The position numbers and the translations under genes are program-made. Shown in pieces: positions 1 through 64,000 of a DNA stretch of 64,000 bases (position 1 is the first letter of the stretch; each line of letters begins with the position of its first letter). Source of the DNA: Lingula anatina (taxonomy: Eukaryota > Animalia > Brachiopoda); assembly GCA_051362555.1 (NCBI GenBank), contig CM120641.1, positions 62,001-126,000 on the forward strand, written 5' to 3'. The notes under the pieces were generated by a model. That model saw only the letters and a program-made list of their open reading frames with translations. It was not told the origin of the DNA and made no database searches.

Positions 1-3000
1 AATCTGAAAGACAATTTAGACCTTTCAGAGAGGATAGTAAAGCTCATTTTGAACGAATTCTCTGCTGTATTGGAAAACCTATAGGTGTGTTGAAAAAGGC
101 TTCGTTTAAAGAGGTGGTAGGTTAGATGTTTCTGGGATCTGTATTTCTTTACATGCAAATGATTAAGACGTTTGATACGTGGATCGTGTTTGTGTAATAG
201 GTTATCACTTTTGATGTCTGAGTTACTTTTAAACACCTCAATAAATTCTACGAAAAAAAAAAAAAACCCGAAAAAATATCTTATCAATATTTATTAAACT
301 CGTGTCCCGTATCTTTTCTATTGCTGTGGAACATACGTTACCTTACGGTATGCGAAGGATGCGAGGCGTAGTTGGCATTGTAACTAATACACCCAAAATT
401 TGAAACTGTCAATGAGTTTTAAATTCACGACGAATATGACCAGTGGTAGATAACTTTTAGGTAACAAAGTTTTCAATTCTCTATACAATTGACAATTACT
501 GCTATTGAAAGAGTCATCAACGTGGACATTGTAAAGAAAAATGATCTTTAGTTTGAAAGTAATTTTCCTAGAACTGGTCAATTTAAATGTATTTTCCTGT
601 CAGTTTTCCATTATTAATGACTCATAGGGTTATGATAGTGTTTAGCTTGCACAAATTTCCACAGCGCTCAACTAATAATCGTGTTTGTATCAGGCGATTC
701 AGTGGTAACATATGTTCTTTCTTACGCTTTTTTTACTTCAAACGGTTATCAATTTATTTGCTTACAAAACAGAAACGCGTGGGCGTAAAATTGGGACATT
801 TGTGGATTTTTGTTCTATACACGTGTAAGTTTTAAAAAATTGGATACTACATCGAATTCATTCAATTTCATTTTTTGAGACTTGAACTCATGAAATGCAC
901 CTCTATATTGGGTTTGGGTGTTAATAGTGTTTAGAGTTGGTACGCACAACGCATCTGTTTTAGAAAATGCCGCAGTTTTTCTGACTTTTTTCCAAGCCCG
1001 CGTGCTACAGACCAGCTGTGTTTGCGGTATCCATTGCCAGACACTTGTGCGCGTTTGCTTGCACGTGCGAGTGCGAGTGCGCGCGTTCTCATATTTTATT
1101 GTTTCTTTGCAATCCTGACTTATTCAGAATCCACTTCTCATCACGAATGAGAATTTTGGCAGGTAATAAAAGTTGCACACCTCAAAATAGTTTGCAAAAT
1201 GTATCTAAAAATATAAATATTTTTTCAGCTTTCTTTCAGGTTTGCAATGTTTAAACCACGAAGCGTAAAGAGGTCACTATGTGCGGGAAGCTAGGTTGGG
1301 TCATTTTACCTCAGTTGTGTTCATACACTTGTACTTTGAAGATATCAATAATGTGGGGAATCTATCTTCCTGTAGGATCGACATGTACTTTTATCATTGC
1401 GCATGTGTTATACCAGTGTTTAACTGCTCTATAATAGGTCTCGGTGGTCAGAATGGCTATTAAACTTGTGTACCATTTTCCTTTCATCTACTTGAAAGAT
1501 AGACATAACATGGACCACTTACGCACATTTAAAGGTTTTATGTGTAGTTTTCATACAAGTGCACTTCATCTAACCTTAATTCATTAAGTAACAGGGACAA
1601 TCTTAATTTCAGATTTATATGTGGAATCTAGGTCTGGCCATTTCTCTAGTAAGAATTCTGAAGCACAAGCTTAACCATCCACACAGGTAGGTTTCGGTGC
1701 ACATGCTCTGGCTACATCAGGTCTGAACTTTTCACTGCAGACATGGAGTTTAACTGAATAATATTCCTGACAGCTACACTGACCGGTAAGCTTTTGCACA
1801 ACATTAAAGTGCATTTTTCTTCTATCGCTCTTGGCTATTTAAACTAGGAAGACTTCCCCTTTCAATTATAATACGAGTGCCTATGTTATGAACCCCGTTC
1901 TTGGACTTCACAAAATGCCAGTTTATTGGCTGTAGCTTTGGCCGGTCCACCTGTCTGATATGGCCGGACCCGATAGCAATGGGCAATGAACCAGTCCATA
2001 CTGACAGCTGACTCTGACAAGTAAATGAAAATTCAAGAAAGAAAATCGCTGGTATACATCATCATAAGGTTAAATGCTAAATCAGTTTAAGGGACAAACT
2101 ATTGATGATTAATTCAGCAGAGAAAGTCCAATGGAAAGAACTTCCAAAATGTTCTTTCACTCTGAAAATTTGCATAATGCAACCGAATCAGAAAACCTAT
2201 CGAGATAGAGAGAGAGAGAGAGTGAATAATCGCCATGCCAAACACAACCTGACTATAGAAGCAACCATAGCGCAAATGTGTACTATTACTTAACTACATA
2301 ACTGCCCTGCTTCATAACTAACCGTCTCTCTCGTCAAAAATGACGCCTATCCTTTTTTATGATTAAAGAGATCCGTGTAAACTTTTGATCAGCAAGGCAT
2401 TAGCTAAAGGTTCTGACATTAACTCATAATCACTTTTGGTCTATAATACACTGCTGTAGAGGGCAGACGTGGGTATTTCTTGGGATTGTTTCAGACACCT
2501 TATTATTTATTTATTTATATACAGTTCCAGGAAATTATCTTCACAAACATGTACTGGAAGGCTAATGCCAAACTCCAGGTATTCAACAACAGACAGTAAA
2601 AAAAGAACGCTGTACGCGATGCAAACTCGATGTTGTTCTGTACTGAGGTCAACAGCTTGCAGTGTCCGATATCCCCTATCCCGCTCACCCCCTTCTTAGG
2701 GTCCTGCTTGGAATTTGTGTTTGGGTACACAGTTCAAAACTCAATTCAAAAATGAAAATTTAATTTCTTGTATACATACTCAGATTTTGTCAGAGAAAGC
2801 CAGAAAGATCTGTAAGTCACTTGCTGCATGTATTTACCAGTAAGCCATGTGTGCAACAGACACGTAATGTAATATGTGACGGCTGTGTTATTGTGAGGGA
2901 CATATAGTGTAGTATTGTGGCCTAGCACGTAAATAGATTTTACGTCCTTGTTGTGACAAGGGTCACAGTTAGACGGACGCGACAATGTGACGGGAGTATA

Positions 3001-3194
3001 CAGTCGCGTCACGGATGTGACAGCATTGCCGGCATGACAATGCAAGAGTTTCTGAACTACAAAGTGGGGCAGTTTTGCGTTATTCTTTTTGTATTTTACT
3101 ATTATTATTTTATTATTATTATTATTGTTTTTGGTGGGGGGGTAATGTTAATTCGAATGCATAACGTCCATCTGTAAGCCACATTGAGGGTTAA

Positions 3195-3281
3195 ATTAGA
3201 CGTACATCTTCAGTCAGTGATTAGACGTACATCTTCAGTCAGTGATTAGACGTACATCTTCAGTCAGTATTAGACGTACAT
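3195..3281. repeat. 25-bp tandem repeat, about 3.5 units
   Basis: attagacgtacatcttcagtcagtg. Confidence 0.93.
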
Positions 3282-5011
3282 ATTAATCGCATTACTCTCA
3301 AGACTCAGGGTTACGTTTAAACGCATTTCTGAGAACAGCATAAAAACCTGATGAAAATCCATACTTTCTTTCCGGTCAGCAAATGATGGAGAAACGTATC
3401 GGAAAATATTCATAAAACTTGCTCAGCACGCTCAGTAACACCTGTGTATTGATTCCCATATATACGGGGAGAGAACAAGCAAAACTGCGAATACTTCAAA
3501 AGATGAACACCAAGAACTCATCCGTAAATGCATTGTGTGTAACGTATTTATGGAACTGACCGTTACTATACGATACCTTATGACCAAATACCCCGGTCGG
3601 TCTTATTGATTTTTTATTTCTTAGCAAGTAGGAGTAACTATGCAAGTTATACTGCTATATGTATCACGACAGCATTGGGTGCTTACCGTATTTGTTCACC
3701 AACTGGAAAAAAAACGAATGCACATGTAATAAGACTTAGTTTACTTAATCTGCTGGATAGCAAAAAGCAGGACCGGTGATAATAACAACTTTTAATTTTT
3801 TCCTCAAATGACGTGCTTGCTGAACTTATGAATGAAATGAGAAAAAACAACAGGTATCGATTTCTGAAAAAATTAAGCAGGGATATTGAAAAGATCAAAT
3901 TAACTCCATCTGTAAGACTACCTACGGAGAAACATTTAAGTATATTTATCAGTAGATAGAGAATAAAAAGCAAAGTTCAAGAATTACCTGCTTTCGCAAG
4001 CAAGCTGTTGAGTGTTTCCAATACATTAGGTGAGGAAAACAGAAGAAAACACCGCAATAAGTTGATGCACTATGTTTTTGCAAAGTTCTAAACTACAAAC
4101 TGTATAAGCGACAGGCAGTGATATTTGTCTTTGCAGCTGGGTGAATGCAAATTACACCTCGGAGCTAGGCCAGTACACTGCAAATGTCAAATTGCAGCCT
4201 TGAGAACGGTATGACCTTAATAACGGCCTTGGACATAACTTTCTAGAAAAGAGCTGAAAAAATAGCTTTGAAAAGAAGTGATATTTGGATACCTTAAAAC
4301 CTGATACCACTCCTACCTGCTCGACATCGTGAATTATAGCGTATATACGGTGTACAATAACCTTACACTAACGGCTTATTGTGGATGATCCGACATACAA
4401 AAATGAATAATTCACCTTGATCTTCTCACTGTCACACTACCTCTTACAGTCTCGACATGTTGTAAACAAATAGGAGCCAAGACATTGTACAGTCCAGACA
4501 CTGTTGCAAGGAGACTTCGTGGATATTATCACGTCCTCAAATTAATTAGTTAAAATACTATATAATCAAAGGGTTGGATATAGGGCAGATGAGGCTGAAA
4601 TATTTCAGTTAGCTGCTCTAATATCTAAGAACTCGACAGATGACGATGTTTGGTGTGGCTCACCTTCCAAACCCAGCCCTGGGGCGGAGCCAGGATGATT
4701 TGAAGGGGGGGCGTTTTTTCTGGGGGGGATAGACAGGCCTCGGATACGAAGCCGACCCTCTCACCCCTTGTCGGTTCGGGGCCCGGTCGAATATATTTTG
4801 GTGTTTTGGAGGGCAAACGGTGCCATTTGGTACGGTTTAATACTATGCTTCAGTTAGTCAAAATTCTAATTTCAAGAGGGGAATACTAGTGTGATTTTCG
4901 AACTTAAATTTTAAATTGAGTGTAGGCGGCAGTGGATATTGAGCGTGTTTGGTAATCCTGTGGTATAGCCTACTAGTAGAACTGCACACTTCATCTAGAG
5001 CTGAACTTTAC

Positions 5012-5117
5012 CTCCTCAAGAAGTCCATGTGTTCTGTGTGTTTCAGCAGTCCTGTCTTCATCATTATACTCTGAAAGCATGGTCGATCTATAGCCCACAG
5101 CTTGCACATTGTTAGAG
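5012..5117 (-). CDS. PRKG1: cGMP-dependent protein kinase, common exon (end of cNMP-binding domain A)
   Basis: ttttgccag|CT...AG|gtaaag; 106 nt; (A)[34 protein letters not shown] matches the PKG-I KLWAIDR motif; phase 1 joins the previous exon. Not in the ORF track. Confidence 0.95.
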
Positions 5118-5758
5118 CTGGCAAAAAATAAAAAATATGTCTATTCAACCTAGGCATATATATTACATATTCATTTTTTGACGAATAATAGCAAATACAA
5201 GTCTAGGAAATTGTATTAAAATTGATTGAAAATTATGCTAAGGGAGATTTTGTTGACTAAGATAACACCGACAAGCATTTTTCTTTGTGAAACGGGGGGA
5301 ATTATCACATCCCAATACTATTAGTCAATAAATAAAACAAAAACAAACAAAACAAAATAAAAATATTGGATAATAAAGTAGAAGAGGTATAAGCTGAAGC
5401 TTTTCCAATTATTTTCATTTAAAGGTTATTCAGTTTTCATTCCATTCTTTTAGCACAAAATGATACTGAACTACTTCCGTTTTCTGTTAAAACATAACAG
5501 GTATTCATATGTATTATGTTGTTAAATCATGTCATTATGCATTAATGTGCTCAATGAAAATACGAAATACATATATCATATGATAACGAAGCAGTTGAAT
5601 GAAGAAAGAGCGTAAAAATTAACTAGGAATTGTATGTGTCACATATGGCGAACAGCTGCTCGACCTCGGAGCAAAACGGGCAGAAAACAGAACCAGCCAT
5701 GTTCCTTTTGCCATGACGTCATCTCCATATTAAACCTGCCAACTTGCCCCGTTCTCAC

Positions 5759-5872
5759 CTTTCACACTAGCAGTCCGTGTGCAGTTATATAAGATCGCCA
5801 ACTCCCCAAATATTTTTGCAGGGCCCATCGTACATAGTTTCTGGCCTTCTTTCGTAACTTCCACCTTGCCAT
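5759..5872 (-). CDS. PRKG1: cGMP-dependent protein kinase, common exon (phosphate-binding cassette of cNMP domain A)
   Basis: tattacag|AT...G|gtgaga; 114 nt; [38 protein letters not shown] contains FGELA..RTA with the cGMP-selective Thr. Confidence 0.97.
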
Positions 5873-6798
5873 CTGTAATAATGAAATATATTTGTAAAGT
5901 ATACAATGAGTCAGGCAGATCCACTTGCTACGGGGCTGAATGTAATCGCGCGTTTAATGGAACACAAAGTCATATTGGAAGCACAGTTTATCAATAATTG
6001 AAGATAAAACTGGGTTTAGTTGTACATTTCGGTGATCGATAGGATGTCTGCATCGTTTCTTATTATGTTAATTGTCAAAGTTTCACACGAAATCAAATTT
6101 CCTGCCCACACATTGTGCAAGGTAAAAAAAATGGTATACGTTAGGGGGAGACGAAGGTAGACGAATGTGTTAGGTGAGATATCATCCTCTCCAATAAAGA
6201 TTGCGACGGGAAACTAATAGGATTGTGTTAGTTGTGTAAAGGATTGTGTTTGGATACGCGTGTTGTGGTTTGAACCGGATGAAGTGATGCGGCATCCCGG
6301 ACCGTTACCACAGTGACAATGATTAAACATTACAGATTGTTATTTTCATGGAAATTAAATCATCCAGGCTCATCGTACATAAAATTCTCGTAACTGAGGA
6401 TTTTCACTCGAAACCTTTAAAATATAAATAAGGAACGACAGAGTCTTACACGCAAAGTGTGTCTATAAAGGTATATTGTCCGGAATTTTTGGCTAAATCG
6501 AACTTTCCATGAATAAAGTTATTTTCATAACTTGATCCGTCCCTTTCCTTGGATTTAATGTTTCAGGATCTAAGCTTTTCAAACCATAATTTGATTCTAA
6601 ATGTTTTAGTGGTGTTAAGAATGCATTGTCTTCGTGTACACTTCAAAAGGAATATCGACATCAGGTACATAATTTCAGGAGTTTAACTTTTTCTAAGGCC
6701 TAGAATGGGAAAGCAGGATATATAAACATAGAAAATGGGACTTTGAGGCGGACCGTCTTGTTAACTATCACCAGCGTCACTTTTCAAGAGCAGGCTAG

Positions 6799-9448
6799 TA
6801 GTCCGGTTGCTTAGGGCAAAAAAATGGCCAAATCGTGACACAGCGGATAAAAGCACCAAATTTTGCATGTGGGTACCTTTTGACATACTAAATCAAATTA
6901 GAGCCGTAGCCCACGGAAAAAATTTACCGTTTGGCCAAAAAATCCAAAATGGCCGCCAATTTGTGAAATTTTGTAGAAATATATACATATCTATGTTGAT
7001 TTTTATCAAATTAAGTATTTTCTCAATGTTTTCCACATCCTTATTACCCATATTATGCATATGTGTCAGATAACAAACTAGTGTCCTTGGACTTATTGAA
7101 AAATCCAAGATGGCCGCCGTATGGCATAGGAATACTAGAACATGTACAAGGGTTTTCAACTAACTAATGCCAACTAGGAAGATGCATTGCCCACTATCTA
7201 ATTAATTTTGTTTCTTATTACACAAATAATATATTTGTGGGGAGTAACTAACCTTTATTCACAGGCAATTCGAGAAAAATCCAAGATGGCCCCCATATCA
7301 AAGGAATACTAGTATACACATAGGGCTTCTTCTGCCATGGAGATATAATATTAATTGATAAATTAGGTTTGTTTCTGAGTATTTTCCACATCTTTTTAAT
7401 TAACGTAATACATATGTGATGAGAATGTTATGTGTATCCTTTTTGAAAACAAAACAAAACAAAATGGCTGCCATTAGCCGTAGAAGATGGGGTTCAGTTA
7501 ATACCTGTGAGAGATAGGCTTACAAATAAAATGAAGCTGAATTCAGTTGTTATTCTTTTTTTTTTAGTATTATTATCCCATGACACATATCTGTTAGGTA
7601 ATTAATGTCCATATTTTATCATTTTGGGGAAATCCAAGATGGCCTTCTTTTCCTCATAGGAAAACTGGTGCATTAGATTTTATAGGCACTTCTAAGGCAA
7701 ATGAGGGTAATCATGATATTTTTTCAAAATACTTAAGGGTATACACTTGTTACCCACCAGATAGATATCTAAAAGTCCAAAAAGAATGTGGGAAATACCG
7801 AGAAACAAAATTCATTTTATATTGAACCCAATGTTTCTCTGGCAGTAGTTGACTGTACTATTCCTATTGTGAATTGCAGCAATCTTGAATTTTCTCAAAT
7901 ATGCAAGATGCACACTTGCTACACACCAGATTTATAAAGAGTAAGGTTAATAAGGATGTCAACATGTTTAAACATCAAACGGCTTTATTTGAACTGTTCT
8001 ATTAATTGACACCTATGTGCATTTGAATGATATATTCCTATGACAACTGGCAGCTATCTTGGGTTTTCTCCGAATAATACTCAAGGATATATACACTTTC
8101 AAAACACACATAGTCTTTCATAGGATATGAAAAACATTTAAAAACGACCCAAAGTTAACTACATTTAAATCGTACTCGGTGTATCTCTAGCATTATTTGA
8201 TTATGTGTTCGAATATTCTAATGACAAAAGGCAGACATCTTGAATTTTTTCAGAATACCCAAAGATACACACATGCTACAGACCAGGTATACATCATAGG
8301 GGTAATAATAAATGGAATGAAAACCATAAATTATTTTTAAAACAAACCCATGGAAATGTAATTGTATAATGAACCATATGCCTCTCTAGCAGCAATTGAA
8401 ACCCACCCATTAGTATTCCTATGTTAAATTGTAGGTATCTTTTTCTCAGATCCAAGGATACACAGTATTTACCCACCAGATATATATCATAGGACTAATA
8501 AGGATGGGCAAAACTTGATAAGCAAAAACAAATTCACCCTGGTAGTAGATGAAAAGCCATGGATGTGCAGTTGTAATTCCAGTAGTATTCCTATGGCCAG
8601 TGACGGCCATCTTGGGTTTTCTCAAAATGATCAAATATGCACATTTATTACCTGCTAGATATGTATCACAGTGTAATAATAATGTGTAAAACACTAAAAA
8701 AATAAACTGAATTTGATATTGAATTAGCTGGCATTAGTTCCAACCCTTTGTAATACTAGAAGTATTCCTATTACATATGACGGCCATCTTGGATTTTCTC
8801 AAAATGCCCAAGAATACTGTTAGTTACTAACCACATACATATTGTTTGGGTAGAAAGGATGTGGAAAACACTCAGATACCAGCTTAATTTGATAGTGAAA
8901 AACTAATCTTTCCAGTTGCCATTAGTTGAATTCCCCGTATACTAGAATTCCTGTGGCACATGGCAGCCATCTTGGATTTTCCAAAATGCCCAAGAACACT
9001 TCGTAGTTACTCACCACAAACATATTATGTGGGTAACAAAGATCTGAGAAACAGACTTAATTTGATAGTGGACAACGTATCGTTCTAGCTGGTAATAGTT
9101 GTGCACTAGTATTCCTATGGCTGTTTCTATGGCAAATGACAGCCATCTTGGATTTTTTCAAAAAGTCCAAGGGAACTTGTTTGCTATCTGACATATATGA
9201 ATAAAATGGGTAATAAGGGTGTGGAAAACTCTGAGAAAATAATTTATTTGATAAAAATCAACATAGGTATGTACATATTTCTAAAGAATTCAATAAATTG
9301 GCGGCCATTTTGGATTTTTTGGCCAAACGGTAAATTTTTTCCGTGGGCTACGGCTCTAATTTGATTTAGAATGTCAAAAGGTACCCACATGCAAAATTTG
9401 GTGCTTTTATCCGCCGTGTCACGATTTTTTCCTTAAGCCACCGGACTA
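6799..9448. mobile_element. Non-autonomous long-TIR DNA transposon, Academ-like
   Basis: TAGTCCGG...CCGGACTA termini; about 350-bp TIRs; 3-bp TSD TAG (6796-6798, 9449-9451); internal aaaatccaagatggc motifs mirror-oriented; no transposase ORF. Superfamily inferred from termini and TSD. Confidence 0.85.
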
Positions 9449-10181
9449 TAGTTCCCATTAGTTGACATGTTTTCTGAGAGAATGTGAAGCTTGCCCAAAT
9501 CACCATTTTTGCAATGTAAAAAGAAAATTTGTAGAGAAAGATGTATTGCGACAGGTAACTCGTGTTGAATCGTTTTACGCATGTATTACCAAAAACAAAT
9601 CTGCCACGAATAACTGACTTCCGGTGATAAATCGGGAAAACGTTATCACGTGACGTACTGCTGAGCCAGTAACGAGCATTCAGGCGTCATTTTGAGCTTG
9701 GGTCATGATTTTTCCTGGTGAGTCAGCTATAAGAAGACTACATAGGCATACATGCACGATCTACGTGACATTAAAATTCACGCTGCACATTGGGGAGGGA
9801 CTATAAGAAGACTAAATAGGCATACATGCACGGCCTACTATACGTGACGTTAAAGATCACGTTGCATATTGGGGAGGGACTTTCCAAATAAAAGGTGCAA
9901 CATGAATTTTCCACAAACGCAGTTTACAACGCATAACAAACTGTGAACAGAAATAATTTTTAAAAGGTGCACGGTGTAGGATTTCCAGGCGAAAAACTAA
10001 CAATCGAATTGCCCTTAAGTAAACTGTATTTTCTCCAACCAACCCCCATTTCTGATATTCGCCGTAACATTGTCACAATATGGAAAATTAAAAAATCCTG
10101 AACAAACGTATAAGGGTTGACTTTTCGAATTCTGCCATCGCTTCAATCTGAATTCTTGCCCTAATTTGCGGATTCCAAGCG

Positions 10182-10289
10182 ATTTAAAACTGCCGAGATA
10201 GTAGGTAGGCTGCGAGGTTCTTCTGTAGGTCTAATTTAAAACTGCCGAGATAGTAGGTAGGCTGCGAGGTTCTTCTGTAGGTCTAATTT
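10182..10289. repeat. 52-bp tandem duplication
   Basis: atttaaaactgccgagatagtaggtaggctgcgaggttcttctgtaggtcta x2. Confidence 0.95.
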
Positions 10290-10369
10290 GATTATTTTTG
10301 CGTCTTTAATTAATGGCATTTATCTGTTAAAATGTGACATAAAAATATTATTATAGGTTTATATCCCTA

Positions 10370-10465
<96 letters not shown>

Positions 10466-10480
10466 CTAACCCATCCTTAC

Positions 10481-10647
10481 CTTCCATACAATACACAAGT
10501 GAGCCGACATCTCCCTCCTTGATAATCAGGCTGTCTTTACTGTACTCTACTGGGTACATACAGTCCACTATTTCTTTGATTTGGGACAGGTCAAGATTCT
10601 TCATAAAATCATTGTCTAAAATGGCTTGTTTGATTAGCTCCTTCGAA
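10481..10647 (-). CDS. PRKG1: cGMP-dependent protein kinase, first common exon
   Basis: attttcag|T...G|gtaagg; 167 nt; [55 protein letters not shown]; the phase-2 acceptor fits both alternative first exons. Confidence 0.97.
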
Positions 10648-11465
10648 CTGAAAATGATATAAAAGAAGAAAAGTACACTTTAATCAAAGTACCAATTTAA
10701 TGAATGTGAGAAGTACATGTATGTTCTAATACGGAGGCATTGCATATAATATTGCATATACAAAAGTCATAATGGCACATCTACCTTAATCCATATTTTC
10801 AAGTCTAGTGAACAACATTAAAGTTTACCCATGATTGGGTTTTTAACATCTCGATTGACCTTTCGTGTCAACGGCAACATTCCTACCCTCAAGCACGTCA
10901 GTCAAATCTAGATTTAAAAGTAAGCCTTTTTCAAATATCTCTTCAATAATGGTGTTACTTTCCTAAGAAAAATCGCGTGAGAGCGCTGTCAGAGACTGAT
11001 AAAGAGCAGAAAAGGGGCCGGTGAACTGTTGTCATTTAACACATTCGTTTGTAAAATGTTTAGATCCTTACTCAGGAAACCGCGTTAACACTTGCCCCCA
11101 AAGATCCCCCCTTTTCATGCGTTTTCTCTTTTAGGTGGTTAACCAGAACATCCCAAGACACCCATCAGCCTTAGCTGTTTTAATAATACGGAGACAATTC
11201 CTAGACTCAGTTTCTTTCACTGAAACTGCTCCTGTGCAATCACTCAATGTGAGGCCTGTGAGTTCTAGTCTCTGAGTTCTAGTCTCTGAGTTCTAGTCTC
11301 TGAAAGTTCATCATATTTCAATGGCTATAATTAACCCCAAACAATACAGCAGAGGAGTAGAGTCACAAGCATCATTTCTTAGAAGTTATAATTAATATAA
11401 AATAAAAACCGGCCACAAAGCACGTGTAAACCGCCAATACACATAATAACCTAGTCGCAGGACCC

Positions 11466-13122
11466 CGGGAACCTCCCGTACCACTTACTGTCACTTAAGT
11501 CTGGGAACTTCCCGTACCACTTACTGTCACTTAAGTCTGGGAACTTCCCGTACCACCTACTGTCACTTAACTCTGGGAACCTACCGTACCACTTACTGTC
11601 ACTTAACTCTGGGAACCTACCGTACCACATTCTGTCACTTAACTCTGGGAACCTACCGTACCACTTACTGTCACTTAACTCTGGGAACCTACCGTACCAC
11701 TTACTGTCACTTAACTCTGGGAACCTACCGTACCACTTACTGTCACTTAACTCTGGGAACCTACCGTACCACTTACTGTCACTTTACTCTGGGAACCTAC
11801 CGTACCACTTACTGTCACTTAACTCTGGGAACCTACCGTACCACTTACTGTCACTCAAGTCTGGGAATCTCCCGTACCACCTACTGTCACTTAACTCTGG
11901 GAACCTCCCGTACTACCTACTGTCACTTACCTCTGGGAACCTCCCGTACCACTTACTGTCACTTAACTCTGGGAACCTCCCGTACTACCTACTGTCACTT
12001 AACACTGGGAACCTACCGTACCACCTACTGTCACTTAACTCTGGGAACCTACCGTACCACATTCTGTCACTTAACTCTGGGAACCTACCGTACCACATTC
12101 TGTCACTTAACTCTGGGAACCTACCGTACCACATTCTGTCACTTAACTCTGGGAACCTACCGTACTACTTCCTGTCACTTAACTCTGGGAACCTACCGTA
12201 CCACTTACTGTCACTTAACTCTGGGAACCTCCCGTACCACATTCTGTCACTTAACTCTGGGAACCTACCGTACTACTTCCTGTCACTTAACTCTGGGAAC
12301 CTACCGTACCACTTACTGTCACTTTACTCTGGGAACCTACCGTACCACTTACTGTCACTTAACTCTGGGAACCTACCGTACCACTTACTGTCACTCAAGT
12401 CTGGGAATCTCCCGTACCACCTACTGTCACTTAACTCTGGGAACCTCCCGTACTACCTACTGTCACTTACCTCTGGGAACCTCCCGTACCACTTACTGTC
12501 ACTTAACTCTGGGAACCTCCCGTACTACCTACTGTCACTTAACACTGGGAACCTACCGTACCACCTACTGTCACTTAACTCTGGGAACCTACCGTACCAC
12601 ATTCTGTCACTTAACTCTGGGAACCTACCGTACCACATTCTGTCACTTAACTCTGGGAACCTACCGTACCACATTCTGTCACTTAACTCTGGGAACCTAC
12701 CGTACTACTTCCTGTCACTTAACTCTGGGAACCTACCGTACCACTTACTGTCACTTAACTCTGGGAACCTCCCGTACCACCTACTGTCACTTAACTCTGG
12801 GAACCTACCGTACCACATTCTGTCACTTAACTCTGGGAACCTACCGTACCACATTCTGTCACTTAACTCTGGGAACCTACCGTACCACATTCTGTCACTT
12901 AACTCTGGGAACCTACCGTACTACTTCCTGTCACTTAACTCTGGGAACCTCCCGTACCACATTCTGTCACTTAACTCCGGGAACCTACCGTACCACATTC
13001 TGTCACTTAACTCTGGGAACCTACCGTACCACATTCTGTCACTTAACTCTGGGAACCTCCCGTACCACTTACTGTCACTTAACACTGGGAACCTACCGTA
13101 CCACTTACTGTCACTTAACTCT
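11466..13122. repeat. 36-bp minisatellite, about 46 units
   Basis: Unit ctctgggaacctaccgtaccacttactgtcacttaa with variants; 540-bp higher-order duplication inside. Confidence 0.98.
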
Positions 13123-14071
13123 TAACAAAAAAACAAGCTCTTTCGAGAAAAACAGGGACTAACTTTGAATGTAGTAACCATTGGTAAGTATGGGGAAATT
13201 GGCATTTACCCCGGGAAATTCATTTTTTGGCCAAAATGAACAGTTGTTATCCTTTTAAGTATGGTTTGAGTATATCACTAAAATCGGGCAAATTTTAGTT
13301 GCAAACGTATTATAAATATTTTTCTAATTCGCCCTTCGTGATTATTGCATATCTTATGAATTAAGTAATGCAGGTATGGCAAAATATGTTTTGCAGTCAG
13401 TAACGAAACCCTGGTTGTATTTAGTGTATCACTGATGGGTAGTTAACCATCTACAGCCCTTCTTTCTGAGCACTGTATGGTTAATATTGGAACAAAGTTG
13501 CATGTATATTGTGTATATAATTATAAATGCACTTGATCGTCGCTTCAGTGCTATCTGTCTACAATGAAACGTTTTTTACAGAGCACTTTATGCAAGGGTA
13601 AATGTTGTAACAAGGTTGCACTTTATTGTCGGCTCGCATTAATCAATTTCAGCGATCTTCATTCTGGTTGGGGGAAACTGATGCCTTAATTCTCGTAAAG
13701 TTCATGCTTTTAGGCGTAACGATAATTGGCAAAGCTACATCAGAATTGGCAAAATGGAATCCGTGCTTCCCGGACCGAAAACACATGCCAGCGTTAAATC
13801 CATCTTAGTTAGTTTTTATCCATGAGAGCTGAAAAAGTGAATATAAATCTCGATCACACCTGACCTGCGCACTTGGTGCTTTGACGGCATAAAACATGTG
13901 AACCCAATTATTTGGATTTAAGTATTGAAATGCGTAGACAAGGTGAAATTAGTCATAACACCCTTGAAACGTGCCCTTAAAAGGCCGAAAGAAAGAGATA
14001 CGGGTTGGGCGGGTAGAGAGGGAAAAAGTAGCAGTAGAGAAAGAGATAGGGGTTGGGCGGCTAGAGAGGAA

Positions 14072-14074
<3 letters not shown>

Positions 14075-14127
<53 letters not shown>
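14075..14127. repeat. (AGT)n microsatellite
   Basis: Direct reading. Confidence 0.97.
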
Positions 14128-17100
14128 AGAAAGAGAGAGAAGAGCAATAGTTGGATAAAAGTATATCGTGTTTAATTCCAAAGCAATGCTAAAAACAAAC
14201 CCTTCCATCTTGACGTTGGCAGAACGTCAGCAGATATGTTTTGTTAGCTACCAATATTTTTCCACAAAACAGACTGACGTGTTAGAGAATTCGTTCGCGT
14301 AACAAACTCCAAGGTTTTTGGGTGCATTATTGCGATTTTAGTACTTCTCGACTAATACAGGTTATGTAATATATAATAATAATATAATAATAATAATCTT
14401 TATTGGAGAAATCGCAACCCGAAGGTTGAAGTTATACAATTACATATATGAATATTTAAGTCAAGGAAGCCTGGTCATTTTTGCACTGGTGCACTCCGTA
14501 GGCGGTCTCACCTCCCTGGGGAGCATATATTGGGATTTCCAACGATCTAAATGAAGATCACTGTCTTAAATACCATTACGTTGTCTATCTTAAATTTCAA
14601 GAAGTAAGATTAAATCATTTGAGGAAGATTACTAAAGGAACCTCCACTCCACGTGCACATGGTGAGTGTACTATATATCTCTCATTAACATACGCTGAAA
14701 ATCTAAGACCTGCCTAGCACATAGCTGGTCCAAATGTATGGAATACGTGTACGCTCATATAGCTGGTAAATCTACTTTAATTCGATGGATGGTTTTTTAA
14801 AAACTGTTTATGTTCCTCTATCCGGCCTACCAACCAGAAATTCTACAAATGAGACTTTTTTATCAGATTGAGGATCCAGACAGGTAACTGTAATCAAATG
14901 TTGTCACTTTAACAAACCAGACGCAAGCGTTCACTTATGAAGAAAAGAAACCCAGTAAACGTCTAGATACCTGTATGAAGTAAAACCTTTCTTAACTTCA
15001 CATAACGAGGTGTCAGTAAAGGAACTAGAGAAGGAAATTAAAATGATTTTCTTATTAATTATTCCAGTTCACAATGTCCAGATGACACCCTTCTATTGAT
15101 GTCATACATCATATTCTGTTCATATCTGCTCTACCACTGTAAATGCAGGATATTTAAAAGGAAAGTAAATACCAAGAATACGCTGTAGACACAATTGTCT
15201 CAGTCTTCATCTTTCGCGTCCAATTGTTATAAATGTCGGATATGAATGCTGTCGGCAAAGATTACATTATCACTTCTTTGATCGGTGTTCATCGACGTGT
15301 TAATGCCATCCATTTGTTTTGCTTCTGAAAGAATATGATTAATTTAAAGAAAGGAAAATACAAAACATTTCCTTTCTGCCGATTATACGGCACTTACTTT
15401 AAATCAATTAAATCAAAGATACATAGCTACAAATAACTTGCTCGTTTTTTTATATCAAATCTTTTAAGCAGGAAAAGTGAGCCAATGTGATGACATGAAT
15501 GTAGCTATGTAAAAAGAAACCTTGGCATAGGTAGAGTAAGGTAGAATGCTTAGTTAACAATATTGTGTTGTATCAATGCGAGAGTAAAAGCGACTTTCTG
15601 AAAACAAACTGGCTATTAACCATGTTGTTTTAGTAACTGAATACAGTAATAAGACCATCCAACCAGAAACTGGAAAGGTAACGCCATAACACACAGCTAT
15701 ATTTATACATTCATAGTATTAATAGTGAGAAACAAAAGCTTTACTTCTAACTTGCGCTAAGGAAACGCTTTGTAAACCGTTATCCGGCACTTGGTTCAAA
15801 ATAAAGTCTAAAATAGCTGGAAAAGAGCCACATTTCCCAAAACATTGCCTGCTCCCCTGAAGGCAGAGCAGTACCAGTACTAGCGCACTTCACGGCAGGT
15901 TTTATGGCTAAAAATAAATTGGTTTGATATTGAAATACGGCTCCATGAAAAGCACTCGCATCACACAGACTGGTCATTATACTTATCCCGCCCAAAGTAA
16001 GTCTCCTGAATATTGAAATATGGCACTGCAGCAGGACTCTACATAACGTGAATAGTAAAATGTAAATTTCCAAAGACTTTGTTTTTGAAATGCCCCCGCC
16101 CCCCAAACATATAGAAGGGGTGCGTTTTATAAAAACTGCTCAATATGTTTCTGTCTCCGAAGACAGGTCGATTTGATTTAAAAAGTAATTTGCAAAAGGT
16201 GCTAGCTAAACACCAGTGCAGGCCATGATGGAACACGTGTCAGGAACGCGTTATCGATGGCCGCGATATCCGGGCATGCCTTGGGAACAAGGTGGAGGCT
16301 GAGGCAAACAACTCTCCGGGACTTAAAGTCAGTTTCTTCTTGGACAGTCTAAGAAAAGTCGTATCTATAACGCTATACGCATTGTACTGTACGCACATGC
16401 AATTATCATTACATTTGGGTCATATATTCTGTACGCAGGTTTCGTTAAAAGCACACGTATCTATGTTCTTGCATATATAGCAATGCTGGTGAATGTAGAA
16501 AGAAAATCTTGGAATCTAGAGAGAAAACTGCCTTCGTCGTGAAAGTCATTTTAAAAAATCTATATTATAGAACATATAAATTCACTGGGAAACCATATCT
16601 GTCTCATGAAGGACCTAAAACGTCAGACCAACAAATATATAGTTAAGTTATATTTCCAATAACGATTTAAATGACAAGACAAAATTCAAGAATTGCCAAA
16701 TTCACCGGCGCCAATTTGTTTGATGTCGCGTTTTTTATCTTTAGTAATGCAAAACCCACAATGCCCTCACAGGTAAAACATCAAAGTTGTAATTAGTGCT
16801 ATGTTTATCTTTCAATTAAACCCTGCCAGAACGAAATCTCGACCCAACACCATAAACAGTCCCTGTAACCTTTAGGATAATCAGCTGATGTTAAGCATCG
16901 ATTGAAGATGATCTCCACCTTTTGCACGGCTCATCGCCTCAATTATCAAATCTTCACACTTCCATAGGGTGCTGGGCACGTGCCATTACCTCAGAGAGAG
17001 ATAGTCTATAAGGTGTCCCTCAAAATCGTGTCAAACTATTTCCACAATTGTGAGTGTAATTTATGAGACTTAGGTTAAGAAAGTCTAAAATAATAAATAT

Positions 17101-17229
17101 TGAAGACCGTTAACCACATTAAATGTGTCAAATTTTTGTAAGTCGTCAGTAAAAAGCATAAATCTTTGTCTTGCGGAACAATATATTTCTTGTGTATGGG
17201 GTGCAAAGAAGTGATCTAATTAAAAATTT

Positions 17230-17590
17230 ACAAAACCAACCTCCAAGACTGTAGTATGCTTCCCAGCTACATGTATGGCATGCTGGAAAAACCGCGCAAC
17301 AATCTAAATCTCTAGAGAACATCAAAAAGAGATCTTCGCATTATTTACCCTGAACTTACACAAAATGAAGCAATTAACGTCACTGAACTGCCCACCTTAA
17401 AATCTCGGCGCAATAAATAGTGCCAAAAATGTTTTATGAGATGAAATTACCTATACATGGATTGAACCATCTTTTACCCAATACCCATGTTATTGAACAG
17501 AACCTCAGGAATAGTTACAGTTGCTTTTTACCAAAATATCGAACCAAACTATATAGAAACATTTATATACCATACTGCCTATACACTGTA
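17230..17590 (+). mobile_element. Degraded CR1/L2-group LINE 3' remnant
   Basis: Frameshifted LENI.KR.LRIIYPEL...ELPTLKSRR...LNHLLP resembles the post-RT region of CR1/L2 ORF2. Confidence 0.65.
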
Positions 17591-17744
17591 CACGTACCAA
17601 TGAACTATGTTCATGACTTTTTAACTTTTAAAGGAATGATGAACGATATATATTTTATCCGCAGTTTTCATTTCCCTTCAATATTTATTTTATAAGTACA
17701 CTTTTTACCTAATCCCATTTTAATACTGTACCTAATGTTTTATA

Positions 17745-17787
<43 letters not shown>
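17745..17787. repeat. (ATT)n microsatellite
   Basis: Direct reading. Confidence 0.95.
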
Positions 17788-18114
17788 CCTTCTGGGCCAA
17801 TACGAAGGCCTCTGTTGTCGGTAATAAGTCTTATTTGACCTTGACCTTTTTGCAGAGACTGACTTGTTTTCTGAACAGTACTTAAAGGCGCTCTCCTAGC
17901 TTTCTTATTACAGTAAGTCAAGAGAGGATGCCTTAATTTAACCGTTCCTATTGACTGGCCAACTCACCTCATCGATAGGAAAAAAATCCAGTCTTAATGT
18001 TCAAACCATGTAATAATGGAAAGGAATATGAAGTGAATGGACCCAAAAGTGATTATTTTATGACAATTGTGATTTATAACATTCACACTCGCAAAAAAAG
18101 GACTAGCTTGTTTA

Positions 18115-19151
18115 GGGGAGACCGGGGCTAGTTGGCCCAGTTAGACACTTTTGGCCTTGTAGAGCCAACTAAGAATGAGTTAGAGTAACAAAATCGGTTT
18201 CAAAGTAAGCCCCATGAACTAAGCTACGTATGCAACGTCATTATTTTTCAAATATAATGCCAGATGGCTCACAATTTGACAAAAAACGCAGTTGACGTCA
18301 GGGGGGGGCCAACTTGCCCCGCCACGCGGCAAGTTGGCCCCAGGGTCGGGGCAAGTTGGCCCCCTATACAAAAATGGAGTAAATATCCCACGTAAACGCC
18401 TTGTAATACATTTTTATACATTTTTAATTTATTAAATTGACTTTTGAGAGTCTTTGATGAATAAATAGTTCAAATGAGGCAGATTTATTTAGGTTTCCGT
18501 ACGTCACGTTGTGGGGGGGGGGGGGTATAAGTTGCAAGAAGCAGAATATCAATCAATAAAATTTGTTTTATTTTAATAAAGAATTTATTAATAATGGTAT
18601 AAAGCAGGTTTTTAATGAATGAAAACGAATAATAAATTTTCGTCTTAAAAGAAAGTTACATATTCAGTTTTAAACCATTGAGTTTGTTTCAACAATGGTC
18701 TCTAGCTGTGTTGCGCGCAAAGGTTTGTGGGTAATATAAGGGTCCAACTTGCCCCGAGTCAAGGGGGCCAACTAGCCCCGGGTGCACACTTTTTATTTTA
18801 AAGGATGGCAGCCATTTATGGTGCTAGAATGAGCAACGATGATACGTCTCTGTGAAACTTGAAACAATGAGCTTCAGTTTGATGCCCTATACATATATTA
18901 TATTCGATCAAAAGCCTATGAAATAGATTTTTAAATCTCTTTAACAAAATTACTTTTAGGTGCAAAAATACTTTATTTCGACTCACAGCTTAAGTAAAAC
19001 TTTTTAACGGCCGACACTTCCTTAGCATTATACAGGGTAGGCTACGGTCACTTATCAAGAGTATGTGGCCACTTTTTTACCTCGTAGTTACTTTTTCAGA
19101 AAATGACGGGGGGGCAACTTACCCCGGGGTCCAACTAGCCCCGGTCTCCCC
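18115..19151. mobile_element. Non-autonomous TIR element with TA target duplication
   Basis: TA|ggggagaccggggctagttgg...ccaactagccccggtctcccc|TA; internal ccaacttgcccc motifs in both orientations. Confidence 0.88.
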
Positions 19152-22100
19152 TATTTCTAGACGTCTAGACTAAGTGCACACGTTTCACACTGCGCGCGCT
19201 CACGTGCTGTCATGAACACGTGGAACAGATGAAACATCCAGAAGTATGATCTATGTCTGTTTGTAATTCTACATGTACTACATGTACCTATGCTTTCCTA
19301 GAATCTTATCGTTTCCCAAAAAAATGAAAACACTTCAGCACTAAGCTTATAGAGTACGCTCAAAACCTGTACCTAAAAATCCTAAATCCGGAGGTGGTAA
19401 ATAATGTGTTTTTAATTTTTCAAAGTCCTCCAAAAACATGAAGAACTAAGCCAGTTTTCTCCCAGTCTATGACTTTATTTTATGAAGTCATTCGTCAAGT
19501 GATTTATGCTATGTTATGTCCCTTTTCGAGTGGTATCACTGCAGCGGCAGCGGCCATTCGTGTAGGAAATTGCACGGACTTCTTAGCAACCGTTAGACCG
19601 TAGGTGGTAGCAATACTGGTAGTTGACACTGCAGGTGATCGTGATGTGGCGACAACTGCGATTGAAACGGCTCCGTTTAGCAACCCGTATGTAATGTAAA
19701 TATTCTCGCGGTAGCCCGTGGAAGCTTACGATGTCCCCCAAAATACATGTTGCAGGGCACATGGCCAGTATACATGTTATCTAATGATTCTTGTAATTTG
19801 CACTAGAAAATAATATATTCCTCTGGTCCACGCTCAGAAATTGTAGCAAATGCCTCTAAGAAATACTCGAGTTATTAACTACATACACAATTTAACACTG
19901 CACCTTAATTACTTTAAACGTGCTCCTCGTGTACACGCAATTTTATAGAACGAATTATGAACGCAGATACACACACACACCCAATATAATGAAAGTGTTG
20001 GCCGGATATATAACAATAGGTAGCGTTAGCATCGACTGCTCCTATGCCGAGAAATGACTATTGCATCACGCACGACTAGAAGTATCGGAATGTAAGGATT
20101 ATCGGGATCAAATTCATAACAACTTCTCTTATTATATCAATTGCTGGAACTGCAGACTAAATGCTAGTCAAAGGATCGCTGAACCTTTCCTACGTGGAGT
20201 AATAAAAGTTTAGTGATTCCCTAGATTACATGGTGTTTGCTGGGAATTCGACCAGCTGCAGATTTTTATCGCAGTGGGGGGTATGTAAGTTGTATGCTAT
20301 ATAAACCTTATTAACAAGATGGCAAAGGTACCCTTTGTAGGGGTTTAATTAATCATTCAGCTAAACAAAAAAAGCCCACTGCCCAAAAACTTGTGGCTCA
20401 TATTATTTTCATTTCATAGGACAAATACTTGTGTATTAACTTTCTTTGCTTTACCTTAGCAAACTTCTGTATCGCATTAGATGAGTGCGTGAACATTAAA
20501 ACATCTTCCTCTACTCGGGGTCTCTCTAAATGTTTTGGGGGTTAAGGGTAATGTTGTTATCTGAAATATCATGGTCTCATTTCCCAGAATATTGCGGTTA
20601 CGGTTTTGGTCTTAGTGTCTTTGTTTGGTTTGTTTTTTTCTGGCAAACATCATATTTAAGAGAAAGCTTGATCGTGGATCTTGATCGCATGTTGGGCTAC
20701 AAAAGCTTTAAACCAAGAACTCAACCAAAAAAGGTGACTTAACAAATGGACGCATAAAATGATACAAAGTCATCGTGAATTGAACAACTGGATTGTTTGC
20801 TGCATTCTTGTTCAGGTTGGTCCCAGATTTTCAGAACAACAATTCAACCCATCTGATAATACAGAAAAAACTTTTTAAATCATACCACGCTTTCCACAAA
20901 AGTAATGCCCCCCCCCCCCCCAACCATCCCCATATACACACCATACTTATTAAAATGTAATATTCTCCATATACATGCACCCACATAGCAAGTTGAGCTG
21001 TTATCGCTACCTACACAAAAGTAGCCTCAAGGCGAGTTAAGCTTCCGATGATGGAAACATTAATTTATTTTGATTTTTTGCTCCCTTCACTTTTACCTAA
21101 AAAATACGATGCCAAGCGTGTCGGCTTTCTGGTAAGCAACATGAGTATTTTGTCCGGTAAGGCAGACATTTTGTCAGGTGACAGCGGGGGCTTTGTCCGG
21201 GAACAGGGGGTGCATTGAAAGGTAAGATGAGCCAGGGCCGACATCACGAATAAGTCGACTTGGAAAGGGCCTTAAATCAAGACTTGCCTATCGACAAAGC
21301 TTATGCTTTTTACAGATAACAGTATGCAGACTATAGATAAATTTATACTGCTACGCACAATTGTGGAAATACGACATACAAAAATAAGTGGATGTCTTCT
21401 TTGAAATGTGTTTACGGTCTTCTTTTTCAAAGTTATGTAGAAATTCTGAAGTGTACGTGAAGGTCAGGTGTCACGAATGATTTAATTCAACAAAATGCTT
21501 TCAAACGCGTCTTCAAGCCACCTAGAAAGTAAAAAACTTTCTGTTAATGGGAAAATGTGCCCAAGGCATAGAAAAGATTTTTCATGCCAGAAAGAAAACG
21601 GAATATGTAGAAAAATCTGCAGTTGTGTGTTACATGATGGAGCACACGACAGTTGAATCAATAAATACATAGACGCAATATACTTAACGTATTATTTCCA
21701 TGTCTAAAAGCCCTGTTAGAATTAAGAATCTTAAGACAAATACGGCCGAATACAAGGTTTGAAACAATTCTTTTTCTCCCAATATTGGGATATTTGTTAA
21801 CAATTTTACTTTGTGGTACTGGGTGATAAGCCAGCCAATTGAACCTCTATATAGGTCAAACAATCCTTAATATTTAATACCTAAGACATAAGTTATTCAT
21901 GAACGGTATTGGATTGCTGTGAGTTAAACCTAAATACTTTACAACGCAGGTAAGAAGAGCAACCAAAACCATAACGCAAGAGGCAGGTGGGCCGTGAGTA
22001 GCTTTATAATAAAATAAGGCACCCTGGCACCAGGGGTTCCCATACATTATACACCCCCTTTGTAATAATAAAACAACCATCTCTCGTGCTTTCCGGGGAG

Positions 22101-22416
22101 AACAATTGGCTAATGACGCTATATCGTGTGCTGGTATGTAGTGAAGAGGTTTCTGATACCTAATATAATACGAATGCAATAAAGTACGCTTAACGGAAAA
22201 AACACACATGTTGGACCTACATTATTTTTCGTACCGAGATAATAATCTTTAAGAAAACGAATACACGAGCAAACTCTGCTTTCCTTGAAATACTAATGTT
22301 CTGGTCCAGCCCCTCTTCATGCTGAAACTTCTTCACGGAGAATGACTTTGTTAACTTTACCGAGTTATTCCACACGGGTCAACAATAGAACTGATACAAA
22401 ATAGGCCTAGCTTTTT

Positions 22417-22447
<31 letters not shown>

Positions 22448-22598
22448 GGGGGTATCACAGTATACTGGTGTTGCCATGCACTGTTGGTTTTAAGATCTGG
22501 CACACGAGTAGTAAACCCAGCATTCCTATAGTTCCTCTTTCACACCCCACCCCCACCCATCCACACACACCCCAAGAAACCAGGCAGGGTGTACTTAC

Positions 22599-22900
22599 GC
22601 CTGAGTTTTAGGGACTTGTCGAGTGGAGAGATCTCTTTCACTGGTTACGAACCCAGCAGGTTCAGCAGATATAGCCGTTCTTTTCAGCCTGCCTTTCATG
22701 TTAGCCCTCATCTGTGCCTGGTGTTTTTCCGTGATAGGTTTTAGGACGGCCCTGTACTTGGCTAATTCATTTTGAAGATGCTTTATCAGCGCGTCTTTTT
22801 CATCCAGTTCCTGCTCTAACTCGTCTATCAGTTCATCGCGTTGTCTTAACTCCTCAATTTTCTCGGACAACGCCAGTTGAAGATCCCTTAAAGTACCCAT
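22599..22900 (-). CDS. PRKG1: PKG alternative first coding exon, I-beta-like leucine zipper plus autoinhibitory segment
   Basis: ATG at 22900 with an in-frame stop upstream; [36 protein letters not shown]...KRTAISAEP closely resembles the vertebrate PKG-I beta N-terminus; phase-2 donor GC|gtaagt. Confidence 0.95.
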
Positions 22901-25900
22901 GGCTTTCACCGAACGCTGGTTGCCTACTTATCCCACAGAATGAGAACGAAGGAGATCCACAAAACTCTTATACGATCTTGAAAAAGAACTCGCAGAACTA
23001 AAGTCTTTCTCCTGACCTTTATGAGAGGAAACTCGTGTTAGCACTTGTTTTGTTTGTCAGCAGTGCATTTATCCTCGCAAACATCATATTGGACCCAGTG
23101 TTCGGACAGTCTTGTCGGAATTCACGGCTATGTCTCCGCCGAAGAAGAGTCCGTTTGTGTCGTTAGATGCCTGGTATATACAATTCCTTTCTGCTTGGAG
23201 ACGTTTTACTTGTATTATGTCACGTTTACAATCCTGGGCGAAACTGCAATCCGTTATTGATTCAATCAATGATTTTACCTGGAACACTCCACTATTCCAA
23301 ATACCAGTGCTGGTTTCGTGTGTCTCTCATTTCTCTGTACACGGATATCAGGAAACAGTGACAGAAGACGCGAATTCCAGCTAAAATACAGTACGTGACT
23401 TCTAGTAACAACAATAACAACAGACAACAAACTGGCTGTTCGACAACTGGTTACACTTACTTCAGATTTAAACCAGTACAATAAGTCAAGTTTTATCTTT
23501 CCTCCCGTGGAGTTGTCATGGCAACCAGCTGATTCCCCGTGGCATTCCTAAGTAGTACACAGGTGAGATCTCCAAATTCCAAGTAGCGAAACTCCAGCTC
23601 TGGGAAAGTAGAAAAACACGGCCTGAGGAACGAGTAGTCGGAAACCGCTCGCAGATGTTTTCTCTTCGGTCCAGCTATGTTGTTTGCCTGCGCTGTATCA
23701 TGATGGAGGTATGGGGTGCTGCATACTTGACGATTGAACGGGGCCGGGACGCTCGAACAATATCACATTCCCCGTTTTCTTAACTAGCCGACAGCGTTCA
23801 TCAGTAGCAGGGTGAAACGTGCACATTTCTGTATCAAAACACCCCAAACCCTGTTCAATGAATTTCCCTCAAGTTCAGTTGTCAATCTGTCTTGTTGAGA
23901 GGAAATAAGATCACTTTTGGACTAACGCATGTTTGTTTCTAAACACCTTGTCAGTGCACATCCGCCGCGATTTTCTTTAGATGAAGGCAATAAAGGTAAT
24001 TTACGTAGTAATTTAAACGCCTGGATCAGCATTAACCTAATTGAATTCATATAAATTACTTGAATCATCCTTAAGCTTAACACACAGGACGAAAGCAGTG
24101 ATGTAAACATCAAGCTACCACAGCCCCCAAGGAGATAACAAATCAGCTTCATTCCCACGAATTACAGTGATAAAAAAGACTGATCCAAAACGGTTGTTAC
24201 TTTCAGGATATTTATCATCATCATTTTGTGTATCTGCGGGATCAGTCCAGATTGCCGGTTTTAAAGACTGGGTGATGTCTGTGCTATAAACATTAACGGA
24301 ACAGAGCACATCTTAAACTTACTTTTATTTTATGACTAAAGAGTCTGAATCAGAGAGAGAGAGAGTGAGCAAACAGATTTGAAGATAATAATATACGGAG
24401 ATATGACGCCAGTGCCGTCACAACAGACCAAGCATAATCATCTATCATAAGAACAGCCATATCTTGAAATCGAAATGAAAAATGAAGACTGGTTTCATAT
24501 TTGACACACACGCACAGATTTGTGGTGAGTTCCACTGCTTTATTGATTTCATCCCGTGTACTCAGACTCAGTATATGGGCCAGGGACAGGTGGAACAGAA
24601 CAGGGCTGAAGATGGATGGATTTCTCAAAGTACATCATAAAAGTATATAACGAGGGTGTCGAATGTCACCAGTAGAATACTAAAACAGCTGTGAATTCAA
24701 ACTATGCAGCAGTAATAAAACTCTCATGATGTGGAGAATACATCACACTATGGAAAATGATTATGGTGAATTTATAGTCAATGATTTTTTTTTAATTCAA
24801 TTTTTTAAAATGTTTAGTAATCATTTAGCACGGAGTATTCCTTGAGTTGTTAATCATAAATAATATCATATCAGATGGTTATAACAATAAGACTGTATAA
24901 CGCCGTAGTGGGACCTGAAAAAGAGTAGAGCAGATTGAGAGTAACTCAGGGGAATGTTGCTGATGTACAGTGCAGGATTGCGTTTGCGGAGACACGTCAC
25001 AACCGGTCGCATTTCTCACCAAATTTCCAGACTGCCCAGCTAGTATAATAAATCTATATCACACAGAATCAAGATCGATCATAACGCAAAACTCTTGGGT
25101 TTTATGTTTTATGACAGGGAATTCATTCTCACTGATTTAAATTAATATGACGAATGAGCTCTCATGTTATCAGAGAGTCTCTAGATATTTCCATATGTCA
25201 ACCGACAGACAGGTTTTCTAGTGCTTTCTCAAAATATTCACGTTGCTAGCTATTAGAACCTTCCAGTTACGGTGATCAGTTAGTTAACACATTATTTTGA
25301 TGCCATCAGCTCTTTTGGTACCATTTTTAATATTTCATATTGTGGACCTCATTTGCTACAAAATCGGAAACATATGTTGGTGCACTAAGATAACGTGACA
25401 CGTGAAATGTTGCACGTATGACATCATCGGTCGTGTATCAAATGTAATTCCCTTAAAATAGCCTCTCGATTTATCAGGACTTTCCGCTGCAATCTACCTA
25501 TTGTGTCAACCCCGGGTAAATATTTGCCCGTTCTTACACCCGAGATAGGCAGGTAAGCTGAATGGGACGCGGGTGACCTGTGTTTTCCGGGCGTCCTCCT
25601 CTGAAGTAGCAATAAATAATTTCGAGTAGAAAGACTTTGCGTCAAGAAAGAGCTATAAGTAAGCATCGTGGAGGTTAACTCCGCGTATGACGAGATTACA
25701 GCGTCTAATAGGTCTGCTAGTAGGATTAGGATAAAAGAGAGATAGGCGAAATCTGCAGATAGTTTTATATAGCGTATGACGTCTGTAGCCGCGAGTTTTT
25801 TTTTCTGGAAGACAGACGCCAGGCAAAGTGACAACTCTACAGCTGGATGTTACCTTTGACAAGCATAATATCGGAAAGAAAACTAAGAAGGAGATATTGG

Positions 25901-28287
25901 ATTCTGTAACTTACTAGTATATTGGTTACAACAAAATAAACTTAGGTTGTACTAGTATATTGGCTACAACAAAATAAACTTAAGTCGGGTCTTGTTAATG
26001 TCAGTGCCCTAGATGTGGATGTTACATATTTCGTCTACCACTGCAGGGTTAACCGCAAGATGCTTTGAAACTGTCTAAAATTGTGGCATTATTTCAGACC
26101 AACTATTGACACATATTATCATAAGACTATGTGTTTGTGCTGCCTCGTGCTCGCTAGCGTGCAGAACGCTAATTTAACGTCCCACTACACATCACTGTTC
26201 AGACTGTTCACACATGTTTTTGCATTAATTCAGTTCATCTTGACTAATTAAACAGAAATCAGTAGGTTTGTAATTAAGTTGCCACTCCATTATTATAAGC
26301 CCAGACTTCGTGTACTTCCGGCAATATTTCATTAAGATATGAAGTCGATGAGACGCTTTAAGTGCAGGTGAGCACTAAAACCTGAGGCAGAAATCGATGT
26401 TTGGTGTCCGGCCTGAGAGAGAAGTTAAGATACACGGTTTGAACTGCGCTCTCCTCTGAAAACAGTCGACTTTTCCTGGAAATCCCACTGCTCATATGCA
26501 CTCGTATCAAGACTAGCAGTTTAAAAAAGGCTAGAATGTCATATTTTACAAGTTAAACCGATGTTGTGTTAAATCCCTATCTAATCAACAAAAAAAGCTG
26601 ACCTACCTTTTTTAATGAAAAAAAAAAAAACGAAATAAAGCTGCTGTAATATTTATGCTTAAAGATAATGAAAAATCAAAATACTGCTGAGTGACTATTT
26701 TCATTATTTTTCTGTATCATAATGACCAGTAAGGAGTCCATTTTCGGCGAGTCCTACTCATCAAGAGAAAGAATGCGTCCTACCGCGGTATTTAAAGGAA
26801 AACATTTCCTGTTCATTGAAAAACAAATATTTTTTTAATTATTTCTACCCCGTGGTCTCCTTAATTAATGGTTAATATTGTATTTATCGCAGTTTTATTT
26901 TTAAGCGTTTTTGCATTGGCTCAGGAAACTGACGTCAGGATGACGTAGCGAGTCTGCGCCATCGCTCCGTCAACCCGCTTACCCACTTACCGTATTCACC
27001 ATTCTACTCAGGGACTGCACATCTGATGAGTGCACTCAAACGGCGGGAGTCGTTTAGAAAACATTTAAGTTGCAAACGGTGCTGTAAGCAGGCTCATCCT
27101 GAGAGTATTTAGTAAAGCTGTAAAGTATTGTTGCTTTTGACACATGTATCAAACCAAGCTGTCATTAGAGGATTCAAATATAAAACCTACGAGGAGTAAC
27201 ATCCAGCTTTATAAATTTGCTGTTTTATCTTTCATGTGATTCTGGATTTGCTATCATACTCATTTACCCATTGCGCAGATTGAACAGTTGGTTGCAAACT
27301 GCTAAACATCTTGTGGTAATTTTACGCATTTATTCATTTATTTATTTTTTAAATAACATTGGCACCAAGCGAAATTTCATAATGATCTAGGCGAGCCCAA
27401 TTGTTGTCTTCTAGGAGAGATATGATGGCCGACAAAGAAAGGCATGAAAAAAACACGATAGACTACACCTGATGAGTATTAGTCTTTTAAACCACAAGAT
27501 TTAGATAATAAATAATCAGAGAATGACAACTATAAGTCGCATCACTAGTATATGTAGCTGCACAGATGAAAAAATAAGAAAGTTGTCCACTTTAGCATCC
27601 AAGTCTGACAACAAATGAAGAGAATTCAGTGCCACTGCATGGGCACGTGGGACGCTGATAGATTGCTTAACGCTATTATTCAAAGATCGACAAATCTATC
27701 CGTTAATTGCAAAGTTGTCTTCCTAATCGCTGACATGCACTTAAACCCAATAGATCTTCATTTGCCAAGTAAAAATGACCAGTAGCGACACCTATATCAC
27801 TACTCACTAAGTTGATAATAAAAACTGCAATTTGCACCGTACGCGTGTCGCTTTTTAGAGCCTCAAAAAAAAAAGGTGGGTGTATTCTACAATTACATGT
27901 GTCTCTCTATGTCAAACAAAAAGATGACTGACATTCAATAAATCTGTCATGTTTTGGAGGAGAAAATCAACGAGAAAACAAGCACCTAGGGCCTCGCCTT
28001 AAACCGGACCGTTTCTTAATAAAATTTTGATATTTACAGACATCTTGAAAAGGCTCTTATACCATAAAACGACCAAGATGCGCACAGACAAATGTGCCAA
28101 CTGCCAGAAATAGATCAACTGGAGTAAAGACAGCCAGCCAGAGAGAAAATCATTTTCTTCTTTTCACTTCACTAGTACAAAAATCAGATAACTATGCCTA
28201 CATCCGAAGGAATGCTGGACATTCTACTGGGACCAGTTCTGGTTTAAAACACGTCCTTTTTCAGTTTCAGTGTCTGATGTCGTGTGG

Positions 28288-28454
28288 CAGGCCCGTAGCC
28301 AGGGGGGTTCGGGGGGTTCGAAAGAACCGCCCCTTTTGCTGGGAAAAGGTCCACTCTGGGTAAAATTTGATCCAGGTATACGAAGTTTTTATGGGAAAAG
28401 GTCCACTTTTTCAGAAAAAGAACCCCCCTTTTGAAATTGCTGGCTACGGACCTG
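28288..28454. mobile_element. Short MITE
   Basis: TIRs caggcccgtagccag / ctggctacggacctg; flanked by a direct tgtgg repeat. Confidence 0.75.
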
Positions 28455-29264
28455 TGTGGTATACATTGTACATGTACCTCTGCAGTCGACGGTCTACTTA
28501 AGGAAGCACAATGCACCTCAAACCCATCCGTTATTTCTTCCTTAAAATGATCGTCCAGTGGCGCGTTTCAGACCCAAACCGGTAGAGGTTTAAGTCTGAA
28601 GACGCCTTCAAAGTACCTGCATGAACATAAGCAACTTCGTTGCATCTTAAATATCGTTTCCTGTTTAGCGCCTAATGCAGCTCCTTCAAGCAACGACCCA
28701 TAATGTTCAAAATCACACTGCTGAAGGTTTTATATAAAAAAGAACTGTGTAATCTGACATGCTGAGTAAAGGCCCTTATCAGTGTAAAACTCCTCTTCTA
28801 ACTTGGTGTAGCCAGCGCCGAACACCGTCAATCTAAATAGATGTTTTTTTTTTCTTTTTTCATATGTCTTGCCACAGTATGAAAATCCTGTCTAATCTAA
28901 ATGGCAAATGTTAGCATAATGATTTAGTATAAAACATTCAATCTCCCCTTCATTGTTCCACTTCATAGATTTCAAATAAAACCTTTACCCTCAGTATTTG
29001 CCGAGTTGCTATCTGGTAGCTGTAAATCCGACATAAATCTTTATCATTCGAAAAGTTTGTTTTTTATGGCAATTTACATTTATGCCACCATATTACCATA
29101 ATAAAAATATAAGTACGGTCGTAATTTATTTCTAACTTGGTTCACGTTAGTTACATCATATTTGTAACAACCAGCAAGCATGCAAGCACCCATACATTAC
29201 TACACAACAGATCTGTGTACTGGTGGTGACACGTTCATGTGCAGTTCTATCGTTACTTCCTCAG

Positions 29265-29430
29265 CCCCCCTCCCCCCACCACCCCCACCACTCCCCCCCA
29301 CCCCAACCCCACCCACCCCATCCCCACCCCCACCCCCACCACCACTCCCCCCCACCCCAACCCCACCCACCCCATCCCCACTCCCACCCCCCCCAATTCC
29401 ACCCCACCCCCATCCCTACCCCCACCAACC
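29265..29430. repeat. C-rich low-complexity tract (G-rich on the PKG sense strand)
   Basis: Repeated C3-C7 runs with an internal duplication. Confidence 0.92.
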
Positions 29431-30777
29431 ACCAACAACAACAACAGGTTCTTTCCAACCTTTTCCGTCGCCTTCTCATTCACATTTATTACTGAACGTG
29501 TAGTCGGGGCCTGCTAGAGCAATACATTATATTCCTCTCTACCTACTCGTTTAAAAAAGGAATTAGCGTTGTCAGTGAGTCCGCCTCGTAGGCAGAATTG
29601 TTGATAAATAAGACCTAAATACGAGGAGGGATTTACCTCTTGAACTTTAGGAAGTATAGAAAGTCGTCCAACCTCAGATATTCCCCTTCAGGCCAACTGA
29701 AACGGGGACGGCAGCGTTTAATCTTTCACGATCCAAACACAGGTTTAATATTTAGGGATCAACTTTATATAGAAACAGACACAACGGTAAAAAAATATTG
29801 TCATAAATGCCTCATCCAGAAGCAGCTGCTGGGGTGCAGAGTAAGCTGCAGAGCATCCGTCACGCAGGGGATTTATCATGAATATGTGGTTGATTCTTAA
29901 GATTCTGTAGACATAATTGCCACAGGTTGATTCTGATAATAATAATAATTATTATTATTATTTCTTAAACCCGCGCTACACTTGCGTCTCAGCGCTGTTT
30001 ACATGGACGTTATAATCATGTTTGGCGAGCAACTTAACGGCAGGCGATGTTGGCCAAGAAGAAGTTTATGTTGCTAAAATATTGAATGAACAGCGTGCCA
30101 CGCTTTCGCTGGTCGTCTTCAAATTTCCAATACTTCCCACTGGAACGGCTTTGGGAAGACATGTCTAATGACAATTTCCTGAATGTCAATCAACGTGAAT
30201 GTAATAATAGTTGTCTGTTTGTCTGCCAAATAATAAAATCATAGGCCTGTGAGGATTATTGGCATTTCATTCGTGCTGCAAATTCACTTTCAAGTTCACT
30301 TTTGCTGCCAAGCACATGTAATTTACAGTAAAAAAAAATCCAGACGATACACTTTTCTGCGAAACCTGAAAAAAAAGTAAATTTTGCAGGGGGGGTTCTA
30401 GCTTCTTCTACATACATGGGTTTCTCAGAAAGGATCTCACGTTCAACAACAAGTTTTGAAAAACATTTTGGGTCACGAATTCTGTAAATAGACGTACATG
30501 TAGCTTTCCGGTCGGTGTGTTAAGTTCCAGGAGAAGATGGGAAAGAGTTGTTTTACAAGCGATGGCTGGCACACCGACGATTTCTGCACTTAAAAAGCGA
30601 CAGGCAATGGGATTATTCGTTTTACCCATGCGATGCAACTTTGGAGACACTGTAATTTGTTTTCAAGGAAACTCGCTGGCCTGTCAATTAGAGAAATAAA
30701 AGCTGACACGCCAAACGGGAGTATGAGATTGCAGGCTATTATAGATCTGAAACCGGCTGCTGTGAACACTTGTATGA

Positions 30778-30778
<1 letters not shown>

Positions 30779-30821
<43 letters not shown>
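30779..30821. repeat. (TG)n microsatellite
   Basis: Direct reading. Confidence 0.97.
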
Positions 30822-30823
<2 letters not shown>

Positions 30824-31888
30824 ATACGTATTTGAGTATTTATATGTATATGAATTCGTAAACCATCTTATCTCTTGTGCTGGGAAGTGTAAGATTTGAC
30901 ATTAAAAATATTGACATAAAATACTATTTTGGCAAAGTTGCCACAACAGAAACTAGGAAAAGTGGATTTAAATGTTCCGATAATGCAACCCAATTACTGC
31001 CATGACGTCATCCGCCCTGCTTGATTCTAATATATCCATCGCGCTGTGTCTGACTCGACATGCAGTCGGCTTCTAAAGACAACTTGGCAAAATAATCAAA
31101 ACTTATCTGGGCTTGGAAACAGGACAATTTTGAAATCAGTTTTCCTTTTTTCGAAAAGGATAGCTTACCAAACATATAGGGCGAGGCGCCTTAGTTCGTT
31201 AATATGTTTTCCAGCAAAGCCATGTCTTAGACTATGGCAAATACTTAAGATTACAAACCTTATTCCTAAACACATCTCTATTCTTAAAACATTTCCTAGC
31301 TAAAAAGTTAAATTTAAGCTTATATAAAAAACATGTGTAAATTGTACATTTTTGTACGGTTCTTCACTTACATTATCCAGCGCACACTGCAAGCTGTAAG
31401 CTGAGCTACCTGTCACGTTAGACAAGCTGATCCTTTTGACTTACATGAGGTACACGCACCTCTTGAATAAATAAAATCAAGAAAAACGCATCTGTTACTA
31501 AAAGAAGATACAGCCCTTCTTAAATATTGCTCAATGTATACTTAAAAAATGAAAAAGCAAAAGCAACAGGTTGAGCTACCAGCGGGGTATTAATTAACTA
31601 TTCTGAGCCAACTTGACTGACAGGTGCTAACTTGATCTTAATACGCGCTTATCAATAATGACGGGATTAACCCAGCTATACATCCGCTGTAAACGTGAAT
31701 GATACTTTATTCTCAGATATGTGCAGCCATTATTAATGACAATTAAGATTTACTGACACTATAGAATAAGGTAGAATTTGAAGAGCTGCGTTTAACAATC
31801 CACCCCCATTCTTTCTAAATACTACTGACTCGTGGCAGGGTTGGTTCTAGAAAATGTTCAAACTCAGTGGTTAGTGTGTAAAATCTCA

Positions 31889-31919
<31 letters not shown>

Positions 31920-33080
31920 GAAAAAGATCGCACATCAGCATAAAAGAGCGTCCATCATATTAGTCCTTCATTTGTTGCGCTCCAAAATCTACGAAAGGAG
32001 GTAGTATGTTTGTTGTCTTTGAAAATATCTTGCAATTGAATATTAGGCAATAAGAGATTTTCAAAGATACGCTTATTATTACTAACATCATAACTCTCAA
32101 ATCGAAATAACCAGTCTTTTATCATGATATTGATTACAAAGTGAAACTGGTAAACGAAGAGCGTTCCTAGTCAGTTATGAGCAGCATGCAGGTGAGTTGA
32201 CAGAGTTGGAAGTATTGGAGGCTAGCGTTCTGGTCTCAGTGATCGTCATAAAACGTGTGTGACACCGTCACAACTTGACTAACGACAGGGGACATCAAAG
32301 AAGACAAGGGCACGGAGGGTTACCATCCAAACGGTACAATATCTTTATACATAACCCTCAATTCCATTAACTTTTGTACACAGGCATTAAGCATTGTGAA
32401 TATGTTCATTTGAGTCTGACTTCGTCATACAACAAAACCTTTTCTGACTCAAACAGTCCCCCACTCACAATGGTGTTCTCTTTATGGTCCGTGACAGTTT
32501 CACCCAGATAAGCAATAGCGTTACACAATACGGTTAGTGAACTGAAAGAGAATACCTCACAATGTGTTCTTTTTCCTCTGACATATGACTGAAAATGATA
32601 CAAGGCTTCATTAAGAATAGGAGTATTCTTTACAGCTCTATAGATTTAATGGTTATTTAGTGCTAGGGTCCAACATAATGTTGGATATTAGTGAAAATAA
32701 TGTAATTGAACTCTCTATTGTCACTGGGTAATGTCACGAGCACACAGACACTTTGTATTCAGCCTCACTATGGTGCATCTCTTCTGTATTTTGATGTATG
32801 TTACAAAACTTTGAGCACTTTCACCTGAACTATCTATTATCTCCCTTTATTTTCAACAGCGATATACTAGGTTGTTGCTTCTTTATTCAATAAAGTGTTT
32901 ACATTGGCATATCTTATGAAACATTGGATTTATTTAACAATGTGGATTTAACTGACAACAACAACTCTGATTTCATGGATTTTGTAATATATATTTTAAG
33001 ATGGATATATGTTCGCATTATTATATTTTAACCTTTTGATATTTGCAGATTAGACACGCACATACACACGTACGCACGCA

Positions 33081-33083
<3 letters not shown>

Positions 33084-33120
<37 letters not shown>
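33084..33120. repeat. (CA)n microsatellite
   Basis: Direct reading. Confidence 0.95.
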
Positions 33121-33121
<1 letters not shown>

Positions 33122-35426
33122 TGTTGGACAGGTTATCTCAAATTATCATTTATCACACATTTCTGTCCAATAATTTGGTTTTCGATATCAGTCCATTATT
33201 TAACAGATATCGCCATCCAGACCTCGTTATCGTTGAAAACAGCGTTTGTTCACTACTGTTAATCTCTGATGTACATCGCTATAGCCTGAATGCTTAGATT
33301 TCTGTTTTGCGTGTCTATTTTTATTTTTATTTGGCGTGTCAGCTTCTATTCCTAATCACAAGGAAAAATGTATTGATGATTGTTTTTGTATTGTTAATGA
33401 CGAGCAATGTTGACGCCATGTTGATAGCTTACTGAGTGACATCCTATAGACAGCATATGGTCGGTATACTGCTCTTGTGTTCAGTTTTATTGATTTTTAT
33501 CTATTGTCAAATTCAAATATATACCAGACTCTATGCAAATCACTTCATTGATTACAATGTATCATTTGGCACCATGAAATATAAATTATTATGTTCCTGT
33601 TTACTCATATCATAAAATAAAGACACCTAAACGTATCCATGGCGACAGGGACAACAAATATGGAGCATATGTACCTTTAGAACTATTTTTTCCATCACTG
33701 AACAATGTGAACAAAAGCGCATCAAATTACAGTCATCTCAAATCAAACATTACTAGCACAAAGTTATGAAGCATTTCAGATATAATGGCATCGTTCATAT
33801 GACGAATCTGTTTTTGAATGGTGATATAACTATTTTAATTAATTTTTTTTAGTGACACGTTCAAAATCTTTCTACGATAGTGGAATAACAGTAGTTTGTT
33901 CAGAGATTCATTAAACACACGACGACGTTATTTTCATCGATTGCCAGCACGTGTGTGTACGCGTGCGCGCGCCTTAGAAATAAACTTCGTTAGCTAAAGA
34001 GGTTCAGTTACTTACATTTGTGAAAACTATCAACATTTCAATAGAGTCAGTTGCAGCCGGAACTTTAAAACTTTTAAATGAAGTGCAGTCCAGCAGCTAC
34101 ATATAAAACAGGCGTCGTCCCGTGAATCAGACGATACCCCCCCCCCCCCCCCCATTATGGGGCTATGTCAGTCCCAGTAGACAGTCAGGGCACCATTGCT
34201 GTCCAAAGACAGGGACGGTCTCTACAAGTCTTACTGGAGAGCACGCCTGTACTGCCATTTCTTCTTTTAAACATGGCGGTCATTAGCCTTTGCATTCCAT
34301 ATTAAATCTTAATGATAATGTACTTAAACTTAATTTATGATAACTTATCAGTAGCAGCCATTACAAAGTGCTTTGCTATTTGCGTTTGCTAATTTTATTT
34401 TATTGTAGCTTTCTTGAAGTAAGCTTATTACCAAGTACCTCCCATCTTGAGGGATCTGGAGAGGCATTTACAAAGTAATTTTCCGAGCCAGTGATTTACG
34501 TCTTTCTCCTACAACATTGGCATTTGATGGAGATCTAATCTTTGAGTCGTTCTTCACCTTTCGTAGCTGTAATAAAAAACTGTTCAACCTACCACATAAA
34601 TACAGGTGAACAGACCTCCATGTTTTTATTAACCTTTCATTGTAATACAATACGGTAAATAGCTTTTATTTGTACTTTAGCATTTCCTTTAGTATGCCTT
34701 CAATAAATAAAAAATGTTGAGTAATGAATACAAGTTCCCGACGTAAAGATGAGTGTAACTTGAGAACGATCGATAAAATTTGAGACAGTTTAGACACTGT
34801 TGCGTGAGGTGATGTGCACTTATTTCTATCACTCAGAGGAAACTTTAAAAGTTAAATCAGTGACGTTTATAATTGACATTGTAATAATTTATGCAAGTTT
34901 TTCTGTACAGTGAAAAGGATGCTCATCTTCAGTACTACATTAAAACAGACCCATGGGTATATCATTAACAGAACGTTTACCTAGTGCCAGCAAATATCGT
35001 TTAGCACCTCTTGTAATTGTTGTGGACAAAGCCAACCTCGTGTTTGCGAAAACAAGTCCTGTGTTTTCAAAACACGTCAATACCAGATTAAGCCGCTGGC
35101 TCTGTGACTTGGCTCTCCAGGCAATGAGGTGTAGTGAAGGCTACTTACCGCCATCGCGTTCTTGGACGAAGACATGCACAAATAATTGTGTTTACTTATC
35201 TTATTGTCTTGCCAATACTAATGGCCTCTAGACGTCATATATGGAACAATTTATGGGCGACAAAGTATATTGAAGAGAATGGTCATTTAATCCGTGGGAG
35301 AAACTGAATCTCGCTAAACCAAACGCCTTTCTAGAGTTACATGAGACAGTTACATTTCGCCCGAGACATTCAGCTATATAGATAACAGAACTATCAATAT
35401 GCAAAGTACAACATACTCAACTTCAG

Positions 35427-35610
35427 TAATATCTTGGCTGTCGTATTTATTACTATTTCAGGGAAAAAGCAATGGGTCTGCAAAAGACGTTCTCTCATCA
35501 GATTAGAATAGTATTTGATATATATATATATAAATATATATATATCAAAAGTATGCATACCCATTGCTTTTTCCCTGAAATAGTAAATAGTAATAAATAC
35601 GACAGCCAAG

Positions 35611-35616
<6 letters not shown>
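35427..35616. mobile_element. Foldback/MITE-like inverted repeat next to a (TA)n(GA)n microsatellite
   Basis: 35427-35477 is the reverse complement of 35559-35616 apart from a 7-bp duplication. Confidence 0.65.

Positions 35617-35684
<68 letters not shown>
35615..35684. repeat. Compound (TA)n(GA)n microsatellite
   Basis: Direct reading. Confidence 0.96.
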
Positions 35685-35686
<2 letters not shown>

Positions 35687-36322
35687 CTTTTCTCTTGCAG
35701 AATCACCGTCAGGCAATTATGAGAATATCTTGCCGCGATTCAAGCATAAGGCTACAACGTCTACAAGAACTTGACAGCAGGGAATCTTCATCTTAATGCT
35801 GGCATATGCCAACTGAATGATCAGAAACTGGCGATCGCATTAAATATTAGTGAAATTAATTGGGCTGGGTTTGCAAAGGCGACAAATAATTACTTTTTCT
35901 TGCTAATCTATCCGGATAAACAGCAAAGTGACATTTCAATGGAGTTGATCAATTTCCGAGGAAGCTTTCAGGGGATAACTCTTATCTGTCACTGTAACGC
36001 GTGGTGTTGTCTTGAAAAATATGTACACACGAAATTAAAGGTAAACAGGGCGACAGCAACATGGATAAGACACTCCCAAACATACGTGTATATAGAAAAC
36101 AAATAAGATAAATTCAGTCGGCATGGGCTTAAGTGATAATATTTTCGTATCCCTTCAAACAAACTACAACTAGCCTGAGTGTCTGGATTTCTTATCGGAA
36201 ACAAATACCTACTTGCGTGAAAACGTACTATTTCATCTAGGGCTACCTTCGGCAGGAGTCGCTGTTGTTTGAAACAAAATTTTGTTCCATTTATAGGCAG
36301 AAACCCCTGCTGGGGGGAACAT

Positions 36323-36846
36323 GTACCATAGCGGACAGAGACCCCTGTCGGAGGGTACCATAGCGGACAGAGACCTCTGTCTGAGGGTACCATAGCGGAC
36401 AGAGACCCCTGTCTGAGGGTACCATAGCGGACAGAGACCCCTGTCGGAGGGTACCATAGCGGACAGAGACCTCTGTCTGAGGGTACGATAGCGGACAGAG
36501 ACCCCTGTCTGAGGGTACCATAGCGGACAGAGACCCCTGTCTGAGGGTACCATAGCGGACAGAGACCTCTGTCTGAGGGTACCGTAGCGGACAGAGACCC
36601 CTGCCTGAGGGTACCATAGCGGACAGAGACCTCTGTCTGAGGGTACCATAGCGGACAGAGACCCCCTGTTAGGGGGGACCATAGCGGACAGAGACCTCTG
36701 TCGGAAGGTACCGCGGCGGACAGAGACCCCTGTTAGGGGGGACCATAGCGGACAGAGACCCCTGTTAGGGGGGATCATAGCGGACAGAGACCACTGTCTG
36801 AAGGTACCGCGGCGGACAGAGACCTCTGTCGGAGGGTACCATAGCA
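36323..36846. repeat. 32-bp minisatellite, about 16 units
   Basis: Unit gggtaccatagcggacagagac(c/t)cctgtctga-like; explains ORFs 36233-36907 and 36291-36617. Confidence 0.96.
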
Positions 36847-37767
36847 GAAAAACTGGGGGTGTAACCCCAATTAACCCCCCCCCCCACACACACACACACA
36901 CACACACCGCCGGCTCTTTCGCTTATGACTACTGAGCTACTGAGTCGGATAATAAGAGCCCAGGCCACGTAGTTATTGTCCACGACTAAGTGGCTGAGCG
37001 GACACAAGGACAGTGCAACGATCAAGAACGGAAGTCGCCCTAATTCAGAACCGAGCATGTGCGCCCAAAATTGCGTTTACACATTAATCGCATTGTTGTG
37101 ATTCCGGCTCGAATCCAGTAAGGAGCAATTCGGGTTAATTTTCTGGGAAAACGAGTCAGTGCCTTGCACATTCGACTTGATGTATGAACCGCTTTGCCGG
37201 CAGTAGTCGGCTCGGCTCGAGTTGGGATTCCTAGATCGGAATCAGATTTTTTTTTATTTCTGACTAATGTAAATGTACCTAAGTATTTCTTATACAGGTT
37301 ATCTGTAGAAATGTGAAGGGGTTTGTTTGTCTGCCGGCACAACCAGTCCAGGCTTATCAGATCGGACTCATTTCACGTTGTCGATGGTTGGGACCTTTCC
37401 GCTTTACAAGTGTGCCAATCGCAAAAATAAATTACCTTTCGCGAGGAAATGGGATAATATGATTTTCCAATTAGGTCGATAGAAAGGCCAGACCTTGCTA
37501 GGCTGCGGATGTCGCTGGATTTCTTCCCAGACTTCTTTCTATCCCTCTCCCCACCAATGGTATGACACCAGCTGTGTATGATATGATATGTGATATGATA
37601 TAATATGATATTTTGCACATTATTCATCCTATGAGATGCGCGTTGAGACAATCTTCGACATTTAATTCTATTTTCCAAAAGATAAAAAAAGGCACGAGAG
37701 TAAGGTTGGTTTGATCACCAATCTCCTCATATCAACTGTTTTGTCCCCCATTTAATTTAACCTTTAA

Positions 37768-37773
<6 letters not shown>

Positions 37774-37823
<50 letters not shown>
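37774..37823. repeat. (CT)n microsatellite
   Basis: Direct reading. Confidence 0.96.
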
Positions 37824-37825
<2 letters not shown>

Positions 37826-38598
37826 AGCGAGATGACCATTCCCCGTGACCATGTGAAGTTCAATAGATCACCAGCTAAGATCAACTTGAAAGCGTTTATT
37901 CAACAATAGGACCAAACGTGTGCCGCTTAAAGCTGTTGGCTTAGTATCTAGATATACTAAATTGTTGATATTACTTTCATAGGTAAATATAACACAGACA
38001 ACACGGGGTAGTGTTAAGTTCCGTAGATTTGTTTAGTTCCCCGCTAAACATAGAGTTTGCGTTTAGTGCCACCAGGCAGGATTTCATGTTTTTACACATA
38101 TTTGCCATTGCTGTAAAATTAATGAATCCCGGCATTTTACAATACCGCACTGATTAAACAGATGGGAAAATCATAATTAAAGTAAGAATTATATTCTTGG
38201 TTTATTTCTAAAAACGTCAGAAAAACACACAGGTTTTCCCGTCATTTCACGCGTGTTCATTTCGCATAAAATGGAAAGCCTGGGTCATTAATATTTAAGG
38301 GTACATAGTGATTATAGGCACACGGTCTTAGCAAACAGTATATAGCTCTTGACCATCTAAAGTTGACCCCTTTTAAATGGCATATCGCGTGATATGGGGG
38401 CCTTTAAAATGAAAACATATGTTTTCTTACTAAAATTATTACTTATCGCTACTGTATGCTGTCCGGATAGGGTTTGTCACGACAAGTAAAGCAACTGCAA
38501 ACTGAGCCATATAACGTTTCCCTGCTACACTCAACTTTTACTATCCCGCGGTTACTTTGACTGTGATTAACAACGATGCCCTTTTGATTGGGTGGTTG

Positions 38599-38696
38599 AA
38601 ATCTACCTACCTTTAAATTAATGTCAAAATTACTCGATCACTGACGCTTTAAATCTACCTACCTTAAAATTAATGTCAAAATTACTGGATCACTGA
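38599..38696. repeat. 52-bp-period tandem duplication
   Basis: aaatctacctacctt.aaattaatgtcaaaattact.gatcactga x2. Confidence 0.85.
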
Positions 38697-39273
38697 GCAG
38701 AAAACACGAAATTTCACTAAGCAAAAAACAAAAATACATCCCCACTGATTCCCCAGTTAATATTATTAGCATGGCGATGAAAGATGGAGATGGTATTAAT
38801 ATCTATGATTGCAAGACATCCCAGTATATACAGAATGTTATTATAATGTGGTTAAGCTATCAGTCCACGCAACCAGTGCAATATTCGGACCACGCCTCGT
38901 CTCCTGTTTACATGTATACTGACACCATCCAACACACGTCAACGTGCATGACTTTAAAACTAGATTGATTAAGTATGACTTTCTTTCTTCAAACAAACCC
39001 TCGATTGCCTCTTGTTTATATTCTCCCCTAAGCTAGCACGGGGATAAATAAGACTTATCTTCTGCGTCCTTTTGACGTTAAGAAGGGAAGAGAAAGAAGT
39101 ACACGTTCTGAGTGAAAACGCACCAGGTCATACCGATAACTAGCAGACAGTGACACAGGGAACGCTATCATATTGCTAAACAGTGGACACCACAGTACAA
39201 GGCATATAAGTACAAGGCATAACCTTAGGCTACTGACTCTGGCCGCGGCTATAACATGAAGCATGAAGCTTAC

Positions 39274-39542
39274 CTGGGTGACTTAGAATATTTCCTAAAC
39301 TTCTGTCTGGTCAGCTCTGACACCGTCCTCTGAGCCTGCTGGGGCTCGGCTGAGATCCCCTGAGCACGCTGTTTCCTGGGCCCAAACTTGGGGCTCTTGG
39401 GGCCAAACACAGACTGATATTTATCCAGCTGGCTTCTTAACTCCTGGATCAGTCCATTCTTGTGTTCGATCTCTAGCTGAAGCTCACGAATCTGATCATC
39501 TTTCATTCGTAGTAGTTTCTGCAAGTCCTGTAAACTTCCCAT
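39274..39542 (-). CDS. PRKG1: PKG alternative first coding exon, I-alpha/insect foraging-like
   Basis: MGSLQDLQKLLRMKDDQIRELQ...ELRSQLDKYQSV...PRKQRAQGISAEP; RAQGISAEP is the pseudosubstrate region of PKG-I alpha/for; phase-2 donor AG|gtaagc. Confidence 0.93.
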
Positions 39543-40298
39543 GACGCAGCAGAGAGATAATAACCACACTGTACGAGTGTGTCTGTATGTGTCAGTGTAG
39601 AAGTAGTGGTCGTGTAAAACTAAAGCAAGGCCGTGGTCAGTGAAGTCGATAAATCACAATCTACCTGCTTTGACTGCTAGATATAAATTACTACAGTCAT
39701 CCCCTGATGATTTCAAAATCCCTGTAAGAGTCCAACTCTCCGGCTGAGTATTGATGTGGATGACGGTATATTTCACCTGAATGCCACTCCACGTAACTTA
39801 CACAGTACTGCTATTAATCACATGACAGACGGCAGCTCCACCTTGCGAGGAGGTCGTCTAATTGAGTGGTGGTGATAGTGTTATGGCGATAATGGCCCCT
39901 GTGCCTAAAGGCATCAACACAGACATCAGTTTTGACCCTTGAGATTTTGACATGTTAAAATACAGTGGTTCACAGTAGCGTGGAAGGATACGTATAATGC
40001 GTACAGATATGACGGAATCAACAAACAACATGCGTACTTCTATGCGTACACCTCTACGCGGGTCGCAATGATTCCATGAAGAATGTCGTATATTTTTCAG
40101 CCAAACTTCACAATTTTTATTTCATGGGTCGTTATACAGGGCTGTTAGATTTACAGCGCACGAAGTGAGCAGGCTTTTTTTTAAAGGTTCATAGAAGTAG
40201 AAAAATATGCGTAGGAATAGCGTTAATAAATCCATCGTTGACGAAATACATTGTGCACGGGGTATAGGGAAAAACTTTGATATTTTTGAGTTGCAGAT

Positions 40299-40315
40299 TT
40301 ATTATAATAATAATA

Positions 40316-40358
<43 letters not shown>
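40299..40358. repeat. (AAT)n/(ATT)n microsatellite
   Basis: Direct reading. Confidence 0.95.
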
Positions 40359-40361
<3 letters not shown>

Positions 40362-43300
40362 CCTGTTGAAATGATGCTGTTAAATACAAAAAAGTAGAAA
40401 TAATGACCATTATTTATCGCCATTTCGATAAGCGGTCTTGGCAGACATCTAGGCATCAATTATTTGGGGCAGAAGGACTCAGTGAGTGCCTCACTCCATG
40501 TACTACCGTCCACTGCAATCAACGACTGAAGGATTAAGTTTATGCATTATCCGACGCATCAGGGGTTGCAACTTGCACTATATAATTATCGGGGGGAAAT
40601 TTTTCTATTTGTTTAAATATTCAGTATTGTCTATAAGAAGTTTTTTATAAGATATTCAGCAGTTTTTGATTACCTCTCAAGACGAGCTCAAGACCTGTCC
40701 AAAGACACAGTTACGATACGCTCCATGACTTAATGTGTTGACAGTTGACAGAGGTACATGTCCCATTATAATAGCAGTATGACAACACCTTGAACTGAAA
40801 TATATTCTATGTGGACCAGCTTTCAGTCATGGTCATCTTTGGGGCAAGCTGTTCCCTTTGCTCACGAATCCTAGAGATTTCTGGTATCAAAAACCTGAAA
40901 CTGATTGCAGTATTTCATGCAAGGACAACAGCGGGTCTATTTTAGAAAGTTCTGCGTTAATTTTTAATTCTATGCTATAAAGTTTCGACTTGAATCCTGC
41001 ACGTAATGGACGATAGTTCCATCAGAACCAGACAACACTCTCGTGCTTGTTACCATAGCAACACAGCAGATTAATTTATTTTTATTAAACTTTATTTATC
41101 GATGGCAAAACAATGTTAAATATAAAACGTATCTTCCCCGTGGTCATCTCACGCACTATATGTGTATATGTCACTTCAGTCTTCCTGTTAAGAATGTCAC
41201 TGGCCTGGTGACCTTTTGTCAACAATTTTTGTTCAAACTCTTTGTTTTCAACACAATTCCCTAGACATCTCTGGCTGTGTATCTTTTAATATACTACAAA
41301 TGTCAGCATTTAAATGTCATGACAGTCCCATGATGTGACACCCGGAAGCTCAGTTTGGAGTTTACTTGAGAATCTATTCGTGTTCTTGTACGGAAGTGAA
41401 TCTCCAATTTACATCTTAAACTAAGGGTAGTATAAAGACTATCAAGGAGAGATAGAGCCAGAAGTAAAGTATATCTTACAGTGGGAGGAGATGACATCTA
41501 CAGGTTTTCCCAGAACATCTTTTCTAATAAAAAGTGCCCCTCGTGGACTGCCATTGCCGGTCATATAGCAATTCTAGCGTCCCTGGGCAGCTCTTACGTC
41601 TGATTAATGTCATCAATATCATTAATATGTACATTTCATCAGTACTTATCTATAATTTCATCTTTCGTTTCTTTTCGTGGGATATGGGATATCTTGAAGG
41701 ATATCATTTTTGAAAATGTATACTCGACGACATCGGCTCAGTACATAAGGTCAAAGAATAAATTCTAGCAGGTGAAAACATTTCCTGGCTCAACCTTCTT
41801 CTAATTTATCTATACCAGCATGCTGTAATATGCGTGTAATCGTTGTTGACACGATATCAAATGAGAAGCAATAATTAACGATCTCAGAAGGTGAGGAAGT
41901 TACTGCCTAACACATTGCCTTATGTAAGACTGGACGTGAATGGAACAATTACAATCAGTGCTTTTTTTCATTAGTATCATTATTATTTACTTCGTGTTCA
42001 TTACATAACATATTTCAATTAAAGCAGTACAAGTTTCCTGATATCAGCCAAGAGAAATATTTAGTTATTTGCGTCAGTCAATATAATCTCCAGCCAATCG
42101 TAAAAAGATGAGCTCTAAAACTAACCCATGCCCTCTATGACGGCTGATCTAAGCCCTTTGTGACGGTAGAAAAGTCCACCAGTGTTTATGACACAGATAG
42201 ACTTGCACCCCATTTACATAGATTTTTAGATCGATCTATCCCTGTGGGGAGTCTCACCAGATTACTGTCAGCTTGGCCGGCTTAAGCGTCTGTCCCGCCT
42301 ACTAAAAGCTGTAAGGGGGTAATTAACTATGGTGCCCGCTCGGCTGACTGCAATTTAGCGTGAACCCCCAGGGAGTTAGGTCGATCTAAATCTTAATCTT
42401 TAGATCGATCTAAATCTCTGGGAAAGCACCCCAAGGGTGAACATAATTTGACTGCTACTGGAAAGCTGAACGCTTTTAACGGCAGTACACGGGACCTACC
42501 TCTGCCTACCTACCGCCGTGTGCACGTGTTAGCGACACCGTCAGGGAATATGCTACAAAATTTTTATGTAGATTCTGAAACCTTATACCAAGACTCGTCA
42601 TTTATATTTAAATTCATTTATATATTTGTAAGCATTTCCCGTCTCTACCTCTAAGTAAAGAAGATGCCGTTCATGCAAGTGTCACAGTGGCACAAAGGCA
42701 CAGATTGTGGTAGAGGGGATTTGTCTCAATCAATGCATTTTCACCAGTAAGAAGAGGTAGAGAGAGCTATTTGGAGAGATGGCAGAAAGAGAGAGGGAGG
42801 AGGTACAGACTTTGAAGCTACATAATATCTATTAATACTTTCCCCGTTGTTTTCAAATGATCACTTAAAAATCACTTTTCTTTCTTTTTTGGGCTGTGTG
42901 CAAACACAAAATCAGTTTAACGCATGCATTATACAAATTAGAAAAATGGTTCAAGTCTCGGTAGTGAGGCACTTACCAAATCTCAGTCTGTTATTAACAG
43001 TAAGGTAAACAAGAGTCAAGTCCTTTCCATTAGTTATCAGTAAACAAACAAATATAGTTATCAACAGCATGGGTCGTTTATTAAATTAAAAACGAGGTCG
43101 TGTATATTGATTGACGTAACTGCAACCATATGAAAATGGGTCATAGACACGTAAACATAAACATGTTTATGTTGATGCATATAACAGACAAAATAATAAA
43201 AAAATACTTAGTTTTTGTTCGAATTTCATACACAATGAACCTCATACGTGTGTTATGATCGTGATTCGTGATTGTCTGGTTGTGGTAAAGTCACAGGTAT

Positions 43301-44010
43301 CGAAATATAATACTATGTACGTGTATTGTACGTCACTGTAGCCAGAAGCCACAGTTGAAAATTGGCGCAGCACCCTCCCCCTCCCCCCCCCCCCCTCCCA
43401 ACCAGCCACCAACAGGGGGTTCAGATCACCCCAGATCCAGTCTATCATTACAATAAATTACTGATAATGAAAAACGAGGCATTCTTCTGTCTCAACTTAG
43501 CTACGGTTGTGTACCGGCATATTTACCCTATACTTTGTCTTTGGGGTTGTGGTCTACTCAATGTGTTATAAAAATCAGTGTTGGGATTCTAACATTACAT
43601 TCAAGCAAAATACGAATCGTACATTGAAAATAAAAACACACAAGCAAAAATTGGTGGTGAAAAGGTGTTGAAAAGGCGAAGATTGGAGGCCTTTTTGTTG
43701 TATTGTATTGAAAATAAGAATTGTTTACCTTGTGTTGTCTAGATAGTTTCTTTAAAGTACCTGAGATCATCAAATACAAACATGATGTCAAGTACATTGA
43801 GCAAATAACAAGCAATAATCTACAATTTTGTACAATTCAAATAGCCAATGAATATTGATAAATAATAATTGAACAATACAAGTAAGAAAATAAGTTAATG
43901 TAATGTTCAAGGGAGGATCTTTGGATTAAGCAGATATCTAAAAGATAATTAATGAAAATCATGTTATGTCTAAATTTTCTTATATTCATCCACCCACATC
44001 TGGACATTTT

Positions 44011-44465
44011 TCACACTAAATAGTCGCAGTAATCGTAGGTGAGCTTTGGTTTGAGCATGTCATTCCCCACCCGCAGTTTATCAAATCTCTCCACCTCTTT
44101 ATAGAATGGGATAAGCTGCTTGTCCATAAACTCCGGATATTCCTCAGGGGTTGGACGTTCTTCAGTGGGTGGATGCAACTCCAGATTCACATCTTGAACG
44201 AGGTCAAACCGTTTAATCTTGGCTAGAGTATCAAGAAGGTCCTGGGCACGTGCTCTCGTGTGATGACGTCGCCAGCGCTGGAGACTGCGTAGTGCGCGAT
44301 CTTCCGTGAGATCTCGAGGAACACCGTGAGACAAGTCATGGATGTCTGCTTCTATCTGTGCGTTTCCCCTGGGCGGGATGAAAGGGAGGTTCCTGTATAA
44401 GGTCATCCAGTCGTTACCAATATGGTTGGCCACGACGTGAAAAGCTCTGTCGAGGGGGCCTACAT
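44011..44465 (-). CDS. Coiled-coil/death-domain protein, terminal coding exon (death domain)
   Basis: ttccttgcag|AT joins in frame (604 aa total); AFHVVANHIGNDWMTLYRNL...ALRSLQRWRR...LLDTLAKIKRFDLV fits the death-domain pattern (recognised by eye). Confidence 0.82.
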
Positions 44466-44833
44466 CTGCAAGGAAAGAAAACGTAAACGTGTCGTCACAA
44501 TTAAGGTAATGGGTAATCAAAAGTAAAATTAATTTTTGTTTGACTACAATCAAAGATCAATACTTTTTCATTGAAAAAAACAATAATGATGATGATTTCT
44601 TTTCAATAAACTCATCAGGTTAAATACTGTAAGCTGATAGAGCAATAGACCGTTAAACTTTCCTTTTCCATCCACTCCAATTTACCTGGACGTTCTTTTT
44701 CTCTCTTTTTTTTTTTTTTTTTTTCGCGTGTAACAGCTAACAGCAACTTCTAATTTCGCTCGATTTTTACAATCTTTATCATGTAAGAATTGCAGAAACA
44801 TGTTTTTTTTTTAATATAGTACATCAAAATCAC

Positions 44834-46193
44834 CTTCTTTGTCCATCTTTGACCGCCCCCCTCTTCTGTCCAAGTCATAGAATATCCTCTGTAGGACACT
44901 GACACTGGTCTTTTGGATAACAATTTGTTTGATCATAGCAATAGTCCTCGTCACATTGTTACAACTACTCTGAAGTTTTGTTTTTTCCTTCTCAGCAGCT
45001 GCAGTCTCTGCGGCAAGTTCATTTATTCCGCCATTAGCGTTCTGTAAGGCTTCTCGTCTCTCGTTGATCCACTTTAATTTACTGTGAACGTGGTCCAGTC
45101 TCTTTTTCATGGCGGGCAACGTCTCGTAAATGTCTCTGAGTTCGAGGTTGAGCTGGTCCCACGTTTCATTGAGCACCTCTGTGTTCATACCGGCCGCGTT
45201 CCTCCGGAGCTCGTCGCGTCTGAATTCTTTAATATCGAGCTCCAGCTGCATCTCGTTGGTGTCGTTGCCCAGATATTCCTCCTCAACTAACAGAGCATCC
45301 TCCTTGGCTTTAAGAGATTCTAGTTCGTTTTCCAGAGCCCTTGACTGATTTTCCTTTTGATGAACTTTGTACGAGGCTTGATAGCTCTTTTCTTGAGCTT
45401 GCTTTAAGAGTTTCGTCAGAGAGGCAAGTTTGCGTTCAGAATCCGCCAAATCGTTCTTAAGGTAACCGACGAAATTCTCGTCCGCTTTGATCCACGAATT
45501 GACTGTGCTGCATGCGACTCGTACGTTCTCGCAAGCGTCAGGAAAGAGAAGAAGAAAAGGCAAGTGTGAGCATTCATAACGAGCACCTAATTCTTTGGCA
45601 TATGTCCCCATCAGCCCGGGTGTCACCCCATACGCACTTTTGTAACTTTCAGAGGCGCTGACAATGTTATTCAAGCATTTCTTGATAGTTTTCGACCACT
45701 CACCGCGCATGCGCGTGTAGTCTGTGGCCGTCCCCAAATAGGGGTCTGTTTCAGGATCATAGAAACTGAGACAATATTTCTCTAAATATCCCAGAATTTT
45801 AACCACCTCGTCCGTCAAAGGTTTGAATTTTCCAGGCATGTATTCCAACACTTTCAAGTGACATTCTTGCATCTTAGAGAGACAAAACCTATCCACTTTA
45901 AAAACACTGCGAGGATTTGCTCCTCGCTTAAGAACATCTTGAATTAACAAAGCAGATCGTAGTTCAGGCAAATCAAAAGTGCTAAGAACGCTGTTCAATG
46001 GTTTTAACCACTTTCTTATCTCGTTGCCTGGGTTCTTTCCAAATCCATAGTAAGCCTTCTCTAATGTCGCCAAATTCTCTATCACTACTTTCGTGTGCTG
46101 TGTTAAGATCTTCCGTAGCGTTGCCAGGGATTTGGGAGGTCCTTTTTCTAGCTGACCGATGTCGCTTCGACTTTTTCGAGAGAAGAACGGCAT
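44834..46193 (-). CDS. Coiled-coil/death-domain protein, coding exon 1 (helical N-terminus plus long coiled coil)
   Basis: 1360-nt open frame from ATG 46193 (MPFFSRK...); E/K/L-rich heptads in the second half; phase-1 donor G|gtgatt; a good acceptor ttctttatag| starts the exon at 46449 (5'UTR part). Confidence 0.85.
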
Positions 46194-49100
46194 AGTTTCC
46201 TTCAAGTCTCTGCTGTGCGAGTGCTATTTCTGGGCGCTTACCGTCGACATGCTACTTCTCTGGTGTAAATCTTCGCATGCTACTTGAAGGAAACTAGATC
46301 TCCTTGCCTTTTTGACAACGACGTAAAGGCCACGAAATCCTTCTCTTCTACTTGAGTCTCACGAAAGTCAAAAGGAATTTTTGTAACCTTTTTTAATTGA
46401 TCCTCGTAAGTTTGTATATTTCACTTCACCTCTTCATTCTGCTCACAACCTATAAAGAAATACAAGAAAACGCAGCGTAAACAGGAGCGCCATCGCAAGG
46501 GAGAATTGTTGTTAAGGTACAGGTGACAAAAAGTCTCCAAATTCATTACAAATCTTGTGTTACTTTGTCGGTCTTAAAATAACAATTGTTGTAAATGGTT
46601 AAGAAGTTGGTGTACCGTAAATATTTACAATAATAATAGAAATGCTCCCAATCCGTGGCGCTTCCATTGATGTTACCTGGTGCGGTAAATACACCTATTC
46701 ATGGTCACATAGAGCCCCCCACTCCCGCCTGCATACAGCTCTACTATGTAAGTGACGTATTCTGGATAGGCGGAGTAAGAAACATTTAGATCAAAACTAT
46801 ACTCGATTACTCTATTGAAAATGTTCATTACGTCCATATTACATGAATTCAGTATAGATTGCATAACAAAGTTATCATAATTTCTGAGCCAGATTATATC
46901 TCTATTTCAAGGTTATAGTATTGAATGGGTCATTTAACACCTCGGACAATGGCTATTTATGAAGTTCACCTCTTATTAGCACACTTAATCATTTCATACT
47001 GTACATATCACGACATATATGGCGTGTAGCCAGCTGTGGTCAACCACAAACTCTGGTCTAAGACTCCCGCCAGTCAATTGACATTTAGACGTTAAACGGT
47101 GGGCGGCTACGGATAATTTCATCTGAAACTTTCTTAATTTTGTAATTTTTTCAAGAGTGAATATATTCAATTATTATGATTATTATTATTATTATGTTAT
47201 GGTTGATCATTTCCTACACTTCGGTTTTATATTTTATTTGACATTATTGCCATCGATCTTGATCAGCACAGATCTGCCAGTGATCACGTGCGAGAGAGCA
47301 CGCATGCCCGTAAAACATTTTGATAGTTTAAATTTAGTAGCCCAAGTTTGTCTTTAGCAAAGTAAATCTCATGAAACCATATCCCATGTTTCCATCCTTT
47401 GTAATGGCCATGTTTCCATTGTCAAGATACACCTCTGATATGAATTTAATGCAATTGTAATGAAGACAAGCGGGGTCTAGTTTCAGGTAATAGTTGTATT
47501 TATCGTTCTTATGGTATTGACCAGTATGGAAAGGACCCTTGTTGTTGCTTGATATGAAACCATGGATCTGACTTTGAAGTTAAGTTGAAAGATTGACTAC
47601 ATATATCTGGTATCGGTGTTTTCTAAATATAATGTCCACTGGTCCGAAATGAAACCTGAACCCGGGGTATGGGACCATTGACAAAGCCGCCTCTCCTTTA
47701 TTGGGAGAGGTATATCAAGCGTAAAAAGTCAACTTTGAAATTTACCACATTATTTGAAAACAGGATCAAGTTGGTCAGTAGGTTGAAAATAGAATAGCAG
47801 TAAAACAAATATACATTGACCGTTGCAATAAAGTCACTCAGACTAGAAGTTGGTATCTAACCAATATACATCGATAGCACAAAAAACTGACCCCGTGTCT
47901 ACAATATTGTCTACAATGTCTACAAAACTGGTGGTGTGGTTGATAGAGAGTTGCAGGTGAATCTGTAGGCTACTTCTGTGCTTATATTGGTCACATATTT
48001 CTCACCAGACGCACTGCATTTTTTTTTATTCAGAAAAAAAAACATCCTTTACTTTTATCCAGTACTTTACATTGGAAACAGCAAACTTTCAATTAAACAA
48101 TTATTTAAATAAAGATCCCTGTAGTAAATTCTTATTCTGCAAAACATGCATCAAAAAACAATAAAAACGGAACTTAAACGACTTCTAACTGTCAGTTGTA
48201 CATTGTACATGTACCATATTCTCGCTTCTAATTTACGGGCACTGCAATAGTTAATGTTATATTGAATAACTAGAGGACTTGACAATACAGTTCGTGATTT
48301 ACCTCTTGCTTCTGTTCCCCTTTTACGAATATTGGAAAACAACTAGAGTGGAACGCTCTTATGTGATCTAAAGAAGTGTTTAAATGGCTATCAAAGGCAG
48401 GTAAATTACTCGTGACAACAAAATTCCAATAGCCAATCCACAGACTAATAGGATCCAATTGATCAATCTTACACACTCTGGCACAATTGATTTGCCACCT
48501 GATCCTTTGTTTGCAAAATGTCAAAAAAAAATTGATCTCAGCAACCGATGTTAGATGCGGGCAGACGAACATGTTTAGGGGGGGGGCTCGTGTTCGAGAA
48601 CAGCTGTAATATCCAAGAAGAAGCTTTCCCTTGATGAAGAATAGTCTCGTTCTTTGTCTCTCCGTAACCAAATATCCTAAAATATTTAAACTGCTATAGT
48701 GATGCTATTAACCTACCTCGTACCCTCTTTAGCGACATCTACATACTCCTTGAACGGTAGATTGAATAAACAAGAACATGAGAATACCAAAAAAAATTAT
48801 CGGTTTTGGCTGAAATTTAAAGCACGACAGAACAGCCTGAGGAAGGTAAGTGTGCAAATACCATCGACAGAAACCAAAACAAGCAGGAAAATGTTGCTAT
48901 GGGCGAGTGACGATTTATTACGTTCTTACAGTTTGCCACGGCGTTAAGTACTCGCACGTGTGGACAGCTAAAGTGATTACAGCAACTGAGACATGAGACG
49001 ATAAAAAACCGAAACCAAATTAAATGAAACAACAGAATGGAAAGCCCATTACAAATTTAATGTTGCACTTAATCAGTGTCGCTTTTTAAAGCATTTTTTC

Positions 49101-49499
49101 TTTTTCAAGAGGCATCTTTAAATTCAGAATTTATGACGCAAAATAATATATAATAATTATATAAAAAATCCACTTTTCAAATACTGTCGCTGTGAAGATA
49201 TATCTCCAACAAATAAAATGGACATTTCAAAGGTGTCACTTAAACAAACGACGTGTATTTCTACCATTGAAAATACTTCAAATTATAAATATTCTATTTC
49301 AATCAAAATTCAATTTCCTCTTCAAGCGCTTATATCATTTTGTCCTTTTTTTCCCGACCATATAGATGTTTTAGTCAGTTATAGAAAAACTTTGAGATAT
49401 TCAGTCCCCATTATTTAGTCCTCAAAATCCAATCCTCAGTATTCTGCCCTTAATATTTGCAGTTTACAACTTCACATTTTAACCCTGTTTGTTGAGCGT

Positions 49500-49680
49500 C
49501 AGACCACCCTCCCATCTCTGCCGCCAGCACTCTATGTTTGTAGTGTAAGGCTCCCCTTTTATTTGCCAGTTGCTTGCTATCAATTTTTCTTTCCCAACTT
49601 CCAGCCATTTTTTTGACGCTACCCTTTCTTTTTTGTTCTTTAATTTTTCCAGTCAATTAAACGTCGGATCATAATGCTCT
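49500..49680 (-). mobile_element. Possible RTE-type LINE 3' remnant
   Basis: LTGKIKEQKRKGSVKK.W loosely resembles the RTE C-terminal G.I.GKR.RGRP...W motif. Confidence 0.3.
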
Positions 49681-49846
49681 ATGTACGTCTGTCTTTCATT
49701 TTTTGCGGAATAAATCACTTATTATACATACATAGAATGAGCTAAGTTTACGGTTACTCAACAGTAGAACTAACGCGCTGTACAAAATTTAATAAAAAAA
49801 TAAGAAACTCCAGCGTCACTTTAACAGTGTATTACTTTCAACCTAC

Positions 49847-49900
49847 CTTGTCCTCTCCCCTGTAGCGTCTGTCACACTGGTATTTCTAATAACATTATCA
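49847..49900 (-). other. Possible non-coding upstream exon (5' boundary unknown)
   Basis: Strong donor CAAG|gtaggt at 49847; the acceptor at 46449 needs an upstream exon. Motif-only evidence. Confidence 0.3.
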
Positions 49901-52047
49901 GTTGGTTTCAGATACCTAGCGGACATAGTGTATGTATTCTGTTTTACGTCAAAAATGATCGATTCTACAACATCGGGTGACTTAATTCAATAATTGACAG
50001 TGTCACCGTGTCACCGTACTGTTGACACTCACGACACCTTTGATACAGTCAGCTGTGAGACCGTGTTGATTTAGCCTCCCTGTCCAACGCTGCCCTTATA
50101 ATAGTCTAGAGAATGTGGTTCGGACACACGGGTGGCGGTCAGCTGTCGTGTTAGCCCTAAGATTGCTATAGTTTACCGGGATCAATACCGTATAACACAT
50201 ACCACAACGCCAGATAAACCGCTGAAAGAGCGTCATATCTGAACTTTCGATTACCTAAGCAAACCGGGTGAATTAGAAGGTTAATAAAACGCGTTATCGG
50301 AATTAATTCATTTATTGGGAAAACAAAAAGGAACCATTCATCATTCTTGACTGAAATTGTAATGATTTAGGCACATTTGGCATCTTGGGTTGCTCTAGCA
50401 ACAAGTACTGAGGAAGATTTATACACAAAAGTAGAATATTAATGTGTTATTTGAAAGGGTTAAGGCAACAAAACTGAACTATCCAACACATTTATTGCAA
50501 CACAGCTGTGGAACGTCTCCAATTAAGATGAGGCTTGTTCATAAATATTAGCGTTCAAAGAATCTATCTCTATACTTTTGGTACAAGAAAGATACCTTTT
50601 TCGTTAGATCGAAATCGATAAATGGAAAATACGATATAGTTTTTTAAATGTGCAGAAAGTTATAACCTTACATGAATCAATTTTCATAAGTCAATAAGTC
50701 GGTTTTTCTGCCGTTTCTGTGATTTCCAATTAAGCACTTGAATCTGTATTTCTCAAAGACTATAAAACATATGTCAATGTCCCACTGAGGTTGACAAGCA
50801 ACACCATGAGAAGAAATGCTATGGCATTAAAAAGGGATATCTTATATAAAATGAAAAAAACATCGGTGAGTTCTATTTACATTTCCTTCACTCGTTATGC
50901 TGTATGTGCATCAACTGCTTCAGCAGACGTCTCTATAGCTCAATAAACATCCAGCAATCATATGAGATAAGCTAACTTATGAAATAGCAAGAGTTACGAT
51001 CCAAATATAATTTATCTGATAATTAAAAAGATTAAACCATTATATATTTATCAATAATTCCGTGTACGTAAATCATTCCTGATTCCATACTTACGAGCCG
51101 AATTACTAATCTTCACCTTGTCATCTTACGCTATCCCCCATATGTTAGAATATCCATTATCTTCTGCCCACAGATCCAATTTAATTCATATGTATTTTCT
51201 CCTCGTAGCTGCCGGCTGACACTGGGTTGCCAACAACATATTCCACGCGGTGATAAATTAGAGCATGACATCAGTAAATAGGACGACAACATCACACTAT
51301 CTTACAGTCAAGGCGACAGCGTATAAGATTAGAAGTTGAAAAGTGGGCAAACGTTTCTTTAAAAAGGTTTCGATAAGAGTTTACCTTAGAGTTAAGTGGA
51401 TTGCGTCAAAAGGTCGTCCAGATTAGACAGTCGTTATTGACTTAAGGCGCCAGAGGTCGCCACGAGCCAAGACGCGGTTGTCATTTACTATACAGGCTAT
51501 CAAATCATTAGTTGAAACGTCTTCTCTGATGGATAATTAATACTGGCACATTTATAATAGATATAAATAAATACTGTCAGGTGTTTCTTGTCTAATGCAA
51601 TGCAATCAATGGAATCTGATAACAAAAATAAGATATTTTGTTTTAGCAGGGCATCTCTATCAAGTTATAGATCGTGTGGAGGAATCGTGTATAAGATACA
51701 TATTGGCTTGAGATTAATCATATTTCTGGGTACTTACAGAATTTATCAACATGATATTGTTATCTTTAGTTTTTTATAACTGAAAAAAGCATAAAATATG
51801 CATGTACAGGAGACCCAAGTTGTTAGACAAAAATAAACGGATGCTCTGATAATACTGGTAACTTTTATTTTAGGGTATATGACGACAGGAAGCTAATGGA
51901 GTAATGACATTGTGTAAAAGTCGCCAATTAACTGTGACTCTGGGTTTTTTACCCGTCCATTGTGTTCCCCCACCCACCAAAAGCCTCAATGCGGTGACTC
52001 CTGTACAGCATGGATCAGTGACAATGAGTAACAAGCCGATGACTTAC

Positions 52048-52200
52048 CTTTCGCTGATAATTTCGGCTGCAAAGCCGGGCTTTCCCTCTGCAGACGTACC
52101 AACTTTCTGCTCGTTTTAGTTGAACCATTAACTTTCTCTGTGTTCCAATGTTCCCTGTGTAAGTGTGCTTAATATTCATTAACCTCCCAGGGTGCAGCCA
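52048..52200 (-). other. Possible upstream exon (5' boundary unknown)
   Basis: Consensus donor AAG|gtaagt at 52048 preceded by GC-richer sequence. Motif-only evidence. Confidence 0.3.
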
Positions 52201-52974
52201 TTACCTTGATTTACTATTAATACGTCGTTTGCAGTATTATGTTTTCGAGTCATTTTTCTCGTTGTGACTGAACCCTAGCCAAAGTTGGCCTAAAATGTGG
52301 TGTACTTCTTACATCGCCTCAGCAAGGACACAGAGCAGAGAGTTGAAATGGTTTCCATGTGACTTTGAACAATCTGGTAATATTTAGGCACGATATACCT
52401 TTTTAACACGTTACTTCAGGTTAGACGTTTTGAATGCATGCCCCCTAGCGTGACTCTTTGGTTTTTTTCACACACAATAATGCTACTTCACAAACAGTCA
52501 CATTACAGGCGCCAGTAGCGTGCTTCACGCACAAAAAATAAAGACCGAAATTTGGTATTAGCTTTAAAACGTGCAAAACATGGCTTAGTTTAATTCTTAG
52601 CCCAATACGTGTAACCAAAACTAATATTTGAGTAAAACATTAGATTGGTCTTTTTATACGACAAGCACACTATTTTATTTTAATTGACGGCTTTTGATTA
52701 TCTCAGGTAAATGTAGGTGTTTAAAACAATATCAGCTTTCGGAGTTTTAACTCTAGGATATTACAAATATGTCTAAAACTCGATTTTTAGTTTTTTATAC
52801 GTTAGAAATAAACAATATTGTATCTAATACTCAATTAAGTTATATTTGTGAAACACGGACTAAAAATATACATTTGGAAGAGTTTTTCTACCTGTCCTGA
52901 CTGGTACGGGTGGCAGGCTTTAGGCCGCCGCCTCCGTTGTCAAGCACCGTTACTATGGGGGCGGGGCAAGAATG

Positions 52975-53358
52975 GTTGTCTGCATTTGTACTATAATTAA
53001 GTGTCTCTGCTAATTTAACTCCAAGACATTTATAAGACTTTTCATAATCAAGTGGCACTCCACCGCAATTAAACTGAAAGTTACTCCTTTCAACACCTGG
53101 TTTTCTAAAATGTACGATTTTTGTTTTCTTTTGGTTAACAAATAAACTCCATTTATAAGACCACTCACTTAGCTTATCAAGCATAGCTTGCAAGTTTTCC
53201 TCAGTAGGAGCAATAAATACCACATAATCTGCATATAATAATATATCTATAAAGTTTTTTCCTACTTCAACACCTTTCGAGATCCGTTTTATCTCTTGCG
53301 CTAAGTCATTAATGTATAAGGCAAATAGGGTTGGTGATAGATTATCACCTTGTCGTAT
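52975..53358 (-). mobile_element. Non-LTR retrotransposon reverse-transcriptase fragment
   Basis: IRQGDNLSPTLFALYINDL...LLYADY...VNQKKTK...YKCLGV are LINE RT motifs; catalytic YADD reads YADY; truncated at both ends. Confidence 0.92.
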
Positions 53359-53459
53359 AAAATGGACAAAGCAAGCCATATTTCCACATTGTGAACAGGA
53401 GTACAGATAAATCCGGACGAAGAGAACAACCAATAATACAGGCAGCTCTATTTAATAAG
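53356..53459 (+). promoter_or_regulatory. STING copy 1 core promoter and non-coding exon 1 (about 53386-53459)
   Basis: TATAAAA 53356-53362; Inr-consensus CCACATT with its A at 53386, 30 nt after the first T; donor AAG|gtaaga at 53459; no in-frame ATG. Confidence 0.65.
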
Positions 53460-53894
53460 GTAAGAACTTGTATTCAGGTACAGTGCCTTCCAAAAAATAA
53501 CAGTTGTAATAGGGGCTTGATATTTTACATTCATTTTGATCTGGATAATGAGACTGACTTTCATGTCCCTACACTGTATACATCTAAGGAGCAACATAAC
53601 ATGTAATACATAGCCTAAGGTGAGGGTATTGTTCGAACAAATCTTTTAACTTGATAGTTTATCCTGTTTTCTTAAAGTCACCCCTTTTCAATTCCATTTT
53701 TTTATAAGCCGTCAATCATATTTTATTATTATTATTCTTATCATTATTATTATTATTATTTCTCGTGAAATGTGTCAGCGCTAAGCTGCCTTTTTTCAAT
53801 GTTTAAATTAATTTATTTCGATGGTTTATTTGTTTTTGTCCTCATATTTGAATGATTTAGAATAACTCACGATATCTATTAATTTCAGTTCACG

Positions 53895-53985
53895 ATGACC
53901 GCAGCAGCCTCCGAGATAAAGAACAGTATGGGCTACGGCCTGGCCTGGTCTTATTACTACGGCTATCTGAAACTGATTTTACCCG
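53895..53985 (+). CDS. STING1: STING-like copy 1, coding exon 1 (dimerisation helix)
   Basis: Acceptor aatttcag| (exon starts 53889); MTAAASEIKNSMGYGLAWSYYYGYLKLILP contains the STING GLAWSYYxGYLxLILP signature; phase-1 donor G|gtaagt. Confidence 0.93.
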
Positions 53986-54485
53986 GTAAGTGGTCTTATT
54001 ACTACGGCTATCTGAAACTGATTTTACCCGGTAAGTGGTCTTATTACTACGGCTATCTAAAACTGATTTTACCCGGTAAGTGGTCTTATTACTACGGCTA
54101 TCTGAAACTGATTTAACCCGGTAAGTGGTCTTATTACTACGGCTATCTGAAACTGATTTTACCCGGTAAGTGGTCTTATTACTACGGCTATCTAAAACTG
54201 ATTTTACCCGGTAAGTGGTCTTATTACTACGGCTATCTGAAACTGATTTTACCCGGTAAGTGGTCTTATTACTACGGCTATCTAAAACTGATTTTACCCG
54301 GTAAGTGGTCTTATTACTACGGCTATCTGAAACTGATTTTACCCGGTAAGTGGTCTTATTACTACGGCTATCTAAAACTGATTTTACCCGGTAAGTGGTC
54401 TTATTACTACGGCTATCTGAAACTGATTTTACCCGGTAAGTGGTCTTATTACTACGGCTATCTGAAACTAATTTTCCCCGGTAAG
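53946..54485 (+). repeat. 45-bp tandem array (12 units) of STING exon end plus splice donor
   Basis: Unit tggtcttattactacggctatctgaaactgattttacccg|gtaag = WSYYYGYLKLILPGK; unit 4 has TAA at 54114-54116. Confidence 0.98.
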
Positions 54486-54722
54486 TGGTCCGGTAAGTGG
54501 TAACAGAGAAATATTATGATTGAAGTACAAATCGTCGAAATAAATAGGTACTATTCAGGACTAGAAACAGTTAACGACACAAATATTTAAATTATTACCA
54601 CTTTACAGGTAAGATGTGGACAGTTCCAAGAAGTCAATTTGAACAAAATTGATTTTTTAATCAGTAACTGGATATCAGATTTCTTTAAAAAATAACAAAA
54701 ATATTCTTTCACCCGTCCTCAG

Positions 54723-54955
54723 GTCTAGCTGACAGAGTAAAGACGTCAACTTTTTGGGACGCTAGCAACCAACGCATCGCCCCCAAACTGTTCATCCTGC
54801 TGCCCACCTCGTGTTTTGCGCACCCCACCCTTACAGACGGGGACTCCGCTGTCCAACCTGGGGCGCACCTCGCCGAGTTCAAGGCCAACCGGTCAGGAAA
54901 TCCGCACAGAGTGTACAGAAATTTTGTCTATAAAGTGACCTCGGAAGATGGGCAG
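54723..54955 (+). CDS. STING1: STING-like copy 1, coding exon 2 (lid region)
   Basis: gtcctcag|GT...CAG|gtatgt; 233 nt; KLFILLPTSC...NRSGNPHRVYRNFVYKV aligns with human RLYILLPLDC...DRAGIKDRVYSNSIY. Confidence 0.93.
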
Positions 54956-54994
54956 GTATGTGATCATGTCTCTCTCTCTCTATCCCTCTCTCTT

Positions 54995-55026
<32 letters not shown>

Positions 55027-55174
55027 TGTCTCTCTCTCTCTCACACACACACATACACACACACACACACTGTCTTTCTCTCTCTCTCTCACTTCAAGGC
55101 TTGTTAAATTTACTGAAATGGAAATGAGTAGTTGTCATGAATTAAACCATTCCCTTTATCTGGTCTGCTCGTAG

Positions 55175-55367
55175 GATTACTACTGTGTGGCGGAATATGC
55201 CACACCCCTTCTCACGCTGTTTGAGATGGAAGAAGACACACTGGCTGACCTGTCAAAGGAGGAAAAACTGAAACAACGGGCAATTTTCAAGTCCACCTTG
55301 TTGGATATTTTAACCAGATCTGGGGTCAAGGAATGTCAGGACGCATGCGTACTTCTTGATGTGGATG
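55175..55367 (+). CDS. STING1: STING-like copy 1, coding exon 3
   Basis: gctcgtag|GAT...G|gtaaga; 193 nt; CVAEYATPLLTLFEM...LSKEEKLKQRAIFKSTLLDIL contains the STING EYATP motif. Confidence 0.94.
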
Positions 55368-55415
55368 GTAAGAATAAAAAACACTTTCGTTATATATTTG
55401 TCCAGTTTGTAATTA

Positions 55416-57087
55416 GGATTTCCCATAGGGGAATACTATTGTTTTTGGTAGTATTATTAGGATTCCCCATAGGGGAATACTATTGTTTTTGGTATTATTA
55501 TTATTATAGTAATTATTCTTTCCGCGCGTTTTTTTTTTCGCAAAAAATTTGAAATAATTCTCATAGGTAGCCTATGGCAAGAATATTCTACAGAACCAGT
55601 TTCAGTGCCCTTGACCTACTTTTCAAGGTCACAGGGGCTTTTAAAGGCAAAATTTGTAAAATTTGAAATTGCCATTAGGCCTAAAGTATAAGCTGTATGC
55701 ATAAGGGCCTTATGGCCAATGATACTGTGACAAATCCACAGATAATGACTTACTTTTATGCAAGTAGGTCAAGGTCAAGGTCGCTAATGGCCAAACGTGC
55801 TCAAAAAAGGTTTGTTTCCGAGATCTCAAGAACCGGAAGGCCCAGAGCCCCAATCATAGTGGCAAATGATGCCCTATATATATATCTAAAGTTAGCCGTA
55901 CTTTAGTAGCGACTGCTTAATTACTTTTTTAAATATAGATTTTTAAATATTTATGACATTGCAGAAATCTTGAGTTTGGCAATTTCTCCATGAAACACTG
56001 GTTTTTGGTCATAGCATGCTATAGTAAACTACCCCAAACATATACCCAAAACACCCAAATCAAATGTCAAATTTGACCTTGACCCTCATTTTCAAGGTCA
56101 TTCGGCTATTTCATGGATAAATATTGAAGTGGGCTAAAAGTGATGTTTTGTTGACCACCCCCCCCCCCTCCAATTCGCACATGCTCTTTCAGAATATTGG
56201 GTCAAATTTAACCCATGACCTTCACATGACCTTGTAAGAGCATTTCCACACCTATTTTGCAGGGGAATCCTCCGCCAATGGCTTTAGCCAGTTGCAGTCT
56301 AGTTATTATTATAGTAATTATTCTTTCCGCGCGTTTTTTTTCGCAAAAAATCTGAAATAATTATCATAGGTAGCCTATGGTCAGAATATGCCACAGAACC
56401 AGTTTCAGTGACCTTGACCTACTTTTCAAGGTCACAGGGGCTTTTAAAGGCAAAAATTGTAAAATTTGAAATTGCCATTAGGCCTAAAGTATAAGCCATA
56501 TCGCTAAGAGCCCTATTATGGCCAGTGATACTGAGGTAAATCCACAGATAATGACCTACTTTTATGCAAGTAGGTCAAGGTCAAGGTCGCTAATGGGCAA
56601 ACGGGCTCAAAAAAGGTTTGTTTCCGAGATCTCAAGAACCGGAAGGCCCAGAGCCCCAATCATAGTGGCAAATGATGCCCTATATATATATCTAAAGTTA
56701 GCCGTACTTTAGTAGCGACTGCTTAATTACTTTTTTTAATATAGATTTTTAAATATTTATGACATTGCAGAAATCTTGAGTTTGGCAATTTCTCCATGAA
56801 ACACTGGTTTTTGGTCATAGCATGCTATAGTAAACTACCCCAAACATATACCCAAAACCCCCCAATCAAATGTCAAATTTGACCTTGACCCTCATTTTCA
56901 AGGTCATTTGGCTATTTCATGGAGAATTATTGACGTGGGCTAAAAGTGATGTTTTGTTGACCCCCCCCCCCCCAATTGTCCCCTCCTCAAATTTATCCCG
57001 TGACTTTCACATGACCTTGTAAGAGCATTTCCACGCCTATTTTGCAGGGGAATCCTCCGCCACTGGCTTTAGCCAGTTGCAGTCTAG
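55416..57087 (+). mobile_element. Helentron/HINE-like non-autonomous element, head-to-tail dimer in STING copy 1 intron
   Basis: Absent from the copy 2 intron (empty site gtaatta^tttgttggg); subterminal IRs aggattcccc/ggggaatcct; 3' hairpin ctggct-tt-agccag then CTAG at 56299 and 57084; two units of about 790 bp. Confidence 0.85.
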
Positions 57088-57212
57088 TTATTTGTTGGGC
57101 CCCTGTTTATCATTATTATTCAGTTGAAATGATTTCACTGTAAAGTGGCGAATTATATTCTAATTATACTTTATAATCAAGGCACTTTTAACCACAGTCA
57201 TATTATTTCCAG

Positions 57213-57283
57213 ATGCCCCTAATTCGGCGACATCGCTCTCCCAGCTGCTATTACAGGCTATACAGAGGGAATTGGAAAACTAA
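57213..57283 (+). CDS. STING1: STING-like copy 1, terminal coding exon
   Basis: atttccag|AT; DAPNSATSLSQLLLQAIQRELEN* resembles the last STING helix (SLSQEVLRHL); spliced CDS is 588 nt = 195 aa; AATAAA at 57668. Confidence 0.85.
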
Positions 57284-58142
57284 GCAGACTAAAACATCGA
57301 CATCTGAGGTGCTGATATTTGAGAAATCTGTGCTCAAGATTTGACACCTTTACAACATATATCATTTACATCAAGTTTTATTGATATATGTTGAAATATA
57401 TTGACACTTGTGTTACTATAGTAAGTAGGCCAGTAAGGGAATGGAAATTAATTTAAGTGATTTTTTTAATTAAGTTGATTATGTCAAAATGACAGTCTCG
57501 GTATGAAAAATTATGGTTGAGATCAACTAGGACATTTACATTGAAGTTCTTTTCTTCAAATAATGATTTATCAGTTTTTCTACCTAAAGCCACACTTTTT
57601 TATTTTTATGGATGACATCCTCTGGGTACCCCAAAATCGGTGCGAGAGGGCGAAAAAAAAACAGTCCAATAAAAAAAACTGCATAAGTAAAGGAATGCTG
57701 TCAGTACACAGCTGGAAACACAAATTTTACCACAGAAACACGAATTAAACTAACAATATATCTTTATCCATGCTCTCAAAATATTAAAGCATTGCGAATA
57801 CTTCGTAGAAATGTATTTAAAGTCACAAATAGATATACTTCATATTACCAAATCTATTCAAGGTTATTTCATGCATTTTGTTGGTAAAGCAATTAATAAA
57901 ACAAATATCAAACAAACAGTGTGTCTTTATTTGTATTCTCATAATATTAAAGCACTTTGAACACTTCACAGAAATGTTTTAAAAATTATGCAAAGATATG
58001 CTTAATACTACCAAATCTATTAAAGGTCATTTCGGACGATGCCATTTTGTCTATTTCGACTCACACGCAGCAGCCAAACTGTCAGGTGGCCTGTCCGACC
58101 TTCAGCCCACCACCCTTGTCGACCCTTTTTTCGCTACAGAAA

Positions 58143-58972
58143 ACTTCGCTTATGGCGAGCGGGCGCAAGCATGGCGATTCCTCGCTATCCCATATCTCGA
58201 AAGGCTCGCAAATCGCGACCGTGCGCTAATAGCGAAATCACCATTAGTTTCTAGGCTATTATTTGCGTATTATTATTATTTGGCCTCTGCGTATGCATAA
58301 TTCGTCATTTTAATGTGTCTTTCATGTAATTAAACATGGCGGCAAGTTTGGGTTGCTAGTCACACAAGTAATAGCATATAACAAAACATATAGATTGAAT
58401 CACTCGGTGCCTCTGATAGAAAAACTTGCGGTAAATATTCACGTGAAGAATGCTAAAGTTATATTTTATTATGCATAAAAATTTCAAAATTTAAAGTTTC
58501 ATGCATCATTTTATATTTTCTGATGAATATAATTCATCTGTGTTGCCTGTTGATAATAATCATACACAAAATGAAAAAGCAGAAACAAAGCATTCGGTCG
58601 CACCGTGACCTTCCTCAATGTCTATTATTGTGAGACTGAACACTTCCCACCAATGTGTCAGTAATTGTGTCAGTCCAAGCTTCGCTTGTTTTTTGACATT
58701 TTATTGGTATCAAACACTTCAAATATCAGTATTTGTAATTATGATATTCCTATAAATAAATACAACTTCTTGATTAGCGTCATGGTGAAAAAAATACATT
58801 TTGTGTAATTGTATTATGACGTCTTCACTTTATGCGGCAATCGAATTTTAGTAGAGTTTGAGGTTATAATTGCGTTGCGTTTGCTAAGGCTTCAAGATAA
58901 CAGGTGGGTGCAATCGCACTCGCAAATAGCGAGTAATCGCCATCCTCGTGCCCGCTCGCAACATAGCGAAGC
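58143..58972. mobile_element. Putative MITE with about 50-bp imperfect inverted repeats
   Basis: cttcgcttatggcgagcgggcgcaagcatggcgattcctcgctat is an imperfect reverse complement of atagcgagtaatcgccatcctcgtgcccgctcgcaacatagcgaag; no TSD identified. Confidence 0.55.
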
Positions 58973-59857
58973 TTACGAGATATGGGGCCCAGATAACCTA
59001 TATTTCAGCAGGTGCTGACACTCCTGTCCTCCGCCCTGATATCTTATCACTCCCTGTCCTGAGCCTCGTCACTTATGATATATTACCACGCTCTGTCCTG
59101 AGCCTCGTCACTGGCCAGCAATATTGATAAAGTGTAATCTAGGCGACATGATCAAGTGAAAAGTAGGCATGCGTGTCCATTAGTCTAAAGCCAGTATAAT
59201 ACTATCTTACAAGATTTACCATTATTATACGGATATATTCACCTTGTTTAAATAGCTAATAGAAAAAGTTTTTTTAATTAAGTTTTTCTATAACTTCTTA
59301 AACATCCATTTATAACTGCTTCATTTACTCTTCATATGTAAACATATATCGAACAGGATTTTTTTTTTTTCAAATAAAAAGTGAGATTCCATTACAGCAA
59401 AAACCATTTGAATAATAAAACTTTTTTAAAAAATATTTCTACAACGTCCATTTATACTTGCTTTACCCATATATCAAAGAGAATAAAAATACCTCAAATG
59501 AAAATCCTGAAATTTCTGTACCAAAATAACGTTTGCTCTCTAAATATATTTTTTAACAGAACAAAGTTTCCCAAACGGATTTATCACTTTCAATTACTTA
59601 AATTACGGCCTTTTCGTAAAATAGAATTAATCTTATCGAAATTACGATATACTTAGCACAATAACAAATTTCCCAAGAGGAATTTTAAGTAAAAAGTTAC
59701 TGAATTTCTTTTGAAATTGTGGTTTACGGGAATATTTAATGTCGCTGTGGAAATTTCACTTGCACACCCCTTCCGTAAAAAGTTTGCACCAAAATGCCTT
59801 CAATAATACCACGGCCATGTCTATGCCTGTCTTTTTATGTAATCAGCGTCATGCAGA

Positions 59858-60033
59858 GGGGAATTCCCTTCTGCTAAAACTAGGCCATGATTCAAATCTG
59901 GAAAACTGTAATTTGGCGATTGGTAACCGTATAAAATGGACAAAGCAAGCCATATTTCCACATTGTGAACAGGAGTACAGATAAATCCGGACGAAGAGAA
60001 CAACAAATAATACAGGCAGCTCCATTTAATAAG
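59858..60033 (+). promoter_or_regulatory. STING copy 2 promoter (kB site, TATA, Inr) and non-coding exon 1
   Basis: GGGGAATTCCC 59858-59868; TATAAAA 59930-59936; Inr A at 59960; donor at 60033; a weaker kB-like GGAAATTTCA near 59749. Confidence 0.68.
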
Positions 60034-60464
60034 GTAAGAACTTGTATTCAGGTACAGTGCCTTCCAAAAAATGACAGTTGTAATAGGGGCTTGATACTTT
60101 TACATTCCTTTTGATCTGGATAATGAGATTGTCCCTACACTGTATACATCTAAGGAGCAACATAACATGTAATATATAGCCTAAGGTGAGGGTATTGTTC
60201 GAACAAATCTTTTAACTTGATAGTTTATCCTGTTTTGTTAAAGTCACCCCTTTTCAATTCCGATTTTTTATAAGCCGTCAATCATATTTTATTATTATTA
60301 TTCTTATCATCATTATTATTATTATTATTTCTCGTGAAATGTGTCAGCGCTAAGCTGCCTTTTTTTCAATCTTTAATTTAATTTATTTCGATGGTTTATT
60401 TGTTTTTGTCCTCATATTTGAATGATTTAGAATAACTCACGATATCTATTAATTTCAGTTCACG

Positions 60465-61252
60465 ATGACCGCAGCAGCCTCCGACATAAAGAACAGTATG
60501 GGCTACGGCCTGGCCTGGTCTTATTACTACGGCTAACTGAAACTGATTTTACCCGGTAAGTGGTCTTATTACTACAGCTATCTGAAGCTGATTTTACCCG
60601 GTAAGTGGTCTTATTACTACGGCTATCTGAAGCTGATTTTACCCGGTAAGTGGTCTTATTACTACGGCTATCTGAAACTAATTTTACCCGGTAAGTGGTC
60701 TTATTACTACGGCTATCTAACTAGTAAGGTTAATATAGCAAAAAGAATCCCAGTCGCTGTTATGAATTAACAGAGAAATATTATGATTGAAGTACAAATC
60801 GTCGAAATAAATAGGTACTATTAAGGACTCGATTCAGTTAACGACAAAAATATTTAAATTATTACCCCTTTACAGGTAAGATGTGGACAGTTCCAAGAAG
60901 TCAATTTAAACAAAATTGATTTTTTAATTAGTAACTAGATATCAGATTTCTTTAAAAAATAACAAAAATATTCTTTCACCCGTCCTCAGGTCTAGCTGAC
61001 AGAGTAAAGACGTCAACTTTTTGGGACGCTAGCAACCAACGCATCGCCCCCAAACTGTTCATCCTGCTGCCCACCTCGTGTTTTGCGCACCCCACCCTCA
61101 CAGACGGGGATTCCGCGGTCCAACCCGGGGCGCACTTTGCCGAGTTCAAAAGGCCAACCGGTCAGGAAATCCGCAGAGAGTGTACAGAAATTTTGTCTAT
61201 AAAGTGACCTCGGAAGATGGGCAGGTATGTGATCATGTCTCTCTCTCTATCC

Positions 61253-61287
<35 letters not shown>

Positions 61288-61829
61288 ACTGTCTCTCTCT
61301 CTCTCTCTCTCACTTCACGGCTTGTTAAATTTACTGAAATGGAAATGAGTAGTTGTCATGAATTAAACCATTCCCTTTATCTGGTCTGCTCGTAGGATTA
61401 CTACTGTGTGGCGGAATATGCCACACCCCTTCTCACGCTGTTTGAGATGGAAGAAGACACACTGGCTGACCTGTCAAAGGAGGAAAAACTGAAACAACGG
61501 GCAATTTTCAAGTCCACCTTGTTGGATATTTTAACCAGATCTGGGGTCAAGGAATGTCAGGACGCATGCGTACTTCTTGATGTGGATGGTAAGAATAAAA
61601 AACACTTTCGTTATATATTTGTCCAGTTTGTAATTATTTGTTGGGCCCCTGTTTATCATTATTATTCAGTTGAAATGATTTCACTGTAAAGTGGCGAATT
61701 ATATTCTAATTATACTTTATAATCAAGGCACTTTTAACCACAGTCATATTATTTCCAGATGCCCCTAATTCGGCGACATCGCTCTCCCAGCTGCTATTAC
61801 AGGCTATACAGAGGGAATTGGAAAACTAA
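60465..61829 (+). pseudogene. STING1: STING-like copy 2, inactivated
   Basis: Exons 60459-60555, 60990-61224, 61396-61588, 61759-61829 are near-identical to copy 1; TAT>TAA at 60534-60536 and a +2 insertion near 61148-61151. Confidence 0.88.
60516..60720 (+). repeat. 45-bp exon-end/donor array in STING copy 2 (4 full units plus a partial)
   Basis: Same unit as 53946-54485. Confidence 0.96.
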
Positions 61830-63056
61830 GCAGACTAAAACATCGACATCTGAGGTGCTGATATTTGAGAAATCTGTGCTCAAGATTTGACACCTTTACA
61901 ACATATATCATTTACATCAAGTTTTATTGATATATGTTGAAATATATTGACACTTGTGTTACTATAGTAAGTAGGCCAGTAAGGGAATGGAAATTAATTT
62001 AAGTGATTTTTTTAATTAAGTTGATTATGTCAAAATGACAGTCTCGGTATGAAAAATTATGGTTGATATCAACTAGGACATTTACATTGAAGTTCTTTTC
62101 TTCAAATAATGATTTATCAGTTTTTCTACCTAAAGCCACACTTTTTTATTTTTATGGATGACATCCTCTGGGTACCCCAAAATCGGTGCGAGAGGGCGAA
62201 AAAAAAACAGTCCAATAAAAAAAACTGCATAAGTAAAATAATGCTGTCAGTACACAGCTGGAAACACAAATTTTACCACAGAAACACGAATTAAACTAAC
62301 AATATATCTTTATCCATGCTCTCAAAATATTAAAGCATTGCGAATACTTCGTAGAAATGTATTTAAAGTCACAAATAGATATACTTCATATTACCAAATC
62401 TATTCAAGGTTATTTCATGCATTTTGTTGGTAAAGCAATTAATAAAACAAATATCAAACAAACAGTGTGTCTTTATTTGTATTCTCAGAATATTAAAGCA
62501 CTTTGAACACTTCACAGAAATGTTTAAAAAATGATGCAAAGATATGCTTAATACTACCAAATCTATTAAAGGTCATTTCGGACGATGCCATTTTGTCTAT
62601 TTCGACTCACACGCAGCAGCCAAACTGTCAGGTGGCCTGTCCGACCTTCAGCCCACCACCCTTGTCGACCCTTTTTTCGCTACAGAAAACTTCGCTTATG
62701 GCGAGCGGGCGCAAGCATGGCGATTCCTCGCTATCCCATATCTCGAAAGGCTCGCAAATCGCGACCGTGCGCTAATAGCGAAATCACCATTAGTTTCTAG
62801 GCTATTATTTGCGTATTATCATTATTTGGCCTCTGCGTATGCATAATTCGTCATTTTAATGTGTCTTTCATGTAATTAAACATAGCGGCAAGTTTGGGTT
62901 GCCAGTCACACAAGTAATAGCATATAACAAAACATATAGATTGAATCACTCGGTGCCTCTGATAGAAAAACTTGCGGTAAATATTCACGTGAAGAATGCT
63001 AAAGTTATATTTTATTATGCATAAAAATTTCAAAATTTAAAGTTTCATGCATCATT

Positions 63057-63103
63057 ATGTACAGACACAGATGTGTCTGTACATATAGCCATCATCTGCG
63101 TCT

Positions 63104-63144
<41 letters not shown>

Positions 63145-64000
63145 GCACTTTTACCGATAACACGATAAGTGGAAAACTATTTTACCTTTTGACTTGAAAC
63201 TTGCAGAACTGATGAATATTCATAATACGCAGGTCAAGTTCGAAAATCAGCATGATCGGGTCACTTTTAGGGAATTTATGCAGTTTTTTCACTTTTTTCA
63301 GCATATATGCAGCACCGATAACACGATAAGTGGAAAACCATTTTACCTTTTGACTTGAAACTTACAGAACTGATGAATATTCATAATACACAGGTCAAGT
63401 TCGAAAATCAGCATGATCGGGTCACTTTTAGGTAATTTATGCTGTTTTTTATCTTTTTTCAGCATATATGCAGCACCGATAACACGATAAGTGGAAAACC
63501 ATTTTACCTTTTGACTTGAAACTTACAGAACTGATGAATATTCATAATACGCAGGTCAAGTTCGAAAATCAGCATGATTGGGCTGTTTTGAGGGAATTTA
63601 TGCTGTTTTTTCACTATTTTCAATATAAATGCAACACTGATAACACAATATAAGAAAAACGGATTGGCCAATTGTAATTATACTCACAGGAGTGGTCAAT
63701 CTTACTAAAACGCAGGTTGAGTTCGAAAATCAGCATAATCGGGCCATTATTTTAGAAGTTATACTGTTTTTTTCACATTTCCTCAGATTCAATTCTTAAG
63801 CATGTTAACAGTCTCATTATTTAACTAATAAGATGCCTAAAAGTGTTTGTTTGATATTTCCTGCATCTTTACAACATTGTTAGTTGATTATGTAAAAAAC
63901 ATGGTAAACTTGTTATCATGTATTGTGTAATAAAGTGTCAAAAATGGAAATAAACTCATATCATTGCAGTTTGTCAGATTCAATCATCCACTATGTTCAG
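63057..64000 (+). mobile_element. HINE/DINE-1/pearl-like element (5' part)
   Basis: Begins in a T run where homology to copy 1 stops; 5' hairpin atgtacagacaca-ga-tgtgtctgtacat, a (GTC/GCC) microsatellite, then about four 161-bp core repeats (63153, 63314, 63475, 63636); 3' end not seen. Confidence 0.8.

What the first reader, a model, noticed from the sequence alone, without database searches (positions are those of the whole stretch)
53356..57283. Stand-alone soluble STING: ligand-binding domain only, with no TM helices, TIR or C-terminal tail
Seen: the spliced 195-aa ORF starts about 15 residues before GLAWSYY and stops after the last helix. The upstream exon is preceded by TATAAAA and an Inr at 30-nt spacing, has no in-frame ATG and no good acceptor. 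I see no TM- or TIR-coding exon before either copy. Pocket residues equivalent to human S162, Y163, Y167, R232, R238, Y240, N242, E260, T263, P264 and T267 are retained. Known: animal STINGs signal through TM-anchored or TIR-fused oligomers; tail absence is normal in invertebrates. Inference: an effector-less receptor could be a host cyclic-dinucleotide sponge, a dominant-negative feedback inhibitor, or a sensor using a separate adaptor.
Basis: partly seen in the sequence, partly recalled or inferred. Interest (0 to 1): 0.85.

Follow-up and report, generated by a model that had tools for sequence, protein, structure and literature searches.

The report
Anchorless STING gene in a brachiopod
A lamp-shell (Lingula) gene apparently encodes only the signal-binding half of the immune receptor STING, with the binding-pocket residues intact but no membrane anchor or signalling domain, and likely acts as a soluble decoy that damps the animal's own cyclic-dinucleotide alarm; a second copy next door is broken.

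Summary
Observation confirmed for copy 1. The 195-aa ORF matches Lingula anatina RefSeq XP_013421964.1 at 192 of 195 residues, folds as a STING ligand-binding domain and keeps 11 of 11 pocket residues. It is only 33-44% identical to Lingula's TIR-STING domains, so it is an old lineage, not a recent fragment of them. Two RNA reads (possibly one molecule) splice the upstream exon onto the ATG exon. No TIR exon lies in the window; a TM exon was not found, but that search was weak.

Copy 2 is a pseudogene (stop plus frameshift). A LINE fragment abuts copy 1's TATA box, and the only kB site lies before copy 2. A 45-nt array repeats the exon-2 splice donor in frame.

Best reading: a soluble cyclic-dinucleotide decoy for the TIR-STING pathway (0.45; function untested). 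TM-less invertebrate STINGs have been noted in passing, and human STING-beta and STING-dN are decoy isoforms, so this is a new variant of a known kind.

The parts
53356..53362 (+). TATA box of copy 1; the duplicated segment starts at 53354, immediately before it
53386..53459 (+). Exon 1, likely 5' UTR (start predicted from the initiator at 53386; donor AAG|GTAAG). Open in frame with exon 2 but no in-frame ATG
   Evidence: 2 reads of run X11 join it to exon 2
53889..53985 (+). Exon 2: ATG at 53895, connector remnant and dimerisation helix (S19, Y20, Y24 = human S162, Y163, Y167)
53946..54490 (+). 45-nt tandem array that repeats the last 40 nt of exon 2 plus its GTAAG donor; 12 donors in all, in frame; the third added unit carries a stop
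54723..54955 (+). Exon 3: lid region (R87, R93, Y95, N97 = human R232, R238, Y240, N242)
55175..55367 (+). Exon 4: E115, T118, P119, T122 (= human E260, T263, P264, T267)
55498..57092 (+). Two tandem 0.8-kb copies of a repeat element in intron 4 of copy 1, absent from copy 2
57213..57283 (+). Exon 5, coding part: last helix and stop; no C-terminal tail. First downstream AATAAA/ATTAAA at 57668
53010..53358 (-). Reverse-transcriptase (likely LINE) fragment whose broken end overlaps the copy-1 TATA flank; likely displaced the native upstream DNA
   Evidence: Pfam RVT_1 E 5e-15; junction
59858..59868 (+). Palindromic kB-type site, the only such place in the window, 72 nt before the copy-2 TATA; a weaker site at 59749
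59930..61829 (+). Copy 2, pseudogene: exons 59960-60033, 60459-60555, 60990-61224, 61396-61588, 61759-61829; stop at 60534-60536 and a 2-nt insertion near 61148

Best explanation
This is a separate Lingula gene for a 195-aa STING ligand-binding domain with no TM, TIR or tail in its reading frame, which likely works as a soluble decoy: predicted to dimerise and trap cyclic dinucleotides, it would damp signalling through the animal's TIR-STING receptors. Shown: gene structure, fold, pocket residues, deep divergence, one splice junction in RNA. Inferred: the 5' end, ligand binding, dimerisation, NF-kB induction (from a kB site before copy 2) and the inhibitory effect. In this assembly copy 2 is dead and copy 1 appears to have lost its native upstream DNA to a LINE.
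For: RefSeq/EukProt model of the same 195 aa, differing at 3 residues, none in the pocket. Exon 1 to exon 2 splice in 2 reads. Exon 1 behaves like UTR: 2 of 2 differences between copies change the residue in that frame, whereas 4 of 7 substitutions in exon 3 are silent. Old lineage: among 1.84 billion representatives the best other hit is a 190-aa fragment at 55%, and all others listed are at most 47%; 44% and 33% to the two domains of Lingula TIR-STING. Pocket 11 of 11, against 0 of 50 TIR-linked domains, 12 of 96 TM-linked domains, and 9 and 8 of 11 in Lingula's own TIR-STING. Model pLDDT 94.8; Z 24.2, rmsd 1.8 A over 183 residues to oyster TIR-STING with 2'3'-cGAMP. Lingula has receptors to inhibit and enzymes to make ligand: two TIR-STING-TIR-STING entries and 13 cGLR genes. 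Precedent: human STING-beta and STING-dN sequester cGAMP.
Against: No functional data at all. RNA support is 2 reads that may be the mates of one fragment, and expression is very low in the 3 RNA runs laid (6-25% of each read; none in X5), which is a poor fit for a stoichiometric sponge unless it is inducible. No in-frame stop lies inside exon 1, so a longer ORF is not excluded. The TM-exon search was insensitive. Short STING models that start at this same position are often partial gene models in other animals (P0004, P0089 are named 'partial'). The kB site sits before the dead copy, not the intact one. Surface residues aligned to the vertebrate oligomer face are partly kept (A277, basic at 281 and 284; their role is recalled), which fits signalling as well. 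The human decoys keep the TBK1-binding tail; this protein lacks it.
Confidence: 0.45

Rival explanations
1. A soluble sensor: ligand closes and polymerises the dimer, which signals through a separate adaptor or by joining TIR-STING filaments as a high-affinity input.
For: Best-kept pocket among Lingula's STING domains; possibly the only TM-type pocket left, as no TM-STING is listed for Lingula. Section headings of PMC7292616 report that human STING without TM forms tetramers with cGAMP and signals (outline only). A Death-domain gene lies head-to-head about 3.2 kb away.
Against: No effector or tail in the protein; the human TM-less construct is recalled to keep its tail. Gene neighbourhood says little in animals. 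No adaptor identified.
Confidence: 0.2
2. The 3' half of a longer TM- or TIR-STING gene: exon 1 is an internal exon or an alternative promoter (as in STING-beta), and the real first exons lie elsewhere or were lost in this haplotype.
For: Exon 1 is open in frame and ends in phase 0; weak acceptor at 53398. The duplicated unit begins at the TATA and copy 1's upstream is a LINE junction, so native upstream DNA may be missing. M1 aligns without gaps to an internal Met of a bivalve-type TM-STING connector.
Against: RefSeq model is also 195 aa. No TIR exon: held-out Lingula TIR pieces were found 6 of 8 and 6 of 6 times, none in the window. No plus-strand open frame of 130 codons or more upstream apart from a tandem repeat, where a bivalve-type relative seems to carry its TM part in one long exon. 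No longer relative above 47% identity was listed. TATA, initiator and kB motifs sit in promoter order.
Confidence: 0.2
3. A relic in decay: the gene lost its anchor, is now drifting, and has no current function.
For: Copy 2 has a stop and a frameshift; copy 1 has a LINE at its promoter, a donor-duplicating array and a 1.6-kb intron insertion. Very low RNA.
Against: Two intact alleles (copy 1 and RefSeq); perfect pocket at 33-44% identity to paralogues; a sister sequence P0002 (99/93 support) with a similar Met before the domain. The pocket could, however, have been kept while the gene was still full length.
Confidence: 0.15

Closest known systems
Lingula anatina XP_013421964.1 (EukProt P037350)
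   Same: 195 aa, 192 identical to copy 1; listed with a single STING domain at 12-191 in the supplement of PMC10732462.
   Different: Another allele or copy (A81R, H92Q, S157P). Named only 'stimulator of interferon genes protein'; the main text of that paper has no passage on it among those I saw.
Human STING-beta (PMC5934658) and STING-dN (PMC12181837)
   Same: TM-less, bind 2'3'-cGAMP, inhibit the pathway; STING-beta has its own TATA promoter with NF-kB binding and low, inducible expression.
   Different: Isoforms of the one full-length gene and keep the tail that binds TBK1. STING-beta starts in intron 5, so it lacks exon 5 (recalled to encode the dimer helix). The Lingula protein is a separate gene, keeps that helix and has no tail.
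Lophotrochozoan TIR-STING (C. gigas 6wt6/6wt7; Lingula XP_013404162.1, XP_013401739.1)
   Same: Soluble STING fold; top structural match (Z 24.2, tied with human entries); the IQ-TREE tree puts the domain among TIR-linked domains at 91/86.
   Different: No TIR; lacks the PxG(N/D) linker typical of TIR-STINGs; pocket more human-like.
Bivalve-type TM-STING (PDB 8ydn, C. gigas; P0070, P0073)
   Same: Best single-domain sequence match (135 bits against 108 for TIR-STING; 40% identity), gapless at the start Met. A clade with them is not rejected (p-AU 0.258).
   Different: No TM region. Origin from TM- or TIR-STING is unresolved.
Effector-less STING-STING tandems of Capitella teleta and TM-less bivalve STINGs
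   Same: [quoted passage not shown]
   Different: Tandem domains or unverified gene models; no function reported in what I read.

Membership tests
Animal STING (PF15009) | STING ligand-binding domain by sequence | tested here: met
   E 6.5e-46, residues 13-191
Animal STING (PF15009) | STING fold | tested here: met
   pLDDT 94.8; Z 24.2, rmsd 1.8 A, 183 aligned; the model used a STING alignment
Animal STING (PF15009) | Cyclic-dinucleotide pocket residues | tested here: met
   11 of 11
Animal STING (PF15009) | Binds a cyclic dinucleotide | not testable with these tools
   needs ITC or EMSA
Animal STING (PF15009) | Forms a dimer | not tested
Canonical TM-STING | N-terminal TM helices in the protein | tested here: not met
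   no STING_TM hit, hydropathy maximum 1.15
Canonical TM-STING | TM-coding exons upstream in the gene | tested here: inconclusive
   none found, but control sensitivity 2 of 18 and 4 of 15
TIR-STING | TIR domain fused to STING | tested here: not met
   no TIR in the protein or in the window; control 6 of 8 and 6 of 6
STING-beta / STING-dN decoy isoforms | Lacks the TM anchor | tested here: met
   for the 195-aa ORF
STING-beta / STING-dN decoy isoforms | Isoform of a full-length STING gene | tested here: inconclusive
   no upstream coding exon or longer close relative found; 5' end not mapped
STING-beta / STING-dN decoy isoforms | Keeps the TBK1-binding tail | tested here: not met
   stop at the equivalent of human residue 339
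STING-beta / STING-dN decoy isoforms | Sequesters ligand and inhibits signalling | not testable with these tools
   needs a cell or in vitro assay

The most novel reading that the evidence does not exclude
A dedicated, NF-kB-induced host gene for a cyclic-dinucleotide sponge built from a bare STING domain: an animal counterpart of phage sponge proteins, old enough to have an orthologue in another animal (P0002) and arising repeatedly in lophotrochozoans as the off-switch of TIR-STING signalling.
Probability: 0.3. Interest if true: 0.8.

Novelty: new variant of a known kind. Interest (0 to 1): 0.52.

Why it matters
Animals with many cGLR enzymes and soluble TIR-STING receptors need a way to end the signal, and no dedicated intracellular sequestering gene turned up in my searches. 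A bare 195-aa STING domain is close to the construct that laboratories already purify, so binding and competition with TIR-STING can be tested at once. A positive result would show a host-encoded decoy receptor; a signalling result would show that STING can work with neither membrane anchor nor fused effector.

Tried and rejected
No whole genome is held for the window, so paralogues and synteny come from public protein sets only. Single-sequence fold was poor (pLDDT 45.7) and was replaced by the alignment-based model. Dimer prediction with cGAMP was not available: no verdict. The second read-laying run gave no data, so the 5' end and the copy-2 promoter have no RNA test. Runs X1-X4 held 0.05 of the words; X1 laid nothing: not evidence. 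No match in viral structures or viral contigs. No metagenome locus for P0002. The Atlas gave no usable hit. A connector-motif score leaned TM-type (+7.25) but 372 of 2000 shuffles reached it: rejected as evidence. Trees disagree: FastTree path distances favour bivalve-type TM-STING, IQ-TREE on 52 of the 227 domains favours the TIR group, AU test p 0.258. A hydrophobic plus-strand frame at 49796-49990 was rejected as a TM exon because it overlies a minus-strand donor of the neighbouring gene (inferred from motifs). tblastn hits running into intron 1 are AT-rich read-through. L002-L004 are spurious. Five look-ups of earlier scan findings gave one unrelated bacterial note. I cannot exclude that the two copies are alleles assembled in tandem (0-4% apart by segment).
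Full report
Gene and organism. The window holds two tandem copies of a five-exon gene, 53354-58510 and 59928-63056. Copy 1 splices at GT-AG sites to a 195-aa ORF from ATG 53895. It differs at 3 residues from Lingula anatina RefSeq XP_013421964.1, also 195 aa, so the window is from Lingula or a very close relative. The only Pfam family is STING_LBD, residues 13-191. An alignment-based model (pLDDT 94.8) matches solved STING domains: Z 24.2, rmsd 1.8 A over 183 residues to oyster TIR-STING, with human entries tied. It spans human residues 142-339, so there is no TM region and no tail.

Is the 5' end real? TATAAAA (53356), an initiator 30 nt on and a donor at 53459 occur in order; of 33 TATAAAA sites in the window only the two copies have all three. 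Three RNA runs and one contig set were laid on 52600-53985: run X11 gave 2 reads joining exon 1 to exon 2, possibly both mates of one fragment; X8 gave 2 reads on the end of exon 2; X5 and X1 gave none on the gene; only 6-25% of each RNA run was read. No transcript start was seen. Exon 1 is open in frame for 33 codons and has a weak acceptor at 53398, so the ORF is not closed by an upstream stop inside the exon. Against coding: both copy-to-copy differences in exon 1 change the residue, whereas 4 of 7 substitutions in exon 3 are silent. Profiles of 33 TIR and 86 TM N-termini found nothing at E under 0.05 in 2871 frames of the window; the held-out control was good for TIR (6 of 8, 6 of 6 pieces) and poor for TM (2 of 18, 4 of 15). 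No plus-strand frame of 130 codons or more lies upstream except a tandem repeat. A minus-strand Death-domain gene appears to start near 50100 (motifs only), leaving about 3.2 kb, of which 0.6 kb is repeat.

Copy 2 has a stop at 60534-60536 and a 2-nt insertion near 61148. The shared segment starts at the TATA flank, and the upstream DNA of the copies is unrelated. Copy 1 abuts a reverse-transcriptase fragment (E 5e-15) whose broken end overlaps the TATA flank. Copy 2 has the window's only palindromic kB-type site, 72 nt before its TATA (3 overlapping matches at one place, 0.64 expected window-wide). I infer that copy 2 keeps the native promoter and copy 1 the intact ORF. A 45-nt array repeats the end of exon 2 with its donor, in frame: 12 donors in copy 1, 4 in copy 2; the second and third donors would add one or two copies of the dimer helix, later ones meet a stop.

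Age and relatives. The STING table of PMC10732462 (supplement file 2, parts 50-51 and the Lingula rows seen; main text as passages) lists three Lingula proteins: two TIR-STING-TIR-STING and this one; no TM-STING. PMC9980059 counts 13 cGLR and 2 STING genes for Lingula (supplement rows). The protein is 44% and 33% identical to the two domains of Lingula TIR-STING and 40% to a bivalve-type TM-STING, gapless at the start Met. Among 420 hits in 1.84 billion representatives (150 listed), only fragment P0002 exceeds 47%; it is the sister in the tree (99/93) and has a Met 17 residues before the motif, but its source and 5' end are unknown. The pocket is complete here, in 12 of 96 TM-linked, 0 of 50 TIR-linked, 0 of 12 second tandem and 4 of 51 unlinked domains, this one included (209 gap-free domains of 227). 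Whether the ancestor was TM- or TIR-type is unresolved. Of 198 STING proteins in hand, 48 had one domain and no TM or TIR hit by my profiles; many are fragments, some named 'partial', while P0074 (198 aa, 5 members), P0067, P0069 and P0112 look like further effector-less candidates.

Mechanism. A complete pocket and dimer helix without any output domain, in a genome with soluble TIR-STINGs and many cGLRs, behind a likely kB promoter and at low resting expression, fits an inducible decoy best (0.45). Rivals: soluble sensor with a separate adaptor (0.2), part of a longer gene (0.2), decaying relic (0.15). Binding, dimerisation, induction and inhibition are all inferred.

Literature. Human STING-beta (PMC5934658: abstract and first part of section 22) and STING-dN (PMC12181837: abstract) are TM-less, cGAMP-sequestering isoforms that keep the tail. 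PMC5869526 (passages) notes oyster STINGs lacking TM domains, citing Gerdol 2017. PMC4117786 (passages) lists three TM-less arthropod models, possibly annotation errors. Capitella has STING-STING entries without TIR. PMC7292616 was seen as outline only. Passages of PMC9334734, PMC9402430, PMC13572491, PMC8204762, PMC6723221 and bioRxiv 10.64898/2026.04.20.719644 added nothing on this gene. Nine searches listed no paper on this gene or on a dedicated host STING decoy gene. Four papers that may bear on it were not held (recalled as Kranzusch 2015, Burroughs and Aravind 2020, Morehouse 2020 and Gerdol 2018 on Lingula immunity), and the tree and FASTA supplements of PMC10732462 could not be read.

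Verdict. Real architecture, annotated but undiscussed in what I could read; new variant of a known kind; interest 0.52.

Noticed in passing
L001:1499-2320: Intronless 273-aa ORF (P0019) on a 2.5-kb, 54% GC metagenome contig: animal-type STING domain (39% to P0001, 8 of 11 pocket residues) behind an acidic N-terminus, no TM or TIR; AAAATTGA about 70 nt upstream, recalled as a giant-virus early-promoter motif. Possibly a virus-encoded effector-less STING; origin not shown.
   Followed up: partly
window 44011-46193 (-), candidate first exon ending 49847: Gene for about 450 aa of helical/coiled-coil sequence with no Pfam family plus a C-terminal Death domain, head-to-head with STING copy 1.
   Followed up: partly
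window 22595-22927 and 39270-39653 (-): Two exons with the N-terminal coiled coil of cGMP-dependent protein kinase, likely alternative first exons or two paralogues.
   Followed up: no
window 53946-54490 and 60516-60720: Exon-intron junction minisatellite (45 nt, in frame) giving 12 and 4 competing splice donors; could yield proteins with extra copies of the dimer helix.
   Followed up: partly
window 52750-52981: Interspersed repeat well represented in all three RNA runs, both orientations, with several variants.
   Followed up: no
window 11450-13162: Long tandem array (36/72-nt period) open in two plus-strand frames for over 550 codons; no Pfam match.
   Followed up: no
window 63056-63780: 161-nt tandem element begins exactly where similarity between the two copies' 3' flanks ends; likely an insertion.
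   Followed up: no
window 6799-9448: Long inverted repeat pair (about 870 nt arms, 73% alike) with internal repeats, likely a DNA transposon.
   Followed up: no
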